This document shows positions 1 through 64,000 of a stretch of 64,000 bases of DNA, in pieces. The DNA is from Schmidtea polychroa (lineage: Eukaryota). Position 1 is the first letter of the stretch. Every line of letters starts with the position of its first letter. The DNA lies in assembly GCA_044892525.1 (NCBI GenBank), contig CM097885.1, positions 4,342,001 through 4,406,000 on the forward strand, in the 5' to 3' direction. The notes under the pieces are model-generated. The model saw only the letters and a program-made list of their open reading frames with translations, had not been told where the DNA came from and made no database searches. The position numbers and the translations under genes are program-made.

Positions 1-2541
1 TATACAAATATAATTTTAATATGGGAATTAAATAAGATATGAGGAGGACAGAAATTCTGTTTCTTATTCTTTGCCAATAGGAATCGAGGGGGAATATTCG
101 GTTTGTTTATATGAATTCCTCTCGCAGCATTAATGGGGATTCTAATCGATTCCAAACACACACACACACACACACACAAATCCGACTGAATACACACATT
201 ATCATAGAGATACACACAGACGCAATGGAATACACACATTATCATAGAGATACACACAGGCGCAGTGGAATTCATACTCGATCACAGAAATACACACAAA
301 CATAGTGGAATGCACACAGTGTCACACACTATGTACATACGCGGGCTCAATGAAATGCACGCACGCACACACACACGCACTGACACACGAAATGGGGATA
401 TGCATTGTGGAGAACAATAAGGCATTGAATCCAATGGAGTTATTGATCTCTCCTTCACTGCAGTAGATAAAAGTAATTACATAAATAATTAATTTCTTTT
501 GTAAAATTAATAAACAAAAAAACGGGCTGCCTCATTTGGAAACTTTGATTACTTTTTTCTGTGGCAAATATTTTTCATAAAAATTAATTTTTCCCTTTCA
601 CCAGAACTGAAGGCCCTAGGTAAATGTCAAAGTGAAAGGTTGATATAGAGTTCCTGAAATCTTTGGCAATTTGGAAGGTTCACTGGATCTTATAAGGTCT
701 GTTGAGGTTGATTGATGAGTCTAGGCATATATCTTACTGTAATTCTCACGATTAAAGTAAATTTTATATGAAATATTACGTGACACGCGATGTGACAAAT
801 CAATGTGATGAAGGACGTTTTATCTGGGTTGGATTATATATGGGAAATAACTTAATTATAATTGAATGACAACGTAGCATGAACTCTCCCTCTATGTCCC
901 TCCCCTCCCCCGGTGATAAATATTAAAGAGCGTGATTATGTTATATCAGAACTGTGGAAGATTTAGAAATAAAATTAAAATAACTTTTCAATTTATGTTT
1001 GCCTCCTGATATGGGAACATCGACTGCTGGAGCAAATACTTCTATGATCGCTTACAATGTCGTTTTCAATAAAAACCTTATGCAAATTAGTTACGTGACT
1101 CTACATTCTAAACCCGGAGTTGATGGGTTGAATTTTGTATTATTATTATAAAAACTTATCACATCTTTTAATTATTTGCAGATTATTATATTTATGTAAT
1201 ATAAGTAAAGAAGTATTTATTTATATTGAATATGATATTTAATATAATACCTTGCTATGCTGTTGAAGAGTTTTCAGAGAAAATATCTAGAAAAAATGTT
1301 TCTAAATTAATGAATCGCACTTCAAATTTATATCTTTTATATATGAATAAATGTGTAGAGACATACAACTAGTTCGAATAAAGATTTTATTCAAAAGAAC
1401 ATTGAAATAAATAATTGATATATCTGCTCCAATAGTCAATGTACCAACGAAACCACGGACACTTGATCTGGCGATTGTAGGGAGATTGTTGAAGATCTTG
1501 ACCATCATCAGAAAGATCATAGGTAATAAAACGAAGGCTTCAGCTTCTTGAATGTCTGGCATATTTGCATTATTGTTTCTGACGAGATTTAATGATTGGG
1601 AAGTTGAATGTTTAACTGTTTTTTTTAAATTGAATTTGATTTTATTTGGAATAAAAATGAGGATTATTTAAACAATGATTTTAATTTGATTTTAATTTAT
1701 TTAATTTAAAAATATATTTTAAGATCAATTATTAAATTGATAAAAGTGGGAGTCAAAGGCACTCCAAAATGTAATATTATTTTCGAAATTAAACTATTAT
1801 TTTAACTATATAACCGCAGGAAACAAATTAACCTTTTGTTATTATAAAAAATTATCAAAGGAGCCCATAAAATTTTTAGCCTTGAATCCCCTCAAGAGAA
1901 AATCTGGCTCTGCGAACACAGATTTCTATGTGGAAATGAAAACTATTCCAACATGTTTAATTTACTATCTAAAGATTTCAGCAAGGAAAGAATATAACCT
2001 AAAACATTATGACGAAGCAAGCCTTGTGATATACAATACACAGAACCTCGGAGAGGCGGGGCCAGAGGGGCCACAATACATATACAGTAAAGATACGCGA
2101 TTATTAAATTAAAAATCTCAAAAGTGGATCGAAATGCCAAATTGTAATAAAAGAAATGAAACTAGGATTAAAAGGTAGCTAATCAATAAGAGTAGAAGTT
2201 GAATACTCTCAGTCTCACAATATATCATCATTTAAGGCTTTGTAGGGACATCCACTTATACATCTAACCAAACCGCCCTTTTTCATTTTATCGAGTTTAA
2301 CAACCTATCACCGTGAACACAGGTGGACACAGCCCTTAAATAGTATTTTATTTTGCACAATGTGAGTATAATATAACAAGAACTAGAAAGCAGGGAGACT
2401 TTTTCTCTTTCTGTCACTTGATGGTTCCCAATCATGCATCTATGATAAGGAAGCGACATTTGTATGGTATACTGTTCCAGGAGCACCCGGTGGGTGGCCA
2501 GAGTGCTCATTTAGTTGACATCCTAAAAATATGTCCAAATA

Positions 2542-2581
<40 letters not shown>

Positions 2582-2955
2582 GTTAATTCTAATAATATTT
2601 CATTAATTAATAATAAATTCCTTTTGAAATTTAGTTAAATTAAATAAAAGACCAATTCCAATCTCAGGAACTCAATTTCCGGGAGCGGCTATAAATTTAA
2701 TTACAGAAAGCCACAAGAAAATTGATGAAAAAAGCGATGAAATTTTATGAAATGAAAATAATGAATTCGCTAAAACGCTCGGGGAATATTTCCCATAATT
2801 TCATCAAATTTGTATCAAATAGTATTGAGGCAAATTTCACTACTGCCACTGGGACTCGGAATTCGCTTTCGTAATTCACTCGCCATTTTCAGGTGGCGAT
2901 TACCATAAAGGGAAGTTCAAACAGTCACCGCTTAAAGTATATCATGAATAATTAT

Positions 2956-3643
<688 letters not shown>

Positions 3644-4050
3644 TGAATAAAATAAAAATTTCGCATCCTTGGGAATTATTTCCGGTGCTGTTATTGATTT
3701 CCGTAGATCAGGAAGTGCTGATCACATCTGTGATGAAAGGTTTTATTGATTTTGTCACCCCTCCAAGTGCAGATTCGTTATTTCGATACCTAATTTATCA
3801 GTTAATTATTCAGAACTCATAAATGAATTATTTATAATTAATAATTGTAATTTATTGACCTTTTAAGAGTTTACTTGTAAAATTATTGATGGAAAACAAT
3901 AAAATATTAAAAATAAAACTTTCCTAATTCTCAAGTTATTCATTTGATGGTGCTAAAAGGGTTCAGGAAGGTTTATCTTCCATATTTGATTCAGTTTTTA
4001 ATGTATGCTCTGACACTGTCCATTCATTCTAATATGATAACTGTGCTTCC

Positions 4051-4287
4051 TTCTCCCTCTGATAAACCCTTGACATGTGTCCATGAGATTTGGCTCCATA
4101 AATGGCATAGATCCTTCAGTGAGCCTTTCTCCCTCTGATATACCCTTGACATGTGTCCATGAGATTTGGCTCCATAAATGGCATAGATCCTTCAGTGAGC
4201 CTTTCTCCCGCTGATATACCCTTGACATGTGTCCATGAGATTTGGCTCCATAAATGGCATAGATCCTTCGGTGAGCCTTTCTCCCTC
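4051..4287. repeat. 76-bp tandem repeat, ~3 near-identical copies
   Basis: CCCTTGACATGTGTCCATGAGATTTGGCTCC recurs at 4067, 4143 and 4219. Confidence 0.95.
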
Positions 4288-6102
4288 GTGGATTCGCAAC
4301 TCAATTCATGAAGGTTTTAATTTCTATTTTAGAAAATATGGATTATATAAGAATTTTCGACAAGTACTTGAATGGTTATCAATAAAAATAATCTATAAAA
4401 GTATTAAAAAATCACGAAAAAGTCAAATGGAAAAGCGACTGAAGAAAGATTTATTAAGACAGAAAGTAGAGTGGGCCTCCTAGGTGAATGCTGTGATCTT
4501 GTTGAAATAACACTTCACTGCAACTCATTTAATGGAACTCACAGAAGCGGGCTCCTCATAAGAAATTTCCTTAACTAATTTGGGGCCCAATAAGATCAAG
4601 ATTTATTGCAGTTGTCCAGCTTGACCAATAGTTGCACTCCCGAATCAAAGAAGCTGGGGACGCAAAGGAATGCCTTTTGTTATTGCTCTAGCATACGCAA
4701 GCACCAATCGCCCGGTTCAAGAAAGGAATGAAAATGAAACTATTTTCCCAAAGCGACAACAAAAAACTGATTCAATTGATTCCAAATTTACAGCATCCCT
4801 CCAAATGTTCTTTATACAATCAGTAAGTTATCTCCTACCCCTGCCTAATTACTAGATACATGTAAATATCTGTCTGAAATTCTGACATGGCTCGGTTATA
4901 ACTAGTCTAGGTACATGACCATGACCATGGGTACTGTGTTACCCTCCAAGAATGCAGATGATTGACATCAATCCAAAGGTATAACCTACACTCCTTATGC
5001 CCAGACTACTAATTGTCAATGTCAGCCTTCAATGACATGGTACGAACTTGATAAGCTACGAACCGTGGCATTATGTTACATAAAGTTGTGAGCCATCCTT
5101 CAGCATTTATTGCATTATGATTAAAGCTTAGAGGATACCGATTTTGAAAATGAAATTCCTTTAGGAAGTCTTAGCAACATATTTTGCCATTAAGTGTAAG
5201 AGGAGCACAAACAGATCTGGTCCATTAACTAAATGCTTCGCAACAACTCTAAATCTGATGTTGAAGGACATCTTTTCTACTACAAATTGAAAGGCGAAAC
5301 TATCTGATCTGTCCCACCTGAAACACATTTAAAAAGAAACTTCCAATCCTTGCCAAAAATAGATCAAACCCAGCAAAAAGACCATGTTACTGAAAGACCA
5401 CAAAAGCCTTTAAAATGTATTCATCTTTAATGATTAATCTGCACTCCTTCCGTCATTCCCTCAAAAGTATTTACTGAAACCTTTAAAATTCCTCTACACA
5501 TGTCCGTTGTTCTAACCCCTTCGTCTCAATGATCCCAAGCTTACTTCCTCCCATAACCTCAAAGCACAAATAATGGCTCCTATACGAAAAATATTGTTTT
5601 ATATTTATGGGCACCCTAATCAGAGTTAGAGAAGCTAATGCGTGACTGGCCTAAACATGAAGACTTAAGGGTATGCTCTATGTCCATGAATTTATGTCAA
5701 AATAGGTGAAACGATACATTGGGCATTGCCACAGCTGATTTGCCAACAGGTATCCCTAGAATCTTTATTTTCACCCCTCACAACACAATAGAAGGGGAGT
5801 CAAAGTAGTGCTTCCGGTTCTTGGAGGTTAATCGAGCAGGTTTAATTATAATTTGTATTTACATGAGGAAATTAGCAGCTTTTAACGGGTCAAAATATTT
5901 CCCCGGAGTGCAAAAATTTGATCCGAATCAAAAGAGATCACGGATGATTCAATACCAATGTAGATCAGATCATCTAGTAATACTTATTATAATAATCTAA
6001 AATAAATATATATATATATTCCATAAAATAGGTCAACATCCGGCATTTGACGCGTACGCATTATGCATGACTTATACGGATTTTGGCATATATATATTTA
6101 TA

Positions 6103-7197
<1,095 letters not shown>

Positions 7198-10100
7198 TAC
7201 AGCAATCCTTATAAAGATTGCAGGCAACAAATTGGAAGGACAAAATGATATGGGAGTTGAAATGACTTCATCAGACGAATTCAATGTAACAATGTCAGCG
7301 AGTCTCACATACGGACTACAACTAAGGAGGGGTTAGAATCAGAATTTAGGAAAATAAATGAATAAGAATTGCAACCGTCAATAGAATAGCCCCAACCTCA
7401 CCACCTCCCCCAATCTCCTATATGCTGTGCCATTACCAACCACCGACATGAATAGTCACAACAAAGAATAAAGGTCATCCGGTCAAGGGATCCCCTTTCT
7501 CATTGTAATAATTTTGTTTCAATTAAATTTCACCAACATAGAAAAGTACTAAACCAATAAACAAATAAATAAATTGTTTATTTCACTAGGATGAAAAATT
7601 AAATTAAACTGCAATTTTTTGGGTTATTTTCTCATATCTGACTGGCGCCATTTTGATTAGTTTAATATTTTTGATTAAGAATTAACTGTTCAATGGCTGT
7701 GGAAATGTTCATTATACAAATGAATGGGAACAGAATAATTTTGCTTCAATAATAATTATTAATAATAAAAAAAATAATAATAAAAAAATAATAATAAAAA
7801 TTTAATAATAAAAAAATAATAATAAAAATATAAAAAAATAAATAAATAAAAAATAATAATAAAAAATAATGATAAAAATAATAATAGCTAATTATAATAA
7901 TTATTAATAAAAATAATAATAAATACCAATAATGATAATAAAAAATAATAATAGTAAAATTATATTAATAAATGCATATAATAAATAAAAAAAATATTTT
8001 AAAATAATTTTTTACACAGTGTTTATTAAATGAAATATTTCCACCTAAATGAGATCTTATTCATTAGCAAGTTATTTATCCAGAAATGAGATTAAACTTG
8101 ATCAAAGCAGTCAGAGCCAGACTCAATGTCGAATAACCACAATTTAGAGATATCGGAAGCAAAAACATAATTTGAAAAATATAAAAATTTATTCAGATTT
8201 TAATATTGAAAATTTTGTTTAAATTGTTACATTTTTTGAAATTGATAAAGTGAAGAACAAGAACTCAGAAAGTAAGACTTGTAATAGTGTGAGAGATTAT
8301 CCATTGACACTAATGATGATTATAAGGATTCCTCCCCATCCATTGTAAGCTGTGTAGCGTTTCACTTGTTAGTGATAATTATGTTCAACCCAAACTTATT
8401 TCACTGGCAATTAAATCATTCAATACATTTGAAAACAATAACAACAATCCATATGCACTCAATTTACAGCACAGACTATTTTAAAACCTTCAAAACACAA
8501 ATATTTACAGGATTCTGCACATTAATTTCACCATCCAACCACCTTATCAAAGATGATTCACATATTACACGTTCTCAATAATTATTAACATTTTTTAATA
8601 AAACTTTAAAATCAGACATTTCAATTTACTCATACAGCCCTTATTGCGCTCAGCGGTATTGGTGAATATTCATGAACTCGAGTGATGAGATGACGGGAAG
8701 CCTCTCCAATGTATGCGGCATTACACCGATTACATGCCAATTGATAAACGAGATCAGAACACAATCAACCAGAAATATATTTTGCGTACTTTACACAAAC
8801 TAGAGACAGAATTAAAATATAATTATATAATTAAAATTATTTAGATCCACTGAAAGACTTGCTGCCTCGATATAAATCTGACAATGGAGCCAACCTGATC
8901 CAAATCAACTTACATTTATTTAGATCCATAGAATCAACCCCCACAATTACTATGTTTGATGCTGGCATACATAGGCTGACATCCAAGAATGTCGAATTAG
9001 AAACTTCAGAACTACAAGGACGAGAATCAATCTCCCCTTAGGTCGTGCGGCCACTCGAAATTTAATTAAAATAAAATTTGATTTTTTTTTATAAAACCTT
9101 CAGAGGTCAGCAATACCAACACACACATTTAGGCTCTTCATTCTGATTTGTCATTTAAATAAAATTTAATTGATTATTTAGTTTTATGGAATCTGCAAAT
9201 TTAAATGCCAAAGAATAAATGGGCTGCCTAAACATAATTTTGCAATAGGATAGAAACGATGAATTTGGGCATCAAAGGAGATTATCTTTGATTGATTCCA
9301 GCACTACGGCTTTGTTGACCTTCTTTGACCTCTTTCATCTATGACTGGCTTCGATAATGTCGCTATCTTGGCGAACCCTTCCAAATAAAATTTCTTTGGT
9401 TTTTTTGATATACTTTTTGTCTGACTGAATAGCCCAAGCAAAATAAATCCTCGAGAAAACTCAATTTTTGTTTTAATTATATCAATCAATAAAAATAAAT
9501 AACAAAACATTTATTAAAATAAAATAAAATAATAAAATATTATAATCGAATTACAAAGTTAAAAAATTTATATTTTTGCTAGTTTCCTTTGATGGCGAGT
9601 GAATTATTTACGCGCGAACTATTCGCGTGTATTTTGTGATTCTCTATGTACACGCTGACCACAGTCAATTTAAACAAAATATACAACATTAATATTTGGT
9701 TAATTTAAACAAAATTTCAAAAAATTCACAATGAAAATAATATTTATTAGAAAGAACTGCGTAATTATGGAAAATTCTCGACGAGTGAAGTTGGAAGATT
9801 TCCGCATTGAATTCTCGTCAAATGCAAATTGCAAAAATGATTGAGGGAAAATGCAAAAATTTGTTTACAATTGAGAGAAATGTTGAGAAAATTTGAGAAA
9901 ATTATGGAAAATTACAAGTTTCCCATCGTCGGATATGCCCCCCCCCCCTCTTCCCCTCCCTCCCTCCCTCCCTCCCTCCACGGCAGCCATCTCCAACAGC
10001 AGCTGTAGAATCCTGTCACCATCAATTTCCAGCAGACAATTTTCATAAATTAATTTTCTTTCTCCAATTTTTATTAATTGAAACAAAATTTATTTTTCAC

Positions 10101-11050
10101 AATTTGTCAGTCGTGCTTGGAAAAATTTTCGGCGGCGTCAAACGCCGAGATTTGATGAAATATTTACTGGATTGGGAATAAATATTTACAGTCGACTTTT
10201 AATAACTGTAAATTGTTTTAATTGGACTTACAGATGCATTGATTTGATACATAATTTTGTAAGTGAGGATGAGGAGGGGGAGGGGGAGGGGGAGAGGGGA
10301 TGGGGAGAGGAGGAGGATGAGCAGGGGGTGAAGGTGGAAATAATTCAGACAGTAAATATAATTAATTCCATTTATTCATTAATAACCAATGATTTACATC
10401 ATAAAAATAATTGAAATTTTTTTGGCTCATTTAAACAAAATAATAATAAATTATAAAATTCAATAATATTACAATAAAATAAATTTGAAATAATTTGCAA
10501 GGAAAATTAAAACATTACATTTTGGAAAAGACAAAAAATCCTAAAGGCTACAACTATTATTGTAACAGAATTCAGAGGGTTCACTTGGCTTTAAGCTCAC
10601 CCTAAGGGGTCAGCCACCATCGGCCTGCATTAGGTAACTTTTATACATTGAATTATGATATCTGGGAGTATGATAGAGAGGTAATACGTATGATACATGT
10701 CTGCCATCAAATTAGTCCACAATCCTCAATACGAACCTAACTTCTTCCAAGAAATGGAAACTCTTCTGGATCCACAGTATCTTTTCAACGAGAAGCACCC
10801 TACAAAAGGATTAGAATAAAATATCAGAATAGGAGGGAGGGGGGAGGGAGGATATTGTCTCATCAGGTTCAATTCTGACAATTCTAACCATGTTTAAATT
10901 GTTATGGCAAGTAAATAATAAGTTACTTACAATTATAAGTAATCGCTATATTGTTAGTAAAAATGAAATAAAAAATATAAAGATTCACCGTGAAATATTA
11001 TCAAATAACAACAGTTTCCAAGGCGTTCGTTGCTATGTGTCACTCTCAGG

Positions 11051-14000
11051 CAGGCCCGACGCTAGAGTATTTGGCGCCCTAGGCAAACTAAAAAAATGGC
11101 GCCTCTAGTCTAGAAACAAACCCAATAATTAAAGAAGTAAATGAAAATAAAATAACTATACTTCATTTATTTATTACACAAAAATATATATAAAAACAAA
11201 AACCATTTAAAATTTAATTTTTCGTGCTTTTAGTTTAGCGAAATCTTCAAGCAGCAACTTCGTATCTATATCACGCGCCATTTCGTGTTCAATCGACAAT
11301 ATTGCTAATCCCACAAGCCGTTCTTGTGACATTGTAGATCTTATATATGTTTTGATCTGTTTAAGCTTCGAAAAGCTTCGTTCACCGCTTGCCACAGAAA
11401 CTGGTAGGGTTAATAAAATTCGCAAAGCAACAAATATATTTGGAACGCTGTCCACTATATTATTTTTACAAATATAATTAAGTACATCTTCCGGCAATAA
11501 GTTTTTTGGAATATGTCTAGCTATAAATATCAATTCGTTCAATAAATCTGTACCATCAATATCTTTAGAATCATCGTGCCGTAAAAAATTTTCCAGTTTA
11601 AGACAATCCTCTAATATTTTCTTTGACGAAATATATTGCAAATTATGTATGTTGTATAGAAATCCAAATGTTGAATTTATCGTTGACATTTGGGTGAATC
11701 TTTGCTCAACAGATTTTAAAGCTCTATCCAAAACTGCGAAGTAAAAGCTGATCTTAAATTTTTCTTTTGGGTTCTGAATGGGCTCATCGTTGGCTTCATA
11801 TTCGAACTGTTTTTTTTGTTTTCTGATACGCTGAGTTTGTTTAAAGATTGGGGAAATTTCTGATTCTTCAGCAAGTTCTCGCGCATCTACCAATATTCTT
11901 TCAAAACCTTCATCATTTCGGGAGTTGAATAGAAATTTTTTGGTATCTTCTAGTAGCTTCATAGCATCTTGAATATTAATTTTCTCAGATTGAAGTTGTT
12001 TGCTTGTAATATTTATGTTGAAAAGAATATCATACCAGATAATAACAGAAACTACAAACTCGAAATTCGAAATAGCTTTAGCAAGGCCCTGTGCTTCTAT
12101 ACGTGAAGTATTACCAGAAACTCCTGTTTGAGAAGTATCTTGAAAAATATCAATAAGTGCAGCAATAACTTTACTTAGCTGATAGCGTAGAGGTTTAAGG
12201 GCATCGATTCGGCTCTCCCATCTTGTATCGCTCAATGGCTTCACTGTCAAGTTTGAAGCATGACGTTTTAAAACTTCCCATCGACGTGTTGAAGCGGCAA
12301 AATAGACATATATTCGTTGCACTAACATAAAAAATGATGTAGCATCTAAACAACAGCTTACAGCGTCATTAACAACCAGATTCAAAGAATGCGCAGAACA
12401 AGGAACAAATAGTGCTCGTGGATTTAGATTCAGAATTCGCCGTTGCACGCCATTTTCTTTGCCTTTCATATTGCTACCATTATCGTATCCTTGGCCACGC
12501 AAGTTCTCAATAGGTAATGACATATCTGCTAACATCTGAACGATTTCATCGGTCATACCAGCACCAGTTGTATCTGTTAGTTTCACAAATCCCAAAAAAT
12601 GTTCTCTTATGCATATGGGATCTAAATCACAATTTTCTGTATTTGTATGGACAAAACGAATAATCAACGTCATTTGTTCAGTATGGCTAACGTCTGGTGT
12701 GCAATCCAGGATTATTGAAAAATATTTAGCCATGGAAATCGATTTTAAAATTTTTGTTTTAATACTCTTAGATAAAAGTTGTATTAACTCATTCTGAATA
12801 TCTTTTCCCAAATAATGAACTTGTGTTTCATTGTTCTTTATTCTGCGAAGATGCTCACCCATAATTGGATCAAAAGAGGCCAAATATTCTACAAAGCTAA
12901 GGAAGTTTCCATTTCCAGGAGAATACAATTTTTCATTGCTTCCGCGAAATGCAATATTTTGCGTAGCAAGCACTTTAACTAGACCTATAAGACGCTCTAA
13001 GACTTGTTGCCAGTGTCTCTCTTCTTGTTTTATGAGACGCAAATTATCCTGGTCAATAGTTTTATTCTTTTTTAAACGCAATTCTAGCTCCTTCCAAGTT
13101 TGAAAATTAATTAAATGATCCTTATTTTTCTCATGTCTTTCTAAAATTACAGACATATTTTTCCAATCGCTTGATCCTTTATCGGAGAGATGTATTACAC
13201 GCTGGTTATTATTAAAAATTTTGCAACAAAAGCAGAAAGCCGAATTAGTTGTTTTGGAATACTGTAGCCAATGACGCCGCATTTCTTCTCCATTTGCAAG
13301 TCTCCTTCTATAAAAATTCATTGAAAATTTTCTATGGCTCTCATTTTGAGGAAAATCAAATTCTTCAATTTGTTCTGGTCCGTGTTCAACCAAAATTTGC
13401 CTCAAACGGCCAGAACGTAAGTCATGTGAATTTAACCAAGTTGCCGGATCACTATAATCAAGACTCGAATTTACGCTTTCTAATATTTCCAAAGTTTCAT
13501 TAATTAAAATTTCTTCAGTGTCTTCTATAGTTTCTAATACAATTTCTTCTATAGGTTCTTCAACAGTTTCTTCAATTGTTTCAACTTCAGTTTCTTCTAT
13601 AGTTTCTTCCACATTCGTATGTGGAAACTCAGTCAAAATAGGCACCTCTGCATTTCTAGTTGTAGAGTTCCTATCCATTTGCTCTTCCAAATTGCAGTAT
13701 ACTTGTTTTCTCGGAGTCATTTCATTTCGATTTTTATCTTGTGATTGTTGACGACAAATATATTTCAGAAAAGCACCTTCTTGCTTTTTTTCTTCATTTT
13801 TCTTTTCAGCTTTACGTTTTCTATTTTGTGCGCCAGATAATTTTTTTCTATCTGCCATTATGCTACCTCAAGTAAAAATTAATAGAATATAATAGATTTA
13901 ATAATAGGTGTAGAAAAATCCAATATAAATTAAATTACTGTGTTGTATATATGTAAAAATTATACTGGAAGTACGACCGAAATTATATATACTTTAAATA

Positions 14001-14333
14001 AAAAAAATTTGAGCCCTGCACTAATTAAATTTTATTTTTTTTTTCACTTTCTGTTTATTTATTTTTTAACTTTTTTAACATTTACTTTAGTCTTTTAAAA
14101 CTTTACTGCATGTGACTTTATTCTTTTAAAATAAAACTAAAAATTATTGCGTAATTTAAAAAAATTTCAGAGCATGCTATATGCTAAATTTTTTTTAAAA
14201 CCGCTTTTCAGTTAACTTTTTTGAACTTGCAAAATATTTTTTTAAATCGATTTTCCGTTGTATTTTTTTAAATTTTAAAAGAAATAAGTAATCGGTATCG
14301 GACTAAAACAACGATGGAATTACATGTTTTACG

Positions 14334-14393
<60 letters not shown>

Positions 14394-14545
14394 CAAATTC
14401 ATACATATGTATATATCAATATAAAGATAGAAAGTTTATAAAATATTTAATTTACTTGATAAAAAAAGCAGAACTATTTGGCGCCCGCTTGTAAATCGGC
14501 GCCCTAGGCTGCTGCCGACGTCGCCTATGCCTAAAACCGGGCCTG
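11051..14545 (-). mobile_element. Full-length hAT DNA transposon (ZMYM1-like/Tip100-type transposase)
   Basis: Perfect 8-bp TSD CTCTCAGG (11043-11050 and 14546-14553). Imperfect 15-bp TIR CAGGCCCGacgcTAG / CTAaaacCGGGCCTG. Subterminal GGCGCCCTAGGC motifs at both ends. Confidence 0.95.
11207..13858 (-). CDS. hAT transposase, 883 aa, intact
   Basis: TTF-type zinc finger (WLQYS...AFCFCC), ILDCTPD, GYDNG, PCSAHSLNL, DTRW, and C-terminal dimerisation motif SGERSFSKLK. Confidence 0.93.
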   Translation of the reverse strand: MADRKKLSGAQNRKRKAEKKNEEKKQEGAFLKYICRQQSQDKNRNEMTPRKQVYCNLEEQMDRNSTTRNAEVPILTEFPHTNVEETIEETEVETIEETVEEPIEEIVLETIEDTEEILINETLEILESVNSSLDYSDPATWLNSHDLRSGRLRQILVEHGPEQIEEFDFPQNESHRKFSMNFYRRRLANGEEMRRHWLQYSKTTNSAFCFCCKIFNNNQRVIHLSDKGSSDWKNMSVILERHEKNKDHLINFQTWKELELRLKKNKTIDQDNLRLIKQEERHWQQVLERLIGLVKVLATQNIAFRGSNEKLYSPGNGNFLSFVEYLASFDPIMGEHLRRIKNNETQVHYLGKDIQNELIQLLSKSIKTKILKSISMAKYFSIILDCTPDVSHTEQMTLIIRFVHTNTENCDLDPICIREHFLGFVKLTDTTGAGMTDEIVQMLADMSLPIENLRGQGYDNGSNMKGKENGVQRRILNLNPRALFVPCSAHSLNLVVNDAVSCCLDATSFFMLVQRIYVYFAASTRRWEVLKRHASNLTVKPLSDTRWESRIDALKPLRYQLSKVIAALIDIFQDTSQTGVSGNTSRIEAQGLAKAISNFEFVVSVIIWYDILFNINITSKQLQSEKINIQDAMKLLEDTKKFLFNSRNDEGFERILVDARELAEESEISPIFKQTQRIRKQKKQFEYEANDEPIQNPKEKFKISFYFAVLDRALKSVEQRFTQMSTINSTFGFLYNIHNLQYISSKKILEDCLKLENFLRHDDSKDIDGTDLLNELIFIARHIPKNLLPEDVLNYICKNNIVDSVPNIFVALRILLTLPVSVASGERSFSKLKQIKTYIRSTMSQERLVGLAILSIEHEMARDIDTKLLLEDFAKLKARKIKF

Positions 14546-14898
14546 CTCTCAGGTAACCCCTCTATTGCTTGAGTGCTGGGAATAGCCCTGAGTAGGATAT
14601 TATCAATTTCTTAGGGTCTTGCAGAATCCAGCATTGGACAAGTTCAACAACTAACGAAGAACTGTAAGTGTGTGAATTTTAAACAAAATTACAATGCCTA
14701 GAGGTGATTTAGGGAATATAAGTCATTTTAATAATTAAGTTTTTTATTTTATGTATTTTGAAAGCATCAAGGTCATTATAAGTTTCTTTATGGTTTTAGC
14801 CAATCAAAATATATACAGCATGCGATAAAAATTTATTAATTATACAATAGATTTATCTTCATGATAATCATACAATTAATATATACAAGTGCATACAG

Positions 14899-15208
14899 CA
14901 GTGGTTCTCAACCCGTGTTCCGCGATTACACCTCCAGTCTTCCGCGAAAAAAAGTTACATATCATTAAAAACCTCAATTAATTTTTTTTATAAGATGATT
15001 CAATAAGAAAGCCGTTACACAGATATATAAACATACAAATATAAGTGTTTTTATTGCTTTTTGTTGTTGCGCGTGGTATTTTCTTTGCTTATAAGAATGT
15101 ATTGTTTACGTTTACGACAGATTTATAGTAATTTGTGATTGGTCACTCATTGTGGGCAAGTATTTTTTTGTCAGTGTTCAGCGCTTTTATATTAATTGAG
15201 AACTACCG
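14899..15208. mobile_element. Non-autonomous hAT (Charlie/Buster-type) MITE, 310 bp
   Basis: TIR CAGTGGTTCTCAA / TTGAGAACTACCG; 8-bp TSD GCATACAG / GCATAGAG (7/8 match, central TA). Confidence 0.8.
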
Positions 15209-17699
15209 GCATAGAGTATATCTTTTAGAGGTTATAGTGTTCAGTTGTTGAGGCAGTGCTCTTTCAGTACTCTGAGCTTATTTTGTATTTAAAAGACAAT
15301 TTAATAAATCTTACCGTTTACAAAATTTATCCTAAATGGACAGAAATTTATAATACAAATTTTAATAAAAATTTATTTTTAACATAAAAATGTTAAATTA
15401 TTTAAAAAACTGTAAATTTAATAAAAATATAACTATCAACTTACCACCTGCTCATAATATTTATCTTTGTTGCACATAATTTATGCGTTTTGATGAAAAC
15501 TTATGAAAGACAAGAAAATTTGAGAACTAATGACAACTCTACACACACACACTTGCATGGAATAAAACTTCTATAATATAAAAAAATCAATAAAGCTATA
15601 TTATCGAAGCACACAAACTTACGCTTGTGTTAAAATTTAATGTTGCATACTTGCCTGGATTTACCCATAGGTTGAAGCCTAAGTCCCGACTGGCAAGGGC
15701 CCCCAATTTTGTATCATTATTATAAAAACATATTAAATCTTTTGAATATGATATTTAATATAATACCTTTCTAAAGTTACTGTTGAAGATTTTTCAGAGA
15801 ACACATCTAGAGGAAAATGTTTCTAAATTAATGTTTTTTTAATTTATGAAATGTACTTCATGTTTATATCATTTATATATGAAAAAAAAATTATAAAAGC
15901 GCCTATAGTAACTATGAAAAACATTATAATCAATAACTCCGAAAATTTATTAATTATAAAATTCGATATCGGAACCCCATCTGAAGGTGATAATGATTTG
16001 GCTGCGATACCCGTACTGGATGAAAGTTTCTTCTGAATTGTTAAAACAAATTTTATTGGCGAGCTTCAACTCGTCTTATATTCTTCTTTCTCTTTATTCA
16101 AAACGTGCGTATTTTTCTATTCTGATTAATAAAACACGTGGTTTGTTTTCTTTATATCTTTTAGTACACTATAATACTATAATATTTATTTATTTAATAA
16201 TATTTATTTGTTTCTAAAATATAATTATAGTTTGTTTAGATTTATAATAATACATTAATCTTCATATTTTATATTTTTGAAATAAAAATCATGAAATGGA
16301 AATTTAAACTTGTTTTTTTCAACTTTATTTTATCTTTTAGAAAAAAAAATTTCCGGGTAAACCGGTAATTTTATTTTCAGATAGTAGTTACAATGAGGAA
16401 CATTTCGTCGAGGACCGACAGGCTGCGATGGAATCCCAAATAAGATCATTGTCAAGCCATCCAAACACCCAAAATAATATAATAAATAAAAATAAATTCA
16501 CAATGCGCGGTATGATATTTGGTTTGGATATCGTTCCATTGGTTTTTGGATTTTTTAAGGTTTTTGGATTTCAAATGTTCCTTTTAGTTCAAGTTCTTTT
16601 GGCATTTCAACATAGGTTGATTTAGGAATTTCATTTATTCATTTCTGTTCAGTAGTCAAACTGATTACAAACAAGTTGTTGTCAACAATGCAACCATAAA
16701 TGTTCTTTCGTTTACTAGATTCTCTTTCTCTGTAACACTTTGATTTGTTCGATTCTAGATAAAAAAATTTTTCCCCAACATTTTTTAATATATTAAAAAT
16801 AATAATATGTTAACAATATGTTAATCAATGTTTAATTTCGGAAAAAAACGCTATAATAAATTTTCATGCATTTTTCATTGTGTTTTGTGTTGGTATGTTT
16901 AATTATTTTTCTGTCACTTTTCGCGATTCCTATAATACATATGTTAACTTTCGAAGCATTAAAATTTTACACGCAGGTAAGTTTGTGTGTTCTTATAATA
17001 TAAATTTATTGATTTTCTTTTATATTAGACTATGTTAACTTTCGGAATTAGATGTAGACGTTAACACGAAATTTTTCATCATTATTCAAATCTTTTAACA
17101 AACTTTTAATTAAAAGAGATTTTTTAGAACCTCTTTTACCAATAATCATCATTGAATTATTTACAATTTGAATTCATATAAAATAATCCAACCAATTCAA
17201 GTAATTTTTGAAAAAACAAATAATCTTTATTAAACACTAAATTAAATTTTTTAAAAAACTTTTTTTAAAAAAATTTTTCAAACAAGGAATATTTAATCAA
17301 AAAAAATTCCTCAAATTTTTTTCCAAATTCATTAAATTGTTAATATTAGAAGCTGCTAACAAATCTTCTAAATTATTTTTTAAATTCGGTTCAAAAGTTA
17401 ACGTCATAATTCCAAGTTTTTATTTAATGAAATATTGTATAATTTCCAAACAAATTTTCAGCGTTGAATAAAATATTCCAAAAAACCATTTATTAAAATT
17501 TCGATATTTAAAATACATTTATTTAAAAATAATTCGGTTAAAAAGTTTGTTTAATTTAAAAATTTCAGTTATCTTAATAATTTTTTGAAATATTTAACTC
17601 TCAGCTGAAAACACCTCACAGTTAACATAAAAAATAAAATATAACAGTCCTCATTAGGTGAACCCAAATTAAATAAAAATCTTTAAGTTCCATTGTTAT

Positions 17700-19833
17700 C
17701 ACCACAAGAAATGGAAGTCAGACAGTGCAAACTGGTCAAAAACAATAGAACTAGCCTATTTAAAATTAAAAATGGATACTCTCGTAGGATGTGAATAATC
17801 ATCTGGTTGATCCATTAGAACGGTGGACACTGGAAGGTCTCGAATAGAAAATAAACAATTATGGACCCAGATAATCAGAAAAATGAATAACATCCTCAAT
17901 ATTAAAACAACAAAGGAATCCGAATTTCAACTATTGAGTACAAATACCTACCAAATGCAGAATAATAAATATGAATATGTACTACAAAACATTGACGACT
18001 TCCTCCCAAATCCAGAAAAGCCTATATTTAACTTACTGAATCCGGATAAAATCATAAATCAAGTAACCCAATTCATCATCGATGACATCAAAAAATACAA
18101 AAGATGCCCATCTCGTGAAAGAAATGGAAAAATAGAAAATATCATAAACCAATTCAAACTCCACCAAATGTCAATAAACGACATCCTGAATTGGTTCAAA
18201 ATCAAATCTAAAAGCGGGCTAAAGCCACAAAGAGCATACGGACCCGAAAATACAAAGCTTGCACTATGCTCATATCAAATGCAAAGATTATACTCATTAA
18301 ACTTAGGAAGAGCAATTAAAGAAATATATGAGTCAGCCAACAAAGTCCTAGATCTACCTTCAACCACAATGGACTTGGGTTTCACAAGATCTCCACTAAA
18401 ATCCATAAAATTGATCAATATTGATAATAAAAGAATAGAATGGGACTCCTACAAACACATATAACAACTGGAGACATAACATCTGATATTATGAAAAGTA
18501 AGGATTCTGACTTATTCATATGACTCGTCTTGATGGCTCCTGAGCACCACTTGATTCAAGAAAAGTTAGATCTTATTGTAGATGAAGCAAAATCCGCCCA
18601 TTTAACCTTTAATCCGGAAAAGTGCGGCTATTATAGAAACAAAACCGATAACATCATATGGGACAACAACATCTTGATAAATGGAACAAAGATAAAATAA
18701 ATAAATAAAGGAAACCTATACTTACTTGGGAGTCTCAATTGGAAACACAAAGAAGGATGTCCTGGATGAGATATTCCAAGAAGATGAGATCTCAACAGAA
18801 AATTCAGGCATATCACACCTTTTGCCACTCGAAATTTATATTCACATTACAAGACGAAGAAATATTCAAAACACAAGCAGAAAAGTTTGATGATAAAATC
18901 AGATCATTAATAAAAGAGAAGAAAGTACTCGATCTACTTCATAAAAGCTCCCTTACGGACCCAGTCATATACGCTCCAAAAGAAAAAAGGAGGCCTGGGC
19001 ATAACAAACATAGTGGACGAGCTCCTTATCCAATCAATTAACAGCTTCCTAAAATTGATCTACAGTAAACATAAGGCTATCGTCAATATCCTAACCGAAG
19101 AACTGATGGATATTGTCAAAACCAGGACATAAACCCCAATAAATAACATAGGTGATGTCGTGAAAAGGCTTGATGGAACGTACAAATACAAGCGATCGAA
19201 CTCAGCGAAGAAATCATGGTTGGATAGAACTAAAAATGCCACAATAACGCTATAGAAAAGCCATGATATCAAGATTACTTTTATAACTAGGAAAAGTGAT
19301 ATCGGATGTGTCGTCAGATACAATGCACAAGGAAAACCAGAAGAAGTATTCCCTCCTCACCTCGAAGAAACTTTACAAAAATTACACTGGATGATTCGAG
19401 AGGCTTATGAACCGAAGCCAATTGGCAAGGCTATATCCTCAGATTACCTCAATCAATGGATACATATTGGCAAATGGCAAAAAGCTTGAAAGACCACGAA
19501 TGGCGCTTCATCATTAAGTCTCGAGCAAATATGTTAGACTATGCAGATTAAGAAGTACAAAATGCAAAAACTGTGAGAACCCTCACGAATCATCAATCCA
19601 TGTTCACAGAATGTGTATAAGAGGAACAAAGATGAGACAAATAAGCATAATGAAATCCAAAAAGCGTTAGAAGCTTTGCTTAGAACTAAAAATATGAATT
19701 CTGAGATTGACAAAAAGCCAAAAAAGGCCAAAGAAATGCTAAAACCAGACATTGACGTCAGAATGACAGACAAGATTATGATTATTGATATCAAATGCCC
19801 ATTCGACAATATCACTACAATGAAGCCTCTAGA
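17700..19833 (+). pseudogene. Degenerate RLE-type (R2/NeSL-like) non-LTR retrotransposon, 5' part
   Basis: Broken-frame motifs LTFNPEKC, YTYLGV, IYAPKEK..GLG, CKNCE, KHN, LKPDI and IIDIKCPFD (RT to restriction-like endonuclease). Left boundary approximate. Confidence 0.75.
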
Positions 19834-20284
19834 CTCTAGAAAGATTTCGGAATTTGAGAGAAGAGATTGGAATTTTTATGAATGAAAATGACCAAAATGT
19901 TCCTGAATTATATGATGAGCAGTGGCTTTTGGATTTATGTTTCCTTACAGATATTACTTTGAAATTAAATGAACTGAATAGGCAGCTTCAAGGTGAAAAC
20001 AAGTTGATCACAGACTGTTATGGAAATATAAAAGCATTCATAACAAAACTGAAACTTTATGAAAGTCAATTAAAATCAAAAAATTCTGTCCACTTTCCAT
20101 TATTACATATATTTAATTGTGACAAAAAATATTTTTCTAAATATGCACAAGAAATTACCAATTTACTACAAGAATTTCAGGAGAGATTTTCCAATTTAAA
20201 GAAATATGAGAATATATTTAATATTTTCCTATGTCCATTTGACATTGTTGTGGAATCAGCTCCAACAAATTTGCAAATGGAGTT
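19834..20284 (+). pseudogene. 5'-truncated hAT (Buster/GTF2IRD2-like) transposase fragment
   Basis: LERF.NLREEI...WLLDLCFLTDITLKLNELNRQLQG...NLQME resembles the 603-aa transposase at 41239-43050; it resumes after gypsy A. Confidence 0.85.
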
Positions 20285-20853
20285 TGTAATGTATAGTTAT
20301 TTTTACTAGTATTTTAGTATTCACAATTAGGGGTTGTGATTACTAAAATATAAATTTTCACAATCTGGGAAATCCAGATTTTCAAAAAAAAAAAAAAAAA
20401 TCGATAAAAATTAAAAGATTTAAAATAATACTTCAAAACTACAAATTGAAAGTTAAAACGATAATCAAATTTGATAAGAAAAGTAATACAAGAAACAGAA
20501 TCGAGAAAAGTAGATTAAGAAACTAATTCAAGAAACAGAATTGAGAAAAGTAAATTAAGAAACTAATTCAAGAAACAGAATTGAGAAAAGCAAATTAAGA
20601 AACTAATTCAAGAAACAGAATTGAGAAAAGTAAATTAAGAAACTGATTCAAGTACGATTATTTTATTCTGGTTAATAAACTTGTGATAACAATTGAATTT
20701 TGTTGATTATTATTTTTATTATTATTTGTGATTACACAACACACACCCCGATTGTCCCAACACATTTTTTATCGGTGACTCTTTCGGGCTCATCAAATTT
20801 CTCATAACACGCATAAGATAACATTAACTTAACAACTCAACATTAATATAACA
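20285..20853 (+). repeat. 5' LTR of gypsy A, with 4 copies of a 40-bp tandem repeat
   Basis: Matches 30802-31319; tandem unit CAAGAAACAGAATTGAGAAAAGTAAATTAAGAAACTAATT. Confidence 0.92.
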
Positions 20854-21053
20854 ATTGGTGCCAGAAGAAAAAATATATACAACACACACGCATTCGACGT
20901 TTTCTTTCAATCACGAAACCTTTCAGTATAGTTATTATAGAACTATAAAGGCTAGTGACACTGTTGGCCGAACACAGTAGGCCATATCCTTCAAACAAAC
21001 CACTATTTTTTTCGCACAACAAGCAATAATAAAAAACAGCAACAAAACAATTA

Positions 21054-22229
21054 ATGGCATCAAATCAAACAAATCCAACAAATATTCGACAAACACCCAA
21101 CAACTACGATAATACTCAAACACCTGAAAGCACAAATTACTACTACAACCCAAACACCAACCCAGAAAACAAACATACCATAAATTTAATAATCAACCCA
21201 AAAACAAATATCCCCAACTATTTCACAGATGACAACGGAACACCGCAAAAATGGTTAGAATTCGCGAAACTAACCTTAACGCTATCGGGAGTCAAGTCAA
21301 CAAAATCCTTATGCTCCAACATAATAGCGGCACTACCAAGCAACAAATTAAACGAAATCGCCGATCAAATCGATGAAATATCAAAAGACGACGACCCTTT
21401 TACCAAACTGTGTAACATATTGACCAACAAAAACAAGGTCAACAGAAGGCAAATGCTAGAGTCATGCCTCAACAATACACAGTTAGGGGACAACAAGCCC
21501 ACAGATTTCCTACGACAATTAAAACAAAAACTGGAGTATCTACAACCAAACATAACAAACTCCGGTTCCAACGAATTGGTGAAAGAATTCTTCATGCGCG
21601 CTATGCCGCCGGAAATTAGACGAATCCTAGCCGCTAGCAGTAACGCTGACGTCGAAACACTCGCTGACATAGCGGATAAAATAAACGAAGAAATCTACCC
21701 CACAATCTGCAGTACCCAAAACTACAACAGAAATAAAACTAATCACAACATCCAACCAACCAACAAAAACACAGAACCAAATGAAACAACAAACCGAGTA
21801 ATAAACACTTTGATCAGCAAATTCGACGAAATAATTGTCGAAAACAGACAAATAAAAGCGGAACTAGCCGAAATAAAAGAGAAATACAACAGACAAAATT
21901 TCAACCCAAACGAAAACAGAGACCTACTCAACAGAAACAATTTCAACACAGACCAACTATCATATAATCACAACAGACAAAACTATGACCGACCACCCAA
22001 CGGAAACAACAGACAGAACTACAGCCACAGACAATCCCCAAACGGACACTACAGAAACCGGTCAAACTCACCAAACCGATACAACAATTACCGAAACAGC
22101 AGCCCAGAAAGGGATTCAAGAAATGATTTCCTAAACAAAAACCACTGCTACTTCCATAATAAATTCGGCGACAAAGCATATAAATGCATAAAACCCTGCG
22201 AATTCCACAAAACAGAGCAGGAAAACTAA
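21054..22229 (+). CDS. gag: Gag of gypsy A, 391 aa
   Basis: LGDNKPTDFLRQL, FMRAMPPEIRRILA, variant knuckle CYFHNKFGDKAYKCIKPCEF; GGAAAAC slippery-like site at the stop, with protease in the -1 frame. Confidence 0.88.
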   Translation: MASNQTNPTNIRQTPNNYDNTQTPESTNYYYNPNTNPENKHTINLIINPKTNIPNYFTDDNGTPQKWLEFAKLTLTLSGVKSTKSLCSNIIAALPSNKLNEIADQIDEISKDDDPFTKLCNILTNKNKVNRRQMLESCLNNTQLGDNKPTDFLRQLKQKLEYLQPNITNSGSNELVKEFFMRAMPPEIRRILAASSNADVETLADIADKINEEIYPTICSTQNYNRNKTNHNIQPTNKNTEPNETTNRVINTLISKFDEIIVENRQIKAELAEIKEKYNRQNFNPNENRDLLNRNNFNTDQLSYNHNRQNYDRPPNGNNRQNYSHRQSPNGHYRNRSNSPNRYNNYRNSSPERDSRNDFLNKNHCYFHNKFGDKAYKCIKPCEFHKTEQEN

Positions 22230-25033
22230 AAATGTCACCATTGATAGCACCCACATTTGGTGACAATAATAATACTTTCACGGTGCATTCAAACAATACA
22301 GATTTTCTAATCGACACAGGTTCGGTGATCTCCCTATTACCACACTACCTATACAAAAATACAAAAACTACAGAAAAGTCACTAACCGCTGCCAATGGCT
22401 CCAAAATTAAAACATTTGGCCAACATACAATAACACTCATAATAAATTCAAAAAAATACAATTGGCCATTCACAATTGCAGAAGTACAACAGTCAATAAT
22501 CGGGGCCGACTTCCTAGCAAATTACAACCTAATAGTGGACTGCCGAAACAAGAAAATAGTCGAAAACAACAAAACAGACAAAGAAACAGTCAGGAACACA
22601 ACATCAAACTTTTCGAAAGTAGACATCGGCGTGATTCAAACAAGTACACCAACTATCAAAACAATTAAAACTATTGAACACGTACCAGAAATAGCCACAC
22701 TACTGGCAAAATACGATAAACTCTGCGAACCAGTAACTTTCGATGGAAATTCAAACCACACTACTGACACGCAATACTGACAAACGGAAACCCAGTCCAC
22801 TCAAAAGTAAGACCATTGGATCCAAAAAAATAGAAATCACAAAAAATATATTTAACGAACTGTTGGAAAATAATATAGTAAAACATTCAAACTCAGAATG
22901 GTCTTCAGCACTGATGCTAAAACAAAAAGCTAACGGGGAATGGAGAGCTTGCGGCGATTACAGACTCCTGAACAAAATAACAGAGCCTGACAGCTACCCA
23001 TTACCGATAATAAAAGACATAATAAATCGAATAAACGGCGCAAAATATTTTTCAAAAATTGACCTACAAAAAGCATATCATCAGATCCCAATTAGAAAAG
23101 AGGACATAAAAAAGACAGCAATAACAACACCGATCGGCATGTTCGAATACAACCGAATGCCATTTGGTTTACGAAACGCCGCAGCAACTTTCCAACGATT
23201 CATGGATCAAACAATGAAAAACAACAAAAACACAATCGCTTATCTGGACGACATCCTAATAACAAGCCCAGACAAAGAAACACATCTAAAGGACGTGGAA
23301 AAAGTGTTCAAAACGCTGGACAATGCAAAACTAAAAATAAACACTCAAAAGTGCGAATTTATGAAAACGGAAATAAATTTCCTTGGTCACACGCTAAACG
23401 ACAAAGGAACACAACCAATAGAAAACAAAATAAACAATATAAAAAATTACAAACTGCCGACAAACACAAGAGACTTGAGGAGATTTCTAGGAATGGTAAA
23501 CTTTTATCATTCTTACATCCCAAACTGCAGTAAATTATTAGCACCACTAAACGATCTTATCAAAACAAAACGGAATGTCACAATAAACTGGACACAACAA
23601 ACAACCGACACATTCAATAAAGCCAAAGAAAGCCTATCAACGGCAACACTACTCGGTTACCCAGATCCAGAACTAGAGTACCAACTAACTACAGACTGTT
23701 CTGGTTTTGCAATGGGCGCAACAATTTTCCAGGAAAATAAATTCGGCAAACAACCACTGGGATTTTTCTCGAAAAAACTAAAATCACATCAAACAAGATA
23801 CTCAACATTCGACAGAGAACTCCTAGCAATACACGAAGCAATCAAACACTTTCAACATTTACTCGAAGGACGAACCTTCAAGATATACACGGATCACAAA
23901 CCGCTAACAAACGCAATAGAAATGAAAAACCCTTCACCAAGGCAGATTAGACAAATCAATTTCATCTCACAATTCAACTGCACAATAAACTACGTAGCAG
24001 GAAAATCAAACATAGCAGCAGATGCTCTATCCAGAATTGAAAGTGACATAAACGCCCTAGAATTCGAAGAGATAATCGAATTGGATCAAATCAAATCCAA
24101 ACAAAATGAAACAATTAACAAACTCCCCACTAAACACAGTTTGAAACTACAAGAATTCAACGGAGTATGGCACGACGTCTCCAACGAAAGCAACAAACGA
24201 ATATTACTCCCGGAGGAATTCCGCCAAAACTGTATCGAAAAGATACACAAGATTAATCACCCGGGAAACAAAGTAACATTCGAGCTAATACATAACAACT
24301 ATATATGGCCTAACATGCGGAAAGATATCAAAAACTACGTCAAGAGTTGTCACAGCTGCCAACTAAACAAAACAACAAAAAAACTCAAAACACAAAAAGT
24401 AAACTTCCCAAGCAGCGAAATATTTGAAACAATACACACAGATGTGGTAGGACCATTACCACCAAACGACAACTACAAATACCTCCTAACAATTATAGAC
24501 AGGAAATCCAACTGGTTCGAAGTAATCCCAATAAAAGAAATCAGCGCGAAAAATATCTGTGAAATGATCGAATTAAATTGAATAGCTCGTTATGGCCAAC
24601 CGAAAACAATCATAACTGATCAAGGCAGACAATTCGAATCAGAGATGTTCAAAATACTGTGCAATAAATACAATATCAAAAGAAATCGAACAACAGCTTA
24701 CAACCCACAATCAAATGGGAAAATTGAACGGTTTCACAGAACATTAAAAGAAAGCATCAGGACAAAAGCCAATGACCAAAACTGTTTAAACCAACTCCCA
24801 ACAATATTAATCGGACTAAGAAATAGCCCAAACTCAACAGATAATGAAAGTCCAGCATACAAAATTTTCGGAAAAGCAACAAACTTGCCATCACTTAAAT
24901 CAGATACAAACAAAAACACCGAAAACAGCAAACAGATAACAAACAAAAATAGCGAAACCACCGAACAGAAACCAAAAGGAATTTTAAAAAGAAGACCGGA
25001 CTCCGAATTAGACGGAAAAATAGTATTAACAAC
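22184..25033 (+). pseudogene. pol: pol of gypsy A (PR-RT-RNase H-IN), disrupted
   Basis: LIDTGS, MPFGLRNA, YLDDILI, TDCSG, DHKPL, HHCC and DVVGP/TDQGRQF/KIERFH motifs. Frameshift near 22770, TGA at 24579-24581, interrupted by element B. Confidence 0.92.
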
Positions 25034-25277
25034 TGTGAGGAAGATTTAATTATTAGCACAATATAATATTATAATAATAAATTACATCTGAATTATTACT
25101 ATTAAGAAATTAACATATACATATATTAAAGTATTATATTCGTATTATATTATGGCGTACATAATTATTATTGTTATTTAGAAATGCTTAATCGTCAATT
25201 TAATGATTTGTTTAGTCAAACCGATATTGTTATAATTTTTGAATATAATTTGAATTCGACTTTTAGTTTTATTTAAC

Positions 25278-26441
25278 ATGGCGACCCTGGCAATAGTGAA
25301 TAAGATGATTCCGGATGTTTACGACGGAAGACACGAAATCGAAACTTTCATTGAAGAATGTAAGCGATATTTTCAGTTATGTGGGTTAGATCAAGATAAC
25401 CAAAATATGATGATAAAATGCCTTATTTCAAGAGATATTTTACCGATTTATGAAGCCGTCGATGTCAAATTTATTAATTTTGAAGATAGACTCAGAGAAG
25501 CTTTCAAGAAGCCGTCAACACTGATAGGCGATTTTCTGAACTTATACAATTATGAGAAAGATAACGATGCAGCGCCAGTGTTTTTCGAAAAGATTGAGAA
25601 AATGGTCGACAAAGTATTGAAACACAAGTGGGATAAAAACGAATTAGTCGCTTATTTTTTGATACATTGTGTCAAAGACAAAGAAATCCAAAAAGAGATC
25701 AAGATGCGAGATGCTTTAAAAGTCGAAGAGATCAAGGACGTAATTCGTAAAGTTGATGCTATCAACATTGAAGTTTCTAGTATTGCAGTTATGCAAAGAA
25801 AAGAAACGTTCGCAAACGTAATAAAGAAACGACAAGGATTTGCCGATATACAAGATCGACAACGCAATTTTTCGAATGTTCAAGAAAGACGAAATTTTGA
25901 ACCAAGATTCAATTCTATTCCGCACGCTCAAAGCTTCGATTCTGGAAGGAATACTAATCAACAGTATTACCATAGAGACAACAGAGCAAGTGGAAGTCGC
26001 GTTGTTACATGTTGGAATTGTCAAGAACTAGGACATTCGAGTCGAGAATGCCCAAAAAAGAAGTGTTATGGATGTGGAAAAGAAGGACACATGATTAGAG
26101 AATGTAAAAATAACAAGATAAATTCAGAATTGAGATGCAACGCTTGTAAGGAATCTGGCCATCACCGGGGAGAATGTCCATCGATTTCATGCTCAGGATG
26201 TGGAAAACGTGGTCATTTGCGGTTTCAATGTTGGGGAACAGCAGACACACGATCATCAGGAAGAAACCAATCTAGAAATTACGAGGATAACAGACGATAT
26301 CAAGACAGATATGCCGATGGAAGAGTGGCAGCTATGGAAGACCGCGGAAACGAAGCGGAGGATTCTCAGTCTACCCGAAGTGATGGACACCCAAATGGGA
26401 GGGCTCCATCATTAGGCGAGATGATAGGAGCCATGCATTAA
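25278..26441 (+). CDS. gag: Gag of gypsy B with four CCHC zinc knuckles, 387 aa
   Basis: CWNCQELGHSSREC, CYGCGKEGHMIREC, CNACKESGHHRGEC, CSGCGKRGHLRFQC. Confidence 0.92.
   Translation: MATLAIVNKMIPDVYDGRHEIETFIEECKRYFQLCGLDQDNQNMMIKCLISRDILPIYEAVDVKFINFEDRLREAFKKPSTLIGDFLNLYNYEKDNDAAPVFFEKIEKMVDKVLKHKWDKNELVAYFLIHCVKDKEIQKEIKMRDALKVEEIKDVIRKVDAINIEVSSIAVMQRKETFANVIKKRQGFADIQDRQRNFSNVQERRNFEPRFNSIPHAQSFDSGRNTNQQYYHRDNRASGSRVVTCWNCQELGHSSRECPKKKCYGCGKEGHMIRECKNNKINSELRCNACKESGHHRGECPSISCSGCGKRGHLRFQCWGTADTRSSGRNQSRNYEDNRRYQDRYADGRVAAMEDRGNEAEDSQSTRSDGHPNGRAPSLGEMIGAMH
26390..26432 (+). promoter_or_regulatory. Putative -1 programmed ribosomal frameshift signal (gag to pol)
   Basis: Slippery heptamer C CCA AAT in the gag frame, followed by hairpin GGCTCC-ATCAT...ATGAT-A-GGAGCC; the -1 frame is open from here into pol. 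Confidence 0.75.
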
Positions 26442-26461
26442 AAGGTAATAATGATGATTGT

Positions 26462-29400
26462 GTGCGCCAAGATAAGTATAGTATATTTTTTAATAATAAT
26501 AGTAATAGTAATTTAGACAGTATGTATAATTTTAAAAGTAGTAATAATAATTTAGACAGTATATCTAAATCAAATTTAAAGGTAAAAAATATTAGATTTA
26601 AATCAGATGTAATTTTAGAAGATAGTATTAAAAACGTGAAAAGTAAATTAAAAAAATATGATGTAATAAAGGAAGATAATCAGAGTAACAGTAAGATTAT
26701 ATATGACGTACGAGATAAAACTGATATTAATGATTGTAATTGGATGCGTGATAAAATTAATGTAATTGAAAATAAATGTGATCAGAATTGTAAGAAGATA
26801 ATAAGTATTTGTGAGGCAAAATTAATAAATAGCAGTAAAAGGTTTGTTTATGACGAAACATTGGATAAACATATAAATAATATTTCTGTTTTAAATGACG
26901 ATTTAGAAATTGTATATGATAAGATGGGTGGAAGACCAAGCGTAATAGTTGGGATTAATAGGATTTATTTCAAACATTGTCTATTGGATACGGGGGCTAG
27001 AATGAATGTAATAGATAGCTCGATCATCAAAGAAATAGGTGAGATAGATATTAAACCTCACAATGAAGGAATTTGGTGTGCAAATGGCAGTCCATTGGAA
27101 ACATTTGGCAATGTTAAATTGAAGATTCAAATCGGTAACAAAGAAGAGAATGTGATTTTTGTTGTTGTTAAAAAGGTTTCACCGTCAATTATTGGTGGGA
27201 TAGATTTACTTCGTCAATTCAACATCAAGTTAATGAAAATAAACGATAGTATAACTGAAAATACGGAAATAGAAAATAATTTTAATGAAATTTGTAATAT
27301 TGAGGCAAGATTTAGCAACTCATATAATGATGAGAAAAGATTTAGTCGAGCAATAAAATTATTTGATTTAAAAAAAGGAGATAAAATGTATCAGATAATT
27401 AATGAAAATAAAGAAGTTTTTATGGCTGATAAATGGGACATTGGAAAAACAGATTTATTATGGCACGAAATCAAAACTACTGAGGGCCCAATTTACATGA
27501 ACCCTAGACGACAACCGGCTCATTTAGAAGAAAAAATTGAGGAAGCTATAAAAAATTTGGAAGAAAATGGTATTATTAGGAAATGTGATTCGAGTTGGAA
27601 TACTCCATTGGTATGTGTTTGGAAAAAAGAAAAGAATGACATCAGATTGTGTTTGGATTTTAGAAACCTAAATAAAATAACAGAAAGACAAATATTTCCA
27701 ATGCCTAATATTGAACAAATGTTAGATTCACTCAATGGATCCAAGTTTTTTAGTACTATAGATCTTGGAAGTGCATATTATCAAGTGGAGTTAACAAATA
27801 ATTCACAAGAAAAAACCGCATTTTCAACAAGGAGCGGACAGTACTGTTTTAATAGAATGCCTTTTGGAATTGCTGCGGCACCGGCTACATTTCAAAAACT
27901 AATGAATATGGTTTTAGGAAAACTTCTGTGGAATACAGCTATTGTATATTTGGATGACATATTAATATTTTCTACAAATAAAGAAGAGCATTTTAAAAGA
28001 ATAAATGAAGTATTAATGAAAATTAAGGAAGCGGGATTACGAGTAAATCCAGAAAAATGTATATTTTTAACAAATGAGACAAAATTTTTAGGCCATATAA
28101 TTAATAATGAAGGTGTGAAAGTGGATGAAAATAAAATTGAAGCAATTAAAAATTTTGTAAGACCTCAATGTTTGAAACAACTAAGAAGTTTTTTGGGGTT
28201 GTGTAATTATTATAGAAAATTTATAAAAAATTATTCAATGTTTTCACGAATATTAGAGTCTATATGTGGTACGACTAATGAAAAACTTATATGGTCAGAA
28301 AAATGTGAAGAAGCATTTGAAGAATTAAAAAATGCATTATCGAAAACACCAGTATTAATATACCCTAACTTTCAGAAAGAATTTATTTTGGACACTGATG
28401 CAAGTTTTGACACAATTGGTGCGGTTTTATCACAGTTAGACGAACAGGGACATGAGCGAGTAATTGCATATGGTTCGCATTCAATGAATAAGCATGAAAT
28501 AGGTTATTGTATAACAAGGAAGGAGTTATTGGCCATTTATTATTTTACTCAACATTTTAAACATTATTTGTATGGGAAAAAATTTAAATTAAGAACGGAC
28601 CATAAAGCAATAACATTCATGATGGCAACAAAAAAGCCAATCACGGCACAATTCCAAACTTGGATAAATTTTCTTAGCAGTTTGGATATGGATATTTCAT
28701 TTAGAAAAGGTATGGAACATACCAATGCAGATGCATTATCCCGAGATAAGTGTGGACGATGTACTCAATGTATGGAAGTTCATGAAAATCCTAAAACAGA
28801 AAAAATGAAAACAAGACTTTTAACAATGACAGCTGTTAAGCAAGGTGTGATTTGGCAAAAGGGTAATGTTGAGATAGAAAATCAAAAAGAATTAATCATG
28901 AAAAATGTAAAAACTAAATTTAAGATTGATGATGATGTTATCATGACAAAAGAAAATAAAATTTGGATTCCTAAAAACAATCGCGAAAAATTTATCAAAG
29001 AAATGCATAAAATCCTATGCCACGCAGGTTGCAAAAAAGTGATTGACTACATAAAAGTAAATTATGACATGGATGAATTACAAATGATAACTACAGAAAT
29101 TATTCAAAATTGTGAATTATGTCAAAAAAGAAAAACACTAACAACTAAAACAAAGGAAACTATACTAAAAACGGAAGTGTCGAAACCGTTTGAAACAATT
29201 GCTATAGATTTTTGTGGACCTTTGAAAACAAGTGTACATGGGAAAAAGTATATTTTAGGAATTATTGATATGTGCACTCGATATATTTCTCTTACAGCAG
29301 TTTCTAAGCAAGATGAGAAAACAACAGCGGACACAATAATGAAATTTTCGATTCTAAAATACGGTTCTCCTAGGATAATTCAAGTAGATTGTGGGAAGAC

Positions 29401-29641
29401 ATTTGAATCAGGTGTGATGAAAGAATTAGCTAAAACCCATAACATAATGCTTCAATTTTCAAGTCCATACCATCATAGTGCAAATGGATTAATAGAACGG
29501 CAATTTCGAACAATAAGAGATTTCATGAGTACCTCAATTAAAGATAGATTAAAAAGCAATTGGGTAGAGGTATTACCAGAAATTGAATTTGCTTTGAACG
29601 CAACCGTACAAAGTACATTAGGGAAAATCCAGCGGAAATAG
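26462..29641 (+). CDS. pol: Pol of gypsy B (PR-RT-RNase H-IN); integrase C-terminus continues in another frame to ~29960
   Basis: LLDTGA, MPFGI, YLDDILI, DTDAS, TDHKA, HHCC, IDFCG/VDCG/IERQ. Frameshift near 29628; PAEIVFG...YRGPF follows in the alternative frame. Confidence 0.93.
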   Translation: MRQDKYSIFFNNNSNSNLDSMYNFKSSNNNLDSISKSNLKVKNIRFKSDVILEDSIKNVKSKLKKYDVIKEDNQSNSKIIYDVRDKTDINDCNWMRDKINVIENKCDQNCKKIISICEAKLINSSKRFVYDETLDKHINNISVLNDDLEIVYDKMGGRPSVIVGINRIYFKHCLLDTGARMNVIDSSIIKEIGEIDIKPHNEGIWCANGSPLETFGNVKLKIQIGNKEENVIFVVVKKVSPSIIGGIDLLRQFNIKLMKINDSITENTEIENNFNEICNIEARFSNSYNDEKRFSRAIKLFDLKKGDKMYQIINENKEVFMADKWDIGKTDLLWHEIKTTEGPIYMNPRRQPAHLEEKIEEAIKNLEENGIIRKCDSSWNTPLVCVWKKEKNDIRLCLDFRNLNKITERQIFPMPNIEQMLDSLNGSKFFSTIDLGSAYYQVELTNNSQEKTAFSTRSGQYCFNRMPFGIAAAPATFQKLMNMVLGKLLWNTAIVYLDDILIFSTNKEEHFKRINEVLMKIKEAGLRVNPEKCIFLTNETKFLGHIINNEGVKVDENKIEAIKNFVRPQCLKQLRSFLGLCNYYRKFIKNYSMFSRILESICGTTNEKLIWSEKCEEAFEELKNALSKTPVLIYPNFQKEFILDTDASFDTIGAVLSQLDEQGHERVIAYGSHSMNKHEIGYCITRKELLAIYYFTQHFKHYLYGKKFKLRTDHKAITFMMATKKPITAQFQTWINFLSSLDMDISFRKGMEHTNADALSRDKCGRCTQCMEVHENPKTEKMKTRLLTMTAVKQGVIWQKGNVEIENQKELIMKNVKTKFKIDDDVIMTKENKIWIPKNNREKFIKEMHKILCHAGCKKVIDYIKVNYDMDELQMITTEIIQNCELCQKRKTLTTKTKETILKTEVSKPFETIAIDFCGPLKTSVHGKKYILGIIDMCTRYISLTAVSKQDEKTTADTIMKFSILKYGSPRIIQVDCGKTFESGVMKELAKTHNIMLQFSSPYHHSANGLIERQFRTIRDFMSTSIKDRLKSNWVEVLPEIEFALNATVQSTLGKIQRK

Positions 29642-30205
29642 TATTTGGGTTTCGAATAACAAGAGAATGGCAAAACAAAAAGGAAGTTACTAATGACCGA
29701 ATTAGAATCATTGAAGAGATACAAGAAAAGCAAAGAAATGTTAAGTACAGAAACGCAGATAGAATTAATAGAGAATTTAAAATAGATGACAACGTTTTAG
29801 TAAAGATAGACACAAGAAAAAAAGAAGATGATAGATACAGAGGACCTTTTCGAGTGATAAATAAACTACATGATAGAAGTTACGAACTTATGGATAAAGA
29901 AGGTAAAACAATGATTCGAAATGTAGAATGGCTAAAGCCTTTTAAACAGGGGGGATGTGAGGAAGATTTAATTATTAGCACAATATAATATTATAATAAT
30001 AAATTACATCTGAATTATTACTATTAAGAAATTAACATATACATATATTAAAGTATTATATTCGTATTATATTATGGCGTACATAATTATTATTGTTATT
30101 TAGAAATGCTTAATCGTCAATTTAATGATTTGTTTAGTCAAACCGATATTGTTATAATTTTTGAATATAATTTGAATTCGACTTTTAGTTTTATTTAACA
30201 ACAAC

Positions 30206-30539
30206 AGAGTTCATCTTAATAAAAAAACCATTCACAAAAGGATTCGAATCCAAATACGAAGGTCCATTCAAACTCCTGGAAATCAACAAGAACGTCACCA
30301 CAATAATTAAAAATAACAACAAAATGAAAATAAACATCAGACGGATAAAACCATACCACAAGAATATAGACCCCCAAAACGACTCGCCGAAAGAGAAAAC
30401 ACAAACCCAAACACAAACAAAAAAACAAACAATTCACAAAAACATCACATTCAACCACAAAAATTCAATCAAAATATTCGACAAAGACACAATACTGACT
30501 CCACTATACAAAAAACGCTACAGCGAATGCTTTAAATAA
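30206..30539 (+). pseudogene. C-terminal integrase segment of gypsy A (GPF motif)
   Basis: Removing B and one TSD copy restores VLTTEFILIKKPFTKGFESKYEGPFKLL...RRIKPY. Confidence 0.85.
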
Positions 30540-30801
30540 AAACACAAACATACACAAACAAACACATGCACAAACAGCGTTAATTGTACAGTTTTTATTT
30601 TCCTTGTAAATACAAAACAAAATGTAAATTTTTAATGTTATTGAGGTTGTAAACATATAAAAAAACAGAAACAAAAACAAACAAATAAAAACATAAAAAA
30701 TACAACACAAAAGAAAATAAAAAACGTTATTGTATGTTATATTTTTTTTTGTTTACATTTTATTGACTCATGTTAACCTTCGGTTTCAAAGGGGGAAGTT
30801 A

Positions 30802-31379
30802 TGTAATGTATAGTTATTTTTACTAGTATTTTAGTATTCACAATTAGGGATTGTGATTACTAAAATATAAATTGTCACAATCTGGGAAATCCAGATTTTC
30901 AAAAAAAACTATATAGCGATAATTTACTATAGTAAATTATCGCTATAGGAAAAAAAAATCGATAAAAATTAAAAGATTTAAAATAATACTTCAAAACTAT
31001 AAATTGAAAGTTAAAACGATAATCAAATTTGATAAGAAAAGTAATCCAAGAAACAGAATTGAGAAAAGCAAATTAAGAAACTAATTCAAGAAACAGAATT
31101 GAGAAAAGTAAATTAAGAAACTAATTCAAGAAACAGAATTGAGAAAAGTAAATTAAGAAACTGATTCAAGTACGATTATTTTATTCTGGTTAATAAACTT
31201 GTGATAACAATTGAATTTTGTTGATTATTATTTTTATTATTATTTGTGATTACACAACACACACCCCGATTGTCCCAACACATTTTTTATCGGTGACTCT
31301 TTCGGGCTCATCAAATTTCCACCCAAACACTACAACTCAGAAACACCCACAAATATATAAGTAACCTATAAACATAACA
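30802..31379 (+). repeat. 3' LTR of gypsy A, with 3 copies of the 40-bp repeat and a 36-bp palindrome
   Basis: Preceded by the PPT, followed by TSD GAGTT. Confidence 0.92.
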
Positions 31380-31492
31380 GAGTTAATAGATAGATCTCCA
31401 GTCATCTTCTGAATTAAAATATATGTACGTGCCCACATTATATTTTTATTTTTTATTTTGGCCCAGTAACCAATTTCGGTTGGACACCACTG
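31380..31492 (+). mobile_element. 3' end of the interrupted Buster-type hAT
   Basis: Codes ELID..LQSSSELK continuing from 20284; TIR GGTTGGACACCACTG followed by target CTCTAGAG (CTCTAGA also occurs at 19827-19833). Confidence 0.8.
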
Positions 31493-31630
31493 CTCTAGAG
31501 CAAAAAATCACAATAAATACAGAAAACTGGCTTAGGATATCCAAGAGGAAACCAGGATCCATACAACAGTGGGCACATTCGTTGTGTGTTCACTGGGAAC
31601 CTGGGATAAAAGGAACAACGACATTATCAG
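31493..31630 (+). pseudogene. 3' continuation of the RLE endonuclease of the non-LTR element
   Basis: Joined to ~19826 it reads EASRAKNHNKYRKLA*DIQEETRIHTTVGTFVVCSLGTWDKRN (K..KY...VxxLG.W motif). Confidence 0.75.
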
Positions 31631-31639
31631 AATTAATCA

Positions 31640-32150
31640 CTTCTATTTCTTATCAAAACTTGATTATTCCTTCTAAATGGATGTCTTCTCTTTCTCCGTG
31701 ATCTTGAATGTAACAAATCTTCTGCACCAGGATGTTCTGAATCAATTTCGGATACAGCTTTTACTGTGTCTGGAAAATTGGTAACCGTTCTCAGATGACT
31801 AACATATCTATGGAATTCATCAACTTCCCCATTGGTCGAGGTATTGATACTGGTAACTGTTCCGACCGTCCATTTGGTGTAGCACTTCGCGTTCGGTAAA
31901 ACATGGATCCCAATGGTAAAGTGACTTTGATCAGGGTCATCGCAACTTTCGGGTGAAGCATCGGCAAAAAGAAATTTCAGGCTTCTTCATTTTCCGCTGA
32001 AGTGTACCTCTGATGAGACTTTTATAGAAGAAAACAACCTTGAGAGGGTCGCAGCCTGATCTCACAACTATTCGATGCGATTGATGACCATATGATACAT
32101 TCTAAACACTAGCAATATGGAAGCACCTGCAATGTAAGATAGATGACATT
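31640..32150 (-). pseudogene. Possible degenerate retroelement integrase fragment
   Basis: Minus strand TPNGRSE-like reading at the HPQxxGxxE position plus broken pol-like frames; weak. Confidence 0.35.
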
Positions 32151-32989
32151 TCATTCACGCCCTTGGTACTCGCGTTAGAAAATCTGCCAGGTTTTCCTGT
32201 AATTTAACCAGCTCTATGATTATATGATTACAGGTTACCCATCATTAAATTTGAATCCAACTTTTTGAAAACTTCATCAATAACTTTAATATATATCATT
32301 GAGTGTCGGCGTTATAAATTGGTTTTAATACAGTTTGAGAGGATTTACCGATTCCTTATTAATTTCTTTTAAGCAAAACATTTTATAGTTGTGGAGTATT
32401 TGAACCGGTTGAACAAATTCTTAAGTTATTAAAGTCTCAATTATTCAAAACAAAATTCAACAAGAGTTTTTTTCACACTGGGACGCAGATGAAGAACATG
32501 GATTGACTCAAGATAATTTTTTGAAGCGGAGAAATATGAAAAAAGTAAAGCAATTTAATAAAAACTGGTCAAGTCAGTTAAAGAAAGGTGATGATATCAT
32601 TATTGAATAATAATTTTAATAATTTATTCCCCAAAATTAATAGACATGTTAGAGTTATGAAGTGGTTATCAGATCAGCTTGCGCACAGTTTGAACATGCC
32701 AATGCACAAAAGATTTTCAACAAGGGCTTATAAAACATTCGTTATTGACGATTTATGACAAGTGGATTTGATGGAAATGATAGTGCTTGGCAAAAACTTA
32801 TTCTGACAAAAGGAAATAAAGAATTTTGATCAAAATATCCTAAAAATAGCATGCAGATACAGCCGGAAGTGAATTTAAAATAAACACGCAAAAACATTAG
32901 TTCAGTTCGAACAATTATAATCACAATTCGTTCTTACTGGAATTAAAAATGATGCTGTTAAATCCCATCATGAGAGGTCAGTGCTCCCG

Positions 32990-33390
32990 GATGATATTTC
33001 CATCAGTATCCGAAGACACTTGTCAGTGGAACAGTAACAACACTTGCATTTGAGAAAGTATTTACTCAATACGCATAACGATAAGCTGTCACTGATATTT
33101 CAGAAATGACAGCAACAACTGGAATATAGAGGTATCAAGCACAAATTCTTGCGAGATCTTCCAGAAAATGTTCGATCATCACCCTAACCCAATATTCCGA
33201 TAAACTGACAGAAAACTGAATACTATTCAAAATACCAATTCGAGCAATCATCCAATTATGGCTCCAATATCCGATTTAAAAAACGAAGTTATATTACTGA
33301 AGCGTGATAACAATCATATTAGCACTTTCAGAGAAATGTATTACTAGCATACAAAATTTGGTAAAAATGCAAGAAAATTTAAGTATTTGG
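32990..33390 (+). pseudogene. Degenerate gag fragment related to gypsy A
   Basis: FLRDLPENVR and CY*HTKFGKNARK parallel the gag A motifs FMRAMPPEIR and CYFHNKFGDKAYK. Confidence 0.6.
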
Positions 33391-33919
33391 TAGAATGATC
33401 CATTAGCAAATTCAAACGGAATCGATATATATTGGGAACCCCACGAATTCCAAAAAGTGAAATTAATTTTCCAAAATTACATTATCGACACATTGAAAAT
33501 CAGAAAACCTTTTATACATTATACTAATCTAAAATTAAATCAAACGTATGATATCGTTGTTTATTATTACGAAAAATGGTACCGAAATCGATAATTAGTG
33601 GGTTAGAATTGATTCCAGTCAACAATCCATTAGATTGGAGAATGAAACAAATCGTATTATTTTACAATATAATAACCAAAAATGGAGCGTCTCACTACAA
33701 GCGAGTACCAATAAGAGAGTGAATCAAAAATTGAATAAATTGATAGCAAAATTTGAATCAGATGAAGAAACAGATGTTTATATGATGACGAGACGAAAAT
33801 TAAAGAAAGATTAATCAAAAACTTGATGAAGGCAGATTTTGTCTAAAGGCTCAACCATACAAGTTGTTGATATCTATGTACAAGAGTTCTGTGTCTTCAG
33901 AACTTGCAACATAATATTT

Positions 33920-35300
33920 TTTAACAAATATTAACCCACCACGTATCCCGTATCAATGGGTTCCGTTAATGTCATAAGCGCTGTCATAAGCCATAGAAAT
34001 TAAGAGGCTCCAGACCATTGTAAGCAGTTGCCTTTTTACGGAATAGTTGAAAATAATCTGCGAGGAGAAACACGTCTAATTTAAGGTATGTTAACATATA
34101 GCCTAACATATTGTTGCCATTTTGCTGAGTCCAAATAACTTGGGCTAATGCATATTCATCATTAGACACGGAATCCTAAATAGGAACAAAGTCAAGAGTC
34201 GATTCCAGAACCTCAAGCGATGTTGCAAAGTCATAAGGAAAGATACGTTTAGCTCGAGCAATTGCGCCATCAAAAACAGAAGAAGTTAAAGGTAGATCTG
34301 AAAGAGTCTTAACCGCTTTTGCTAAAGATATATTAACAAATTGCATGTTGTCTATAAAACAAACAGGAAGTTTGTTAATATAGGAGATAGAGAGATGAAT
34401 TTTTTGGTAGTGGTCGGAATAATATTTAATTCCCAAGAAGTTATTGGCAAGTGCTTTTGATGGCGAATTATATCCCCCGGTAAAATTGATTCAAAGTCTG
34501 CATATATTATGAATGGCGGAGTCATGGTTTTTGCAAAATTACTAAATATAAGGTTTTCAATTTTAGGTAGTGTGTATAGAGTTGTTCCTATCTGGTTTTT
34601 TGTGTCTAGATCCGTTAAGACAATGGGGGCACCAGTTCACTTTAATTCTAACGCTGCATTCACTGCTAGAGCGACAATTCATTCATCTTTGGAGGTTTAA
34701 AATTGCGATGGAATGAAAATTAGCACCGTCTTCCAATAAAAGTAAGTATAAGGGTTCACCACCTATAACCTTAGATCGGTGAATGACATCTAATCGGGGA
34801 TGATATGGAATATAATTATCGTCAACTTTATTTTCAAAAGGCTTAGCTGGGGTCTTTCTATAAATTAAAACATTTATTGCTAAATTTAAATCACTATTTT
34901 CCCTTTCAAATCTAGGGATGTCGCACAATTTCATTGGACAGTCGGAAATAAGTCAAAATTTAACTCTTCAAAATAATTTTAATAGTGCTAAACTACTATA
35001 TACAAAGCACATGTCGTCGGTGTTTTTAACGTTTACTATTGGTCATTTAGATTTTAAAGCATATGTTGTGGGGATGTAACTATGTCCAGCTAGCCTATTC
35101 ATATGGGTAAATTTTGTTAATATAAAATCTATTTCTTTGATTTTAACCACCCGCCATCCGCTACCCCAAATACGTAAATTTTTCTATTTTATTATTTAAT
35201 TTATGAACCCCTTCACTTAGGAAACTTTCTGGAAAAGCCTCTGCACTATTCGAGAAGAAATTATTTCTAATTTCCCCGTCTTTTTCAAATTGAATCAATG
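33920..35300 (-). pseudogene. Polinton/Maverick protein-primed DNA polymerase B, N-terminal/exonuclease part, degenerate
   Basis: Minus-strand motifs GSGW, VKNTDDMCF, FPYD, YLKLDVFLLADYF, YGL and TGIRGG. Confidence 0.75.
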
Positions 35301-35357
35301 CGGTGAATTGTATTTTCACTGACCAATTCATATTATTTCATAATTTAATTTATGAAA

Positions 35358-35690
35358 TTAAAATGGATGATACAAATAATTCACGTATAAATATTGACCA
35401 TCATCATAAATCAGGATTTTCCTTGATTTCGATGAACTCGTTAAGTTATAACTATCTTTATTTATAATAACATTAATATATTCCGTTACTGCTACTGTCT
35501 TATTATATTCAATAACTGATTTGCTATAGATTGAGAATAAATTGTATACAAATGTAAAATCCAACAGAGCAACTTCCCAGTCACTATTCAAATAGATATG
35601 GTTTTGGAGTTCGATTATGAATTTGCTTTTTTGATTGGCTGGATGAATTAATGGGCAACTGTTGCTCGGTAAAATAGTATAAAATTCACT
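35358..35690 (-). pseudogene. Polinton minor capsid (penton-like) N-terminal fragment
   Basis: FYTILPSNS...N...FIIELQNHIYLNSDWEVAL matches the typical N-terminus of this protein. Confidence 0.6.
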
Positions 35691-35694
35691 TTAC

Positions 35695-36050
35695 TAGGTC
35701 TTTTGCTGATATCCATGGCGGGTTTTGATAACCATGCCATTTGACATAGTATTGTTTATCCTTGCCGACCTTTTTAGTTTTCAATATTTTTTGAATTCTA
35801 AATAGTTTTTGGGGGAGGAATAACTCGTAATTCTTGCTCATAAAATTTGTACAATGTTATTATCATTGTCTTTGATGACATACATTACAGGATTCTGTTT
35901 AGTATTTATTTTTGAAATTACAAAGGCTTCATCACTCCAATTTGTATCGAAATTTTTAATAAATGGTGATGCACTGATTTTACTAATTCTAACATGATCA
36001 CCGACATTATATTTAGGTTTTGTAAGTTTTACAGATTTTTTAACTGCTTT
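35695..36050 (-). pseudogene. Polinton integrase C-terminal region with chromodomain-like end
   Basis: KYNVGDHVRISK...NWSDEAFVI...YYVKWHGY. Confidence 0.75.
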
Positions 36051-36289
36051 AACTTAAGTTTTTGATGTCAAACCAACCGGTCTCTAGCCATTCAGACCTC
36101 GATGTGGAAAATAATTATAACTGGAGTAGGTAATTAGTAGCGGGGGAGGTGGGTTTGCGGCACCTTTTTTTTGTTTTTTGTTACGTAATTGCTGCAGGGA
36201 GTTACTCATATTTTTTCTGGGATTTAGAGAAAAAATAGAAAATTTTTTCAGTAGAAAAAAAATTTTTTTCTGGCTAGTGAGGAGCACTC

Positions 36290-36710
36290 GATGGAACCTG
36301 AGATTTTCAATAGTAAAATATGGTCCTCGCTAAAAACCCACGATTTCTCTGACTATAGTAGGGGGTCTCCTTGGTCCTGGGATTTTCAATACAAAATCTG
36401 ATTAGCACTAAAAAGCATAGAATTTTCTGACTATAGTGAGGGGGTCTCGATTGATCCAGAGATTTTCAATACAAAAAAGGCCCTATAGAAAAAGGCCGAT
36501 TTTTCTGACTATAGTGAGGGCGTCTTCTTGGTCCTGAGATTTTCAATACAAATATCAAGAAAAACATGGAATTTTCCAAGTAAATTAAAATGAGCTCCTT
36601 GGTCCTGAGAATTTGAATAGAAAAAGGTGGTCTTCACTGAAAAAGCAATGATTTTTCGAAGTATTATTGAGGTGGGTCTCCTTGGTCCTGAGATTTTCAA
36701 TACAAAATTC
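36290..36710. repeat. Degenerate ~72-82 bp tandem repeat, about 6 copies
   Basis: Core CTTGGTCCTGAGATTTTCAATACAAA recurs near 36293, 36367, 36446, 36523, 36595 and 36677. Confidence 0.8.
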
Positions 36711-36727
36711 AATTATCACTAAAAAAG

Positions 36728-36920
36728 CATGGATTGCAATATACGTGAAACCTTATAAAATACATGTTTTTGATTTGATGGGATATTATTATCCAGATAT
36801 AATGATAACTAAACTACTAACAATTAGTAAACCCCTTCTGAATAATAAAATTTGTTATCAAAATCCAATCACTCAAACATGTGGTCAACATTGCCTTGCA
36901 TGGTTAAATTCAATGTTATA
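36728..36920 (+). pseudogene. Adenain-like (Polinton) cysteine protease fragment
   Basis: WIAIYVKP..HVFDLMG...YQNPITQTCGQHCL. Confidence 0.7.
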
Positions 36921-37512
36921 TAAACGATGTAGTTTAATAAATGTTATTAGTAAAAATGTCTTGTTATTTTATTGACTTAGTTGGTTATAATGATTATGCT
37001 GGTGTAATAATTATTAAAGAATTATGTATTATGAATGTAAATAATATTTTACGTCCAAAGTATTGGTTATATAATAATTTACCATTTTGGGCAGGACATG
37101 AAAATAAGTTGGAATAGTATGAAGGTGAAGATTCGTTTTGTCCAACATGTATATTAAGAAATGTAGAAGATGCAAGTGGAATTTTTTATGTCACTAACCA
37201 AGATAAACTTACAGTTTTGAAGAATTATTTCCTAAATTTAAGATTAATAAAATATTCAATCCAATTATCAGAATATTTTCCTGACAATATCTTGTGTCCT
37301 TACAGTGATCATTCTAATTGTGCTTATAAACATTGTTTAATAGCTGTGTTAGATTATTTAAAAAATTAATAAATTTTTAATTAAAAATTTCATTATTAAT
37401 TTTGTTATTACTCATATGCATTATGAGAGCAGTTTAAATGCATGATTAATCATGTTCTCTTATCTTGTGTTAAATTTTTATTTTGTATTGTGTGTAAGTT
37501 TTAATTCCCAAC

Positions 37513-39009
37513 CAACGTTCCCTCTAAGCTGAGCAGCCGTTCACCTAAAATTGTAATCCCACTCAGTCATATAATTTTCCGCTCACCTAATATTTATTCT
37601 AATTTTTTGCAAATTTTCAGAACTTTTTACTTTTTTGGTAATTTATTTAAATTTTCAGAACTCTATTTTTTGGGAATTTATTTGGAAAATGTGGTAATTT
37701 GTTGTCCACTCGGTATTTCGATTTATACGACCAAGTTGGCAATGCTGAAAAATTTCCCAGTTTGAAAGTTTTTTTTCAAATTTGACATTCATATGTTTAC
37801 ATTATTAAAAAAATCAATTCAAATAAAAATTTATAGATTTAGTGCCTAAAAGTGTTACGATTTAAATTTGGATTACTTAATTAATAAGTAAATACCGTAT
37901 ATTTCGGCGTATAAGACGACCCTCAAAGTCAAAAAATCACCCTTGAAAATTGTGGGTTGTCTTATACAACCGATATAAAAGAAAGTATTACAGTACAGGT
38001 AGTTGTATTTATACTAGTTGTATTTATACTAATACAACCGATATATGATAAATCATAAAAATTTGCTCTAATTTTGTACCTCGTCTTATCTGACGGTCGC
38101 CTTATACGCCGAAATATACGGTAAGTAATATGTGAAATTTTATTAGAAAAACTAATAAAATTTTATTCCTTATTTAGTTTTAATGATGTCAAAACGTAAG
38201 AATGATGAAATGTCCAGTTCAACAAATAAATCCTGTTCAAAATTTAAAAAGGAATGGTTAAATATTAAATATTAAAAAGGCATTTACGACAAAAAATTCA
38301 TTTGGATGCTGTATCTAAAGGTGTACAGAAAAGGTGGAATTAAAGAAATGTTATGTTTAACAGCAGAAGAGAGAATCGTGCAGTTAATAGAACGTAGATA
38401 AACTAGAAAAAATATTGATGACGTAAAAATTTTAATTTATAATGTTATTTTGGCAATCAAAATTAACACTTCTATGGCTTCAGTTCAGGAAATCCATGAT
38501 TATATAGAAAATGATCTATATCAATTCCTAAAAATTGGCGAAGCAAAAACTATGCTTTCGAATGTATTAATTTTGTCATACATAAAGAAATATTTGATGA
38601 ATTAAGAAAATCGACATTTCATCGTTTAATTGTTGATGAAAGCACTGACATATCTACACATAAGGCATTAATATTATATGTAAAATATCGTCCAGAAACA
38701 CTCATCCGATTTTCAAACAAACTTTGTAGGAATAATAAAATTGTCTGAATGTAATAGTTCCTGTATATTTGAAGCAATTTTATTTTAAAAATGATGTAAA
38801 TATGCAGAAAATGGTAATGTTTACATCAGGTGGGGGCATCTGTAATGCTTGGGTTAAATAACGGTGTTGCTGCGTTATTGAGAAGAAAAATACCTCATTT
38901 ATCGCAGCAACATTGTAAACATAGAGAAGACTTGGGAATTGACGATGCCTGGAAAAAAGTACCAATAATGTAAAAAAATTGAGACATTACTAAAGACGGT
39001 ATAAACAAT
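37513..39009 (+). pseudogene. Degenerate hAT (ZNF862-like transposase), 3'-truncated
   Basis: TIR-like CAACGTTCCCTCTAA; broken frames reading LIVDESTDIS, ASVMLG..NGVAALL and PHL..QHC. Confidence 0.7.
37895..38121. mobile_element. pogo/Tigger-type MITE
   Basis: Perfect 21-bp TIR CCGTATATTTCGGCGTATAAG; TA on both sides. Confidence 0.9.
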
Positions 39010-39135
39010 TGTTGGGGTGCTGCTTGGCCAACTTCGATAATTTTAATACTCGTCTAGAGGATGGGGATCTCTTACATTAACGTCTTTCACACTTTTGTCA
39101 ACCTCAAACAGTACTCCAAATGACTCTTCACGGAC
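39010..39135 (-). mobile_element. 3'-terminal fragment of the TGTTGGG/CCAACA family
   Basis: Reverse complement ...GACGAGTATTAAAATTATCGAAGTTGGCCAAGCAGCACCCCAACA aligns with reconstructed 50883-50915 + 60443-60455; GTCATTTGGAGTA is shared with 57908. Confidence 0.7.
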
Positions 39136-40445
39136 ATCGACAACAACTAAAGAAAATTGGTTTTTATTGAAGGAAATTTATGATTTTAATTAGATTTCTA
39201 GAAATTAAATCGGTTGAATATCAGTTAAAATATGGTCATTTGAAGGAATATATTATCGGATGGATAAATCTTTCAATGATATTTACTAAATTACCTAAGA
39301 TTTGCTAAATATTATTTTAAATGACTAAAAAATGACAAAATTAACCAATATTCATAAATTATTGACACAAAATATTCATGTTTTGGTAACTCAAGCATCC
39401 ATATTTAAAACATATATGACCATATATTTCTCTCAAGATATACTATGTCCAATCTCACTAAATTAGAAAAGAATTACTAACCTATAATATATAATTTCTA
39501 ACTAATAAGCACCTTAATTCGTTAAATAATAACAATATTTTTATTATGACTCCTTTAAATATTTGCCTCGAACAAATTTACTCCAAATGATAATTTCTTC
39601 CAAAATGATCAATTTCCAACGTGTGCGTGTGTGTGTGAAAAGTATTTCACAATATGTGTATACAAGTAATACAGTTACTCTGAATTTCTATTGGATGAAT
39701 ACATATTATATATATAAATAAAAAAATGTTTTAGGATTTTTCAGCACTTTTACTATATACCTAAAATTTCAAATATACAAAATGTCAAGAAATATTCAAG
39801 GAAACCAAAACTGAGTCAAGAAGATTTATTTATTTACTTGTCATTATTATTGATATAATTTACAGGAATTAATCGAAATTTTAACAAAAGATGTAGCAAC
39901 AACGATAATAATATTGGAAACATGACAAATGGTATTTCATTATTATTAAATTTATATTAATTTCTTTTTTTTAAGATTTTATTATAAACAACATGAATGG
40001 AAGCATCATAAATGGAAGAAACATTAACGAACCAATTACAAATAATAATAATAATGATGGTAACATAATGAGTACGTTGATGCAGCTGGAAAAAATGGTT
40101 GCAAAATAAATATTAAATGTAAGATTTTTTATTTTTACTTAAAGCTTTTTGATTGATTTTATAAGTTTTTATGAAATGATTATCAAATAAATGTTTTTTA
40201 TTTTAATAATTACTATTTTAGTTTTATTAATACTTTAAATACAATAATTAAAATATATTACTTTGAATAATAATAATGACATTGATAGTTTGAATTATTA
40301 CGTAATAGGTTAAATGTTTTTTTCGTGAATTAATTTTGATTTTGTATTAACTATGTTTAAACTATTATGTAATAGATTAAATATAGTTACAAACAAATCA
40401 ATTTACCTTTTTGATAAAAATATATTTATATTGTTATTTATTGAA

Positions 40446-40457
40446 ATAATAATTATG

Positions 40458-40516
<59 letters not shown>

Positions 40517-40574
40517 CAGAATAATAATAATAGTACTAATAATAATAATCAGATTAATAATAATAATACTAATA
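40446..40574. repeat. (AAT)n microsatellite
   Basis: Direct reading. Confidence 0.9.
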
Positions 40575-41238
40575 AACCTTTGATTTCATTCAGGCTCAAA
40601 ATATCAAAATTATTGTAATAGTTTTTTACATGATAATTGTGATTTCATAATGGAAAGATATTACAAGCATACCCATAATCATACCACCTTTTTTATTTGC
40701 CCTATTCGTATAACCCTCGAGACTGTGGCATACATCGAGTTTTATCATCAACATAGAGATCATTTAACTCAGTATAATTTACCGAAAAATACCTCATCAA
40801 ATTATTAAAAAATAATATTTTCAATACAAATAATCCCACTATAAATCATAATAATGCTACTACAAGTACTTATAATAATAATAATAACAGGGCTGTCCAA
40901 CCTCGGGAAACCAGAGGGCCGCAATGCAAAAAAAACTATTCGGGGGCCGCACGCAATGCAAAGAATTTTTATCTAAAATAAATGGCTAAGGATAGCAAAA
41001 CGCCTGCCTGTACGGAAAATTTTGGACTCAGCACCTTCAGTTGTTACTAATGTATACTCTGGCGCTTGTTTTGAATTCATTGGATATTTCTGTCTGCACG
41101 GCCTGTCTTAGGACAGCACACCAAAATTAAAAAATGATATTATGTTAATAATTAATTGTACTAATGTTTAAGAAATATTATATGGTAAATATTTGATATT
41201 AGATATAGATATTGTCAAGAAATGAAAAATGTTATATT

Positions 41239-43050
41239 TCAATGAGAAATTTTCGGTAGCTTTGCATCGTTTACCAGTGTATCGATATCAATTTCAATGT
41301 TTGTGGTTGCCAAACGCAGTAAATTTGATAGCGATTTATCAGTCATGGAACTTCTATGCTTTGATTTAATAAACTTCATAGTGGAAAAAGTACTCTCACA
41401 AAGATAAGTACTGCCGAGCATTGATCCGATTTTAAGACCAAAGTCACGCAATTTGGGATATCTTACTTCGGATAATAGTTTGAAAAAGTCTTCCCCTGTT
41501 TCACATTTATTGGTAAACTGAGGATCAGTTTGCAACTCACATAATTCTAACTGCAAATCGGACGGCACATTTGCAATACTAATAGTTAAAGGCTGACTAA
41601 AAAGTAAAATTTCTCGTTCAAATTTTCCAAAATCGATAAATCGGCTTTCGAATTCCGCGATTATCCCATCAATATATTCCACATGAGTTAAAAATATTGT
41701 GACCTCGGAATTATTCATGTCTTCAAAATGCGCCTTGCAATTAGGGAAGAAAGTAAAATCATCATTGCTCAATGTTGATTTGAATAACTGCAATTTACTC
41801 TTGAAACCTTTGCAATAGCAATAAAGGTTTGCGATATTCTGCCCCTTACCTTGTAGTTTTAAGTTCAGTGCGTTTAAGTGGTTGGTCATGTCAGTTATAA
41901 ATGCAAGTTCAGCTAAAAATATAGGATCCTGCATTTGACGAGCAAGTTCTTCGGTATCAGACTTTACTTCATTTTGGAGGAATATTGGTATTTCTTTTCG
42001 TATAGCAAAAATACGTTCTAAACATTTTCCAGCACTCAGCCAGCGGATATCTGTGTGAAGTGTCAAATCTCCATATGCAGCATCCATTTCTTCTAAAAAA
42101 CTCCGAAACTTACGATGTGTGAGGGACCTGTTACCGCCTCGTATCATATTTGTTATTTTTATTGCTACTTTCATAGCATGGGCTTGTCGTAAATTTTTTC
42201 CGCACAGTGCTTCCTGGTGGATTATACAGTGCAGAGTTGGACATTTAATGTCATTTTTCTTCAATAATCCGCAAAAGCCAATTTCTGTTCCAATCATAGC
42301 TTTGGCCCCATCTGTAATAATACATGAACACCTATCGAATCCTCCATATAGCATAACATTTTTATGGACAGCTTCAAAAATGTCGCTCCCTTTGGTGGTG
42401 TCATACAGAGATTCTAGGCTAAGGAGCTCTTCGTTGACAGTGAAATCATTTTGAATAGTACGAACAAATATTAAAAGCTGGCTAATATCTGTCAAATCAA
42501 CGCTCTCATCCAAACACAGGGAAAAATATCTACATTTTCCCATCATTTGCAGCAGCTTTTTGGAAACATGTTGGTTCATATCATCCACTCTCCTGGCCAT
42601 GGTTTGATGAGATAATGCCACGGTGTTGAATTTTTCTGCTATTTTCGGCTCATTAAATTGTTTGGCCATTTCAATTGCACATTTCTTTATTAAAAGACCA
42701 TCACTATATGATTTCTTGGACTTTGCTAACTCCAATGCCACTGAATATGAAGCAGCAAGGCTTTCCGTTTCTGTAGTGTTAAGTTTCATAAAAAATGTTG
42801 TTTGGTGCATCACGTCTTTTTTATACTTTTCAATGATCGATGTTCTGGATTCTCCGATATACGAGTCAAATTTTTCGCTATGAAGTGATACATAGTGCCT
42901 TTTAACGTTATACTCCTTACACGCCGACAAAACTTGCATACAAATTATGCATTGAATTTTATTTTTATTGTTTATAATGAAATAGTCCGATTCCCACCTG
43001 ATATTGTACGTTCGATTTTCATTTTCGATTTTTCTTCTCTTCTCAGACAT
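41239..43050 (-). CDS. hAT (Buster-type) transposase, 603 aa, intact
   Basis: BED-like CIIC..KEYNVKRHY..H, LDESVD, TDGA, HCIIHQEAL, IRWLS, STYLCESTFS. Confidence 0.93.
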   Translation of the reverse strand: MSEKRRKIENENRTYNIRWESDYFIINNKNKIQCIICMQVLSACKEYNVKRHYVSLHSEKFDSYIGESRTSIIEKYKKDVMHQTTFFMKLNTTETESLAASYSVALELAKSKKSYSDGLLIKKCAIEMAKQFNEPKIAEKFNTVALSHQTMARRVDDMNQHVSKKLLQMMGKCRYFSLCLDESVDLTDISQLLIFVRTIQNDFTVNEELLSLESLYDTTKGSDIFEAVHKNVMLYGGFDRCSCIITDGAKAMIGTEIGFCGLLKKNDIKCPTLHCIIHQEALCGKNLRQAHAMKVAIKITNMIRGGNRSLTHRKFRSFLEEMDAAYGDLTLHTDIRWLSAGKCLERIFAIRKEIPIFLQNEVKSDTEELARQMQDPIFLAELAFITDMTNHLNALNLKLQGKGQNIANLYCYCKGFKSKLQLFKSTLSNDDFTFFPNCKAHFEDMNNSEVTIFLTHVEYIDGIIAEFESRFIDFGKFEREILLFSQPLTISIANVPSDLQLELCELQTDPQFTNKCETGEDFFKLLSEVRYPKLRDFGLKIGSMLGSTYLCESTFSTMKFIKSKHRSSMTDKSLSNLLRLATTNIEIDIDTLVNDAKLPKISH

Positions 43051-43368
43051 GGGTTTCTAAAAATAAAGAATACAAAGCTATTGTATGGCATTGTTAATAT
43101 CAGTATAATGGAATATAGTCTGAAATTAATTAATACTTGCGGTTATAATATTGATTATAGTTGAAAACAACCCCACACCCTCGTAATACATATTCCGCAT
43201 TTGTATATATATATAAATTACGCCAAATTTGACTGATTGTCTATTTTTTCTATTAACAAATTACTAAATATATCCCGGTTTGGGCGACCCATTCATTTTC
43301 GCCAAACATTAAAATAATAATATATGTGTTGTTATAATAATACAAATAAAATGTCCTATGAAGACACA

Positions 43369-43370
<2 letters not shown>

Positions 43371-43442
<72 letters not shown>
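43371..43442. repeat. (TA)n microsatellite inside the hAT leader
   Basis: Direct reading. Confidence 0.95.
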
Positions 43443-43445
<3 letters not shown>

Positions 43446-44130
43446 TCACAGGCAATATATAAATTGGGTAGAGGGTTTACATATTACTTCTCGATGATCA
43501 TAAACATATACAACCTGTCGCGATTTATGAGTTGTACATTATGTGGGCCATATACCAACTTATAAGCGGGTAGTAATTTGTGTCGTAAATATTTGGCCGA
43601 ACAGTGTTTACTTATTTAGTAATATCGAGTAAATAAACAGAATAAAGAATGGTAAAAATTGTCCGCTAAGTATAGATTGAAGAAAAGTTTACAATGCGCG
43701 GCAATAACGCATTTTACATCTTTTTTTTACTGATGTCCTTCCGTATAACTTCACGACCAGTAGAGTTCGTTCGCAAAGAGAGACGCGAACGCCACGTGAA
43801 GTCTTCATTTGGAAGAAAAAAGTTTCATAACATTGTATTATATTTTAATATTAATATAAGTTTTTCGTAGCAATAAAAGTATTTACGTAAATAAGATGGT
43901 ATCAAATTATAGAGAAGTTCGCGGGCCACACAAAAGTACTTCGCGGGCCGCGGTTTGGACAGGTCTGATTAATAATAATAAAGCTAATGTAAATAATAAA
44001 AGAAAAATAAATACTATAAATGTAAAACTATCAAAATTATTATAGAATTAGAATAAGTTGAATTATGGTGCTTGAATGTCTGAAATCTAATAGTTTGTAA
44101 AATTGAACGTTACTATTTTCATTTAAATGC

Positions 44131-44170
44131 CTTACTTATATAGGCTATTGCCGAATTTGCGGACCAATCA
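44131..44170 (-). promoter_or_regulatory. CCAAT-TATA promoter module matching 48487-48526
   Basis: Reverse complement is TGATTGGTCCGCA-N15-TATATAAGTAAG, same sequence and spacing as 48487-48526. Confidence 0.7.
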
Positions 44171-44235
44171 AAATTAAGGTACCGCAAAATTAATTAATTT
44201 AATTAAAATTTATGTATTCTGTTAGCATTTTGTTT

Positions 44236-45302
44236 TGTTGGGGTTCAATAGAAGCCAAGATAAGGAAATAAAGATAAGTTATGAAAGAAACAAAGATAAA
44301 TTAAAAATAGTATTTAAATATTACCTAAAATAGAAAACAATTACTAATATTAGAATCAAAATATACATAGTAATAAACAATTACTATATTTAGATTTTAA
44401 ATAATAATAGTATTTAAATAAAAATAAGTAGTAAAAATAGTAATAAAATAATTACTATTTATAGAATAGATTAAATAAAAATAATATATATATACAGCAG
44501 TAAATTTTAGTTGAGGGGACCAATAATTTACCAATTACAAACAGGACGAAAGAATTGTTACGAAATTATCGATCAAATAGTAGAAAAATACGGACAAACG
44601 AAATTCATAACGAGAGAGCGACATATTTTGATCCGAACTACAGAACTATTATTGATTCGGAATTTCATTAGTTGTGACTTTACTTAGCTATTACAAAACC
44701 ATTTACGGGTTTATAGCAATTGCGGAAACAATCGTCGGAATGTTTTCTATTTGGAAATCTGGAGTTTTCAATTAAAGAACCAATTTGGTTTTGTGGAATT
44801 TAATTTGCAAATCGCGCAAGCATCACCAGAAACAAGGAAATTCCTCCGTTAATTATTTGGTAAATATTTTTATAGATTTTTCTTAATTAACAAAATTAAA
44901 CTTAAAGGGACTTAGCGTCAGCACACATTTTTGTAGCTGTCTCGCTTTGATTATAATTAAAGTGTTAACAATTTTCTCGGTTGACACTATCGTGGATAAA
45001 ATTCGGTTAATCCCCTATCTTGTTCTTATCACCTATATCGGGCTGTTGGCGCATTTAGGGCCAGCCTTGATCCTTAGAAGTAATCTTTAGGGCGGTTTGT
45101 ATAACCGTTTTTTGTTCTGTAGTGTGCAGCCAGTCTTTTTATTGTAATTAAATCAATTGTTTGTAAAATATTTAGTTTTAAATAAATATTTAAAAGCTTA
45201 TTTGTTATTTATATACAAATTACCTACACGTGTTATAACTAATATTTGTGGAGTCAGATTTACGATTGTGTTAGTTCGAGTATCTACCCATCGAACCTAA
45301 CA
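44236..45302 (+). mobile_element. Probable ~1.07-kb solo LTR-like element
   Basis: Starts TGTTGGGGTTC and ends GAACCTAACA; flanks GTTT / GTTC; A-rich 5' part followed by a TATA-like run. Confidence 0.5.
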
Positions 45303-45601
45303 GTTCTATAGGTTTTTCTAAAAATTATATTACTTTTTCTAAATCTTTTCTATTGATAGTATATATTTAGTGTTGTTTTTCTACTTTTATCGGTATTTAA
45401 TGTTTTAATTTGTTGTTTTAACCCTATGTTTAATTTTTCTATATATTATTTAATTATTGTACTAATTTTATATTTAATTTTAAGTTGTTTTTGATTTTTG
45501 AGGTACTTTTTTGTTGTTTCCTATTGTTTTCTCTTTTTACTTATTTACGTTATTTCATTTTTTATTTTTGTCTTAACTAACAGTCTATAGTATAGACTCT
45601 A

Positions 45602-47075
45602 TACGTTAAGGCTGTCGAAAACCTAAAGAAACGAATTAATTTAAGACTTTGTAATTCAGTCCAAATAGTTTTAACATATTGTTCTAAATCTAATTTCAAA
45701 AGGACTACTGAAATCGATGACGACTTAATATCTGTTCTATTAAGAAAAGATTTAATATGTTTAAATAGACCAAGTTATATTGGTCAATCAGTTTTGGATT
45801 TATCAAACCTTCGTATGTACCAACTTCAGTACATTGATTAAGAAAAATATCGTCTAAAATTTAATTATAAAATTAATATAATTGCTAGTGATACAGATTC
45901 CTTTTTCTTGGAAATTAAAATTTGTAGATTAAATTCTCTTTTACCAGCAATGATAAGGAATAATTTATTAGATACTGTAATGTATTGTAATTCTTTATTT
46001 TTTTTGGTTTTGTTAATTGTATGGTCTGAATGCAAATAACAATTCTGCACGTTGCACGTGGAGAAGGTTTTTTATTTTTTTAAAAAAAAACAAACTATAT
46101 AGTGATAATTTACCATAGTAAATTATCACTATAGAAAATGAATTACAAAAATTAAAAAAGTCGATAAAAAATCTAAATATAAGAAATTGGAATTAAACAG
46201 AAAATAATGCTAGTTTCAAGTTGTGTTACCTATTGACAATCGAATTGAAAATCTCCCCAATCTTGGTACTGTATTATCTATTGACAATCGAATTTATTAC
46301 GGAATCGAATTGAAAATCTCCCCCAATCTTGGTACTTTATTATCTATCGACCATTGAATTAATTACAGAATCTAACGGAATACCATTCCAATCCTTGTAC
46401 TACGTTATCCTTTGACGATCGAATTAATCTCGGAATCAAAGTATTAATTTTCAAAGTTTTGGTTTTGGTTAATAAAAGTTTTGGTATAATAAGTATTATT
46501 GTTGATTATTAATTTTATTTTTAATTTGTTACTATCTTATTACAAAACACAGCCTGCACCCCGATTGTCCCGCCACAAGTTTTAAAGGAGACTCTTTCGG
46601 GCTCATCAATTTTCTCATTAAATAACAATTCATCGAATACCGACCCCCAAACATAACATTTTCATAACATCCACGAAACTAACAAGTACATACTAACTTA
46701 ACAGATACCTCTAATTATGGGCCAACACATTCATTATATTCAAAAAGCCTTGACTCAGTAATAGGGAAATTAAAAGATGAGAGAAAGGGTCTTTGATATA
46801 ATGAATGGATATTTTTAAGACCTAAATGTTATAGCATGAAGGGTAGTAAGGGATGTATGAAAGCGAAGAGGATCACAATGCAAGATACTGGACTAACTCA
46901 TCAGTCGTATCTAAATTGTTATAATAATAATGAGATTTATACGGTACCCAATTTAGAATAACAAGTAAAAAACTTCAATTTTTTAGTATTAAAAATAATA
47001 AGAGGGCTCTAACTAATGCTGACGATAAGCGCAATTGGGTACTTAAAAATAAAAGTTATGCGTTTCGTCATTATA
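45602..47075 (+). pseudogene. Polinton pPolB C-terminal (polymerase) fragment interrupted by a solo LTR
   Basis: ENLKKR, LNRPSYIGQSVLDLS, SDTDS, LDT|SNY, GKLKDE, LRPKCYS, DDKR, AFRHY. Confidence 0.85.
45976..46703 (+). mobile_element. Solo LTR (gypsy A-related) with perfect TSD
   Basis: TGTAATGTATTG...TTAACA; 5-bp TSD GATAC; removing it restores LDTSNY in pPolB. Confidence 0.92.
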
Positions 47076-48486
47076 GAGGGAGTGGTATGATTAAGGCTGA
47101 TGATTCTGATGAAGAAATGTTGCTGTCCATAGTTGATACAGATGAAGATTTGTTATATCATCCTCATTTTCCGAATGATGTTGATGATGGTTATCAATTA
47201 ATAAAATTTGTTTTCACTCTATTTTTAAATGTTACAAAATCTTTATTTTGTTAGTGTTACTTGTGAAATTACACTATTTTTATGTTGTTCTAGTATTTTT
47301 ATGTTACTTGTACACTATTTTTAATATCACACTAATTAGCACACATTTTAATTAAAGAATTAACTCATCTGCAATACTCACATACAAAGGTCACACACGA
47401 AGGTCAATGATTCACACACGCATGTTGTTTGCAATATAAATGCATTAATTTGATTGGTTATACACAAGTATAAAAGAGAGATGAAATGACATGATAGTCA
47501 TTATTTTTAAAAATGCAATCCAAGAAGAACGTTTTTGGTGAGAAAATAGTTTCTAATTTATTGAAAGAAACAAACCAATTGAGAAAATAACTGAGGCGAA
47601 GCATGTCAAGAATGATGTGAAACCAGTACAAATCATAACCATAAGATGTATTTCTTGGTAGATGAAATTCTATATAAATTCTCAAATGCAGTCAAATTGA
47701 TCAAGTCGCAATATTCAAGTTTCATAACACATATAACAAAAGATGTTGCTGCAGTAAATAAAGTGTTGTGGAAAATCAATAAGAATCTATGTTGTAATGG
47801 AAATATATTCATCAACAATCGAAATTCCCGTTTTCATGATGCCTTTGAAGAAATTGAAAATAATAGGGAAAGCTGGTTTGTAAGTATTTCAATACAGGGA
47901 TATAAAATGGATGAAAAAGATGTCATATCACCGATTTGGAGATTAGATAATGCTCGAATTTCTCTGGGATATTAATAAATGTTTAGTTTTTAATACATAT
48001 TTTAATATAATTTTTTAATATCATAATGGGATTTGTTAAGTATTTTTTAAAAGTTGAAAATGTGTGTATGTAAAAGTTGGCTAAAAAGGCATTGTTTAAG
48101 GTGTTATGATTATGAATTTGAAATAAATAATGATGTCATTTTGTAGAGATTTAAATTTTATCTATCGTTGGGCTGAGTCGAAAGCATGGCTAGGATAATA
48201 GGATAAGTAATATGATAAAAGAAAATAAACAAAAAATTTAAAATAAACTGGAATCAAGACACAAAAGAAATAATAAATTAAGATATAAGGGTTAAAACAA
48301 AAAATAAAAATAAGAAAATTAAGATAAGGAAAATAAAATAACGAATAAAATGACGTAAAATTCAGTAAATAATGAGGAAATTAGAGAAACAAATAAAAAA
48401 TATAATAAAAATAAGGAAAATAAGGAAAAATAACCAAAAAACAGAAAAAGTAAATTAAATTAGAAAAACCAAGCGGAACTCAATTC

Positions 48487-48617
48487 TGATTGGTCCGCAC
48501 AGATGAGAAATTAATATATAAGTAAGCACCAAAATCATTAAAATCACTGTTAACTCAAAAATTTTATAGGTAAGCAAATTTCGAAAATATCAGACTGTTA
48601 ACTCAAAAATTTTATAG
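48487..48617 (+). promoter_or_regulatory. E1 promoter (CCAAT, TATA) and 24-bp direct repeat bracketing a putative 48-nt intron
   Basis: ATTGG at 48489, TATATAAG at 48515, ACTGTTAACTCAAAAATTTTATAG at 48546 and 48594, AG|GTAAG donor. Confidence 0.6.
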
Positions 48618-49864
48618 ATCCAGAAACTAGCAGCGACATACAGACAACCGAAATTATTCAAGGAACAATCAGTATTAGGAATCAAGCGGACTATTTTCAA
48701 AAGCGTAACAAATTCATTTCGACTCAGCCCTCATATCGATAAACAATAGTAAGGAGATATTTGGTTTATGTATTTCAAGTAATCATGGATATTTGTTAGA
48801 TAATTAAAATTTCATTGCTTAATGCTAACTTTTTCTTCATTTGATCCTTTTAATAATTTTAATGAGGTTAATGATTTAAATGTTTAAATGCGATTTATAA
48901 CAATAAACGAGATACTCAGAAATTTTTATGGTTTTGATTCATGACATAATATTTTATGATTTAAATTTTTATGAGAAACGTGGAGTTGAGACGTTTCATG
49001 TCATGGTGTGAGGGGCCTTCGGGTGCTCAGCCGGTGGACATGAAACCTTTCAATCACGCAGTTGATTCGGGCCGTAATGTGGGGGCTTCCCCACGGGTCC
49101 GTCACTGAAGGTCACCTAAATTTATTCAGAACAGTAGAAGACAAGTATATAATAAATTCTAAATCGAAAGAAAAGTAATGTTCATGATTCACAGTGATTG
49201 AGGGAGCTACAATCTTTATGCCTACAAGGACTTTACAAACCATAAGCATCATAAGGTGAGTGCGTCAGATAATAACTGCCATGAGACACGTCACTCAAGC
49301 CTGTAGTTCTCAGATTTTTAGATAAAATATTTCGCCAATCAAGATAATTTGAACAGTCAACGGACGATTATAGTAGGCGATTAAAACTCTTTAAAGTCCA
49401 AATTTTAGAAATTTTAAATCGAGTATTACAAATAATAATCAAACTTAAATGGATTTATACATGCAATTCATTAAACCCTCATGTGCGAAAATCATCAAAT
49501 GGGAAAAGGGAAAGTTTTTGGGGAAATACACTGACCTACATATTGTTTTGATCTTAAATGTGTTTTAGTATTTTTAAGGGAAATTTAGAGGCTAATAATT
49601 TTTGCTCAATTACGAAATCTTCATGCTCAATGGTCAGTTATTGCATCCGTCAAGACAATATTACATGTTATTAATTAATTTTTTTTATAAATAATACACA
49701 AAGTAATAACGATTAATTGTCTGGGGGGATTTTCCTTATCCACCTCTCCTGTTTTCTTTTCTTGTTGAATATTCGAGATAGTAAATGAAAATTCGCGTCA
49801 AATTTATGTTTTTGTAAAAGTAGTATATTCTGTTTGTAATAGCTCTTCCTTATAGCCCTCAGAA

Positions 49865-50320
49865 ATGTTACCGAATAAAAGACCTGTGTTACGACCCTGT
49901 TTCTCGTGTTCAGACAAAAATTCCATCATCAAGGATTTGCAGGCCCAGATCGGTCGATACAAAAGGAAAATCGACGAACTGGATACTTCTTCCAAGTCAT
50001 CGCTTCACACCAAGAAGTCCTGTCGAGAATGTGTTGAGGCCGACCTCTCGCCTAAGCGTACAGACGTAATCTTCATCGGGACCAGTAAAGCGCTACCGCC
50101 TACTGCGTCCACCTCTGCAGCGCTCCCGAATATTCTGACGGTATCAAAACCTAAGCGACGGCAATTATCGAGGGCCGAACGCAAGAAAAAACAGCGGGAA
50201 CGAGTGACCGCCAAGCAGAATAAACAATCAACGGGCAACCCGGTTAACATCAGCAGTCCCTCCACAGTGATCGATTTAACAACAGGGATTCCAGGGCGTG
50301 TCATCTCCCTGTTGGCGTAA
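49865..50320 (+). CDS. E1 protein: CxxC + coiled coil + basic tract, unknown function, 151 aa
   Basis: GC-richer ORF; LRPCFSC.DKN shared with the 56732 ORF; KPKRR.L.R shared with the 59800 ORF; CAG lies 2 nt before the ATG; AATAAA at ~50526. Confidence 0.65.
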   Translation: MLPNKRPVLRPCFSCSDKNSIIKDLQAQIGRYKRKIDELDTSSKSSLHTKKSCRECVEADLSPKRTDVIFIGTSKALPPTASTSAALPNILTVSKPKRRQLSRAERKKKQRERVTAKQNKQSTGNPVNISSPSTVIDLTTGIPGRVISLLA

Positions 50321-50715
50321 CCTGGGAGGAGAATGCCTCAGAATTTTTCAATTTAGAAGAGCTCTTAGCTGACACAGAGTGGGAGAAATGAGAACCCCGC
50401 TGTGGAGTGATCTTATCTTTCACAAACTTTTGAACTGAACTATCAGTGTTTTCTTTACCATTCTTTTTATCATCAAAATATATCTGTTGAGTGTAAATTG
50501 TCCGTGTTTTGTGTCATAATCTTGGAATAAATCATTTTTTCGTTCTGATATATATTTACGAATTTTCCATAAATATTTACGAAAGCTTTCGAGATTCGGG
50601 GGGGGTGTTAACCAATTTATATCTATCGTAAGTATAGTGAAAGGTTTGATAATATGAATAGACGGAAGTCCTTCTATCGGCAGTCGAGAAAAGGAAGTCG
50701 AGGCCTCAGTAAGGA

Positions 50716-50860
50716 GTAGTCTTAAGGTAGGGGCTCACCTGCTTACTGGTGTCTCGTCGGCATAGTACATTTCCAACGTGAAGCAATTCACGGGTACTAT
50801 GTTGGAATATAGATTGTGCAGGGTTCTGCTCGGTGTTGGCGACGTAATAGCTAACATATT
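50716..50860 (+). ncRNA. Conserved structured RNA/DNA element, copy 1
   Basis: TCGGCATAGTAC / GTACTATGTTGG stem, 8-nt bulge ATTTCCAA, CGTGAA-GCAA-TTCACG hairpin; covaries with copies 2 and 3. Confidence 0.7.
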
Positions 50861-51975
50861 CGGAATGGACAATCATCTCTTGGACGAGCAGTTAAAATAG
50901 TTGAAGTCAACCGAGTGTTGGGCTAGAACTGATTTCTAGACCCAAACTTCTAATTGTGACTGAAATGTGTAGGTACACAACATGCAAAAAGCAGAAAGTA
51001 TAGTTAAATATTAAAAACTCTACACCAAATAACCAATATTAATTAAAGGAGAAAACAAGAAATTAAATAAAATTATTCAAAAGCAAGAAGTTATGCAAAA
51101 TAGAACTCATAAATAACCAAATAAACATAGAGTTACAAAGAACAGACTCGAATAACTTAAAAGACGGTAAAAACAGTAAAAATTCCAGAAAAACCCAGAA
51201 CATTCCATAAAAATGGCGATGACCATCACAAAAGCCATCTAGAACAATAAAATTTAGAAAAAATAAATAAATTAGTAATAAAAATAAAAAATTTTAAAAA
51301 GAAATTCATAAAACATCAGTTAAAATAAAAATTAAATTAAAATTAACATGGAATGCTCTGGAACCGTTCCAAATCCATCATGGACGTAAAATTAACGAAA
51401 AATAATTAAAAAATAAAAATATAAAAATAAAAACAAAAATTATGGCACAAAAATATCAAAATCGCAAAATAGAAAATTCTGGAATAAAAAGAATTCGAGT
51501 TTGTTTTAATGCACCAATACAAACACGTGTACAAAATAGGTATATATACCGATGCATTTCAGACACAATCAATTACTTTATGCTAATATTTTATTGAAAA
51601 ATTTTCTGAAGCAATTATCAGTGAGTATTTTCGAATTGTATAATGTTATGTTACTTATGCATATAATTATTTTAATGTCAATCATTTTTTCTTTTGCTTT
51701 TGATTAAATTAATTTTAAGAGTTGTTTTCCTATTTTAGTAAATACGACGGATCAGCGGCGTCTGAGCACGTCTCTGATCGGTCCTACATCTAATTATTAA
51801 ATCTCACATCTCATGCATACATGCATTATTATTATTTATAAAACTTTTGTTGTTCGGGTCAGTCGGAGGTCGAACTACTTCATGGTCCTGCCATGGAGTT
51901 ACGTCGAGGAAACCCTCCACCTGACTCTGACCTTTAAATCTGATCCAAATTCCACACCTTTTAAAAAAACTTATC

Positions 51976-52641
51976 ATGGCGAAAAAAATTGAATTATATA
52001 ACATTCGTGAGCACCGGGCAGAAATAGGCCTTAAAGATGTCAACAAATTAATCGAATTTGTCGATTTAGGACCTGGAGCGAAGCCGGCTAACGACCTCAA
52101 ATGCAGCTGGGACAGGCTCAGGTCGCAGTTGCGACAGCCATCTTCTTCGACAGCCAGGTACATCGACGGCCTCACCCGGGGGACGGCACGTCGATCACCC
52201 GATATGGACAAAAGATCCAGTATGCTACTGAGCATTACAAGCATGAATAGTAAGATTAAATTGATACGTTCCGATCTGGAACGTATATATAGCATACTGT
52301 TCGCTACAGAAATGGATCCCAACTATGAACTGGAGTTTGATGAGAATCAGGGAAACCATCAGATGGCCCAACTCAAAGACATGCCGCTACATCGAGAGTG
52401 TCCTGCTACAAACAAACCCCCCCCAACGAAAAGGGGAACGAGAATCGACAGAATGCACAAACGTCCGAATGAAACCCCACAAAGAAACCGGGATCGAAAG
52501 ATCAAGATAAAGGGTAACTCATACGTTCATTTAATTAACAGTGAAAGAAATTTTGTATCAAATGAAAAAAGCCCCATTATGACTATACTTCTAATGAAAA
52601 AAAGGTCAGCCGTAAATGGTCGACTTACAATACAACATTAA
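51976..52641 (+). CDS. Hypothetical protein in E3, 221 aa
   Basis: GC-richer ORF in an AT-rich context; no motif recognised. Confidence 0.4.
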   Translation: MAKKIELYNIREHRAEIGLKDVNKLIEFVDLGPGAKPANDLKCSWDRLRSQLRQPSSSTARYIDGLTRGTARRSPDMDKRSSMLLSITSMNSKIKLIRSDLERIYSILFATEMDPNYELEFDENQGNHQMAQLKDMPLHRECPATNKPPPTKRGTRIDRMHKRPNETPQRNRDRKIKIKGNSYVHLINSERNFVSNEKSPIMTILLMKKRSAVNGRLTIQH

Positions 52642-54249
52642 GGTTTGTCGTAGTGGTTCCAGTGGGGCCACGAAAGCAATATTCATAATTAATTTCAACA
52701 TTTAAAATCACAACAACAGTAATACCCTAAGGCTAATAAAATGAGTAGATCTCAGACCTAAATTTATCACAATTCACACTTGATATGGACGGTTGGATTC
52801 TTCAAAACTAACTCTGCCTATACATTGTCGAACATAGCTTCGGGAAATGACCCAAATAAAATTTCTGATAAAATAAAGATTTTCTTTAACGACTGACTCA
52901 GTAATAAGGACCCGATAGATGTATCGGCAGGGTTTGGATTTTGCATTAAATGAATCATAAAAGAAAAATACAAATAATAGACCCTTCAGAACATAAAATC
53001 CCATCTTAATTTCATCTTGAATTACGTTTATAGTTTTAGTTCCTTTTAAAGGGATGGTTATAGATAAATTCGCCGACAAGATATAAATTCCAAGTAGTTA
53101 CAAGTAAATTTTATTATAAATGTAGAAATAACTTATAACTATATGTCCATTTGAGTTATGCAGATATAAATTACACATTATTATAGATGAAATTTGCTTA
53201 TAAAATAGAAACTACCAATAGTTACATGTAAATTTTATAGAATATAAATAGTTGGATATAAAGTTTTAGTATAAATATGAATTATAAAGATAGAAAATAA
53301 ATTATAATCATGTATCAAGTTGATCATGACAATGTAAATTGTAATTAGTATGGATAAAGGTTGAATGCGAAAAGGTAAATTGTAAATCGTTAGATATAGA
53401 TTATAACGGCTAAATTTTAATTATAAAATCTAAATAGTAATTATAAGATATAAATATCAACCATAAAATCTAAATTCCGATTATGACATGTAAATTATAA
53501 ATATAAATTATAATTATAATCATAACTGATCATAATCAAGGTCTGATTCTAAAAGTATAAAATATAGATAGTTTATCTTTGGAAATATGCTGAGGATTGG
53601 GAATATGAGACCTTGTTAAATTATGGATTAAAAGAACCTATAGATTAAATATAAAGCGTGCCATGATCATCATTATATTTACTATTATGACTATTATTAG
53701 CATTACTATCATTATTAGCATTATTATTGTTATTATTATTGTTGGGCTAAATTTCGGAGTGGAGAAAGCTGGAGCGAATAGAAAAAATAATCCTCGAAAA
53801 ATAAATGAAATAGAAAAAAAAATAAATTACCATCAAAACTCAGTAGCAAATAGGAAGAAACAATAAACTACCAATAAAATAATAAGAATAAGTAACCAAA
53901 CTAAATAAAACCCAATAAATCCCTTAAGACTTGGACATAAAACAAAAAGGAAACGATTTACGACACACAGCAGCTAAAATAAGTAAAATTTAAGAAAATA
54001 AGCGGAAGAATTAGAGAAATAAAATAGAAATAAAACCGTTCTAAAATAAATGCAGATTAATTAAAACAAAAAATTTTTATATTATAGTAAAATAGCCATA
54101 ACTTCGCAAGGAAAAATAGGAAAAGTAATAAAAATAAGAAAATAAATAAAATAATAATAAGAACTAAGTTAAGTCATAAAAATTTAATATAGCATAATAA
54201 AAACATAAAAAATAGTAATAAATAACGAAATTACAAACGAGTCGTGTCC

Positions 54250-54369
54250 TGATTGGACGGAAAATAATATATAAAGAGCGAGAAAATCTGTAGAGTATCA
54301 TTCTAACCCGAAACTCTACAGGTAAAAATTTGTTCAAATTTTAATCATTCTAACCCGAAACTCTACAGG
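54250..54369 (+). promoter_or_regulatory. E2 promoter and 26-bp direct repeat bracketing a putative 47-nt intron
   Basis: TGATTGG at 54250, TATATAAA at 54268, ATCATTCTAACCCGAAACTCTACAGG at 54297 and 54344. Confidence 0.6.
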
Positions 54370-56731
54370 ACTCACTTAAGGACTAATTTTGCAGAGTGCG
54401 AACATTTTCTATAGACAACTAGTTAAGAAACTACGAGACCGAATCTAAGCAGAAAGTGCCGAGGACTTCAACGACATCTAGGATACCGATTAATTACTGT
54501 TCTATTCGACCCAGTTTTTGAACTTCGAGGTATGAAGTCGATTGTCATTATTGTTAATAATTGGTTATGAATATGTAAATTTAATTAATAGTAAAACCAA
54601 TTTTATTCAATAAATTTATTTCGGAAAGAACAGTAGCCTTTTCTTCATGGTACCGGCCACTGTACCATCTGGAGGTTCCAAGTGTGGTGTGGTCGAGCGA
54701 AAATATGCTATAAATGATTTTCCGAGTCTGCATTCCAACAAGGTAATAGACAGCGGACGTTTTCGAAAAAATAATGAAAGTTGGAAGAAATTTTCCGGTA
54801 CGATGGGATATGCGTCGGTATGGCTCGGGAGACATCATACTTGGAGCTCAAATGGTAGGGTCGCCGGGTAAATTTAATTGATTTATTTATTTAATTTTTG
54901 CATTAATGATTTATTTCTGATTTGATTTTTGAATTGATTGGGGAGACGAGTTGATTGGTCTCTCATGACGGTGCAAGAGCGGCGGCAGAGATGAATGCCG
55001 TTCTTGGGTGTGTCATGAGGGGTGAAGAAACTCAGTAGGTCGAAGTCTAGCTGAGGAGCGAAGTTCCCTTCACCGAGCGCGATCAGCCACCTTTGTCGTC
55101 GAGAACATATTCCATAACAAAAAGGGCAGCCACGAGGATGAACCCATAGAGAACTCCAAAAAATTTTCGAATTGAACCTTCTTAGCGCTATATCCAATCG
55201 TCGTCGATTGAGCTTGAAAGTCGGCATCTACTTCGTGCACTCCTCGAAAAAATTGTCACCTGAACATCTGATTGCTAGGGATCTGTAATTGTATGAAAAT
55301 TCCAACGAGGTTCGCAGGGAATGCCATAAAGTCTGAGCTCTTCTAGGATGTACATCGCCAAGGCGTTAGGGACTAGATCCGTTTTCTTAATGATTATCGG
55401 GTTTGAGTAAACTCGTCGCTCAATTTCGACAGAAGGATAAATATTTCTTAATCATTAATCAGAGTAATTACCGTAACATAAAACAAGTTAGTGACGATAT
55501 TGTCTAGTGGTCAGCTGTTCGTCTCCTCGTAGCTGGGAACTGTCTTCCGCAGATGTCTGGAAAAGTTTAGATAAGCTATCTAGCACATGAGTTGCGAGCG
55601 AAGGCCGTCGAGTAAATAAGCCCACTGTTCTTATCTCGATATCAGCATAGTAGTGGAAGACCTAATCAACCCACGCGGTAGTAGGAAATCACTTAGTTTT
55701 ATCTGTCCCGCTGAAGTCAATCAGAGATTTTGGACCAACTATACACGCCCGTATGAAGGCCAACATTTTGAGTAGAGAGTATGTCAATGCACACCTACAC
55801 CGGAATCGGGGAATGACACACAGAATAGCACATAAGCCCGTAGCTACAATCTCTAGCGGAAAGCACTAACTCATCAAATTCGAGGCATCCTTCATTCGTT
55901 ATAAATAATTTCTGTCGCAACGGTTGGTTACTAGAGATATGATAACAACTTCTGTAGAAATAAAGTACTAAAATGATTCGTTACCGTTTTAAAGAATTCA
56001 TCTGATTCATATACAACAAACTAAATTACGTAATCGACGGAAATTACCAGCAGTGTGTAGAGTAACAAATATAGAACAGGACCAAATTAAAAATGGAAGC
56101 ATAATTAGTTGGGTAAATTTGATAAACTAAGTACAGTGACGAATGAGATTCCAAAGAATTAACCCACAACGTGATTTTTAAAAAGGGGATGTTGTTTGAG
56201 ATAAAGTGACAAAATAGATTTTAAAAATAAGATTAATTGTACGATACACTCACGAGAAATCCGAATATTACTATGATGGGGTTGAAATAGATCAAACCGC
56301 AAGTAGCTGAATTTTGTGTTCAAGAATAACAGTAGATAGAACTCCAGACACCAATTAAAGACATAATCGGTTAAAAATATTTTGTTCAATCTTATCAATT
56401 GCATTTTACGTCACTAATAAGATCAAACACACTTTACCCTGTGGGAAAATAGCATTTCAAGTTAAGACTTAAAATGACCAGGCGTAAGAAGAGCAAGTCT
56501 AAAAGGTAAACCGACACTAAATGAATCATCCTGAGGTTTCCCCGATTTTCTTCTCCTAATGAGGCAGGGATTAGGTGGGTCGGTTTGAATGTTTGCGGGG
56601 AAATGAGTATGAATGTCGACAAATGGTTGTGAATGAGTGGAATGATTGATAAGGTGACGGAACTCATATTCAAAATTATAGATTTCGCGTAAATAATCTT
56701 ACTGATTCCCACATAATTTCTTGATTTCCAG

Positions 56732-57361
56732 ATGACTCCAACCAAATCCACCAAGGAACTTCGTCCGTGCTTCTCATGTGCAGATAAAAATGCCGACATA
56801 GCACAACTTCACCTATACATCGGGGCACTAAAGAAGAGAATCGATCTTTATGAGGGTACGTGGTTCTCCCCGCCACAAATGGAAGAGGAGCGGAGTAAGA
56901 TTCTTCGATTAGAACACTGCAGAGACAGCCTCCTGGAGGAGAGCCGCTGTCAAAGGCTGACCATTAAAGCCCAGTCCGAAGCCCTCCACAAGGTTTATAC
57001 GGAGGCGGAACTGGCCAAGCGGGTACGTGAGTTTCCAGTCTTGGAGAGCACAAATGTCTTCCCACTCCATCATCAAGTATCTCAATCAACTATAACCAAC
57101 TGCCAAGGGCATGGTTCATATCTACCACCCGTTCCGGCTCCAACATTATCGGGTTATCAACCATTGGTAGGTGGACCCACCGACCCTATCTTAGCTCCAA
57201 TCCTAGTGGCACCCGTCGTCTCCTCGAGCGCGGGAACTGTCATCTCGCAAACGGAAACGGCCAACCCGGGCCGAGAAAAATCAGAAACGCCGAGATGCGA
57301 TGGCCGCACTCGAAGCGTCACTATCTGCAGCCAAATCCACCATAAAAGAAATATCTTCTAG
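56732..57361 (+). CDS. E2 protein: CxxC + coiled coil with EGTWFSP motif, 209 aa (3' end possibly frameshifted into 57300-57485)
   Basis: ATG directly follows an acceptor-like TTTCCAG; homologous to the 49865 and 59572 ORFs. Confidence 0.65.
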   Translation: MTPTKSTKELRPCFSCADKNADIAQLHLYIGALKKRIDLYEGTWFSPPQMEEERSKILRLEHCRDSLLEESRCQRLTIKAQSEALHKVYTEAELAKRVREFPVLESTNVFPLHHQVSQSTITNCQGHGSYLPPVPAPTLSGYQPLVGGPTDPILAPILVAPVVSSSAGTVISQTETANPGREKSETPRCDGRTRSVTICSQIHHKRNIF

Positions 57362-57805
57362 CCACTCAATTCCCACTAAAGAAATCTTCCGTATAATTCC
57401 GGCAGAAGGCATTAAGTATATTTACAACCAACGATTGCCGGTCGATATCGACGAAATACTTGCGGACGGAGAACCCTTCGGTTAATCGATTCCAGTTTGC
57501 CTTGGTTTTCTGCAGGGTTCCGAAGCGAACTGGAATGTTTATAAATGCTGAACATTTGAATTTGACACAGTTCTTGGTTACTCTGAATGTAGTGATTTGT
57601 TATGGGCTTAATATATCTCTTATTGTTTCTGGTGATTGATTTTAACATGTGTGATATCGAAGTCAGTACGAACAAAAGGATGATGTCGGATGAAGGTAGT
57701 AAAACAAGGTCGTCCCCTTGGACCAGGGTCGGACTGAATTATGTACGAAGAACTGGGTAAGACCTCCTAAGGCGCCATGGAACCCGAAACGAGAAAGGGT
57801 TGGGA

Positions 57806-57985
57806 GTAGTCCTAAGGCAGGGGCTCACCTGCTAACCTTTTCCAACCCGTGTGAGCAGCAGCAACGTGGAACATCACCACGGGCTCATGCGTGGGAATAT
57901 GTACATGGTCATTTGGAGTATGTATGGGAAGTGTCTGAGCGGAACGATGATGCTTGGTATGTGTGATGGTAATGCGTGCATATTT
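57806..57985 (+). ncRNA. Conserved structured element, copy 2
   Basis: CGTGTGAGC / GCTCATGCG stem, bulge AGCAGCAA, CGTGG...CCACG hairpin. Confidence 0.7.
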
Positions 57986-59038
57986 TTCTCTTCCCCACAT
58001 ACGCCAACATTATTACTACTATCATCATTAGTATTATCGTTATTGTTACCCTTATTATCATCATCGTTACAACTATTACCATTATTAATTTTGTTACTAT
58101 TATTATATGATTAGTCTCCGAAAATAAAAATTTGATCAAAATATCGATTTAAGATTTCCCCCCATAACTAAATTTAGCACTAACCCCTTTACTCCAATAG
58201 GAATGATCATAATTCCTAAAATCTAATTTTAGTAACACCCCCTCCCAGAGAAAATGTTGGGATCATTTATCCTAAGCGAGAATATAGTAATCAAGCCCTT
58301 CGGGTTACTAAGAAGTGTACGAACCATCAATACATAAAATAATGTTGTCAATCTCGGTTAAATTATAAAAGTAGATTTTCTTAACATACAAAAGCATTAT
58401 TGCTTGGATCTTCAAATTTTAGCTTTAATAAACTGTAAGCACGAAATATTTATAATACAGGGAACGAATTTACCAGTGGGGAATCGTAGGACGACCCTCT
58501 AAAGCTAAAATAATTCATTTCCATCCAATCTTCTATCAATTATATCTAAAATTTAAAATTTAATGTTAATAGGCAAATTACCCAAAGGAGATTGTACCAC
58601 TCAGGACGAGCGCAACTGGAGGAGAGGTAAATAGACGAGAAGCTAGGCTCGCTACTAGTACCCGTCACCCCAGCGTGCCCGAATTTAGTGGCATAAGAAA
58701 TTTAATGATCTAAAACTTTAAAATTTTATAAATCCTAAATTAGAATTTATAAATTATAATGTAAATTACCACTTAGTGATAAACAAAATTTTATGGATTT
58801 AATTAATTAGTTAAAACAAACGGATTTTGGATAAAATTCCTTTTGCTATTCAGTTGATAAAATATGGAATTTCACTCCATTGTGCCTAAGATTTACCGAT
58901 TCCAGCCATAAAATGAGATTTATTGTTACTTATTTTTCTTCTTAAAGTTCCTGAAGAAAAAACAGGGGGTTAACAAAAGCCTAGGTTTAATTCATAACAA
59001 AATCGGTTTAAAGTGCCCTGATTACTATTTTTGCAGAA

Positions 59039-59404
59039 ATGTCCTACTCTGACAGCAGTAGTAACGAAGAAGCCGATCGACAATTGATCACCCGGCTCCG
59101 TACACGGTACATATGGTACCGTATCCACGATTGGAATCGTGGATTGGATCTCGACAACTTCGGTCCAGTTATCCGAAGCGGCCCAGAACCTGATGCCCCG
59201 GCGTGGGTAAAAACAGAGCCATCGAACGATTCGTTGCAGGAGGCCCGCGACCGAGCGGCCTTCGAGGTAGATGCAGCCCAGATGCGATTGAGGAAAATCG
59301 ACTTGCAAATCCGGGCAAACAAGGAAGGGAAAACCGTAGAGGACCTAGAAGAGGCCGAGTCAACCCCGCGGAAGAGGGGAAGGCCTCGCAAGTGTCCGAC
59401 CTGA
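59039..59404 (+). CDS. E3 small protein with C-terminal AT-hook, 121 aa
   Basis: RKRGRPRK at the C-terminus; acceptor-like TTTTTGCAG 2 nt before the ATG; AATAAA at ~59489. Confidence 0.6.
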   Translation: MSYSDSSSNEEADRQLITRLRTRYIWYRIHDWNRGLDLDNFGPVIRSGPEPDAPAWVKTEPSNDSLQEARDRAAFEVDAAQMRLRKIDLQIRANKEGKTVEDLEEAESTPRKRGRPRKCPT

Positions 59405-59571
59405 CTCATTGTCGATTCTTTTCGTAAATATCATCAGCCACGACTTAATTGAACTTTAATTTTAGTGATGGATTATTTTACTCCTTTTAATAAATTATCT
59501 TATGAATTGCGTGTTTATTATCTAAAAATATCGTTATGTGTAATATTGACCTTATTATATAAATTGAATGA

Positions 59572-60039
59572 GTGGTATGCTACAAGAAGGTAATCATTGA
59601 ATTTTGTCTAGTGTTCAAACTATTTGAAAATCTACGAAAGGACAGAGAAGAAGCCCAAAAACAGGCCGAGGAGCTCCGCGTACGAGTGGACAAGCTCAAA
59701 GGGAGGTGCCGGGAACTCGAAGGCACCTGGTTCAGTCCCGAGGACATGAAAAAGGTAGCGTAGGTCCTCCAACTACAGACTCAAGCCACGCAGGATCAGA
59801 TGGAGATCCGGGCACTGAAGCTCCAACTCCGCGCGTTAGAAACCGAGCGCAATGAGCAAGTGGTTCACGGGGCCGCAATCAGCCAAATCCGGCCGTTGAC
59901 CGTGGAGTTAGCAGCAATATACCCTCCGGCCGTGAAAGAGAAACCCAAAAGAAAGCGTTTGGGACGGAACATCCGGGAAAAATTAAAGAAGGCTAGATTA
60001 GCCGAGTATGAGCGACAAGAAAGGTCGACATCAACGTAA
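59572..60039 (+). pseudogene. E3 coiled-coil EGTWFSP protein with an in-frame TAG at 59761
   Basis: ORFs 59572 and 59800 are in the same frame; EGTWFSP and KPKRKRLGR motifs are shared with the E2 and E1 proteins. Confidence 0.6.
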
Positions 60040-60245
60040 TTTCAGTAAAAAGAACAGTCACTGAGGCCATATACTTTGAATTTTTTTTTGTTGTTTATTG
60101 TCATTGTGTAATTACAAACGTAGTTAAATTAATGTCTGAGGCATGTTGTTTACAAATATTGAGTGACTGAAAATTGGCGTGTGGAAATTTTGGGAAAACA
60201 ATGTTGGTAAGGGACCTGAGGAAAATCGGACACAAACCTTCAACG

Positions 60246-60411
60246 GTAGTCCGTGAACCCATCGAGTGCTCGATAATTATAGTGCCTTGGTGCGCTCACT
60301 TTTTGCGAGCACTTAACCCTTGGTACAGTACCAACGTTGATTACTCAACGGGTACCAAGCGGAAAGACACATGTTGTATTTTGGGTTACGCTGGTAACAG
60401 CACTGAATAAC
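60246..60411 (+). ncRNA. Conserved structured element, copy 3
   Basis: CTTGGTAC / GTACCAAG stem, bulge AGTACCAA, CGTTGA-TTAC-TCAACG hairpin, downstream GCTG-GTAA-CAGC. Confidence 0.7.
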
Positions 60412-60959
60412 AAATATCCGACCACCTGTAACCCACCACGAGTAGCACCCCAGCACTATATATTGTTTGAGTGAAAATATCTCAAGGTGTTTAAAAAATG
60501 TGTAAATTCAAAAATAGTGCACTAAAAATGAAATATCACAATTTTGATTACGGCAGTCTCATTTAAAAGAGAATGAAATATAATCAACGATTTAAAAATA
60601 AAATTTTTTAAAAAAATTAAGTGTCCAAAAATTTTTTTAAAAAGTAGGGGGGGGGTATCAGATGCCCAAAAAAACTTGGTGAGAGTCGAGGATTCCTGTT
60701 GGGCTGGAGTCCACACAACTACCTACTACAACAATTCACTGAATGAATAATTTTGGAGCTGCATGTATTTAAGGTTGAAACCAGAAAAACAGGACGATGT
60801 TAAGAAAAGGTATTTAACTTGTTCAATTTGTAAAGAAAATCAAGTTTCGGTTTTGTTTTTGTTTCTACCGTGTATTGAACAAAAATACCTTTTCTTAACA
60901 TCGTTCAGTTTAATGGACTAAGATTTTTATTTTATAATTTAATTTATTGATTAGTTTTA

Positions 60960-61290
60960 TTCAGGTTTGCCAAATTGGTACTCAATTATTGGGAAACCAA
61001 TTTCTTGGATTTTATTCAATGGATAAAATTCCATATTTGAGAAATAATCAAGCCATAATCGTCAATACTCATACATTTAGTTTAGGAGGTGAACATTGGA
61101 TTGCTATATATGTGAAACCAAACCGAGTATATATTTTTATATGCATTCGATCTCTTTGGATATTATTACCCAAATTTATTAATTAATAAATTACAAACTA
61201 TTGCTAAACTTATTGTATATAATCAAACTCGGTATTAACATCCATTTTCAATTATGTGTGGCCAACATTATCTTGCATGGTTGTTATCAA
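60960..61290 (+). pseudogene. Adenain-like (Polinton) cysteine protease, degenerate
   Basis: FLGFYSMD..IIVNT....GEHWIAIYV, FDLFG, LCGQH; paralogous to the 36728 fragment. Confidence 0.72.
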
Positions 61291-63199
61291 TGTATAATTT
61301 TTTTTAATAAATTTTATTGCCAAAAATGTCGTGTTATTTTATTATTTTATAAATATTATCATTTTTAACGTCTTTGTTATCTTATGTACATATACGCGGT
61401 GAGTGATATACATACCTACAATGTGAGTGTGTTCCTCGATTCTGACTAGTTCGTGAATAATAAACGTCATATATAACTATGTTTTTCATTTTTTCATCAC
61501 TTTTAAACAACATGCAAAATATCTCAAGTGATATCAAGAAAATGATTCGAAGAAACCGTATGGGTAATTTTTTCAAATATGTTTCTATTTTTATTTATAT
61601 TTTAGTCTACAATGATGGAATTAATCGAAATAATGTTTCCGGAATTTATGGTAAATTTATTTTTTTAATTATTATTATTATGATTTTTTAGTAAGTAATG
61701 GAACCGAAAATGATGGGAATAATGCAGTGCCAATCTCGGGTGCAAGAAGCCAAAATGTAAGTTTTTATAAAATTTATCAAAGTAATTTTTATGAAATTAA
61801 TTTTTATGGAAATAATAATGTTGAAAATGTTTTTATGAAGAAAATTACTATATAACCAATTGTCAAGATATTATTAAGAAATTATTATGAAATTATTATG
61901 TTTTATGAAAATATTATTATTACTATTATAATTATTTTTATAGGTTATAAATATCCAACTTTTTGTAACAGTGCTACACATCATGACTGTAACGATATTA
62001 TTGTCATAAATATAAAAGTGTAACATACTTGTTATGTCCTATATACGAAACTCTTGATAAACAACATAATCATTTAACCCAATGTATGCCTTCTAAAAAA
62101 TCAGTTTTCCAAATTGCTTATTAAAAATATATATCAATAACATAAACCACTAATAGGAACACCGAAAAAAGTACTAACTTACAAAATCGATCATTAATGG
62201 AAACAGTCAATAGATTAATTAAAAGACATTTAGAAATTCCCACAAAAAAGATGAAAGAAATAATAATCATTAGTGATGACGACGTTGTAAATAATGAAAC
62301 TATAGCAATTAGTGATGACAACGATATTGTAAATAAAGAAATTGTTGTACCCCAAGTAGTTAGTGGTATAGTCGACGTAGTTTCTGACCGGAATAGTTCC
62401 CATGTAATAGTTAGGATGGACATATCATCCTCGAATTGTGAAGTTCTTTCTGTTCCTGTCGTTCTCATAAAAAAGTTGTTAGAAGTTGTAAATAAAATGA
62501 AATCACTAAAAATTCAATTTTGTATTAGAGTTTGAGAAAAATGATGAATTTCAGTATTTCATAATATCAAACTCTGCTCGTGTTTGGAGCAACACGTTTA
62601 TTGATGATGGTATCTCTCTTTTAGATGAGAAAATTAGTAAGATAGATGAAATTGAACTAGGATTATATCTTGATGAATCTTTATCAGAAAGATATGAATT
62701 ACTTCCATGTCGACTGATATATGTAGAATATAGGAATGATTCAGAAATTCTCAATGATGAATATGTAACAGACGGAGAATTTGACAAATCTCATATAGAT
62801 TTTCTATTTGGTTTATATTTAAAATTATATTCGTTTGTATTGTATTTTCCACTAATTCCGTAGCTATTTTTATATGTTTGTTCTCAAGTTGGTCTTGAAT
62901 AAGATTTACTTGTATTATACTTCGACGGATACGAAGATTCGTAATTTCGAATCATTGAATTGCTTGTTGAGGTACCGTAATTATGCAACATATTATTAAC
63001 ATTCTTCTCCAAATTCGTAAAAAAAAAGTAACACGTTTTTAAATCAATGTTCTGAAATAATATATGTAAATAAGATTGAATTTAGTATCTGGCATTTTGC
63101 TATTCAATGTATAAATGCTTATAAAATAGAGAAATCAACCTTGCCAAATTTATCTATTATTCTAACAATTTATCAAATTTCTAAAAGACAATTTCTGCA

Positions 63200-63950
63200 A
63201 TTCGTAGGAATGGAATCTGTTGGAATGAATTAATACTTCTCCCATTAACCATTTTAACAGCTTTGTAGATGATGTAATTTCCTGTATTGCGTCATCAATT
63301 ATATAATGGTTCTTTGTTCAGGGGTCCACGTGTTACCCTAATCTCATGCACGTCTGGTCGGCTATCAAAAATTTGGATTTTTCACATGTGATCTTCGTGA
63401 GTTGTCAGGTCTTATCTCGGCTACTAATTTTCATTGAACCAGCGTCCGTCTAGCCAAGTGGAAAATTTCGCTTTAGTCAATCGAAAATCATGGAATATAT
63501 CGAGGTGATCCAACGAAAATATCTGAAGATTAGTCTCCGAACATTGATTAATCTCAATTTTTCGATTTTACGACATCGTGTTATTGGATAGGGTAATTTT
63601 CTTTTAATGTGTAATTTTTATGAAATATTTTGAACTAATAAATTTTATATTCAATTTTGTTTTGTGTTAGTTTTTCTCCGTTCTTTTCAATTAATTTAAG
63701 CCGATCAACGAGTTAATAAACTATAGTTGTTGTATGAAACTGCTGGTGATGGAGTTGATGGAAATCTTGGAAAATTTCACAATGACTTGAGTTTACCTTT
63801 TCCAAACATGACATGATACCGCATTTTTCAAGAACGTTCTTTCAGTAAAATTATTTAAGTTTTCATGATTTTCAGCTTAAGTCTGTGGCACGATTTGGCA
63901 CAGTGATCACTTAGAGAAATACCTTATTTATTGACTTTCTTAAATTTCCT
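63200..63950 (-). pseudogene. Possible degenerate retroelement integrase fragment
   Basis: Broken minus-strand frames with zinc-finger-like and core-like spacing; weak. Confidence 0.3.
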
Positions 63951-64000
63951 GCTGGTGTAACTCGTGTTCGAAGAAATGAGAATAACGAGATACGGACATT

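What the first reader, a model, noticed from the sequence alone, without database searches (positions are those of the whole stretch)
48166..60455. Triple-nested family of multi-kb TG...CA elements with their own spliced genes but no RT, integrase or transposase
Seen: three elements, each bounded by (T/C)GTTGGG...CC(A/C)(A/G/C)CA-type ends with its own 4-bp TSD, all on the + strand and nested inside one another. They are E1 (CTAT, ~2.76 kb), E3 (CGAG, ~5.25 kb) and E2 (TTAT, 4.27 kb). The E1 split is independently supported: joining 50915 to 60443 recreates the terminus seen intact on the minus strand at 39010. E1 and E2 are collinear (A-rich tract, CCAAT, TATA, duplicated start region, hairpin, acceptor-ATG ORF, 3' structure) although most of their sequence has diverged. 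Known: TG...CA ends with short TSDs are the signature of retroviral-type DDE integrases (LTR elements, Ginger). Multi-kb LTRs exist in giant gypsy elements (plant Ogre, planarian Burro), and LTR-encoded genes exist (MMTV sag). Inference: these are either giant solo LTRs that each hold a complete transcription unit (implying an R region of ~2 kb with introns), or a non-autonomous gene-carrying element class mobilised in trans that tends to insert into its own relatives.
Basis: partly seen in the sequence, partly recalled or inferred. Interest (0 to 1): 0.85.

Follow-up and report, generated by a model that had tools for sequence, protein, structure and literature searches.

The report
Nested solo LTRs of giant retrotransposons
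Three multi-kilobase elements stacked inside one another are leftover long terminal repeats of the giant Burro-type retrovirus-like elements already described in planarians, though each repeat carries small conserved genes of its own that deserve a closer look.

Summary
E1 (48166-50915 + 60443-60455), E3 (50916-53739 + 58014-60438) and E2 (53740-58009) are three nested + strand insertions with TG..CA-type ends and 4-bp duplications (CTAT, CGAG, TTAT). Other genomic copies share exactly these boundaries, and paralogues show the empty sites. None encodes RT, integrase or transposase.

They are not a new element class. They are solo LTRs of giant Ty3/gypsy elements matching the published Burro description. 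An E2-like sequence occurs as a 99.4-99.9% identical pair flanking 22 kb of gag, fusion-glycoprotein env, PR-RT-RH-IN, ankyrin and RING/MATH. In some copies E1-, E2- and E3-like LTR ends are followed by one shared primer-binding site, complementary to this genome's tRNA-Pro(UGG).

The more interesting part is that these LTRs carry small ORFs under strong purifying selection (dN/dS 0.07-0.36). Each ORF sits directly behind a pyrimidine-tract-AG and downstream of a conserved CCAAT/TATA/splice-donor module. Splicing and expression could not be tested. In the window all three copies of the ORF shared by the three LTR types are damaged. I found no mention of LTR genes in the Burro texts I could read, but the primary paper and the repeat libraries were not available.

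The parts
48166..50915 (+). E1, solo LTR, first 2750 nt (CGTTGGG.. start; relatives start TGTTGGG)
   Evidence: (L062 start)
60443..60455 (+). E1, last 13 nt (TAGCACCCCAGCA), split off by the E3 insertion
   Evidence: intact copies read CAACCGAG|TAGCACCCCAGCA|flank
48162..48165 (.). TSD CTAT of E1 (second copy at 60456-60459)
   Evidence: empty-site joint 48161->60456
50916..53739 (+). E3, solo LTR, 5' part. TSD CGAG at 50912-15 and 60439-42. Contains a 673-bp segment (51929-52601, ORF-a 51976-52641) that other E3-like copies lack
   Evidence: (joint 51928->52601/2)
58014..60438 (+). E3, solo LTR, 3' part, ending ..AACCCACCA
   Evidence: L064; L079-83
53740..58009 (+). E2, solo LTR, 4270 bp. 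TSD TTAT at 53736-39 and 58010-13. Inserted in the ATT-rich microsatellite of E3
48486..48522 (+). E1 promoter-like module: CTGATTGG (48486-93) and TATATAAG (48515-22)
   Evidence: kept in most of the 10 E1-like copies aligned (L044 reads CTGATCGG, L047 has a 4-nt gap in the TATA)
48546..48617 (+). E1 leader: 24-nt unit (48546-69), GTAAGC donor at 48570, second copy of the unit at 48594-48617. The 48570-48617 stretch is a 48-nt GT..AG unit
49865..50320 (+). E1 LTR ORF (151 aa + stop), a deletion variant of the family ORF. Pyrimidine tract + AG lies 7 nt before the ATG
51514..51626 (+). E3 promoter-like module: CCAAT 51514-18, TATATATA 51541-48. Leader ends ..ATCA at 51620; donor GTGAGT at 51621-26
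   Evidence: donor A|GT(G/A)A kept in 10 of 10 rows (the window and 9 other E3-like copies)
54249..54368 (+). E2 promoter-like module: CTGATTGG 54249-56, TATATAAA 54268-75. 23-nt leader 54299-54321, donor GTAAAA at 54322, second leader copy 54346-68
56732..57485 (+). E2 LTR ORF, homologue of the 253-aa family ORF. Broken here by a frameshift near 57230-57245. Acceptor-like tttcttgatttccag lies directly before the ATG
59039..59404 (+). E3 ORF-b (121 aa, C-terminal KRGRPRK), intact. Acceptor-like ctatttttgcag lies 2 nt before the ATG
   Evidence: (dN/dS 0.09 vs L086)
59612..60039 (+). E3 ORF-c, homologue of the E1/E2 ORF. No ATG of its own; starts right after ttttgtctag. In-frame TAG at 59761-63 in this copy
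   Evidence: (dN/dS 0.07 vs L086)
50713..50743 (+). 31-nt motif GGAGTAGTC.TAAGG.AGGGGCTCACCTGCT shared by E1- and E2-type LTRs (second copy at 57803-57833)

Best explanation
E1, E3 and E2 are three solo long terminal repeats of giant Ty3/gypsy (Burro-type) retrovirus-like elements, inserted successively into one another. E1 came first, E3 landed 13 bp from E1's end, and E2 landed in E3's ATT-rich microsatellite. Each was integrated by a retroviral-type integrase, which explains the TG..CA ends and 4-bp duplication. Each was then reduced to a single LTR by recombination between its two LTRs, which explains the lack of gag-pol. The full elements are about 30 kb and are primed by tRNA-Pro(UGG).

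The LTRs are long because they are organised like a small gene. From 5' to 3' they hold an A-rich tract, a CCAAT box plus TATA box, a short leader with a conserved splice donor, a fast-evolving 1.3-2.4 kb stretch, one or two small ORFs each directly behind a splice-acceptor-like site, and a well-conserved 3' block.

Shown: the boundaries, TSDs and empty sites; the homology to true LTR pairs; the primer-binding site; and purifying selection on the ORFs. Inferred: solo-LTR formation by recombination; use of the promoter, donor and acceptors; and that the ORFs are accessory proteins of the element. These proteins have a helical, coiled-coil-like part plus an arginine/lysine-rich stretch.
For: (1) A complete relative. 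G000:C1:45.84-45.88 Mb (L034, L031-33, L035) has direct repeats of 4.2 and 4.7 kb that are 99.4-99.9% identical. They start TGTTGGGCC and end CGCCAACA, with TTAT on both sides. They are homologous to E2 at both ends: window 53807-54371 at 75% and 56759-58014 at 84% (profile).

(2) Its interior. The 22 kb between the repeats encodes Retrotrans_gag + CCHC, Monjiviricetes_fusion (E 4.6e-73), RVP, RVT_1, RNase H, integrase, ankyrin, and RING + MATH. This is the architecture described for Burro (PMC6431247, section 7). The best 66 of 17,140 candidate pol copies have open frames up to 4,811-4,817 aa, against the 4,873-aa ORF1 reported for Burro1.

(3) Primer-binding site. TGGGGGCTCAGCCGGGATT lies 7-8 nt after the LTR end.
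- Complete element.
- E1-like LTR ends: 2 of 13.
- Upstream members of E3-like same-strand pairs spaced about 30 kb: 5 of 5.
- The 89% E3-like copy L064.
- E2-like pairs: 1 of 2.
- It matches the 3' end + CCA of a tRNA-Pro(UGG) gene of this genome at 21/21, 20/21, 19/20 and 17/20 positions.

(4) Solo state. TSDs are perfect for the 3 window elements, 5 of 5 E2 copies and one E1-like copy (CTAC). Empty sites are seen. No RT/IN is found in 57 ORFs.

(5) The LTR genes.
- The 253-codon ORF is open in 13 of 14 copies covered end to end. It is open in 6 of a further 12 copies, plus one partly covered (L022); 5 are broken. The window's own E2 copy is also broken.
- Nei-Gojobori dN/dS is 0.07-0.36, for example dS 0.39 and dN 0.031.
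- E3 ORF-b has dN/dS 0.09 and ORF-c 0.07 against a copy whose DNA over this stretch is 83% identical.
- The E1, E2 and E3 ORFs are homologous.
- A profile finds 13 proteins at E <= 0.001, best 2.9e-9, in 1.84 billion. In the seven best of the 8 I read, the GTW.SP...ESR.QR motif recurs. In 7 of the 10 scanned against Pfam the matched stretch is fused to unrelated host domains, as in chimeric gene models.

(6) Splice signals.
- The donor A|GT(G/A)A is kept in 10 of 10 aligned E3-type sequences, the window's included, with GTGAGT changing to GTAAGT/GTAAGC in the two most diverged.
- A pyrimidine tract + AG lies 0-7 nt before the start of the ORF in six lineages whose upstream sequence is otherwise unalignable.
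Against: No full-length element with an LTR of the E2 subfamily itself (87-92% identity) was seen. All 8 copies found are single, and none of the 7 whose 3' end was seen is followed by a primer-binding site. The LTR pair I dissected is a sister subfamily.

For those two families the LTR status rests on the primer-binding site and, for E3, on the ~30 kb pairing.

Two apparent pairs misled. The E1-like pair at C1:16.98/17.02 Mb is a 36-kb segmental duplication of a solo LTR. In the E3-like pair L058/L059 the repeat runs 1.1 kb upstream of the LTR start, which is unexplained. One E2-like 'pair' has no primer-binding site (L085).

The polypurine tract before the 3' LTR is poor (..GGAGTGATT).

No RNA evidence exists for the promoter, splicing or polyadenylation. 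No AATAAA follows the ORF in E2, in E3 (after ORF-c) or in the complete element's LTR.
Confidence: 0.92

Rival explanations
1. A separate class of non-autonomous, gene-carrying elements with TG..CA ends. A retroviral-type integrase mobilises them in trans as units of 3-5 kb, and they were never part of a larger element.
For: All 8 copies of the E2 subfamily are single units. The 5 other full-length ones and the window's copy have their own TSDs. 11 of 13 E1-like ends have unrelated flanks.
Against: The same termini, promoter module, ORF and 3' block occur as the two LTRs of a complete 31-kb gag-env-pol element. A tRNA-Pro primer-binding site follows LTR ends in all three families. Single copies with TSDs are exactly what LTR-LTR recombination leaves behind. 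The elements have no terminal direct repeats of their own.
Confidence: 0.03
2. They are solo LTRs, but the ORFs and 'gene-like' signals have no function of their own. Under this reading the open frames are chance or passenger sequence, and the CCAAT/TATA and GT/AG motifs are accidents of an AT-rich genome.
For: No RNA evidence was obtained. The ORFs have no Pfam family. The word-indexed search of 5.8 billion proteins found nothing. The window copies of the shared ORF are all damaged. The structure model is weak (mean pLDDT 59).
Against: dN/dS is 0.07-0.36 with dS up to 0.49. The frame is open in most copies examined. The protein motif recurs in other predicted proteins. An acceptor-like site abuts the start codon in six lineages, and the donor is kept through compensating changes.
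Confidence: 0.1
3. Cut-and-paste DNA transposons of the Ginger type, or others with a retroviral-like DDE enzyme, present here as non-autonomous deletion derivatives.
For: TG..CA ends and 4-bp TSDs.
Against: The terminal inverted repeats are only about 6-7 nt (TGTTGG..CCAACA). No transposase remnant is present. Direct-repeat pairs enclose gag-pol, with a primer-binding site.
Confidence: 0.01

Closest known systems
Burro giant Ty3/gypsy LTR retrotransposons of the planarian Schmidtea mediterranea (Burro1 = GYPSM1; Grohme et al. 2018, Jurka 2007, as summarised in PMC6431247)
   Same: The total is over 30 kb with a 22-kb interior. Gag carries CCHC knuckles. An env-like fusion glycoprotein is in frame between gag and pol, followed by PR-RT-RH-IN, ankyrin, MATH/TRAF and RING. 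Copy number is very high (17,140 pol candidates). The host genome is about 30% GC and 781 Mb, with four chromosome-scale contigs.
   Different: I could not align to the published Burro1-4 or GYPSM1 sequences, so which Burro family each LTR belongs to is unknown. In the element dissected here, MATH/RING is a separate ORF behind pol. The review places MATH_TRAF_C inside the Burro1 polyprotein. The texts I could read do not mention ORFs inside the LTRs.
Ogre elements of legumes (LTRs of 1.9-6.5 kb)
   Same: Multi-kb LTRs that account for much of the element's size (PMC6431247, section 7).
   Different: This is a plant lineage. The extra ORFs described for Ogre lie in the internal region, not in the LTR, according to that section.
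MMTV sag, an ORF wholly inside the U3 of the LTR (recalled, no call)
   Same: A protein-coding gene carried entirely within an LTR, therefore present twice per provirus and once per solo LTR.
   Different: sag lies upstream of the LTR promoter, in U3. Here the ORFs lie downstream of the CCAAT/TATA module, which would place them in R/U5 if that promoter is the real one. There is no sequence similarity.
Accessory genes of complex retroviruses, expressed from multiply spliced mRNAs with acceptors just before the start codon (Rev, Rex, Rem and the like; recalled, no call)
   Same: Small helical proteins with an arginine/lysine-rich stretch, and acceptor-like sites abutting the start codons. One distant homologue gives a sub-threshold REV hit (PF00424, E 0.0013, 19.1 bits against a 22-bit cut-off).
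   Different: No significant similarity and no functional evidence. The location is in the LTR and not between pol and the 3' LTR.

Membership tests
LTR of an LTR retrotransposon (solo LTR) | Ends 5'-TG..CA-3' with short terminal inverted repeats | tested here: met
   E2 TGTTGGG..CCAACA; E3 TGTTGGG..CCACCA; E1 CGTTGGG..CCAGCA, with relatives starting TGTTGGG
LTR of an LTR retrotransposon (solo LTR) | Target-site duplication of 4-6 bp flanking the single LTR | tested here: met
   CTAT, CGAG, TTAT in the window. 5 of 5 E2 copies and 1 E1-like copy have perfect 4-bp TSDs. Empty sites
LTR of an LTR retrotransposon (solo LTR) | The same sequence occurs as a direct-repeat pair enclosing gag-pol | tested here: met
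   Met for the E2 type through a sister subfamily (75-84% identity). For E3 the evidence is only ~30 kb pairing plus a primer-binding site. For E1 it is only a primer-binding site. Those interiors were not fetched
LTR of an LTR retrotransposon (solo LTR) | Primer-binding site complementary to a tRNA 3' end just inside the 5' LTR | tested here: met
   tRNA-Pro(UGG). 17-21 of 20-21 positions match. Found in E1-like 2/13, E3-like 5/5 + L064, E2-like 1/2, and the complete element
LTR of an LTR retrotransposon (solo LTR) | Polypurine tract just before the 3' LTR | tested here: inconclusive
   ..CGGCCCCCGGAGTGATT|TGTTGGG in the complete element, which is not a clear purine run
Burro family (giant planarian gypsy) | Over 30 kb in all; gag with CCHC; in-frame env-like fusion protein; PR-RT-RH-IN; ankyrin, MATH/TRAF and RING extras | tested here: met
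   against PMC6431247 section 7 (read in full)
Burro family (giant planarian gypsy) | Nucleotide identity to the deposited Burro1-4 / GYPSM1 LTR and internal sequences | not testable with these tools
   No Repbase, Dfam or species repeat library is on hand. Grohme et al. 2018 is not held
Non-autonomous LTR derivatives (TRIM/LARD type) | Two terminal direct repeats of their own around a non-coding interior | tested here: not met
   No long direct repeats lie within or at the ends of E1, E2 or E3
DDE cut-and-paste transposon (Ginger-like) | Longer terminal inverted repeats and a transposase or its remnant | tested here: not met
   TIRs of about 6-7 nt only. 0 of 57 ORFs hit a transposase or integrase

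The most novel reading that the evidence does not exclude
Each Burro-type LTR is a self-contained, spliced transcription unit. It has its own CCAAT/TATA promoter, a 20-45 nt leader exon with a conserved donor, a 1.3-2.4 kb intron, and one or two accessory-protein exons. In the E3 type the start codon of ORF-c would be created by the splice itself: the leader ends ..ATCA and the acceptor is followed by TGTTC.., giving A+TG. This would mean a multi-kb R region. It would also mean thousands of solo LTRs could still express retroelement regulatory proteins, possibly a Rev-like RNA-export or nucleic-acid-binding factor, independently of any provirus.
Probability: 0.35. Interest if true: 0.6.

Novelty: already known. 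Interest (0 to 1): 0.3.

Why it matters
The headline of the finding, a new class of mobile element, dissolves. These are solo LTRs of a known giant retroelement family. Nesting is expected in a genome where that family has more than 17,000 pol-like candidates.

What remains of value is anatomical. Burro LTRs are several kb long because they hold protein-coding sequence under strong selection plus what looks like a promoter, leader, intron and exon layout. If confirmed by RNA data, this would be a rare case of whole genes living inside LTRs. It would also bear on how a 30-kb retroelement regulates its RNAs, and on what the many solo LTRs contribute to planarian transcriptomes and gene models. 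Chimeric gene predictions containing this ORF already exist in public protein sets.

The apparent targeting of (ATT)n repeats in one phase also gives a simple reason why these LTRs land in one another.

Tried and rejected
**RNA evidence.** No RNA holder was listed. The four runs laid were contigs whose RNA status is a guess. Among the 15 of 94 joints shown, none was a canonical intron of the proposed kind. Splicing, start sites and poly(A) sites therefore stay untested.

**Poly(A) signals.** AATAAA follows the ORF in E1 (50526) and ORF-b (59489). None follows in E2, after ORF-c, or in the complete element's LTR.

**Known families.**
- Rfam: 0 matches at E <= 0.1 in 44000-64000.
- Pfam: nothing for the LTR ORFs.
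- The word-indexed protein search found nothing at E <= 0.001 among lengths 139-443. Longer and shorter lengths were not searched.

**Structure.** The AlphaFold model of the 253-aa ORF has mean pLDDT 59, with helices at 16-42, 49-101 and 182-213. That is too weak for a fold search, so none was run.

**Misleading pairs.**
- The E1-like pair at C1:16.98/17.02 Mb is a segmental duplication with the same flanks on both sides.
- L085 has no primer-binding site.
- The L058/L059 repeat extends 1.1 kb upstream of the LTR start and is unexplained.
- L065 missed the expected 3' LTR end.

**Other.**
- I guessed that the host repeat around 45.6-47.2 kb is a DNA-polymerase-B (Maverick-like) element. 0 of 8 ORFs gave a Pfam hit, so the guess is dropped.
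- The copies with a single leader unit (L002; L044, L047) could reflect intron loss through RNA. A deletion between the two 23-24 nt direct repeats gives the same product, so this is not evidence of splicing.
- Earlier findings of this scan: none for this genome.
- Literature: Grohme et al. 2018 is not held.
- I read section 7 of PMC6431247 in full, and passages of PMC8532177, PMC11410931 and PMC13238120. None mentions ORFs inside Burro LTRs. The primary paper, its supplements and the Repbase entries, which I could not see, may do so.

Full report
**What is there.**
The window is AT-rich eukaryotic DNA (about 30% GC). It lies at G000:C1:4342001-4406000 of a 781-Mb assembly whose four largest contigs are 272, 190, 145 and 93 Mb. 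E1 starts CGTTGGGCTGAGTC at 48166 and ends ..TAGCACCCCAGCA at 60455, between two CTAT. E3 starts TGTTGGGCTAGAAC at 50916 and ends ..AACCCACCA at 60438, between two CGAG. E2 starts TGTTGGGCTAAATT at 53740 and ends ..CGCCAACA at 58009, between two TTAT. The short start motif alone is not above chance (10 matches with up to 1 mismatch against 11.2 expected), so the test had to come from other copies.

**Boundaries.**
E2 has other copies in the genome (40 of 2678 candidates scored).
- In 5 of 5 other full-length copies the homology stops exactly at 53740 and 58009. Each copy has its own perfect 4-bp duplication: TGAC, AATC, ATGG, CTAA, ATAT.
- All 30 rows with the E2-type 3' end stop at CCAACA and then diverge.
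- A 93-95% identical E3 copy 130 kb away (L056) runs straight through the E2 insertion point, differing only by one ATT unit.
- Uninterrupted E1-like copies read ..GTCAACCGAG TAGCACCCCAGCA and then unrelated flank. This shows both the 13-nt tail of E1 and the single CGAG before E3 arrived.
- Contigs from public runs of the same species join 48161 to 60456 with four shared letters. The flank is itself a repeat, and a paralogue without the nest lies at C1:4.5555-4.5570 Mb. I therefore read these as paralogous empty sites and not as an insertion polymorphism.

None of the 57 ORFs of 60 aa or more in the interval hits RT, integrase or transposase.

**What they are.**
The 3' 1.25 kb of E2 is shared with many copies, some lying in same-strand pairs 18-27 kb apart. 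I fetched one pair with its interior.
- It has direct repeats of 4.2 and 4.7 kb, 99.4-99.9% identical, bounded TGTTGGGCC..CGCCAACA, with TTAT on both sides inside an (ATT)n run.
- The 22 kb between them encodes Retrotrans_gag with zinc knuckles, a viral fusion glycoprotein domain (E 4.6e-73), protease, RT, RNase H, integrase and ankyrin repeats. A RING + MATH protein follows as a separate ORF.
- That is the unusual architecture reported for the Burro elements of the planarian Schmidtea mediterranea: interior up to 25 kb, total over 30 kb, env in frame between gag and pol, and MATH/TRAF, ankyrin and RING extras (PMC6431247, section 7, read in full).
- The pol of this element has 17,140 candidate relatives. 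The 66 scored are 98-100% identical, with open frames up to 4,811-4,817 aa, against the 4,873-aa ORF1 given for Burro1.

That the genome is this planarian or a close relative is my inference from these matches and from the genome's size and composition. No tool named the organism.

The repeat of that element is homologous to E2 at both ends. Identity is 65-75% over the first 750 nt and 78-92% over the last 1270 nt. The middle 2.2 kb is not alignable.

**The primer-binding site.**
Seven nucleotides after the element's 5' LTR lies TGGGGGCTCAGCCGGGATTC.
- The same site, with the same TGATTTT spacer, follows 2 of 13 E1-like LTR ends and 1 of 2 E2-like upstream pair members.
- With the spacer TACAAATT it follows 5 of 5 upstream members of E3-like pairs spaced about 30 kb, and the 89% E3-like copy L064.
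- It is complementary to the last 18 nt plus CCA of a tRNA-Pro(UGG) gene of this genome, at 21/21, 20/21, 19/20 and 17/20 positions.

So all three types are LTRs of related elements that share one primer tRNA. E1, E2 and E3 in the window each have their own TSD and no interior, which makes them solo LTRs. By the logic of nesting the order of arrival was E1, then E3, then E2.

**Weak points.**
- The E2 subfamily proper (87-92% identity) was seen only as 8 single copies. The LTR pair I dissected is a sister subfamily.
- Two apparent pairs were not what they seemed. One is a 36-kb segmental duplication of a solo LTR. In another (L058/L059) the repeated unit begins 1.1 kb before the LTR start, which I cannot explain. 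It may be a tandem LTR-interior-LTR array.
- The polypurine tract is poor.

**Why the LTRs are so long.**
The three types share a layout, although most of their sequence does not align.
- An A-rich tract of 300-550 nt comes first.
- A CCAAT box (CTGATTGG in E1 and E2) sits 12-23 nt before a TATA box. It is kept in most of the 10 E1-like copies, all 6 E2-like copies and, weakened to TCAAT in most, the 9 E3-like copies aligned.
- A splice-donor-like GTAAG/GTGAGT follows about 50-75 nt further on.
- In E3-type copies the donor is kept in 10 of 10 rows, the window's included. It changes from GTGAGT to GTAAGT/GTAAGC in the two most diverged.
- In E1 and E2 a 23-24 nt leader is duplicated around a 47-48 nt GT..AG unit.
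- A variable stretch follows, with a GC-rich hairpin in E1 and E2.
- Then come the ORFs. In six lineages with unalignable upstream sequence, a pyrimidine tract plus AG lies 0-7 nt before the start of the ORF.

**The ORFs are real genes of the element.**
- The 253-codon ORF of the E2/Burro-like LTRs is open in 13 of 14 copies covered end to end. It is open in 6 of 12 further copies, plus one partly covered; 5 are broken. The window's own E2 copy is also broken.
- Its dN/dS is 0.07-0.36, for example dS 0.39 against dN 0.031.
- E1 carries a homologue (BLASTP E 5e-10), and so does E3 (ORF-c, E 2e-5).
- E3 has a second gene, ORF-b, ending in KRGRPRK.
- Against an E3-type copy whose DNA over this stretch is 83% identical, ORF-b has dN/dS 0.09 and ORF-c 0.07.
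- ORF-c has no ATG in either copy. Its first codon would be completed to ATG if the leader, which ends in A in all 10 rows, were spliced to the AG|TG acceptor. This is a hypothesis only.
- The protein is predicted to be helical, with an arginine/lysine-rich helix (low confidence).
- A profile finds 13 proteins at E <= 0.001 among 1.84 billion. The GTW.SP...ESR.QR motif recurs in the seven best of the 8 I read. In 7 of the 10 scanned against Pfam the segment is fused to unrelated host domains, as in chimeric gene models.

In the window itself all three copies of the shared ORF are damaged, as expected of old solo LTRs. ORF-b is intact. ORF-a lies in a 673-bp segment that other E3 copies lack.

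**What could not be shown.**
I could not show whether the promoter, donor and acceptors are used, or where transcripts end. No RNA run on record held the stretch. The runs laid were contigs, and no proposed intron appeared among the joints shown.

**Verdict.**
The finding is a correct and careful observation of an ordinary thing in this genome: nested solo LTRs of a known giant retroelement family. The proposal of a new class is rejected. The gene content of the LTRs is the part worth following up. I found no mention of it in the Burro texts available to me. The primary genome paper, its supplements and the repeat-library entries were out of reach, so I do not claim it is new.

Noticed in passing
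window 53640-53739 / 58010-58113; loci L006, L014, L020/L033, L026: E2-type LTRs seem to target (ATT)n. 5 clear cases out of 22 independent 3' flanks lie in such repeats, all in the same phase (..CCAACA|TTATTATT, TSD TTAT). L025 is ambiguous, and one E1-like copy (L044) lies in (ATA)n. E3 carries an ATT-rich microsatellite inside the LTR, which would explain why E2 landed there.
   Followed up: partly
window 47600-48161 and 60456-61360: The DNA that hosts E1 is itself a repeat (1196 candidates at 84-97% identity). Many hits form inverted pairs 9-25 kb apart, as for an element with long terminal inverted repeats. A paralogue without the nest lies at C1:4.5555-4.5570 Mb. My guess of a Maverick-like element got no Pfam support.
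   Followed up: partly
window 60697-63000: A further TGTTGGGCT.. start lies just downstream of the nest and belongs to another abundant repeat (3299 candidates). Part of it resembles the sequence just upstream of the complete element's 5' LTR.
   Followed up: partly
window 44236 (+), 39010-39035 (-): TGTTGGGGT followed by an A-rich tract at 44236 looks like the start of another LTR of this kind. On the minus strand an LTR-like 3' end (..GCAGCACCCCAACA) stops at 39010.
   Followed up: no
window 20285-31323: Two ordinary-sized Ty3/gypsy elements are nested. The outer LTRs are 20285-20805 and 30802-31323. The inner LTRs are 25034-25278 and 29956-30200 and are 100% identical. Both elements carry gag/RT/RNase H/integrase ORFs. 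hAT transposase ORFs lie at 11207-13867 (-) and 41239-43056 (-).
   Followed up: partly
G000:C1:130.90-130.94 Mb (L087): The tRNA-Pro(UGG) gene that matches the primer-binding site sits in a tandem array with a 475-bp period, about 90 units within the listed part.
   Followed up: partly
window 51929-52601 (ORF-a 51976-52641): A 673-bp segment with a 221-aa ORF is present in this E3 copy but replaced by 11-12 nt in other copies. Only 29 distant relatives (76% identity or less) exist in the genome.
   Followed up: partly
L058/L059 (G000:C1:181.70 and 181.73 Mb); window 36234-36725: In this E3-like pair the repeated unit starts 1.1 kb before the LTR. That stretch includes ~155-bp tandem repeats of a family also present at window 36234-36725. 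It may be a tandem LTR-interior-LTR array. Unexplained.
   Followed up: partly
window 50713-50743 and 57803-57833: A 31-nt motif about 200 nt before the LTR end is kept at 26 or more of 31 positions in E1-, E2- and Burro-like LTRs whose surroundings differ. Its core GGGGCTCA also occurs in the primer-binding site. Function unknown.
   Followed up: no
window 2776-3800 and 7024-7197: A long (AAT)n microsatellite and its inverted counterpart form 171-174 nt arms that are 98-99% complementary.
   Followed up: no

What the first reader, a model, noticed from the sequence alone, without database searches (positions are those of the whole stretch)
50716..60411. Strongly covarying stem / 8-nt bulge / hairpin RNA motif near the 3' end of all three elements
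Seen at 50757-50805, 57848-57891 and 60319-60359. The lower stem has a different sequence in each copy but stays paired (CATAGTAC/GTACTATG, GTGTGAGC/GCTCATGC, CTTGGTAC/GTACCAAG). An exactly 8-nt 5' bulge ANNNSCAA sits opposite a single G. The upper stem always opens CGT...ACG (GCAA tetraloop in E1). Upstream are a conserved GTAGTC and a stem enclosing GCTCAC; downstream is a hairpin with GTAA in the loop. G-U pairs favour function as + strand RNA. Inference: a selected cis-acting RNA such as a packaging/dimerisation signal, priming element or unclassified ribozyme. The geometry recalls the hepadnaviral epsilon element, and the bulge/stem junction CAAC matches the element terminus CCAACA; that link is speculative.
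Basis: partly seen in the sequence, partly recalled or inferred. Interest (0 to 1): 0.85.

Follow-up and report, generated by a model that had tools for sequence, protein, structure and literature searches.

The report
Conserved RNA hairpins in giant-retroelement LTRs
The three "elements" are nested solo long terminal repeats of giant gypsy-type endogenous retroviruses, and the stem-bulge-hairpin is a real, strongly conserved RNA fold near the end of each repeat, whose exact job in the retroelement's life cycle is still unknown.

Summary
The motif is real. It sits at 50761-50801, 57849-57890 and 60319-60359. Each copy folds as described: an 8-bp lower stem, an 8-nt bulge ANNNCCAA, an upper hairpin, and one unpaired G. 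A loose pattern finds 6,460 copies in the genome against 3 for its reversed control. In all 59 distinct sequences among the first 100 hits, the 9 base pairs the pattern leaves free are paired in 92.3% of cells, and all 9 show double changes. G-U outnumbers A-C 31 to 4, which points to the sense strand. Rfam has no match.

The three "elements" are solo LTRs nested in one another (TG..CA ends, 4-bp duplications). Full relatives are 14-30 kb Ty3/gypsy-type proviruses with a tRNA-Pro primer site, gag, a Monjiviricetes-type glycoprotein domain, PR-RT-RH-IN and ankyrin repeats.

The motif lies 79-127 nt before the LTR end. It is preceded by a second covarying hairpin and followed by an A/T-rich box and a G/T-rich stretch. 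It is most likely a cis-acting element of the genomic RNA, in R next to the poly(A) signal. The epsilon-like priming and ribozyme readings are not supported. It is a new member of a known kind.

The parts
48166..50915 (+). Solo LTR 'E1', main part. It starts CGTTGGGC (TG mutated to CG) and carries internal deletions relative to other copies. Target duplication is CTAT at 48162-48165 and 60456-60459.
   Evidence: The 5' boundary is shared with 4 other copies. 23 of 26 family copies end in CCAGCA.
60443..60455 (+). Last 13 nt of solo LTR E1 (TAGCACCCCAGCA). They are separated from the rest by the nested E3 insertion. 60439-60442 is the duplicated CGAG.
   Evidence: The window row matches the family 3' end once the insertion is skipped.
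50916..53739 (+). Solo LTR 'E3', left part (starts TGTTGGGCTAGAAC). It is inserted in E1 with target duplication CGAG (50912-50915 and 60439-60442).
   Evidence: The same 5' end is seen inserted in another E1-type copy, L034.
58014..60438 (+). Solo LTR 'E3', right part. It ends GTAACCCACCA.
   Evidence: Similarity stops there in 16 of 16 copies. 15 read CCCACCA and one reads CCCACCG.
53740..58009 (+). Solo LTR 'E2' (4,270 bp, TGTTGGGCTAAATTTC...CGCCAACA). It is inserted in E3 with target duplication TTAT (53736-53739 and 58010-58013).
   Evidence: (16 of 16 copies end in CCAACA). Its start is homologous to both LTRs of a 30.5-kb full element.
50761..50801 (+). Hairpin B (the reported motif), E1 copy.
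57849..57890 (+). Hairpin B, E2 copy.
60319..60359 (+). Hairpin B, E3 copy.
50703..50752 (+). Hairpin A, E1 copy. The outer helix is CAGUAAG/CUUACUG and the inner helix is AGUCUU/GGGGCU. An E1-specific small hairpin follows at about 50745-50759.
57794..57841 (+). Hairpin A, E2 copy.
60264..60314 (+). Hairpin A, E3 copy. The outer helix GAGUGCUCG/CGAGCACU covaries within the family (G-C against A-U).
50806..50840 (+). A/T-rich box (AATATA) followed by a G/T-rich stretch, just 3' of hairpin B. It is a candidate poly(A) signal with downstream element, or alternatively a TATA-like box. The equivalents are at 57896-57935 and 60362-60390.
   Evidence: A+T is 0.69-0.81 at +5..+12. G+T peaks at 0.69-0.89 within +13..+36, in the first half for E1 and E3 and in the second half for E2 and the other families. 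This is inference from sequence only.
49856..50320 (+). Remnant of an LTR-embedded ORF. It is about 250 aa in fuller copies, with a coiled-coil-like N-terminal part and a basic KPKRRQLSRAERKKKQRER stretch. Related ORF pieces lie at 56717-57361 (E2) and at 59012-59404 and 59764-60039 (E3).
   Evidence: No Pfam family and no homologue were found.

Best explanation
The motif is the second of two adjacent, evolutionarily maintained RNA hairpins (A and B, about 110-130 nt together). They lie in the 3' part of the LTRs of a large group of Ty3/gypsy-type endogenous retroviruses, and the window holds three nested solo LTRs of this group.

Shown:
- The units have LTR identity.
- The fold is kept by compensatory changes across many families.
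- It is kept on the sense strand.
- It ends 79-127 nt before the LTR end, and so the same distance plus a 7-8-nt spacer before the tRNA-Pro primer-binding site in the 5' LTRs examined.
- An A/T-rich box and then a G/T-rich stretch follow it.

Inferred: the domain is transcribed as part of the genomic RNA and acts in cis. My preferred placement (about 0.55) is that hairpins A and B make up most of R, that the A/T box is the poly(A) signal, and that the G/T stretch opens U5. Hairpin B would then stand at both ends of the genomic RNA. There it could organise 3'-end formation at the 3' LTR and give R the structure used in first-strand transfer and in building the initiation complex near the PBS. 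The invariant bulge A...CCAA and the flanking C and GGG would be a recognition surface for a protein (Gag/NC, RT or a host factor) or for an RNA partner.
For: LTR identity:
- Termini are TGTTGGG...CCA(A/G/C)CA, with 4-bp target duplications in the window (CTAT, CGAG, TTAT) and elsewhere (GTAT, ATTG, CTAC, TTTA).
- A 30.5-kb element has 4.2-kb LTRs that are 99.5% alike over the 432 nt compared.
- An element with 13.9-kb LTR spacing has 1,644-bp LTRs that are 99.94% alike.
- The PBS TGGGGGCTCAGCCGGGAT lies 7-8 nt after the LTR in four families. It matches the 3' end of a tRNA-Pro(TGG) gene of this genome.
- Protein domains are Retrotrans_gag with zf-CCHC, then RVP, RVT_1, RNase H and integrase.

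Structure:
- Alignment A2: 48 copies, 96.0% paired, 11 of 14 pairs with double changes, 0 of 500 shuffles reach this.
- Unselected genome sample: 6,460 pattern hits against 3 for the control. All 59 distinct sequences among the first 100 hits give 92.3% pairing over the 9 pairs the pattern leaves free. All 9 pairs show double changes, and slid controls give 27-44%.
- Hairpin A: 97.7% paired, 9 of 17 pairs with double changes.
- Both hairpins persist in the minimum-energy fold of a 327-nt stretch that runs through the PBS.

Strand: 31 G-U cells against 4 A-C cells.

Placement:
- A+T is 0.69-0.81 at +5..+12. G+T then peaks at 0.69-0.89 within +13..+36, in the first or the second half of that span depending on the family.
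- Boxes read TATAAA, AATATA and TTTAAA in some families.
- Animal Metaviridae LTRs are described as having a poly(A) motif followed by a GT-rich stretch that opens U5 (PMC3601003, passages seen).
- The implied U5 of about 55-100 nt is of ordinary size. That last point rests on my own knowledge.
Against: - No RNA data could be used to place the transcription start or the poly(A) site. The R placement is inference only.
- The A/T box is a poor poly(A) hexamer in E2 (AATATG), E3 (GAAAAC/GAAAGA) and E5.
- In some families the box reads like a TATA box (TATAAAG). A second A/T-rich box (AATAAA in one family) lies about 30-40 nt before the LTR end. That fits the rival U3 placement.
- The last 80-120 nt (U5 in my model) are less conserved between families than the hairpins, which is unusual for U5.
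- The fold was tested in only one genome.
- Copies are related by descent, so cell counts overstate the number of independent events. Even so, at least a dozen different lower-stem pairings occur.
Confidence: 0.6

Rival explanations
1. The same structured RNA lies in U3, directly upstream of a TATA-like box. It would then be present only in the 3' untranslated end of the genomic RNA. There it could serve nuclear export, stability or packaging, or act as the 3' half of a 5'-3' bridged initiation complex as in yeast Ty3.
For: - The A/T box 5-12 nt after the hairpin reads TATAAAG, TTTAAAT or CTATAAAT in some families (loose ends, 53, 86).
- A second A/T-rich box (AATAAA in one family) lies 30-40 nt before the LTR end in E1, E3, E4 and the 13.9-kb family.
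- Ty3 keeps part of its primer-binding site in U3 (PMC5371799, passages).
Against: - E2 and E5 lack the second A/T box.
- R plus U5 would be only about 60-90 nt, with a U5 of about 15 nt.
- A G/T-rich stretch between TATA and the start site has no known role.
- The TATA-like reading is absent in E3 and E5.
Confidence: 0.3
2. The domain is an extended docking scaffold for the primer tRNA-Pro. The bulge CCAA would pair with the anticodon loop UUGG, GGGGCUCA of hairpin A with the acceptor 3' strand, GAACCCG upstream with the T arm, and UACCCCUA in some families with the D loop.
For: - All four complementarities exist.
- CCA is the codon read by the UGG anticodon.
- All four families in which a 5' LTR junction was read use the tRNA-Pro PBS.
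- Ty1 and Ty3 use such extended contacts (PMC5371799).
Against: - The stretches are short (4-10 nt) and mostly not longer than in shuffles. The longest match is reached in 44/300, 60/300, 145/300, 43/300 and 45/300 shuffles. Only E5 stands out, at 2/300.
- GAACCC is deleted in the E1 family.
- GGGGCUCA would compete with the PBS for the same tRNA bases, and it is itself paired within hairpin A.
- The comparison was made post hoc.
Confidence: 0.12
3. It is a protein-response element of the TAR, RexRE or RRE type. An element-encoded basic protein would bind it, for example the roughly 250-aa coiled-coil and arginine/lysine-rich ORF embedded in the long LTRs.
For: - The stem, bulge, stem geometry has an invariant bulge.
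- LTR ORFs with a shared basic stretch occur in the E1, E2 and E3 families.
- An invertebrate Ty3/gypsy-type element, Cer1, needs its own accessory protein for genomic RNA export (PMC10309623, abstract).
Against: - The 1,644-bp LTR of the 13.9-kb family keeps the motif but has no sense-strand ORF of 70 aa or more.
- The ORF has no recognisable family or relatives.
Confidence: 0.1
4. It is a self-cleaving ribozyme or a hepadnavirus-epsilon-like protein-priming signal.
For: Only the geometry (bulged hairpin) and the CAAC resemblance to one family's terminus.
Against: - No Rfam ribozyme or other family matches, even at E up to 10.
- A cleaving R or U3 element would cut the genomic RNA.
- tRNA-Pro priming is evident.
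- Termini differ between families (CCAACA, CCAGCA, CCACCA) while the bulge stays CCAAC.
- Pfam finds ordinary RT, RNase H and integrase and no terminal-protein domain.
Confidence: 0.03
5. It is a DNA-level feature (a palindromic factor-binding site or cruciform in the promoter) or plain shared descent without selection for pairing.
For: It lies close to a possible TATA box, and the copies are related by descent.
Against: - Stem sequences differ freely while complementarity is kept. This is not what a sequence-specific DNA site needs.
- The 31-to-4 excess of G-U over A-C is strand-specific.
- Intermediates with G-U and fully compensated forms occur within single families.
Confidence: 0.03

Closest known systems
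Retroviral R-region hairpins (HIV-1 TAR and poly(A) hairpin; HTLV-1 Rex-response element). Named from my own knowledge, not from a call.
   Same: They are bulged stem-loops inside the LTR, close to the poly(A) signal. They are kept by covariation and act in cis on the genomic RNA.
   Different: There is no sequence or Rfam similarity. Here the bulge is 8 nt with invariant CCAA, and the host element is a Ty3/gypsy-type provirus of an invertebrate-type genome. The position in R and any protein partner are unproven.
Bipartite or extended primer-binding sites of yeast Ty3 and Ty1 (PMC5371799, passages seen).
   Same: These are LTR-retroelement RNAs with LTR segments complementary to arms of the primer tRNA. 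Ty3 belongs to the same superfamily.
   Different: Here the PBS itself is a full 18-23 nt next to U5. The extra complementarities are short and not significant against shuffles.
General architecture of animal Metaviridae LTRs (PMC3601003, abstract and passages).
   Same: Inverted ends TGTTRNR...YNYAACA, an A/T-rich poly(A) motif followed by a GT-rich stretch, and a less conserved TATA region.
   Different: In the passages I saw, that work describes linear motifs. I saw no two-hairpin domain of this kind there, and I did not read the whole text. The LTRs here are unusually long (1.6-5.2 kb).
Hepadnaviral epsilon. Named from my own knowledge.
   Same: Lower stem, bulge, upper stem and loop.
   Different: Epsilon's bulge templates a protein-linked primer. 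Here priming is by tRNA-Pro, and the bulge does not covary with any acceptor site.

Membership tests
LTR of a Ty3/gypsy (Metaviridae) retroelement | Short inverted ends TG...CA | tested here: met
   The 5' end is TGTTGGGC in E2 and E3 and CGTTGGGC in E1. The 3' ends are CCAACA, CCACCA and CCAGCA.
LTR of a Ty3/gypsy (Metaviridae) retroelement | Target-site duplication of 4-6 bp | tested here: met
   4 bp at all three window units (CTAT, CGAG, TTAT) and at four other copies (GTAT, ATTG, CTAC, TTTA). One copy, c119, showed none. Its 5' flank is the internal sequence of a full element.
LTR of a Ty3/gypsy (Metaviridae) retroelement | Two direct copies flanking an internal gag-pol region in full elements | tested here: met
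   In the 30.5-kb element the LTR starts are 99.5% alike over the 432 nt compared. In the 13.9-kb-spacing element the LTRs are 99.94% alike over 1,645 nt. The window copies themselves are solo.
LTR of a Ty3/gypsy (Metaviridae) retroelement | Primer-binding site complementary to a tRNA 3' end just after the 5' LTR | tested here: met
   TGGGGGCTCAGCCGGGAT (extended by TTGAA in the E3 type) lies 7-8 nt after the LTR. It is the complement of the tRNA-Pro(TGG) 3' end plus CCA.
LTR of a Ty3/gypsy (Metaviridae) retroelement | Polypurine tract before the 3' LTR | tested here: inconclusive
   A conserved sequence ...CGGGNCCCGGAGTGATT precedes the 3' LTR in two families, but it is not a clean purine run.
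LTR of a Ty3/gypsy (Metaviridae) retroelement | Pol domain order PR-RT-RNase H-IN | tested here: met
   In the 3,016-aa part of the ORF, RVP is at 791-882, RVT_1 at 1104-1262, RT_RNaseH at 1350-1454, and Integrase_H2C2 and rve at 1562-1734.
Any Rfam family (including all curated ribozyme classes and retroviral cis elements) | Score at or above the family's gathering threshold | tested here: not met
   There are 0 matches in the 64-kb window. At E up to 10, nothing overlaps the window copies. In another family's LTR the only overlap is a 12.8-bit SNORD74 match on the opposite strand (gathering score 41).
Hepadnavirus epsilon-type priming signal | Bulge sequence templates a primer that matches an acceptor site, and the two covary | tested here: not met
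   The bulge is CCAAC in all families while the termini read CCAACA, CCAGCA or CCACCA.
Hepadnavirus epsilon-type priming signal | Polymerase with a terminal-protein domain and no tRNA primer site | tested here: not met
   Pfam lists no such domain, and a tRNA-Pro PBS is present.
Retroviral R-region hairpin (TAR or poly(A)-hairpin type) | Lies between the transcription start and the poly(A) site (R) | not testable with these tools
   Only assembled contigs of runs of uncertain type were available. The sequence context (A/T box, then G/T stretch) is compatible with R.
Retroviral R-region hairpin (TAR or poly(A)-hairpin type) | Structure kept by compensatory change on the sense strand | tested here: met

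The most novel reading that the evidence does not exclude
These giant invertebrate-type gypsy proviruses may be 'complex' retroviruses in the HIV/HTLV sense. The invariant-bulge hairpin would be a response element bound by an element-encoded arginine-rich coiled-coil protein (the ORF embedded in the long LTRs, or another accessory product). That binding would control export, polyadenylation or packaging of a genomic RNA of 14-30 kb. In addition, or instead, the CCA bulge could read the anticodon of the primer tRNA-Pro, whose gene this genome carries in more than 1,300 tandem copies.
Probability: 0.1. Interest if true: 0.8.

Novelty: new member of a known kind. Interest (0 to 1): 0.5.

Why it matters
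Structured cis-acting RNAs are well mapped in vertebrate retroviruses and in yeast Ty elements, but they are hardly mapped in the very diverse gypsy-type proviruses of invertebrates.

This is a compact two-hairpin domain with textbook covariation, thousands of natural variants in one genome, and no Rfam family. It is ready material for a new RNA family. It is also a practical marker for finding and orienting the LTRs of this group, and a handle on how retroelements with 14-30 kb RNAs manage polyadenylation, strand transfer, priming or packaging.

The report also corrects the annotation of the locus. What looked like three small protein-coding elements are nested solo LTRs.

Tried and rejected
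1. RNA evidence. The run search listed no RNA holder. The four runs laid were assembled contigs of uncertain type. They cannot show starts, ends or strand. One run of guessed RNA type had contigs only over the last few hundred bases of the LTRs. I draw nothing from this. Contigs of two of the four runs, those with cover there, do confirm that 57861 G is private to the window copy (all contigs there read C).
2. A covariance-model search of the whole genome was not possible. An IUPAC pattern was used instead.
3. I searched for truncated copies carrying an A-tail 20-50 nt after the hairpin, as a trace of the poly(A) site. There were 0 matches and 0 in the control, so this is uninformative.
4. The LTR-embedded ORF was searched with Pfam (only sub-threshold hits), a protein search of 138-441 aa (395 candidates, none significant) and the protein atlas (best score 0.85, lead level only). 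Nothing usable came out.
5. I first read the units as about 1.7-kb and then about 3.7-kb non-autonomous elements, and considered HDV-like agents, Penelope-like, DIRS-like, Ginger-type and Helitron readings. I dropped these once TG..CA ends, 4-bp duplications, PBS and paired LTRs around gag-pol were seen.
6. Complementarity to tRNA-Pro was found, but it is not significant against shuffles except in one family.
7. Earlier findings of this scan: three look-ups, nothing.
8. Literature. Three full-text searches found no description of this motif or of these elements among the papers listed. That is not proof that none exists.
9. Other species could not be examined. The genome has no relatives in the held collection.

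Full report
**What is in the window.** The cores are at 50761-50801, 57849-57890 and 60319-60359. Each core has an 8-bp lower stem and an 8-nt 5' bulge (ATTTCCAA, AGCAGCAA, AGTACCAA). Above that is an upper hairpin opening CGU...ACG, then one unpaired G, then the 3' strand of the lower stem. RNAfold gives this fold as the minimum for each isolated core. The z-scores against dinucleotide shuffles are -4.57, -0.99 and -2.73. On the opposite strand the E2 copy folds differently. Rfam has nothing: 0 matches at gathering score in the whole window. Six matches at E up to 10 lie in 48000-62000, all with E of 1.7 or more, and none overlaps a copy.

**What the 'three elements' are.** Each unit belongs to a large repeat family of the window's own 781-Mb genome. 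First-look candidates number 874-1,395 for E1, 1,159 for E2 and 2,853 for E3, with 40 scored each time. Comparing copies fixed the boundaries.
- The E2 family ends at ...CGCCAACA in 16 of 16 copies, and similarity stops there.
- In the E3 family, similarity stops after ...GTAACCCACCA in 16 of 16 copies. Fifteen read CCCACCA and one reads CCCACCG.
- The E1 family ends ...GAGTAGYRCCCCAGCA in 23 of 26 copies. One is interrupted by an insertion and two are divergent.
- All start TGTTGGGC.

The window units are nested.
- E2 is 53740-58009, flanked by TTAT. It sits inside E3.
- E3 is 50916-53739 plus 58014-60438, flanked by CGAG. It sits inside E1.
- E1 is 48166-50915 plus 60443-60455, flanked by CTAT.

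Other copies have 4-bp duplications GTAT, ATTG and CTAC.

**They are LTRs.** Three copies were followed by TGATTTT TGGGGGCTCAG(C/T)CGGGAT. E2-like copies also occur as same-strand pairs about 26.3 kb apart. One such pair was examined on contig 3.
- After the upstream copy come the PBS-like sequence, an ORF with a RING finger (PF13920), and then a single open frame of at least 4,731 aa running through two adjoining loci.
- That frame carries Retrotrans_gag and zf-CCHC.
- Further on it carries a Monjiviricetes_fusion glycoprotein domain (E 2.4e-70), RVP, RVT_1, RT_RNaseH, Integrase_H2C2 with rve, and ankyrin repeats.
- Both repeats start TGTTGGGCTAAATTTC and are 99.5% alike over the 432 nt compared. 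They are homologous to the start of the window's E2.
- LTR length is about 4.2 kb and the element about 30.5 kb.

A second family has LTRs of 1,644 bp that are 99.94% alike, spaced 13.9 kb apart. It has a TTTA duplication, the same PBS, and the same sequence before the 3' LTR.

The PBS is the complement of the 3' end (plus CCA) of a tRNA-Pro(TGG) gene of this genome. In E3-type copies the match extends to 23 nt.

The window therefore holds three solo LTRs of Ty3/gypsy-type proviruses, not three small coding elements.

**Is the fold selected?** I aligned 48 different copies from seven lower-stem types, using loci fetched for other reasons. Of 672 cells, 96.0% form standard pairs and 11 of 14 pairs show changes on both sides. 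No shuffle out of 500 reaches the observed pairing or covariation score, and slid partners give 25.7-44.2%.

I then made a test free of my own choice of copies. The genome was searched with a pattern that fixes only the bulge ends, the first three and last three positions of the upper stem, and the C-G pair closing the lower stem. It also bars A at the first base of the 5' strand of the lower stem and T at the last base of its 3' strand.
- It matched 6,460 times (3,169 plus 3,291), against 3 for the pattern read backwards.
- I took every distinct sequence among the first 100 listed matches (59, with none dropped) and counted only the 9 pairs that the pattern leaves free.
- Of 531 cells, 92.3% are paired and all 9 pairs show double changes. 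No shuffle out of 500 reaches the observed pairing or covariation score.
- Slid controls give 26.9-44.3%.

Lower stems in that list include CATAGCAC/GTGCTATG, CATAATAC/GTATTATG, CATGACAC/GTGTCATG, TTGTGTAC/GTACACAA, CTTGATAC/GTATCAAG, GTGTGGGC/GCCCATGC and CGTGGTAC/GTGCCACG. The second upper-stem pair switches between G-C and A-U. Within single families, G-U intermediates and fully compensated states coexist.

G-U or U-G cells number 31 against 4 A-C or C-A cells.

Copies are related by descent, so the counts are not independent events. The variety of stems still makes chance or mere inheritance untenable.

**A second hairpin.** Upstream lies hairpin A. Its outer helix differs between families: CAGUAAG/CUUACUG in E1, AAAGGGUUAG/CUAACCUUUU in E2, a 9-bp helix in E3 that covaries within the family, and an 11-bp helix in E5. 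Next come a 2-bp step and an inner helix in which (G)UAGUCC pairs with GGGGCU, closed by a hexaloop.

On 33 copies, 97.7% of 558 cells pair and 9 of 17 pairs show double changes. No shuffle out of 500 reaches the observed pairing or covariation score. This structure was predicted on the same alignment, so the slid control is lenient.

It therefore has no covariation support.

The downstream 'GTAA' hairpin is not conserved. Both hairpins persist in the minimum-energy fold of a 327-nt stretch through the PBS.

RNAalifold also proposes a near-equivalent local variant for hairpin B, in which CC of the bulge pairs with GG. All these bases are invariant, so covariation cannot decide between the two.

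**Where it lies in the LTR.** Hairpin B ends 127 nt (E1), 119 nt (E2), 79 nt (E3) and 110 nt (13.9-kb family) before the LTR end. The roughly 170-250 nt that contain the two hairpins are the only part of these 1.6-5.2-kb LTRs that aligns between families.

Directly after hairpin B comes an A/T-rich box. A+T is 0.69-0.81 at +5..+12, and the box reads AATATA, TATAAA or TTTAAA in some families. A G/T-rich stretch follows, with G+T peaking at 0.69-0.89 within +13..+36. The peak falls in the first half of that span in E1 and E3 and in the second half in E2 and the other families.

Animal Metaviridae LTRs have been described as carrying the inverted ends TGTTRNR...YNYAACA, a poly(A) motif, a GT-rich stretch that opens U5, and a weaker TATA region (PMC3601003, abstract and passages). 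On that basis I place hairpins A and B in R, with the box as poly(A) signal and a U5 of about 55-100 nt. This is inference, at about 0.55.

The rival, at about 0.3, is that the box is a TATA box and that the domain is the last part of U3. A second A/T box 30-40 nt before the LTR end would then be the poly(A) signal (AATAAA in one family). That second box is missing in E2 and E5.

**How it most likely works.** Shown: this is a sense-strand structure conserved across many families of one retroelement group, at a fixed place near the LTR end and the PBS. Inferred: it acts in cis on the genomic RNA.
- If it lies in R, it is present at both RNA ends. It could organise 3'-end formation next to the poly(A) signal and provide the structured R used in first-strand transfer and in assembling the initiation complex.
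- The invariant A...CCAA bulge with the flanking C and GGG looks like a recognition surface.
- Short complementarities to the primer tRNA-Pro exist: CCAA to the anticodon loop, GGGGCUCA to the acceptor strand, GAACCCG to the T arm, and UACCCCUA to the D loop in some families. They recall the extended primer contacts of Ty1 and Ty3 (PMC5371799, passages).
- These complementarities are no longer than in shuffles, except in one family. GAACCC is deleted in the E1 family.
- A protein-response role, with the basic coiled-coil ORF embedded in the long LTRs or another accessory product, is possible. Cer1 of C. elegans needs its own protein for genomic RNA export (PMC10309623, abstract). However, the 1,644-bp LTR keeps the motif without any sense ORF of 70 aa or more.
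- The epsilon-like and ribozyme readings have nothing in their favour beyond geometry.

**Comparison with what is known, and novelty.** The units pass the tests for LTRs of a Ty3/gypsy element: ends, duplication, paired copies, PBS and domain order. Only the polypurine tract is unclear. The RNA domain belongs to no Rfam family. Three full-text searches listed no paper describing it. It works like the cis-acting hairpins of retroviral LTRs, so I rate it a new member of a known kind.

**Limits.** Only one genome was examined. No usable RNA data were available. The function is untested. Supplements of the cited papers were not read.

Noticed in passing
L076 and L077 (genome contig 3, about 124.865-124.883 Mb, minus strand): One uninterrupted frame of at least 4,731 aa holds gag, a Monjiviricetes-type (chuvirus/rhabdovirus-like) fusion glycoprotein domain (E 2.4e-70) lying before the protease, then RT, RNase H and integrase, then ankyrin repeats. 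A separate RING-finger ORF lies between the PBS and gag. One survey said it found no clear capture of such glycoproteins by Gypsy elements (PMC10084718, passages), so this in-frame arrangement may be worth its own report.
   Followed up: partly
L080 (genome contig 1, about 130.90-130.97 Mb and beyond): This is a tandem array with a 475-bp period of tRNA-Pro(TGG) genes. There are 1,347 exact matches to a 25-nt 3' part of the tRNA in the genome, and 4 genes within the 3 kb read. This is the very tRNA that primes these retroelements.
   Followed up: partly
window 49856-50320, 56717-57485, 59012-60039 and 51931-52641; fuller copies in L015 and L013: Sense-strand ORFs are embedded in the long LTRs. 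They reach about 250 aa in fuller copies, with a shared N-terminal RPCFSC..DKN..coiled-coil part and a basic KPKR..L.RAERKKKQRER stretch. They have no Pfam family and no relatives.
   Followed up: partly
window 41239-43056 (-): A 605-aa open frame of a hAT-type transposase carries a Spin-doc/BED-like zinc finger and a hAT dimerisation domain. A similar hAT ORF pair lies inside another provirus copy.
   Followed up: no
window 48157-48183 and 48717-48743: A 27-nt inverted repeat (81% complementary) joins the very 5' end of the E1 LTR, including a few flanking bases, to a site 560 nt inside it. Its meaning is unknown.
   Followed up: no
LTR 5' ends (48166, 50916, 53740) versus the PBS: The first 15 nt of E1-type LTRs (TGTTGGGCTGAGTCG) resemble the PBS (GGGGCTCAGTCGG) with one change. 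Hairpin A also carries GGGGCTCA, identical to part of the PBS. This could be coincidence or a trace of how these LTRs arose.
   Followed up: no
genome contig 1, first 15 Mb (listing): Among the first 100 motif hits, at least 12 same-strand pairs with identical motif sequence lie 13.7-31.5 kb apart. Full-length proviruses of several size classes therefore seem common in this genome.
   Followed up: partly
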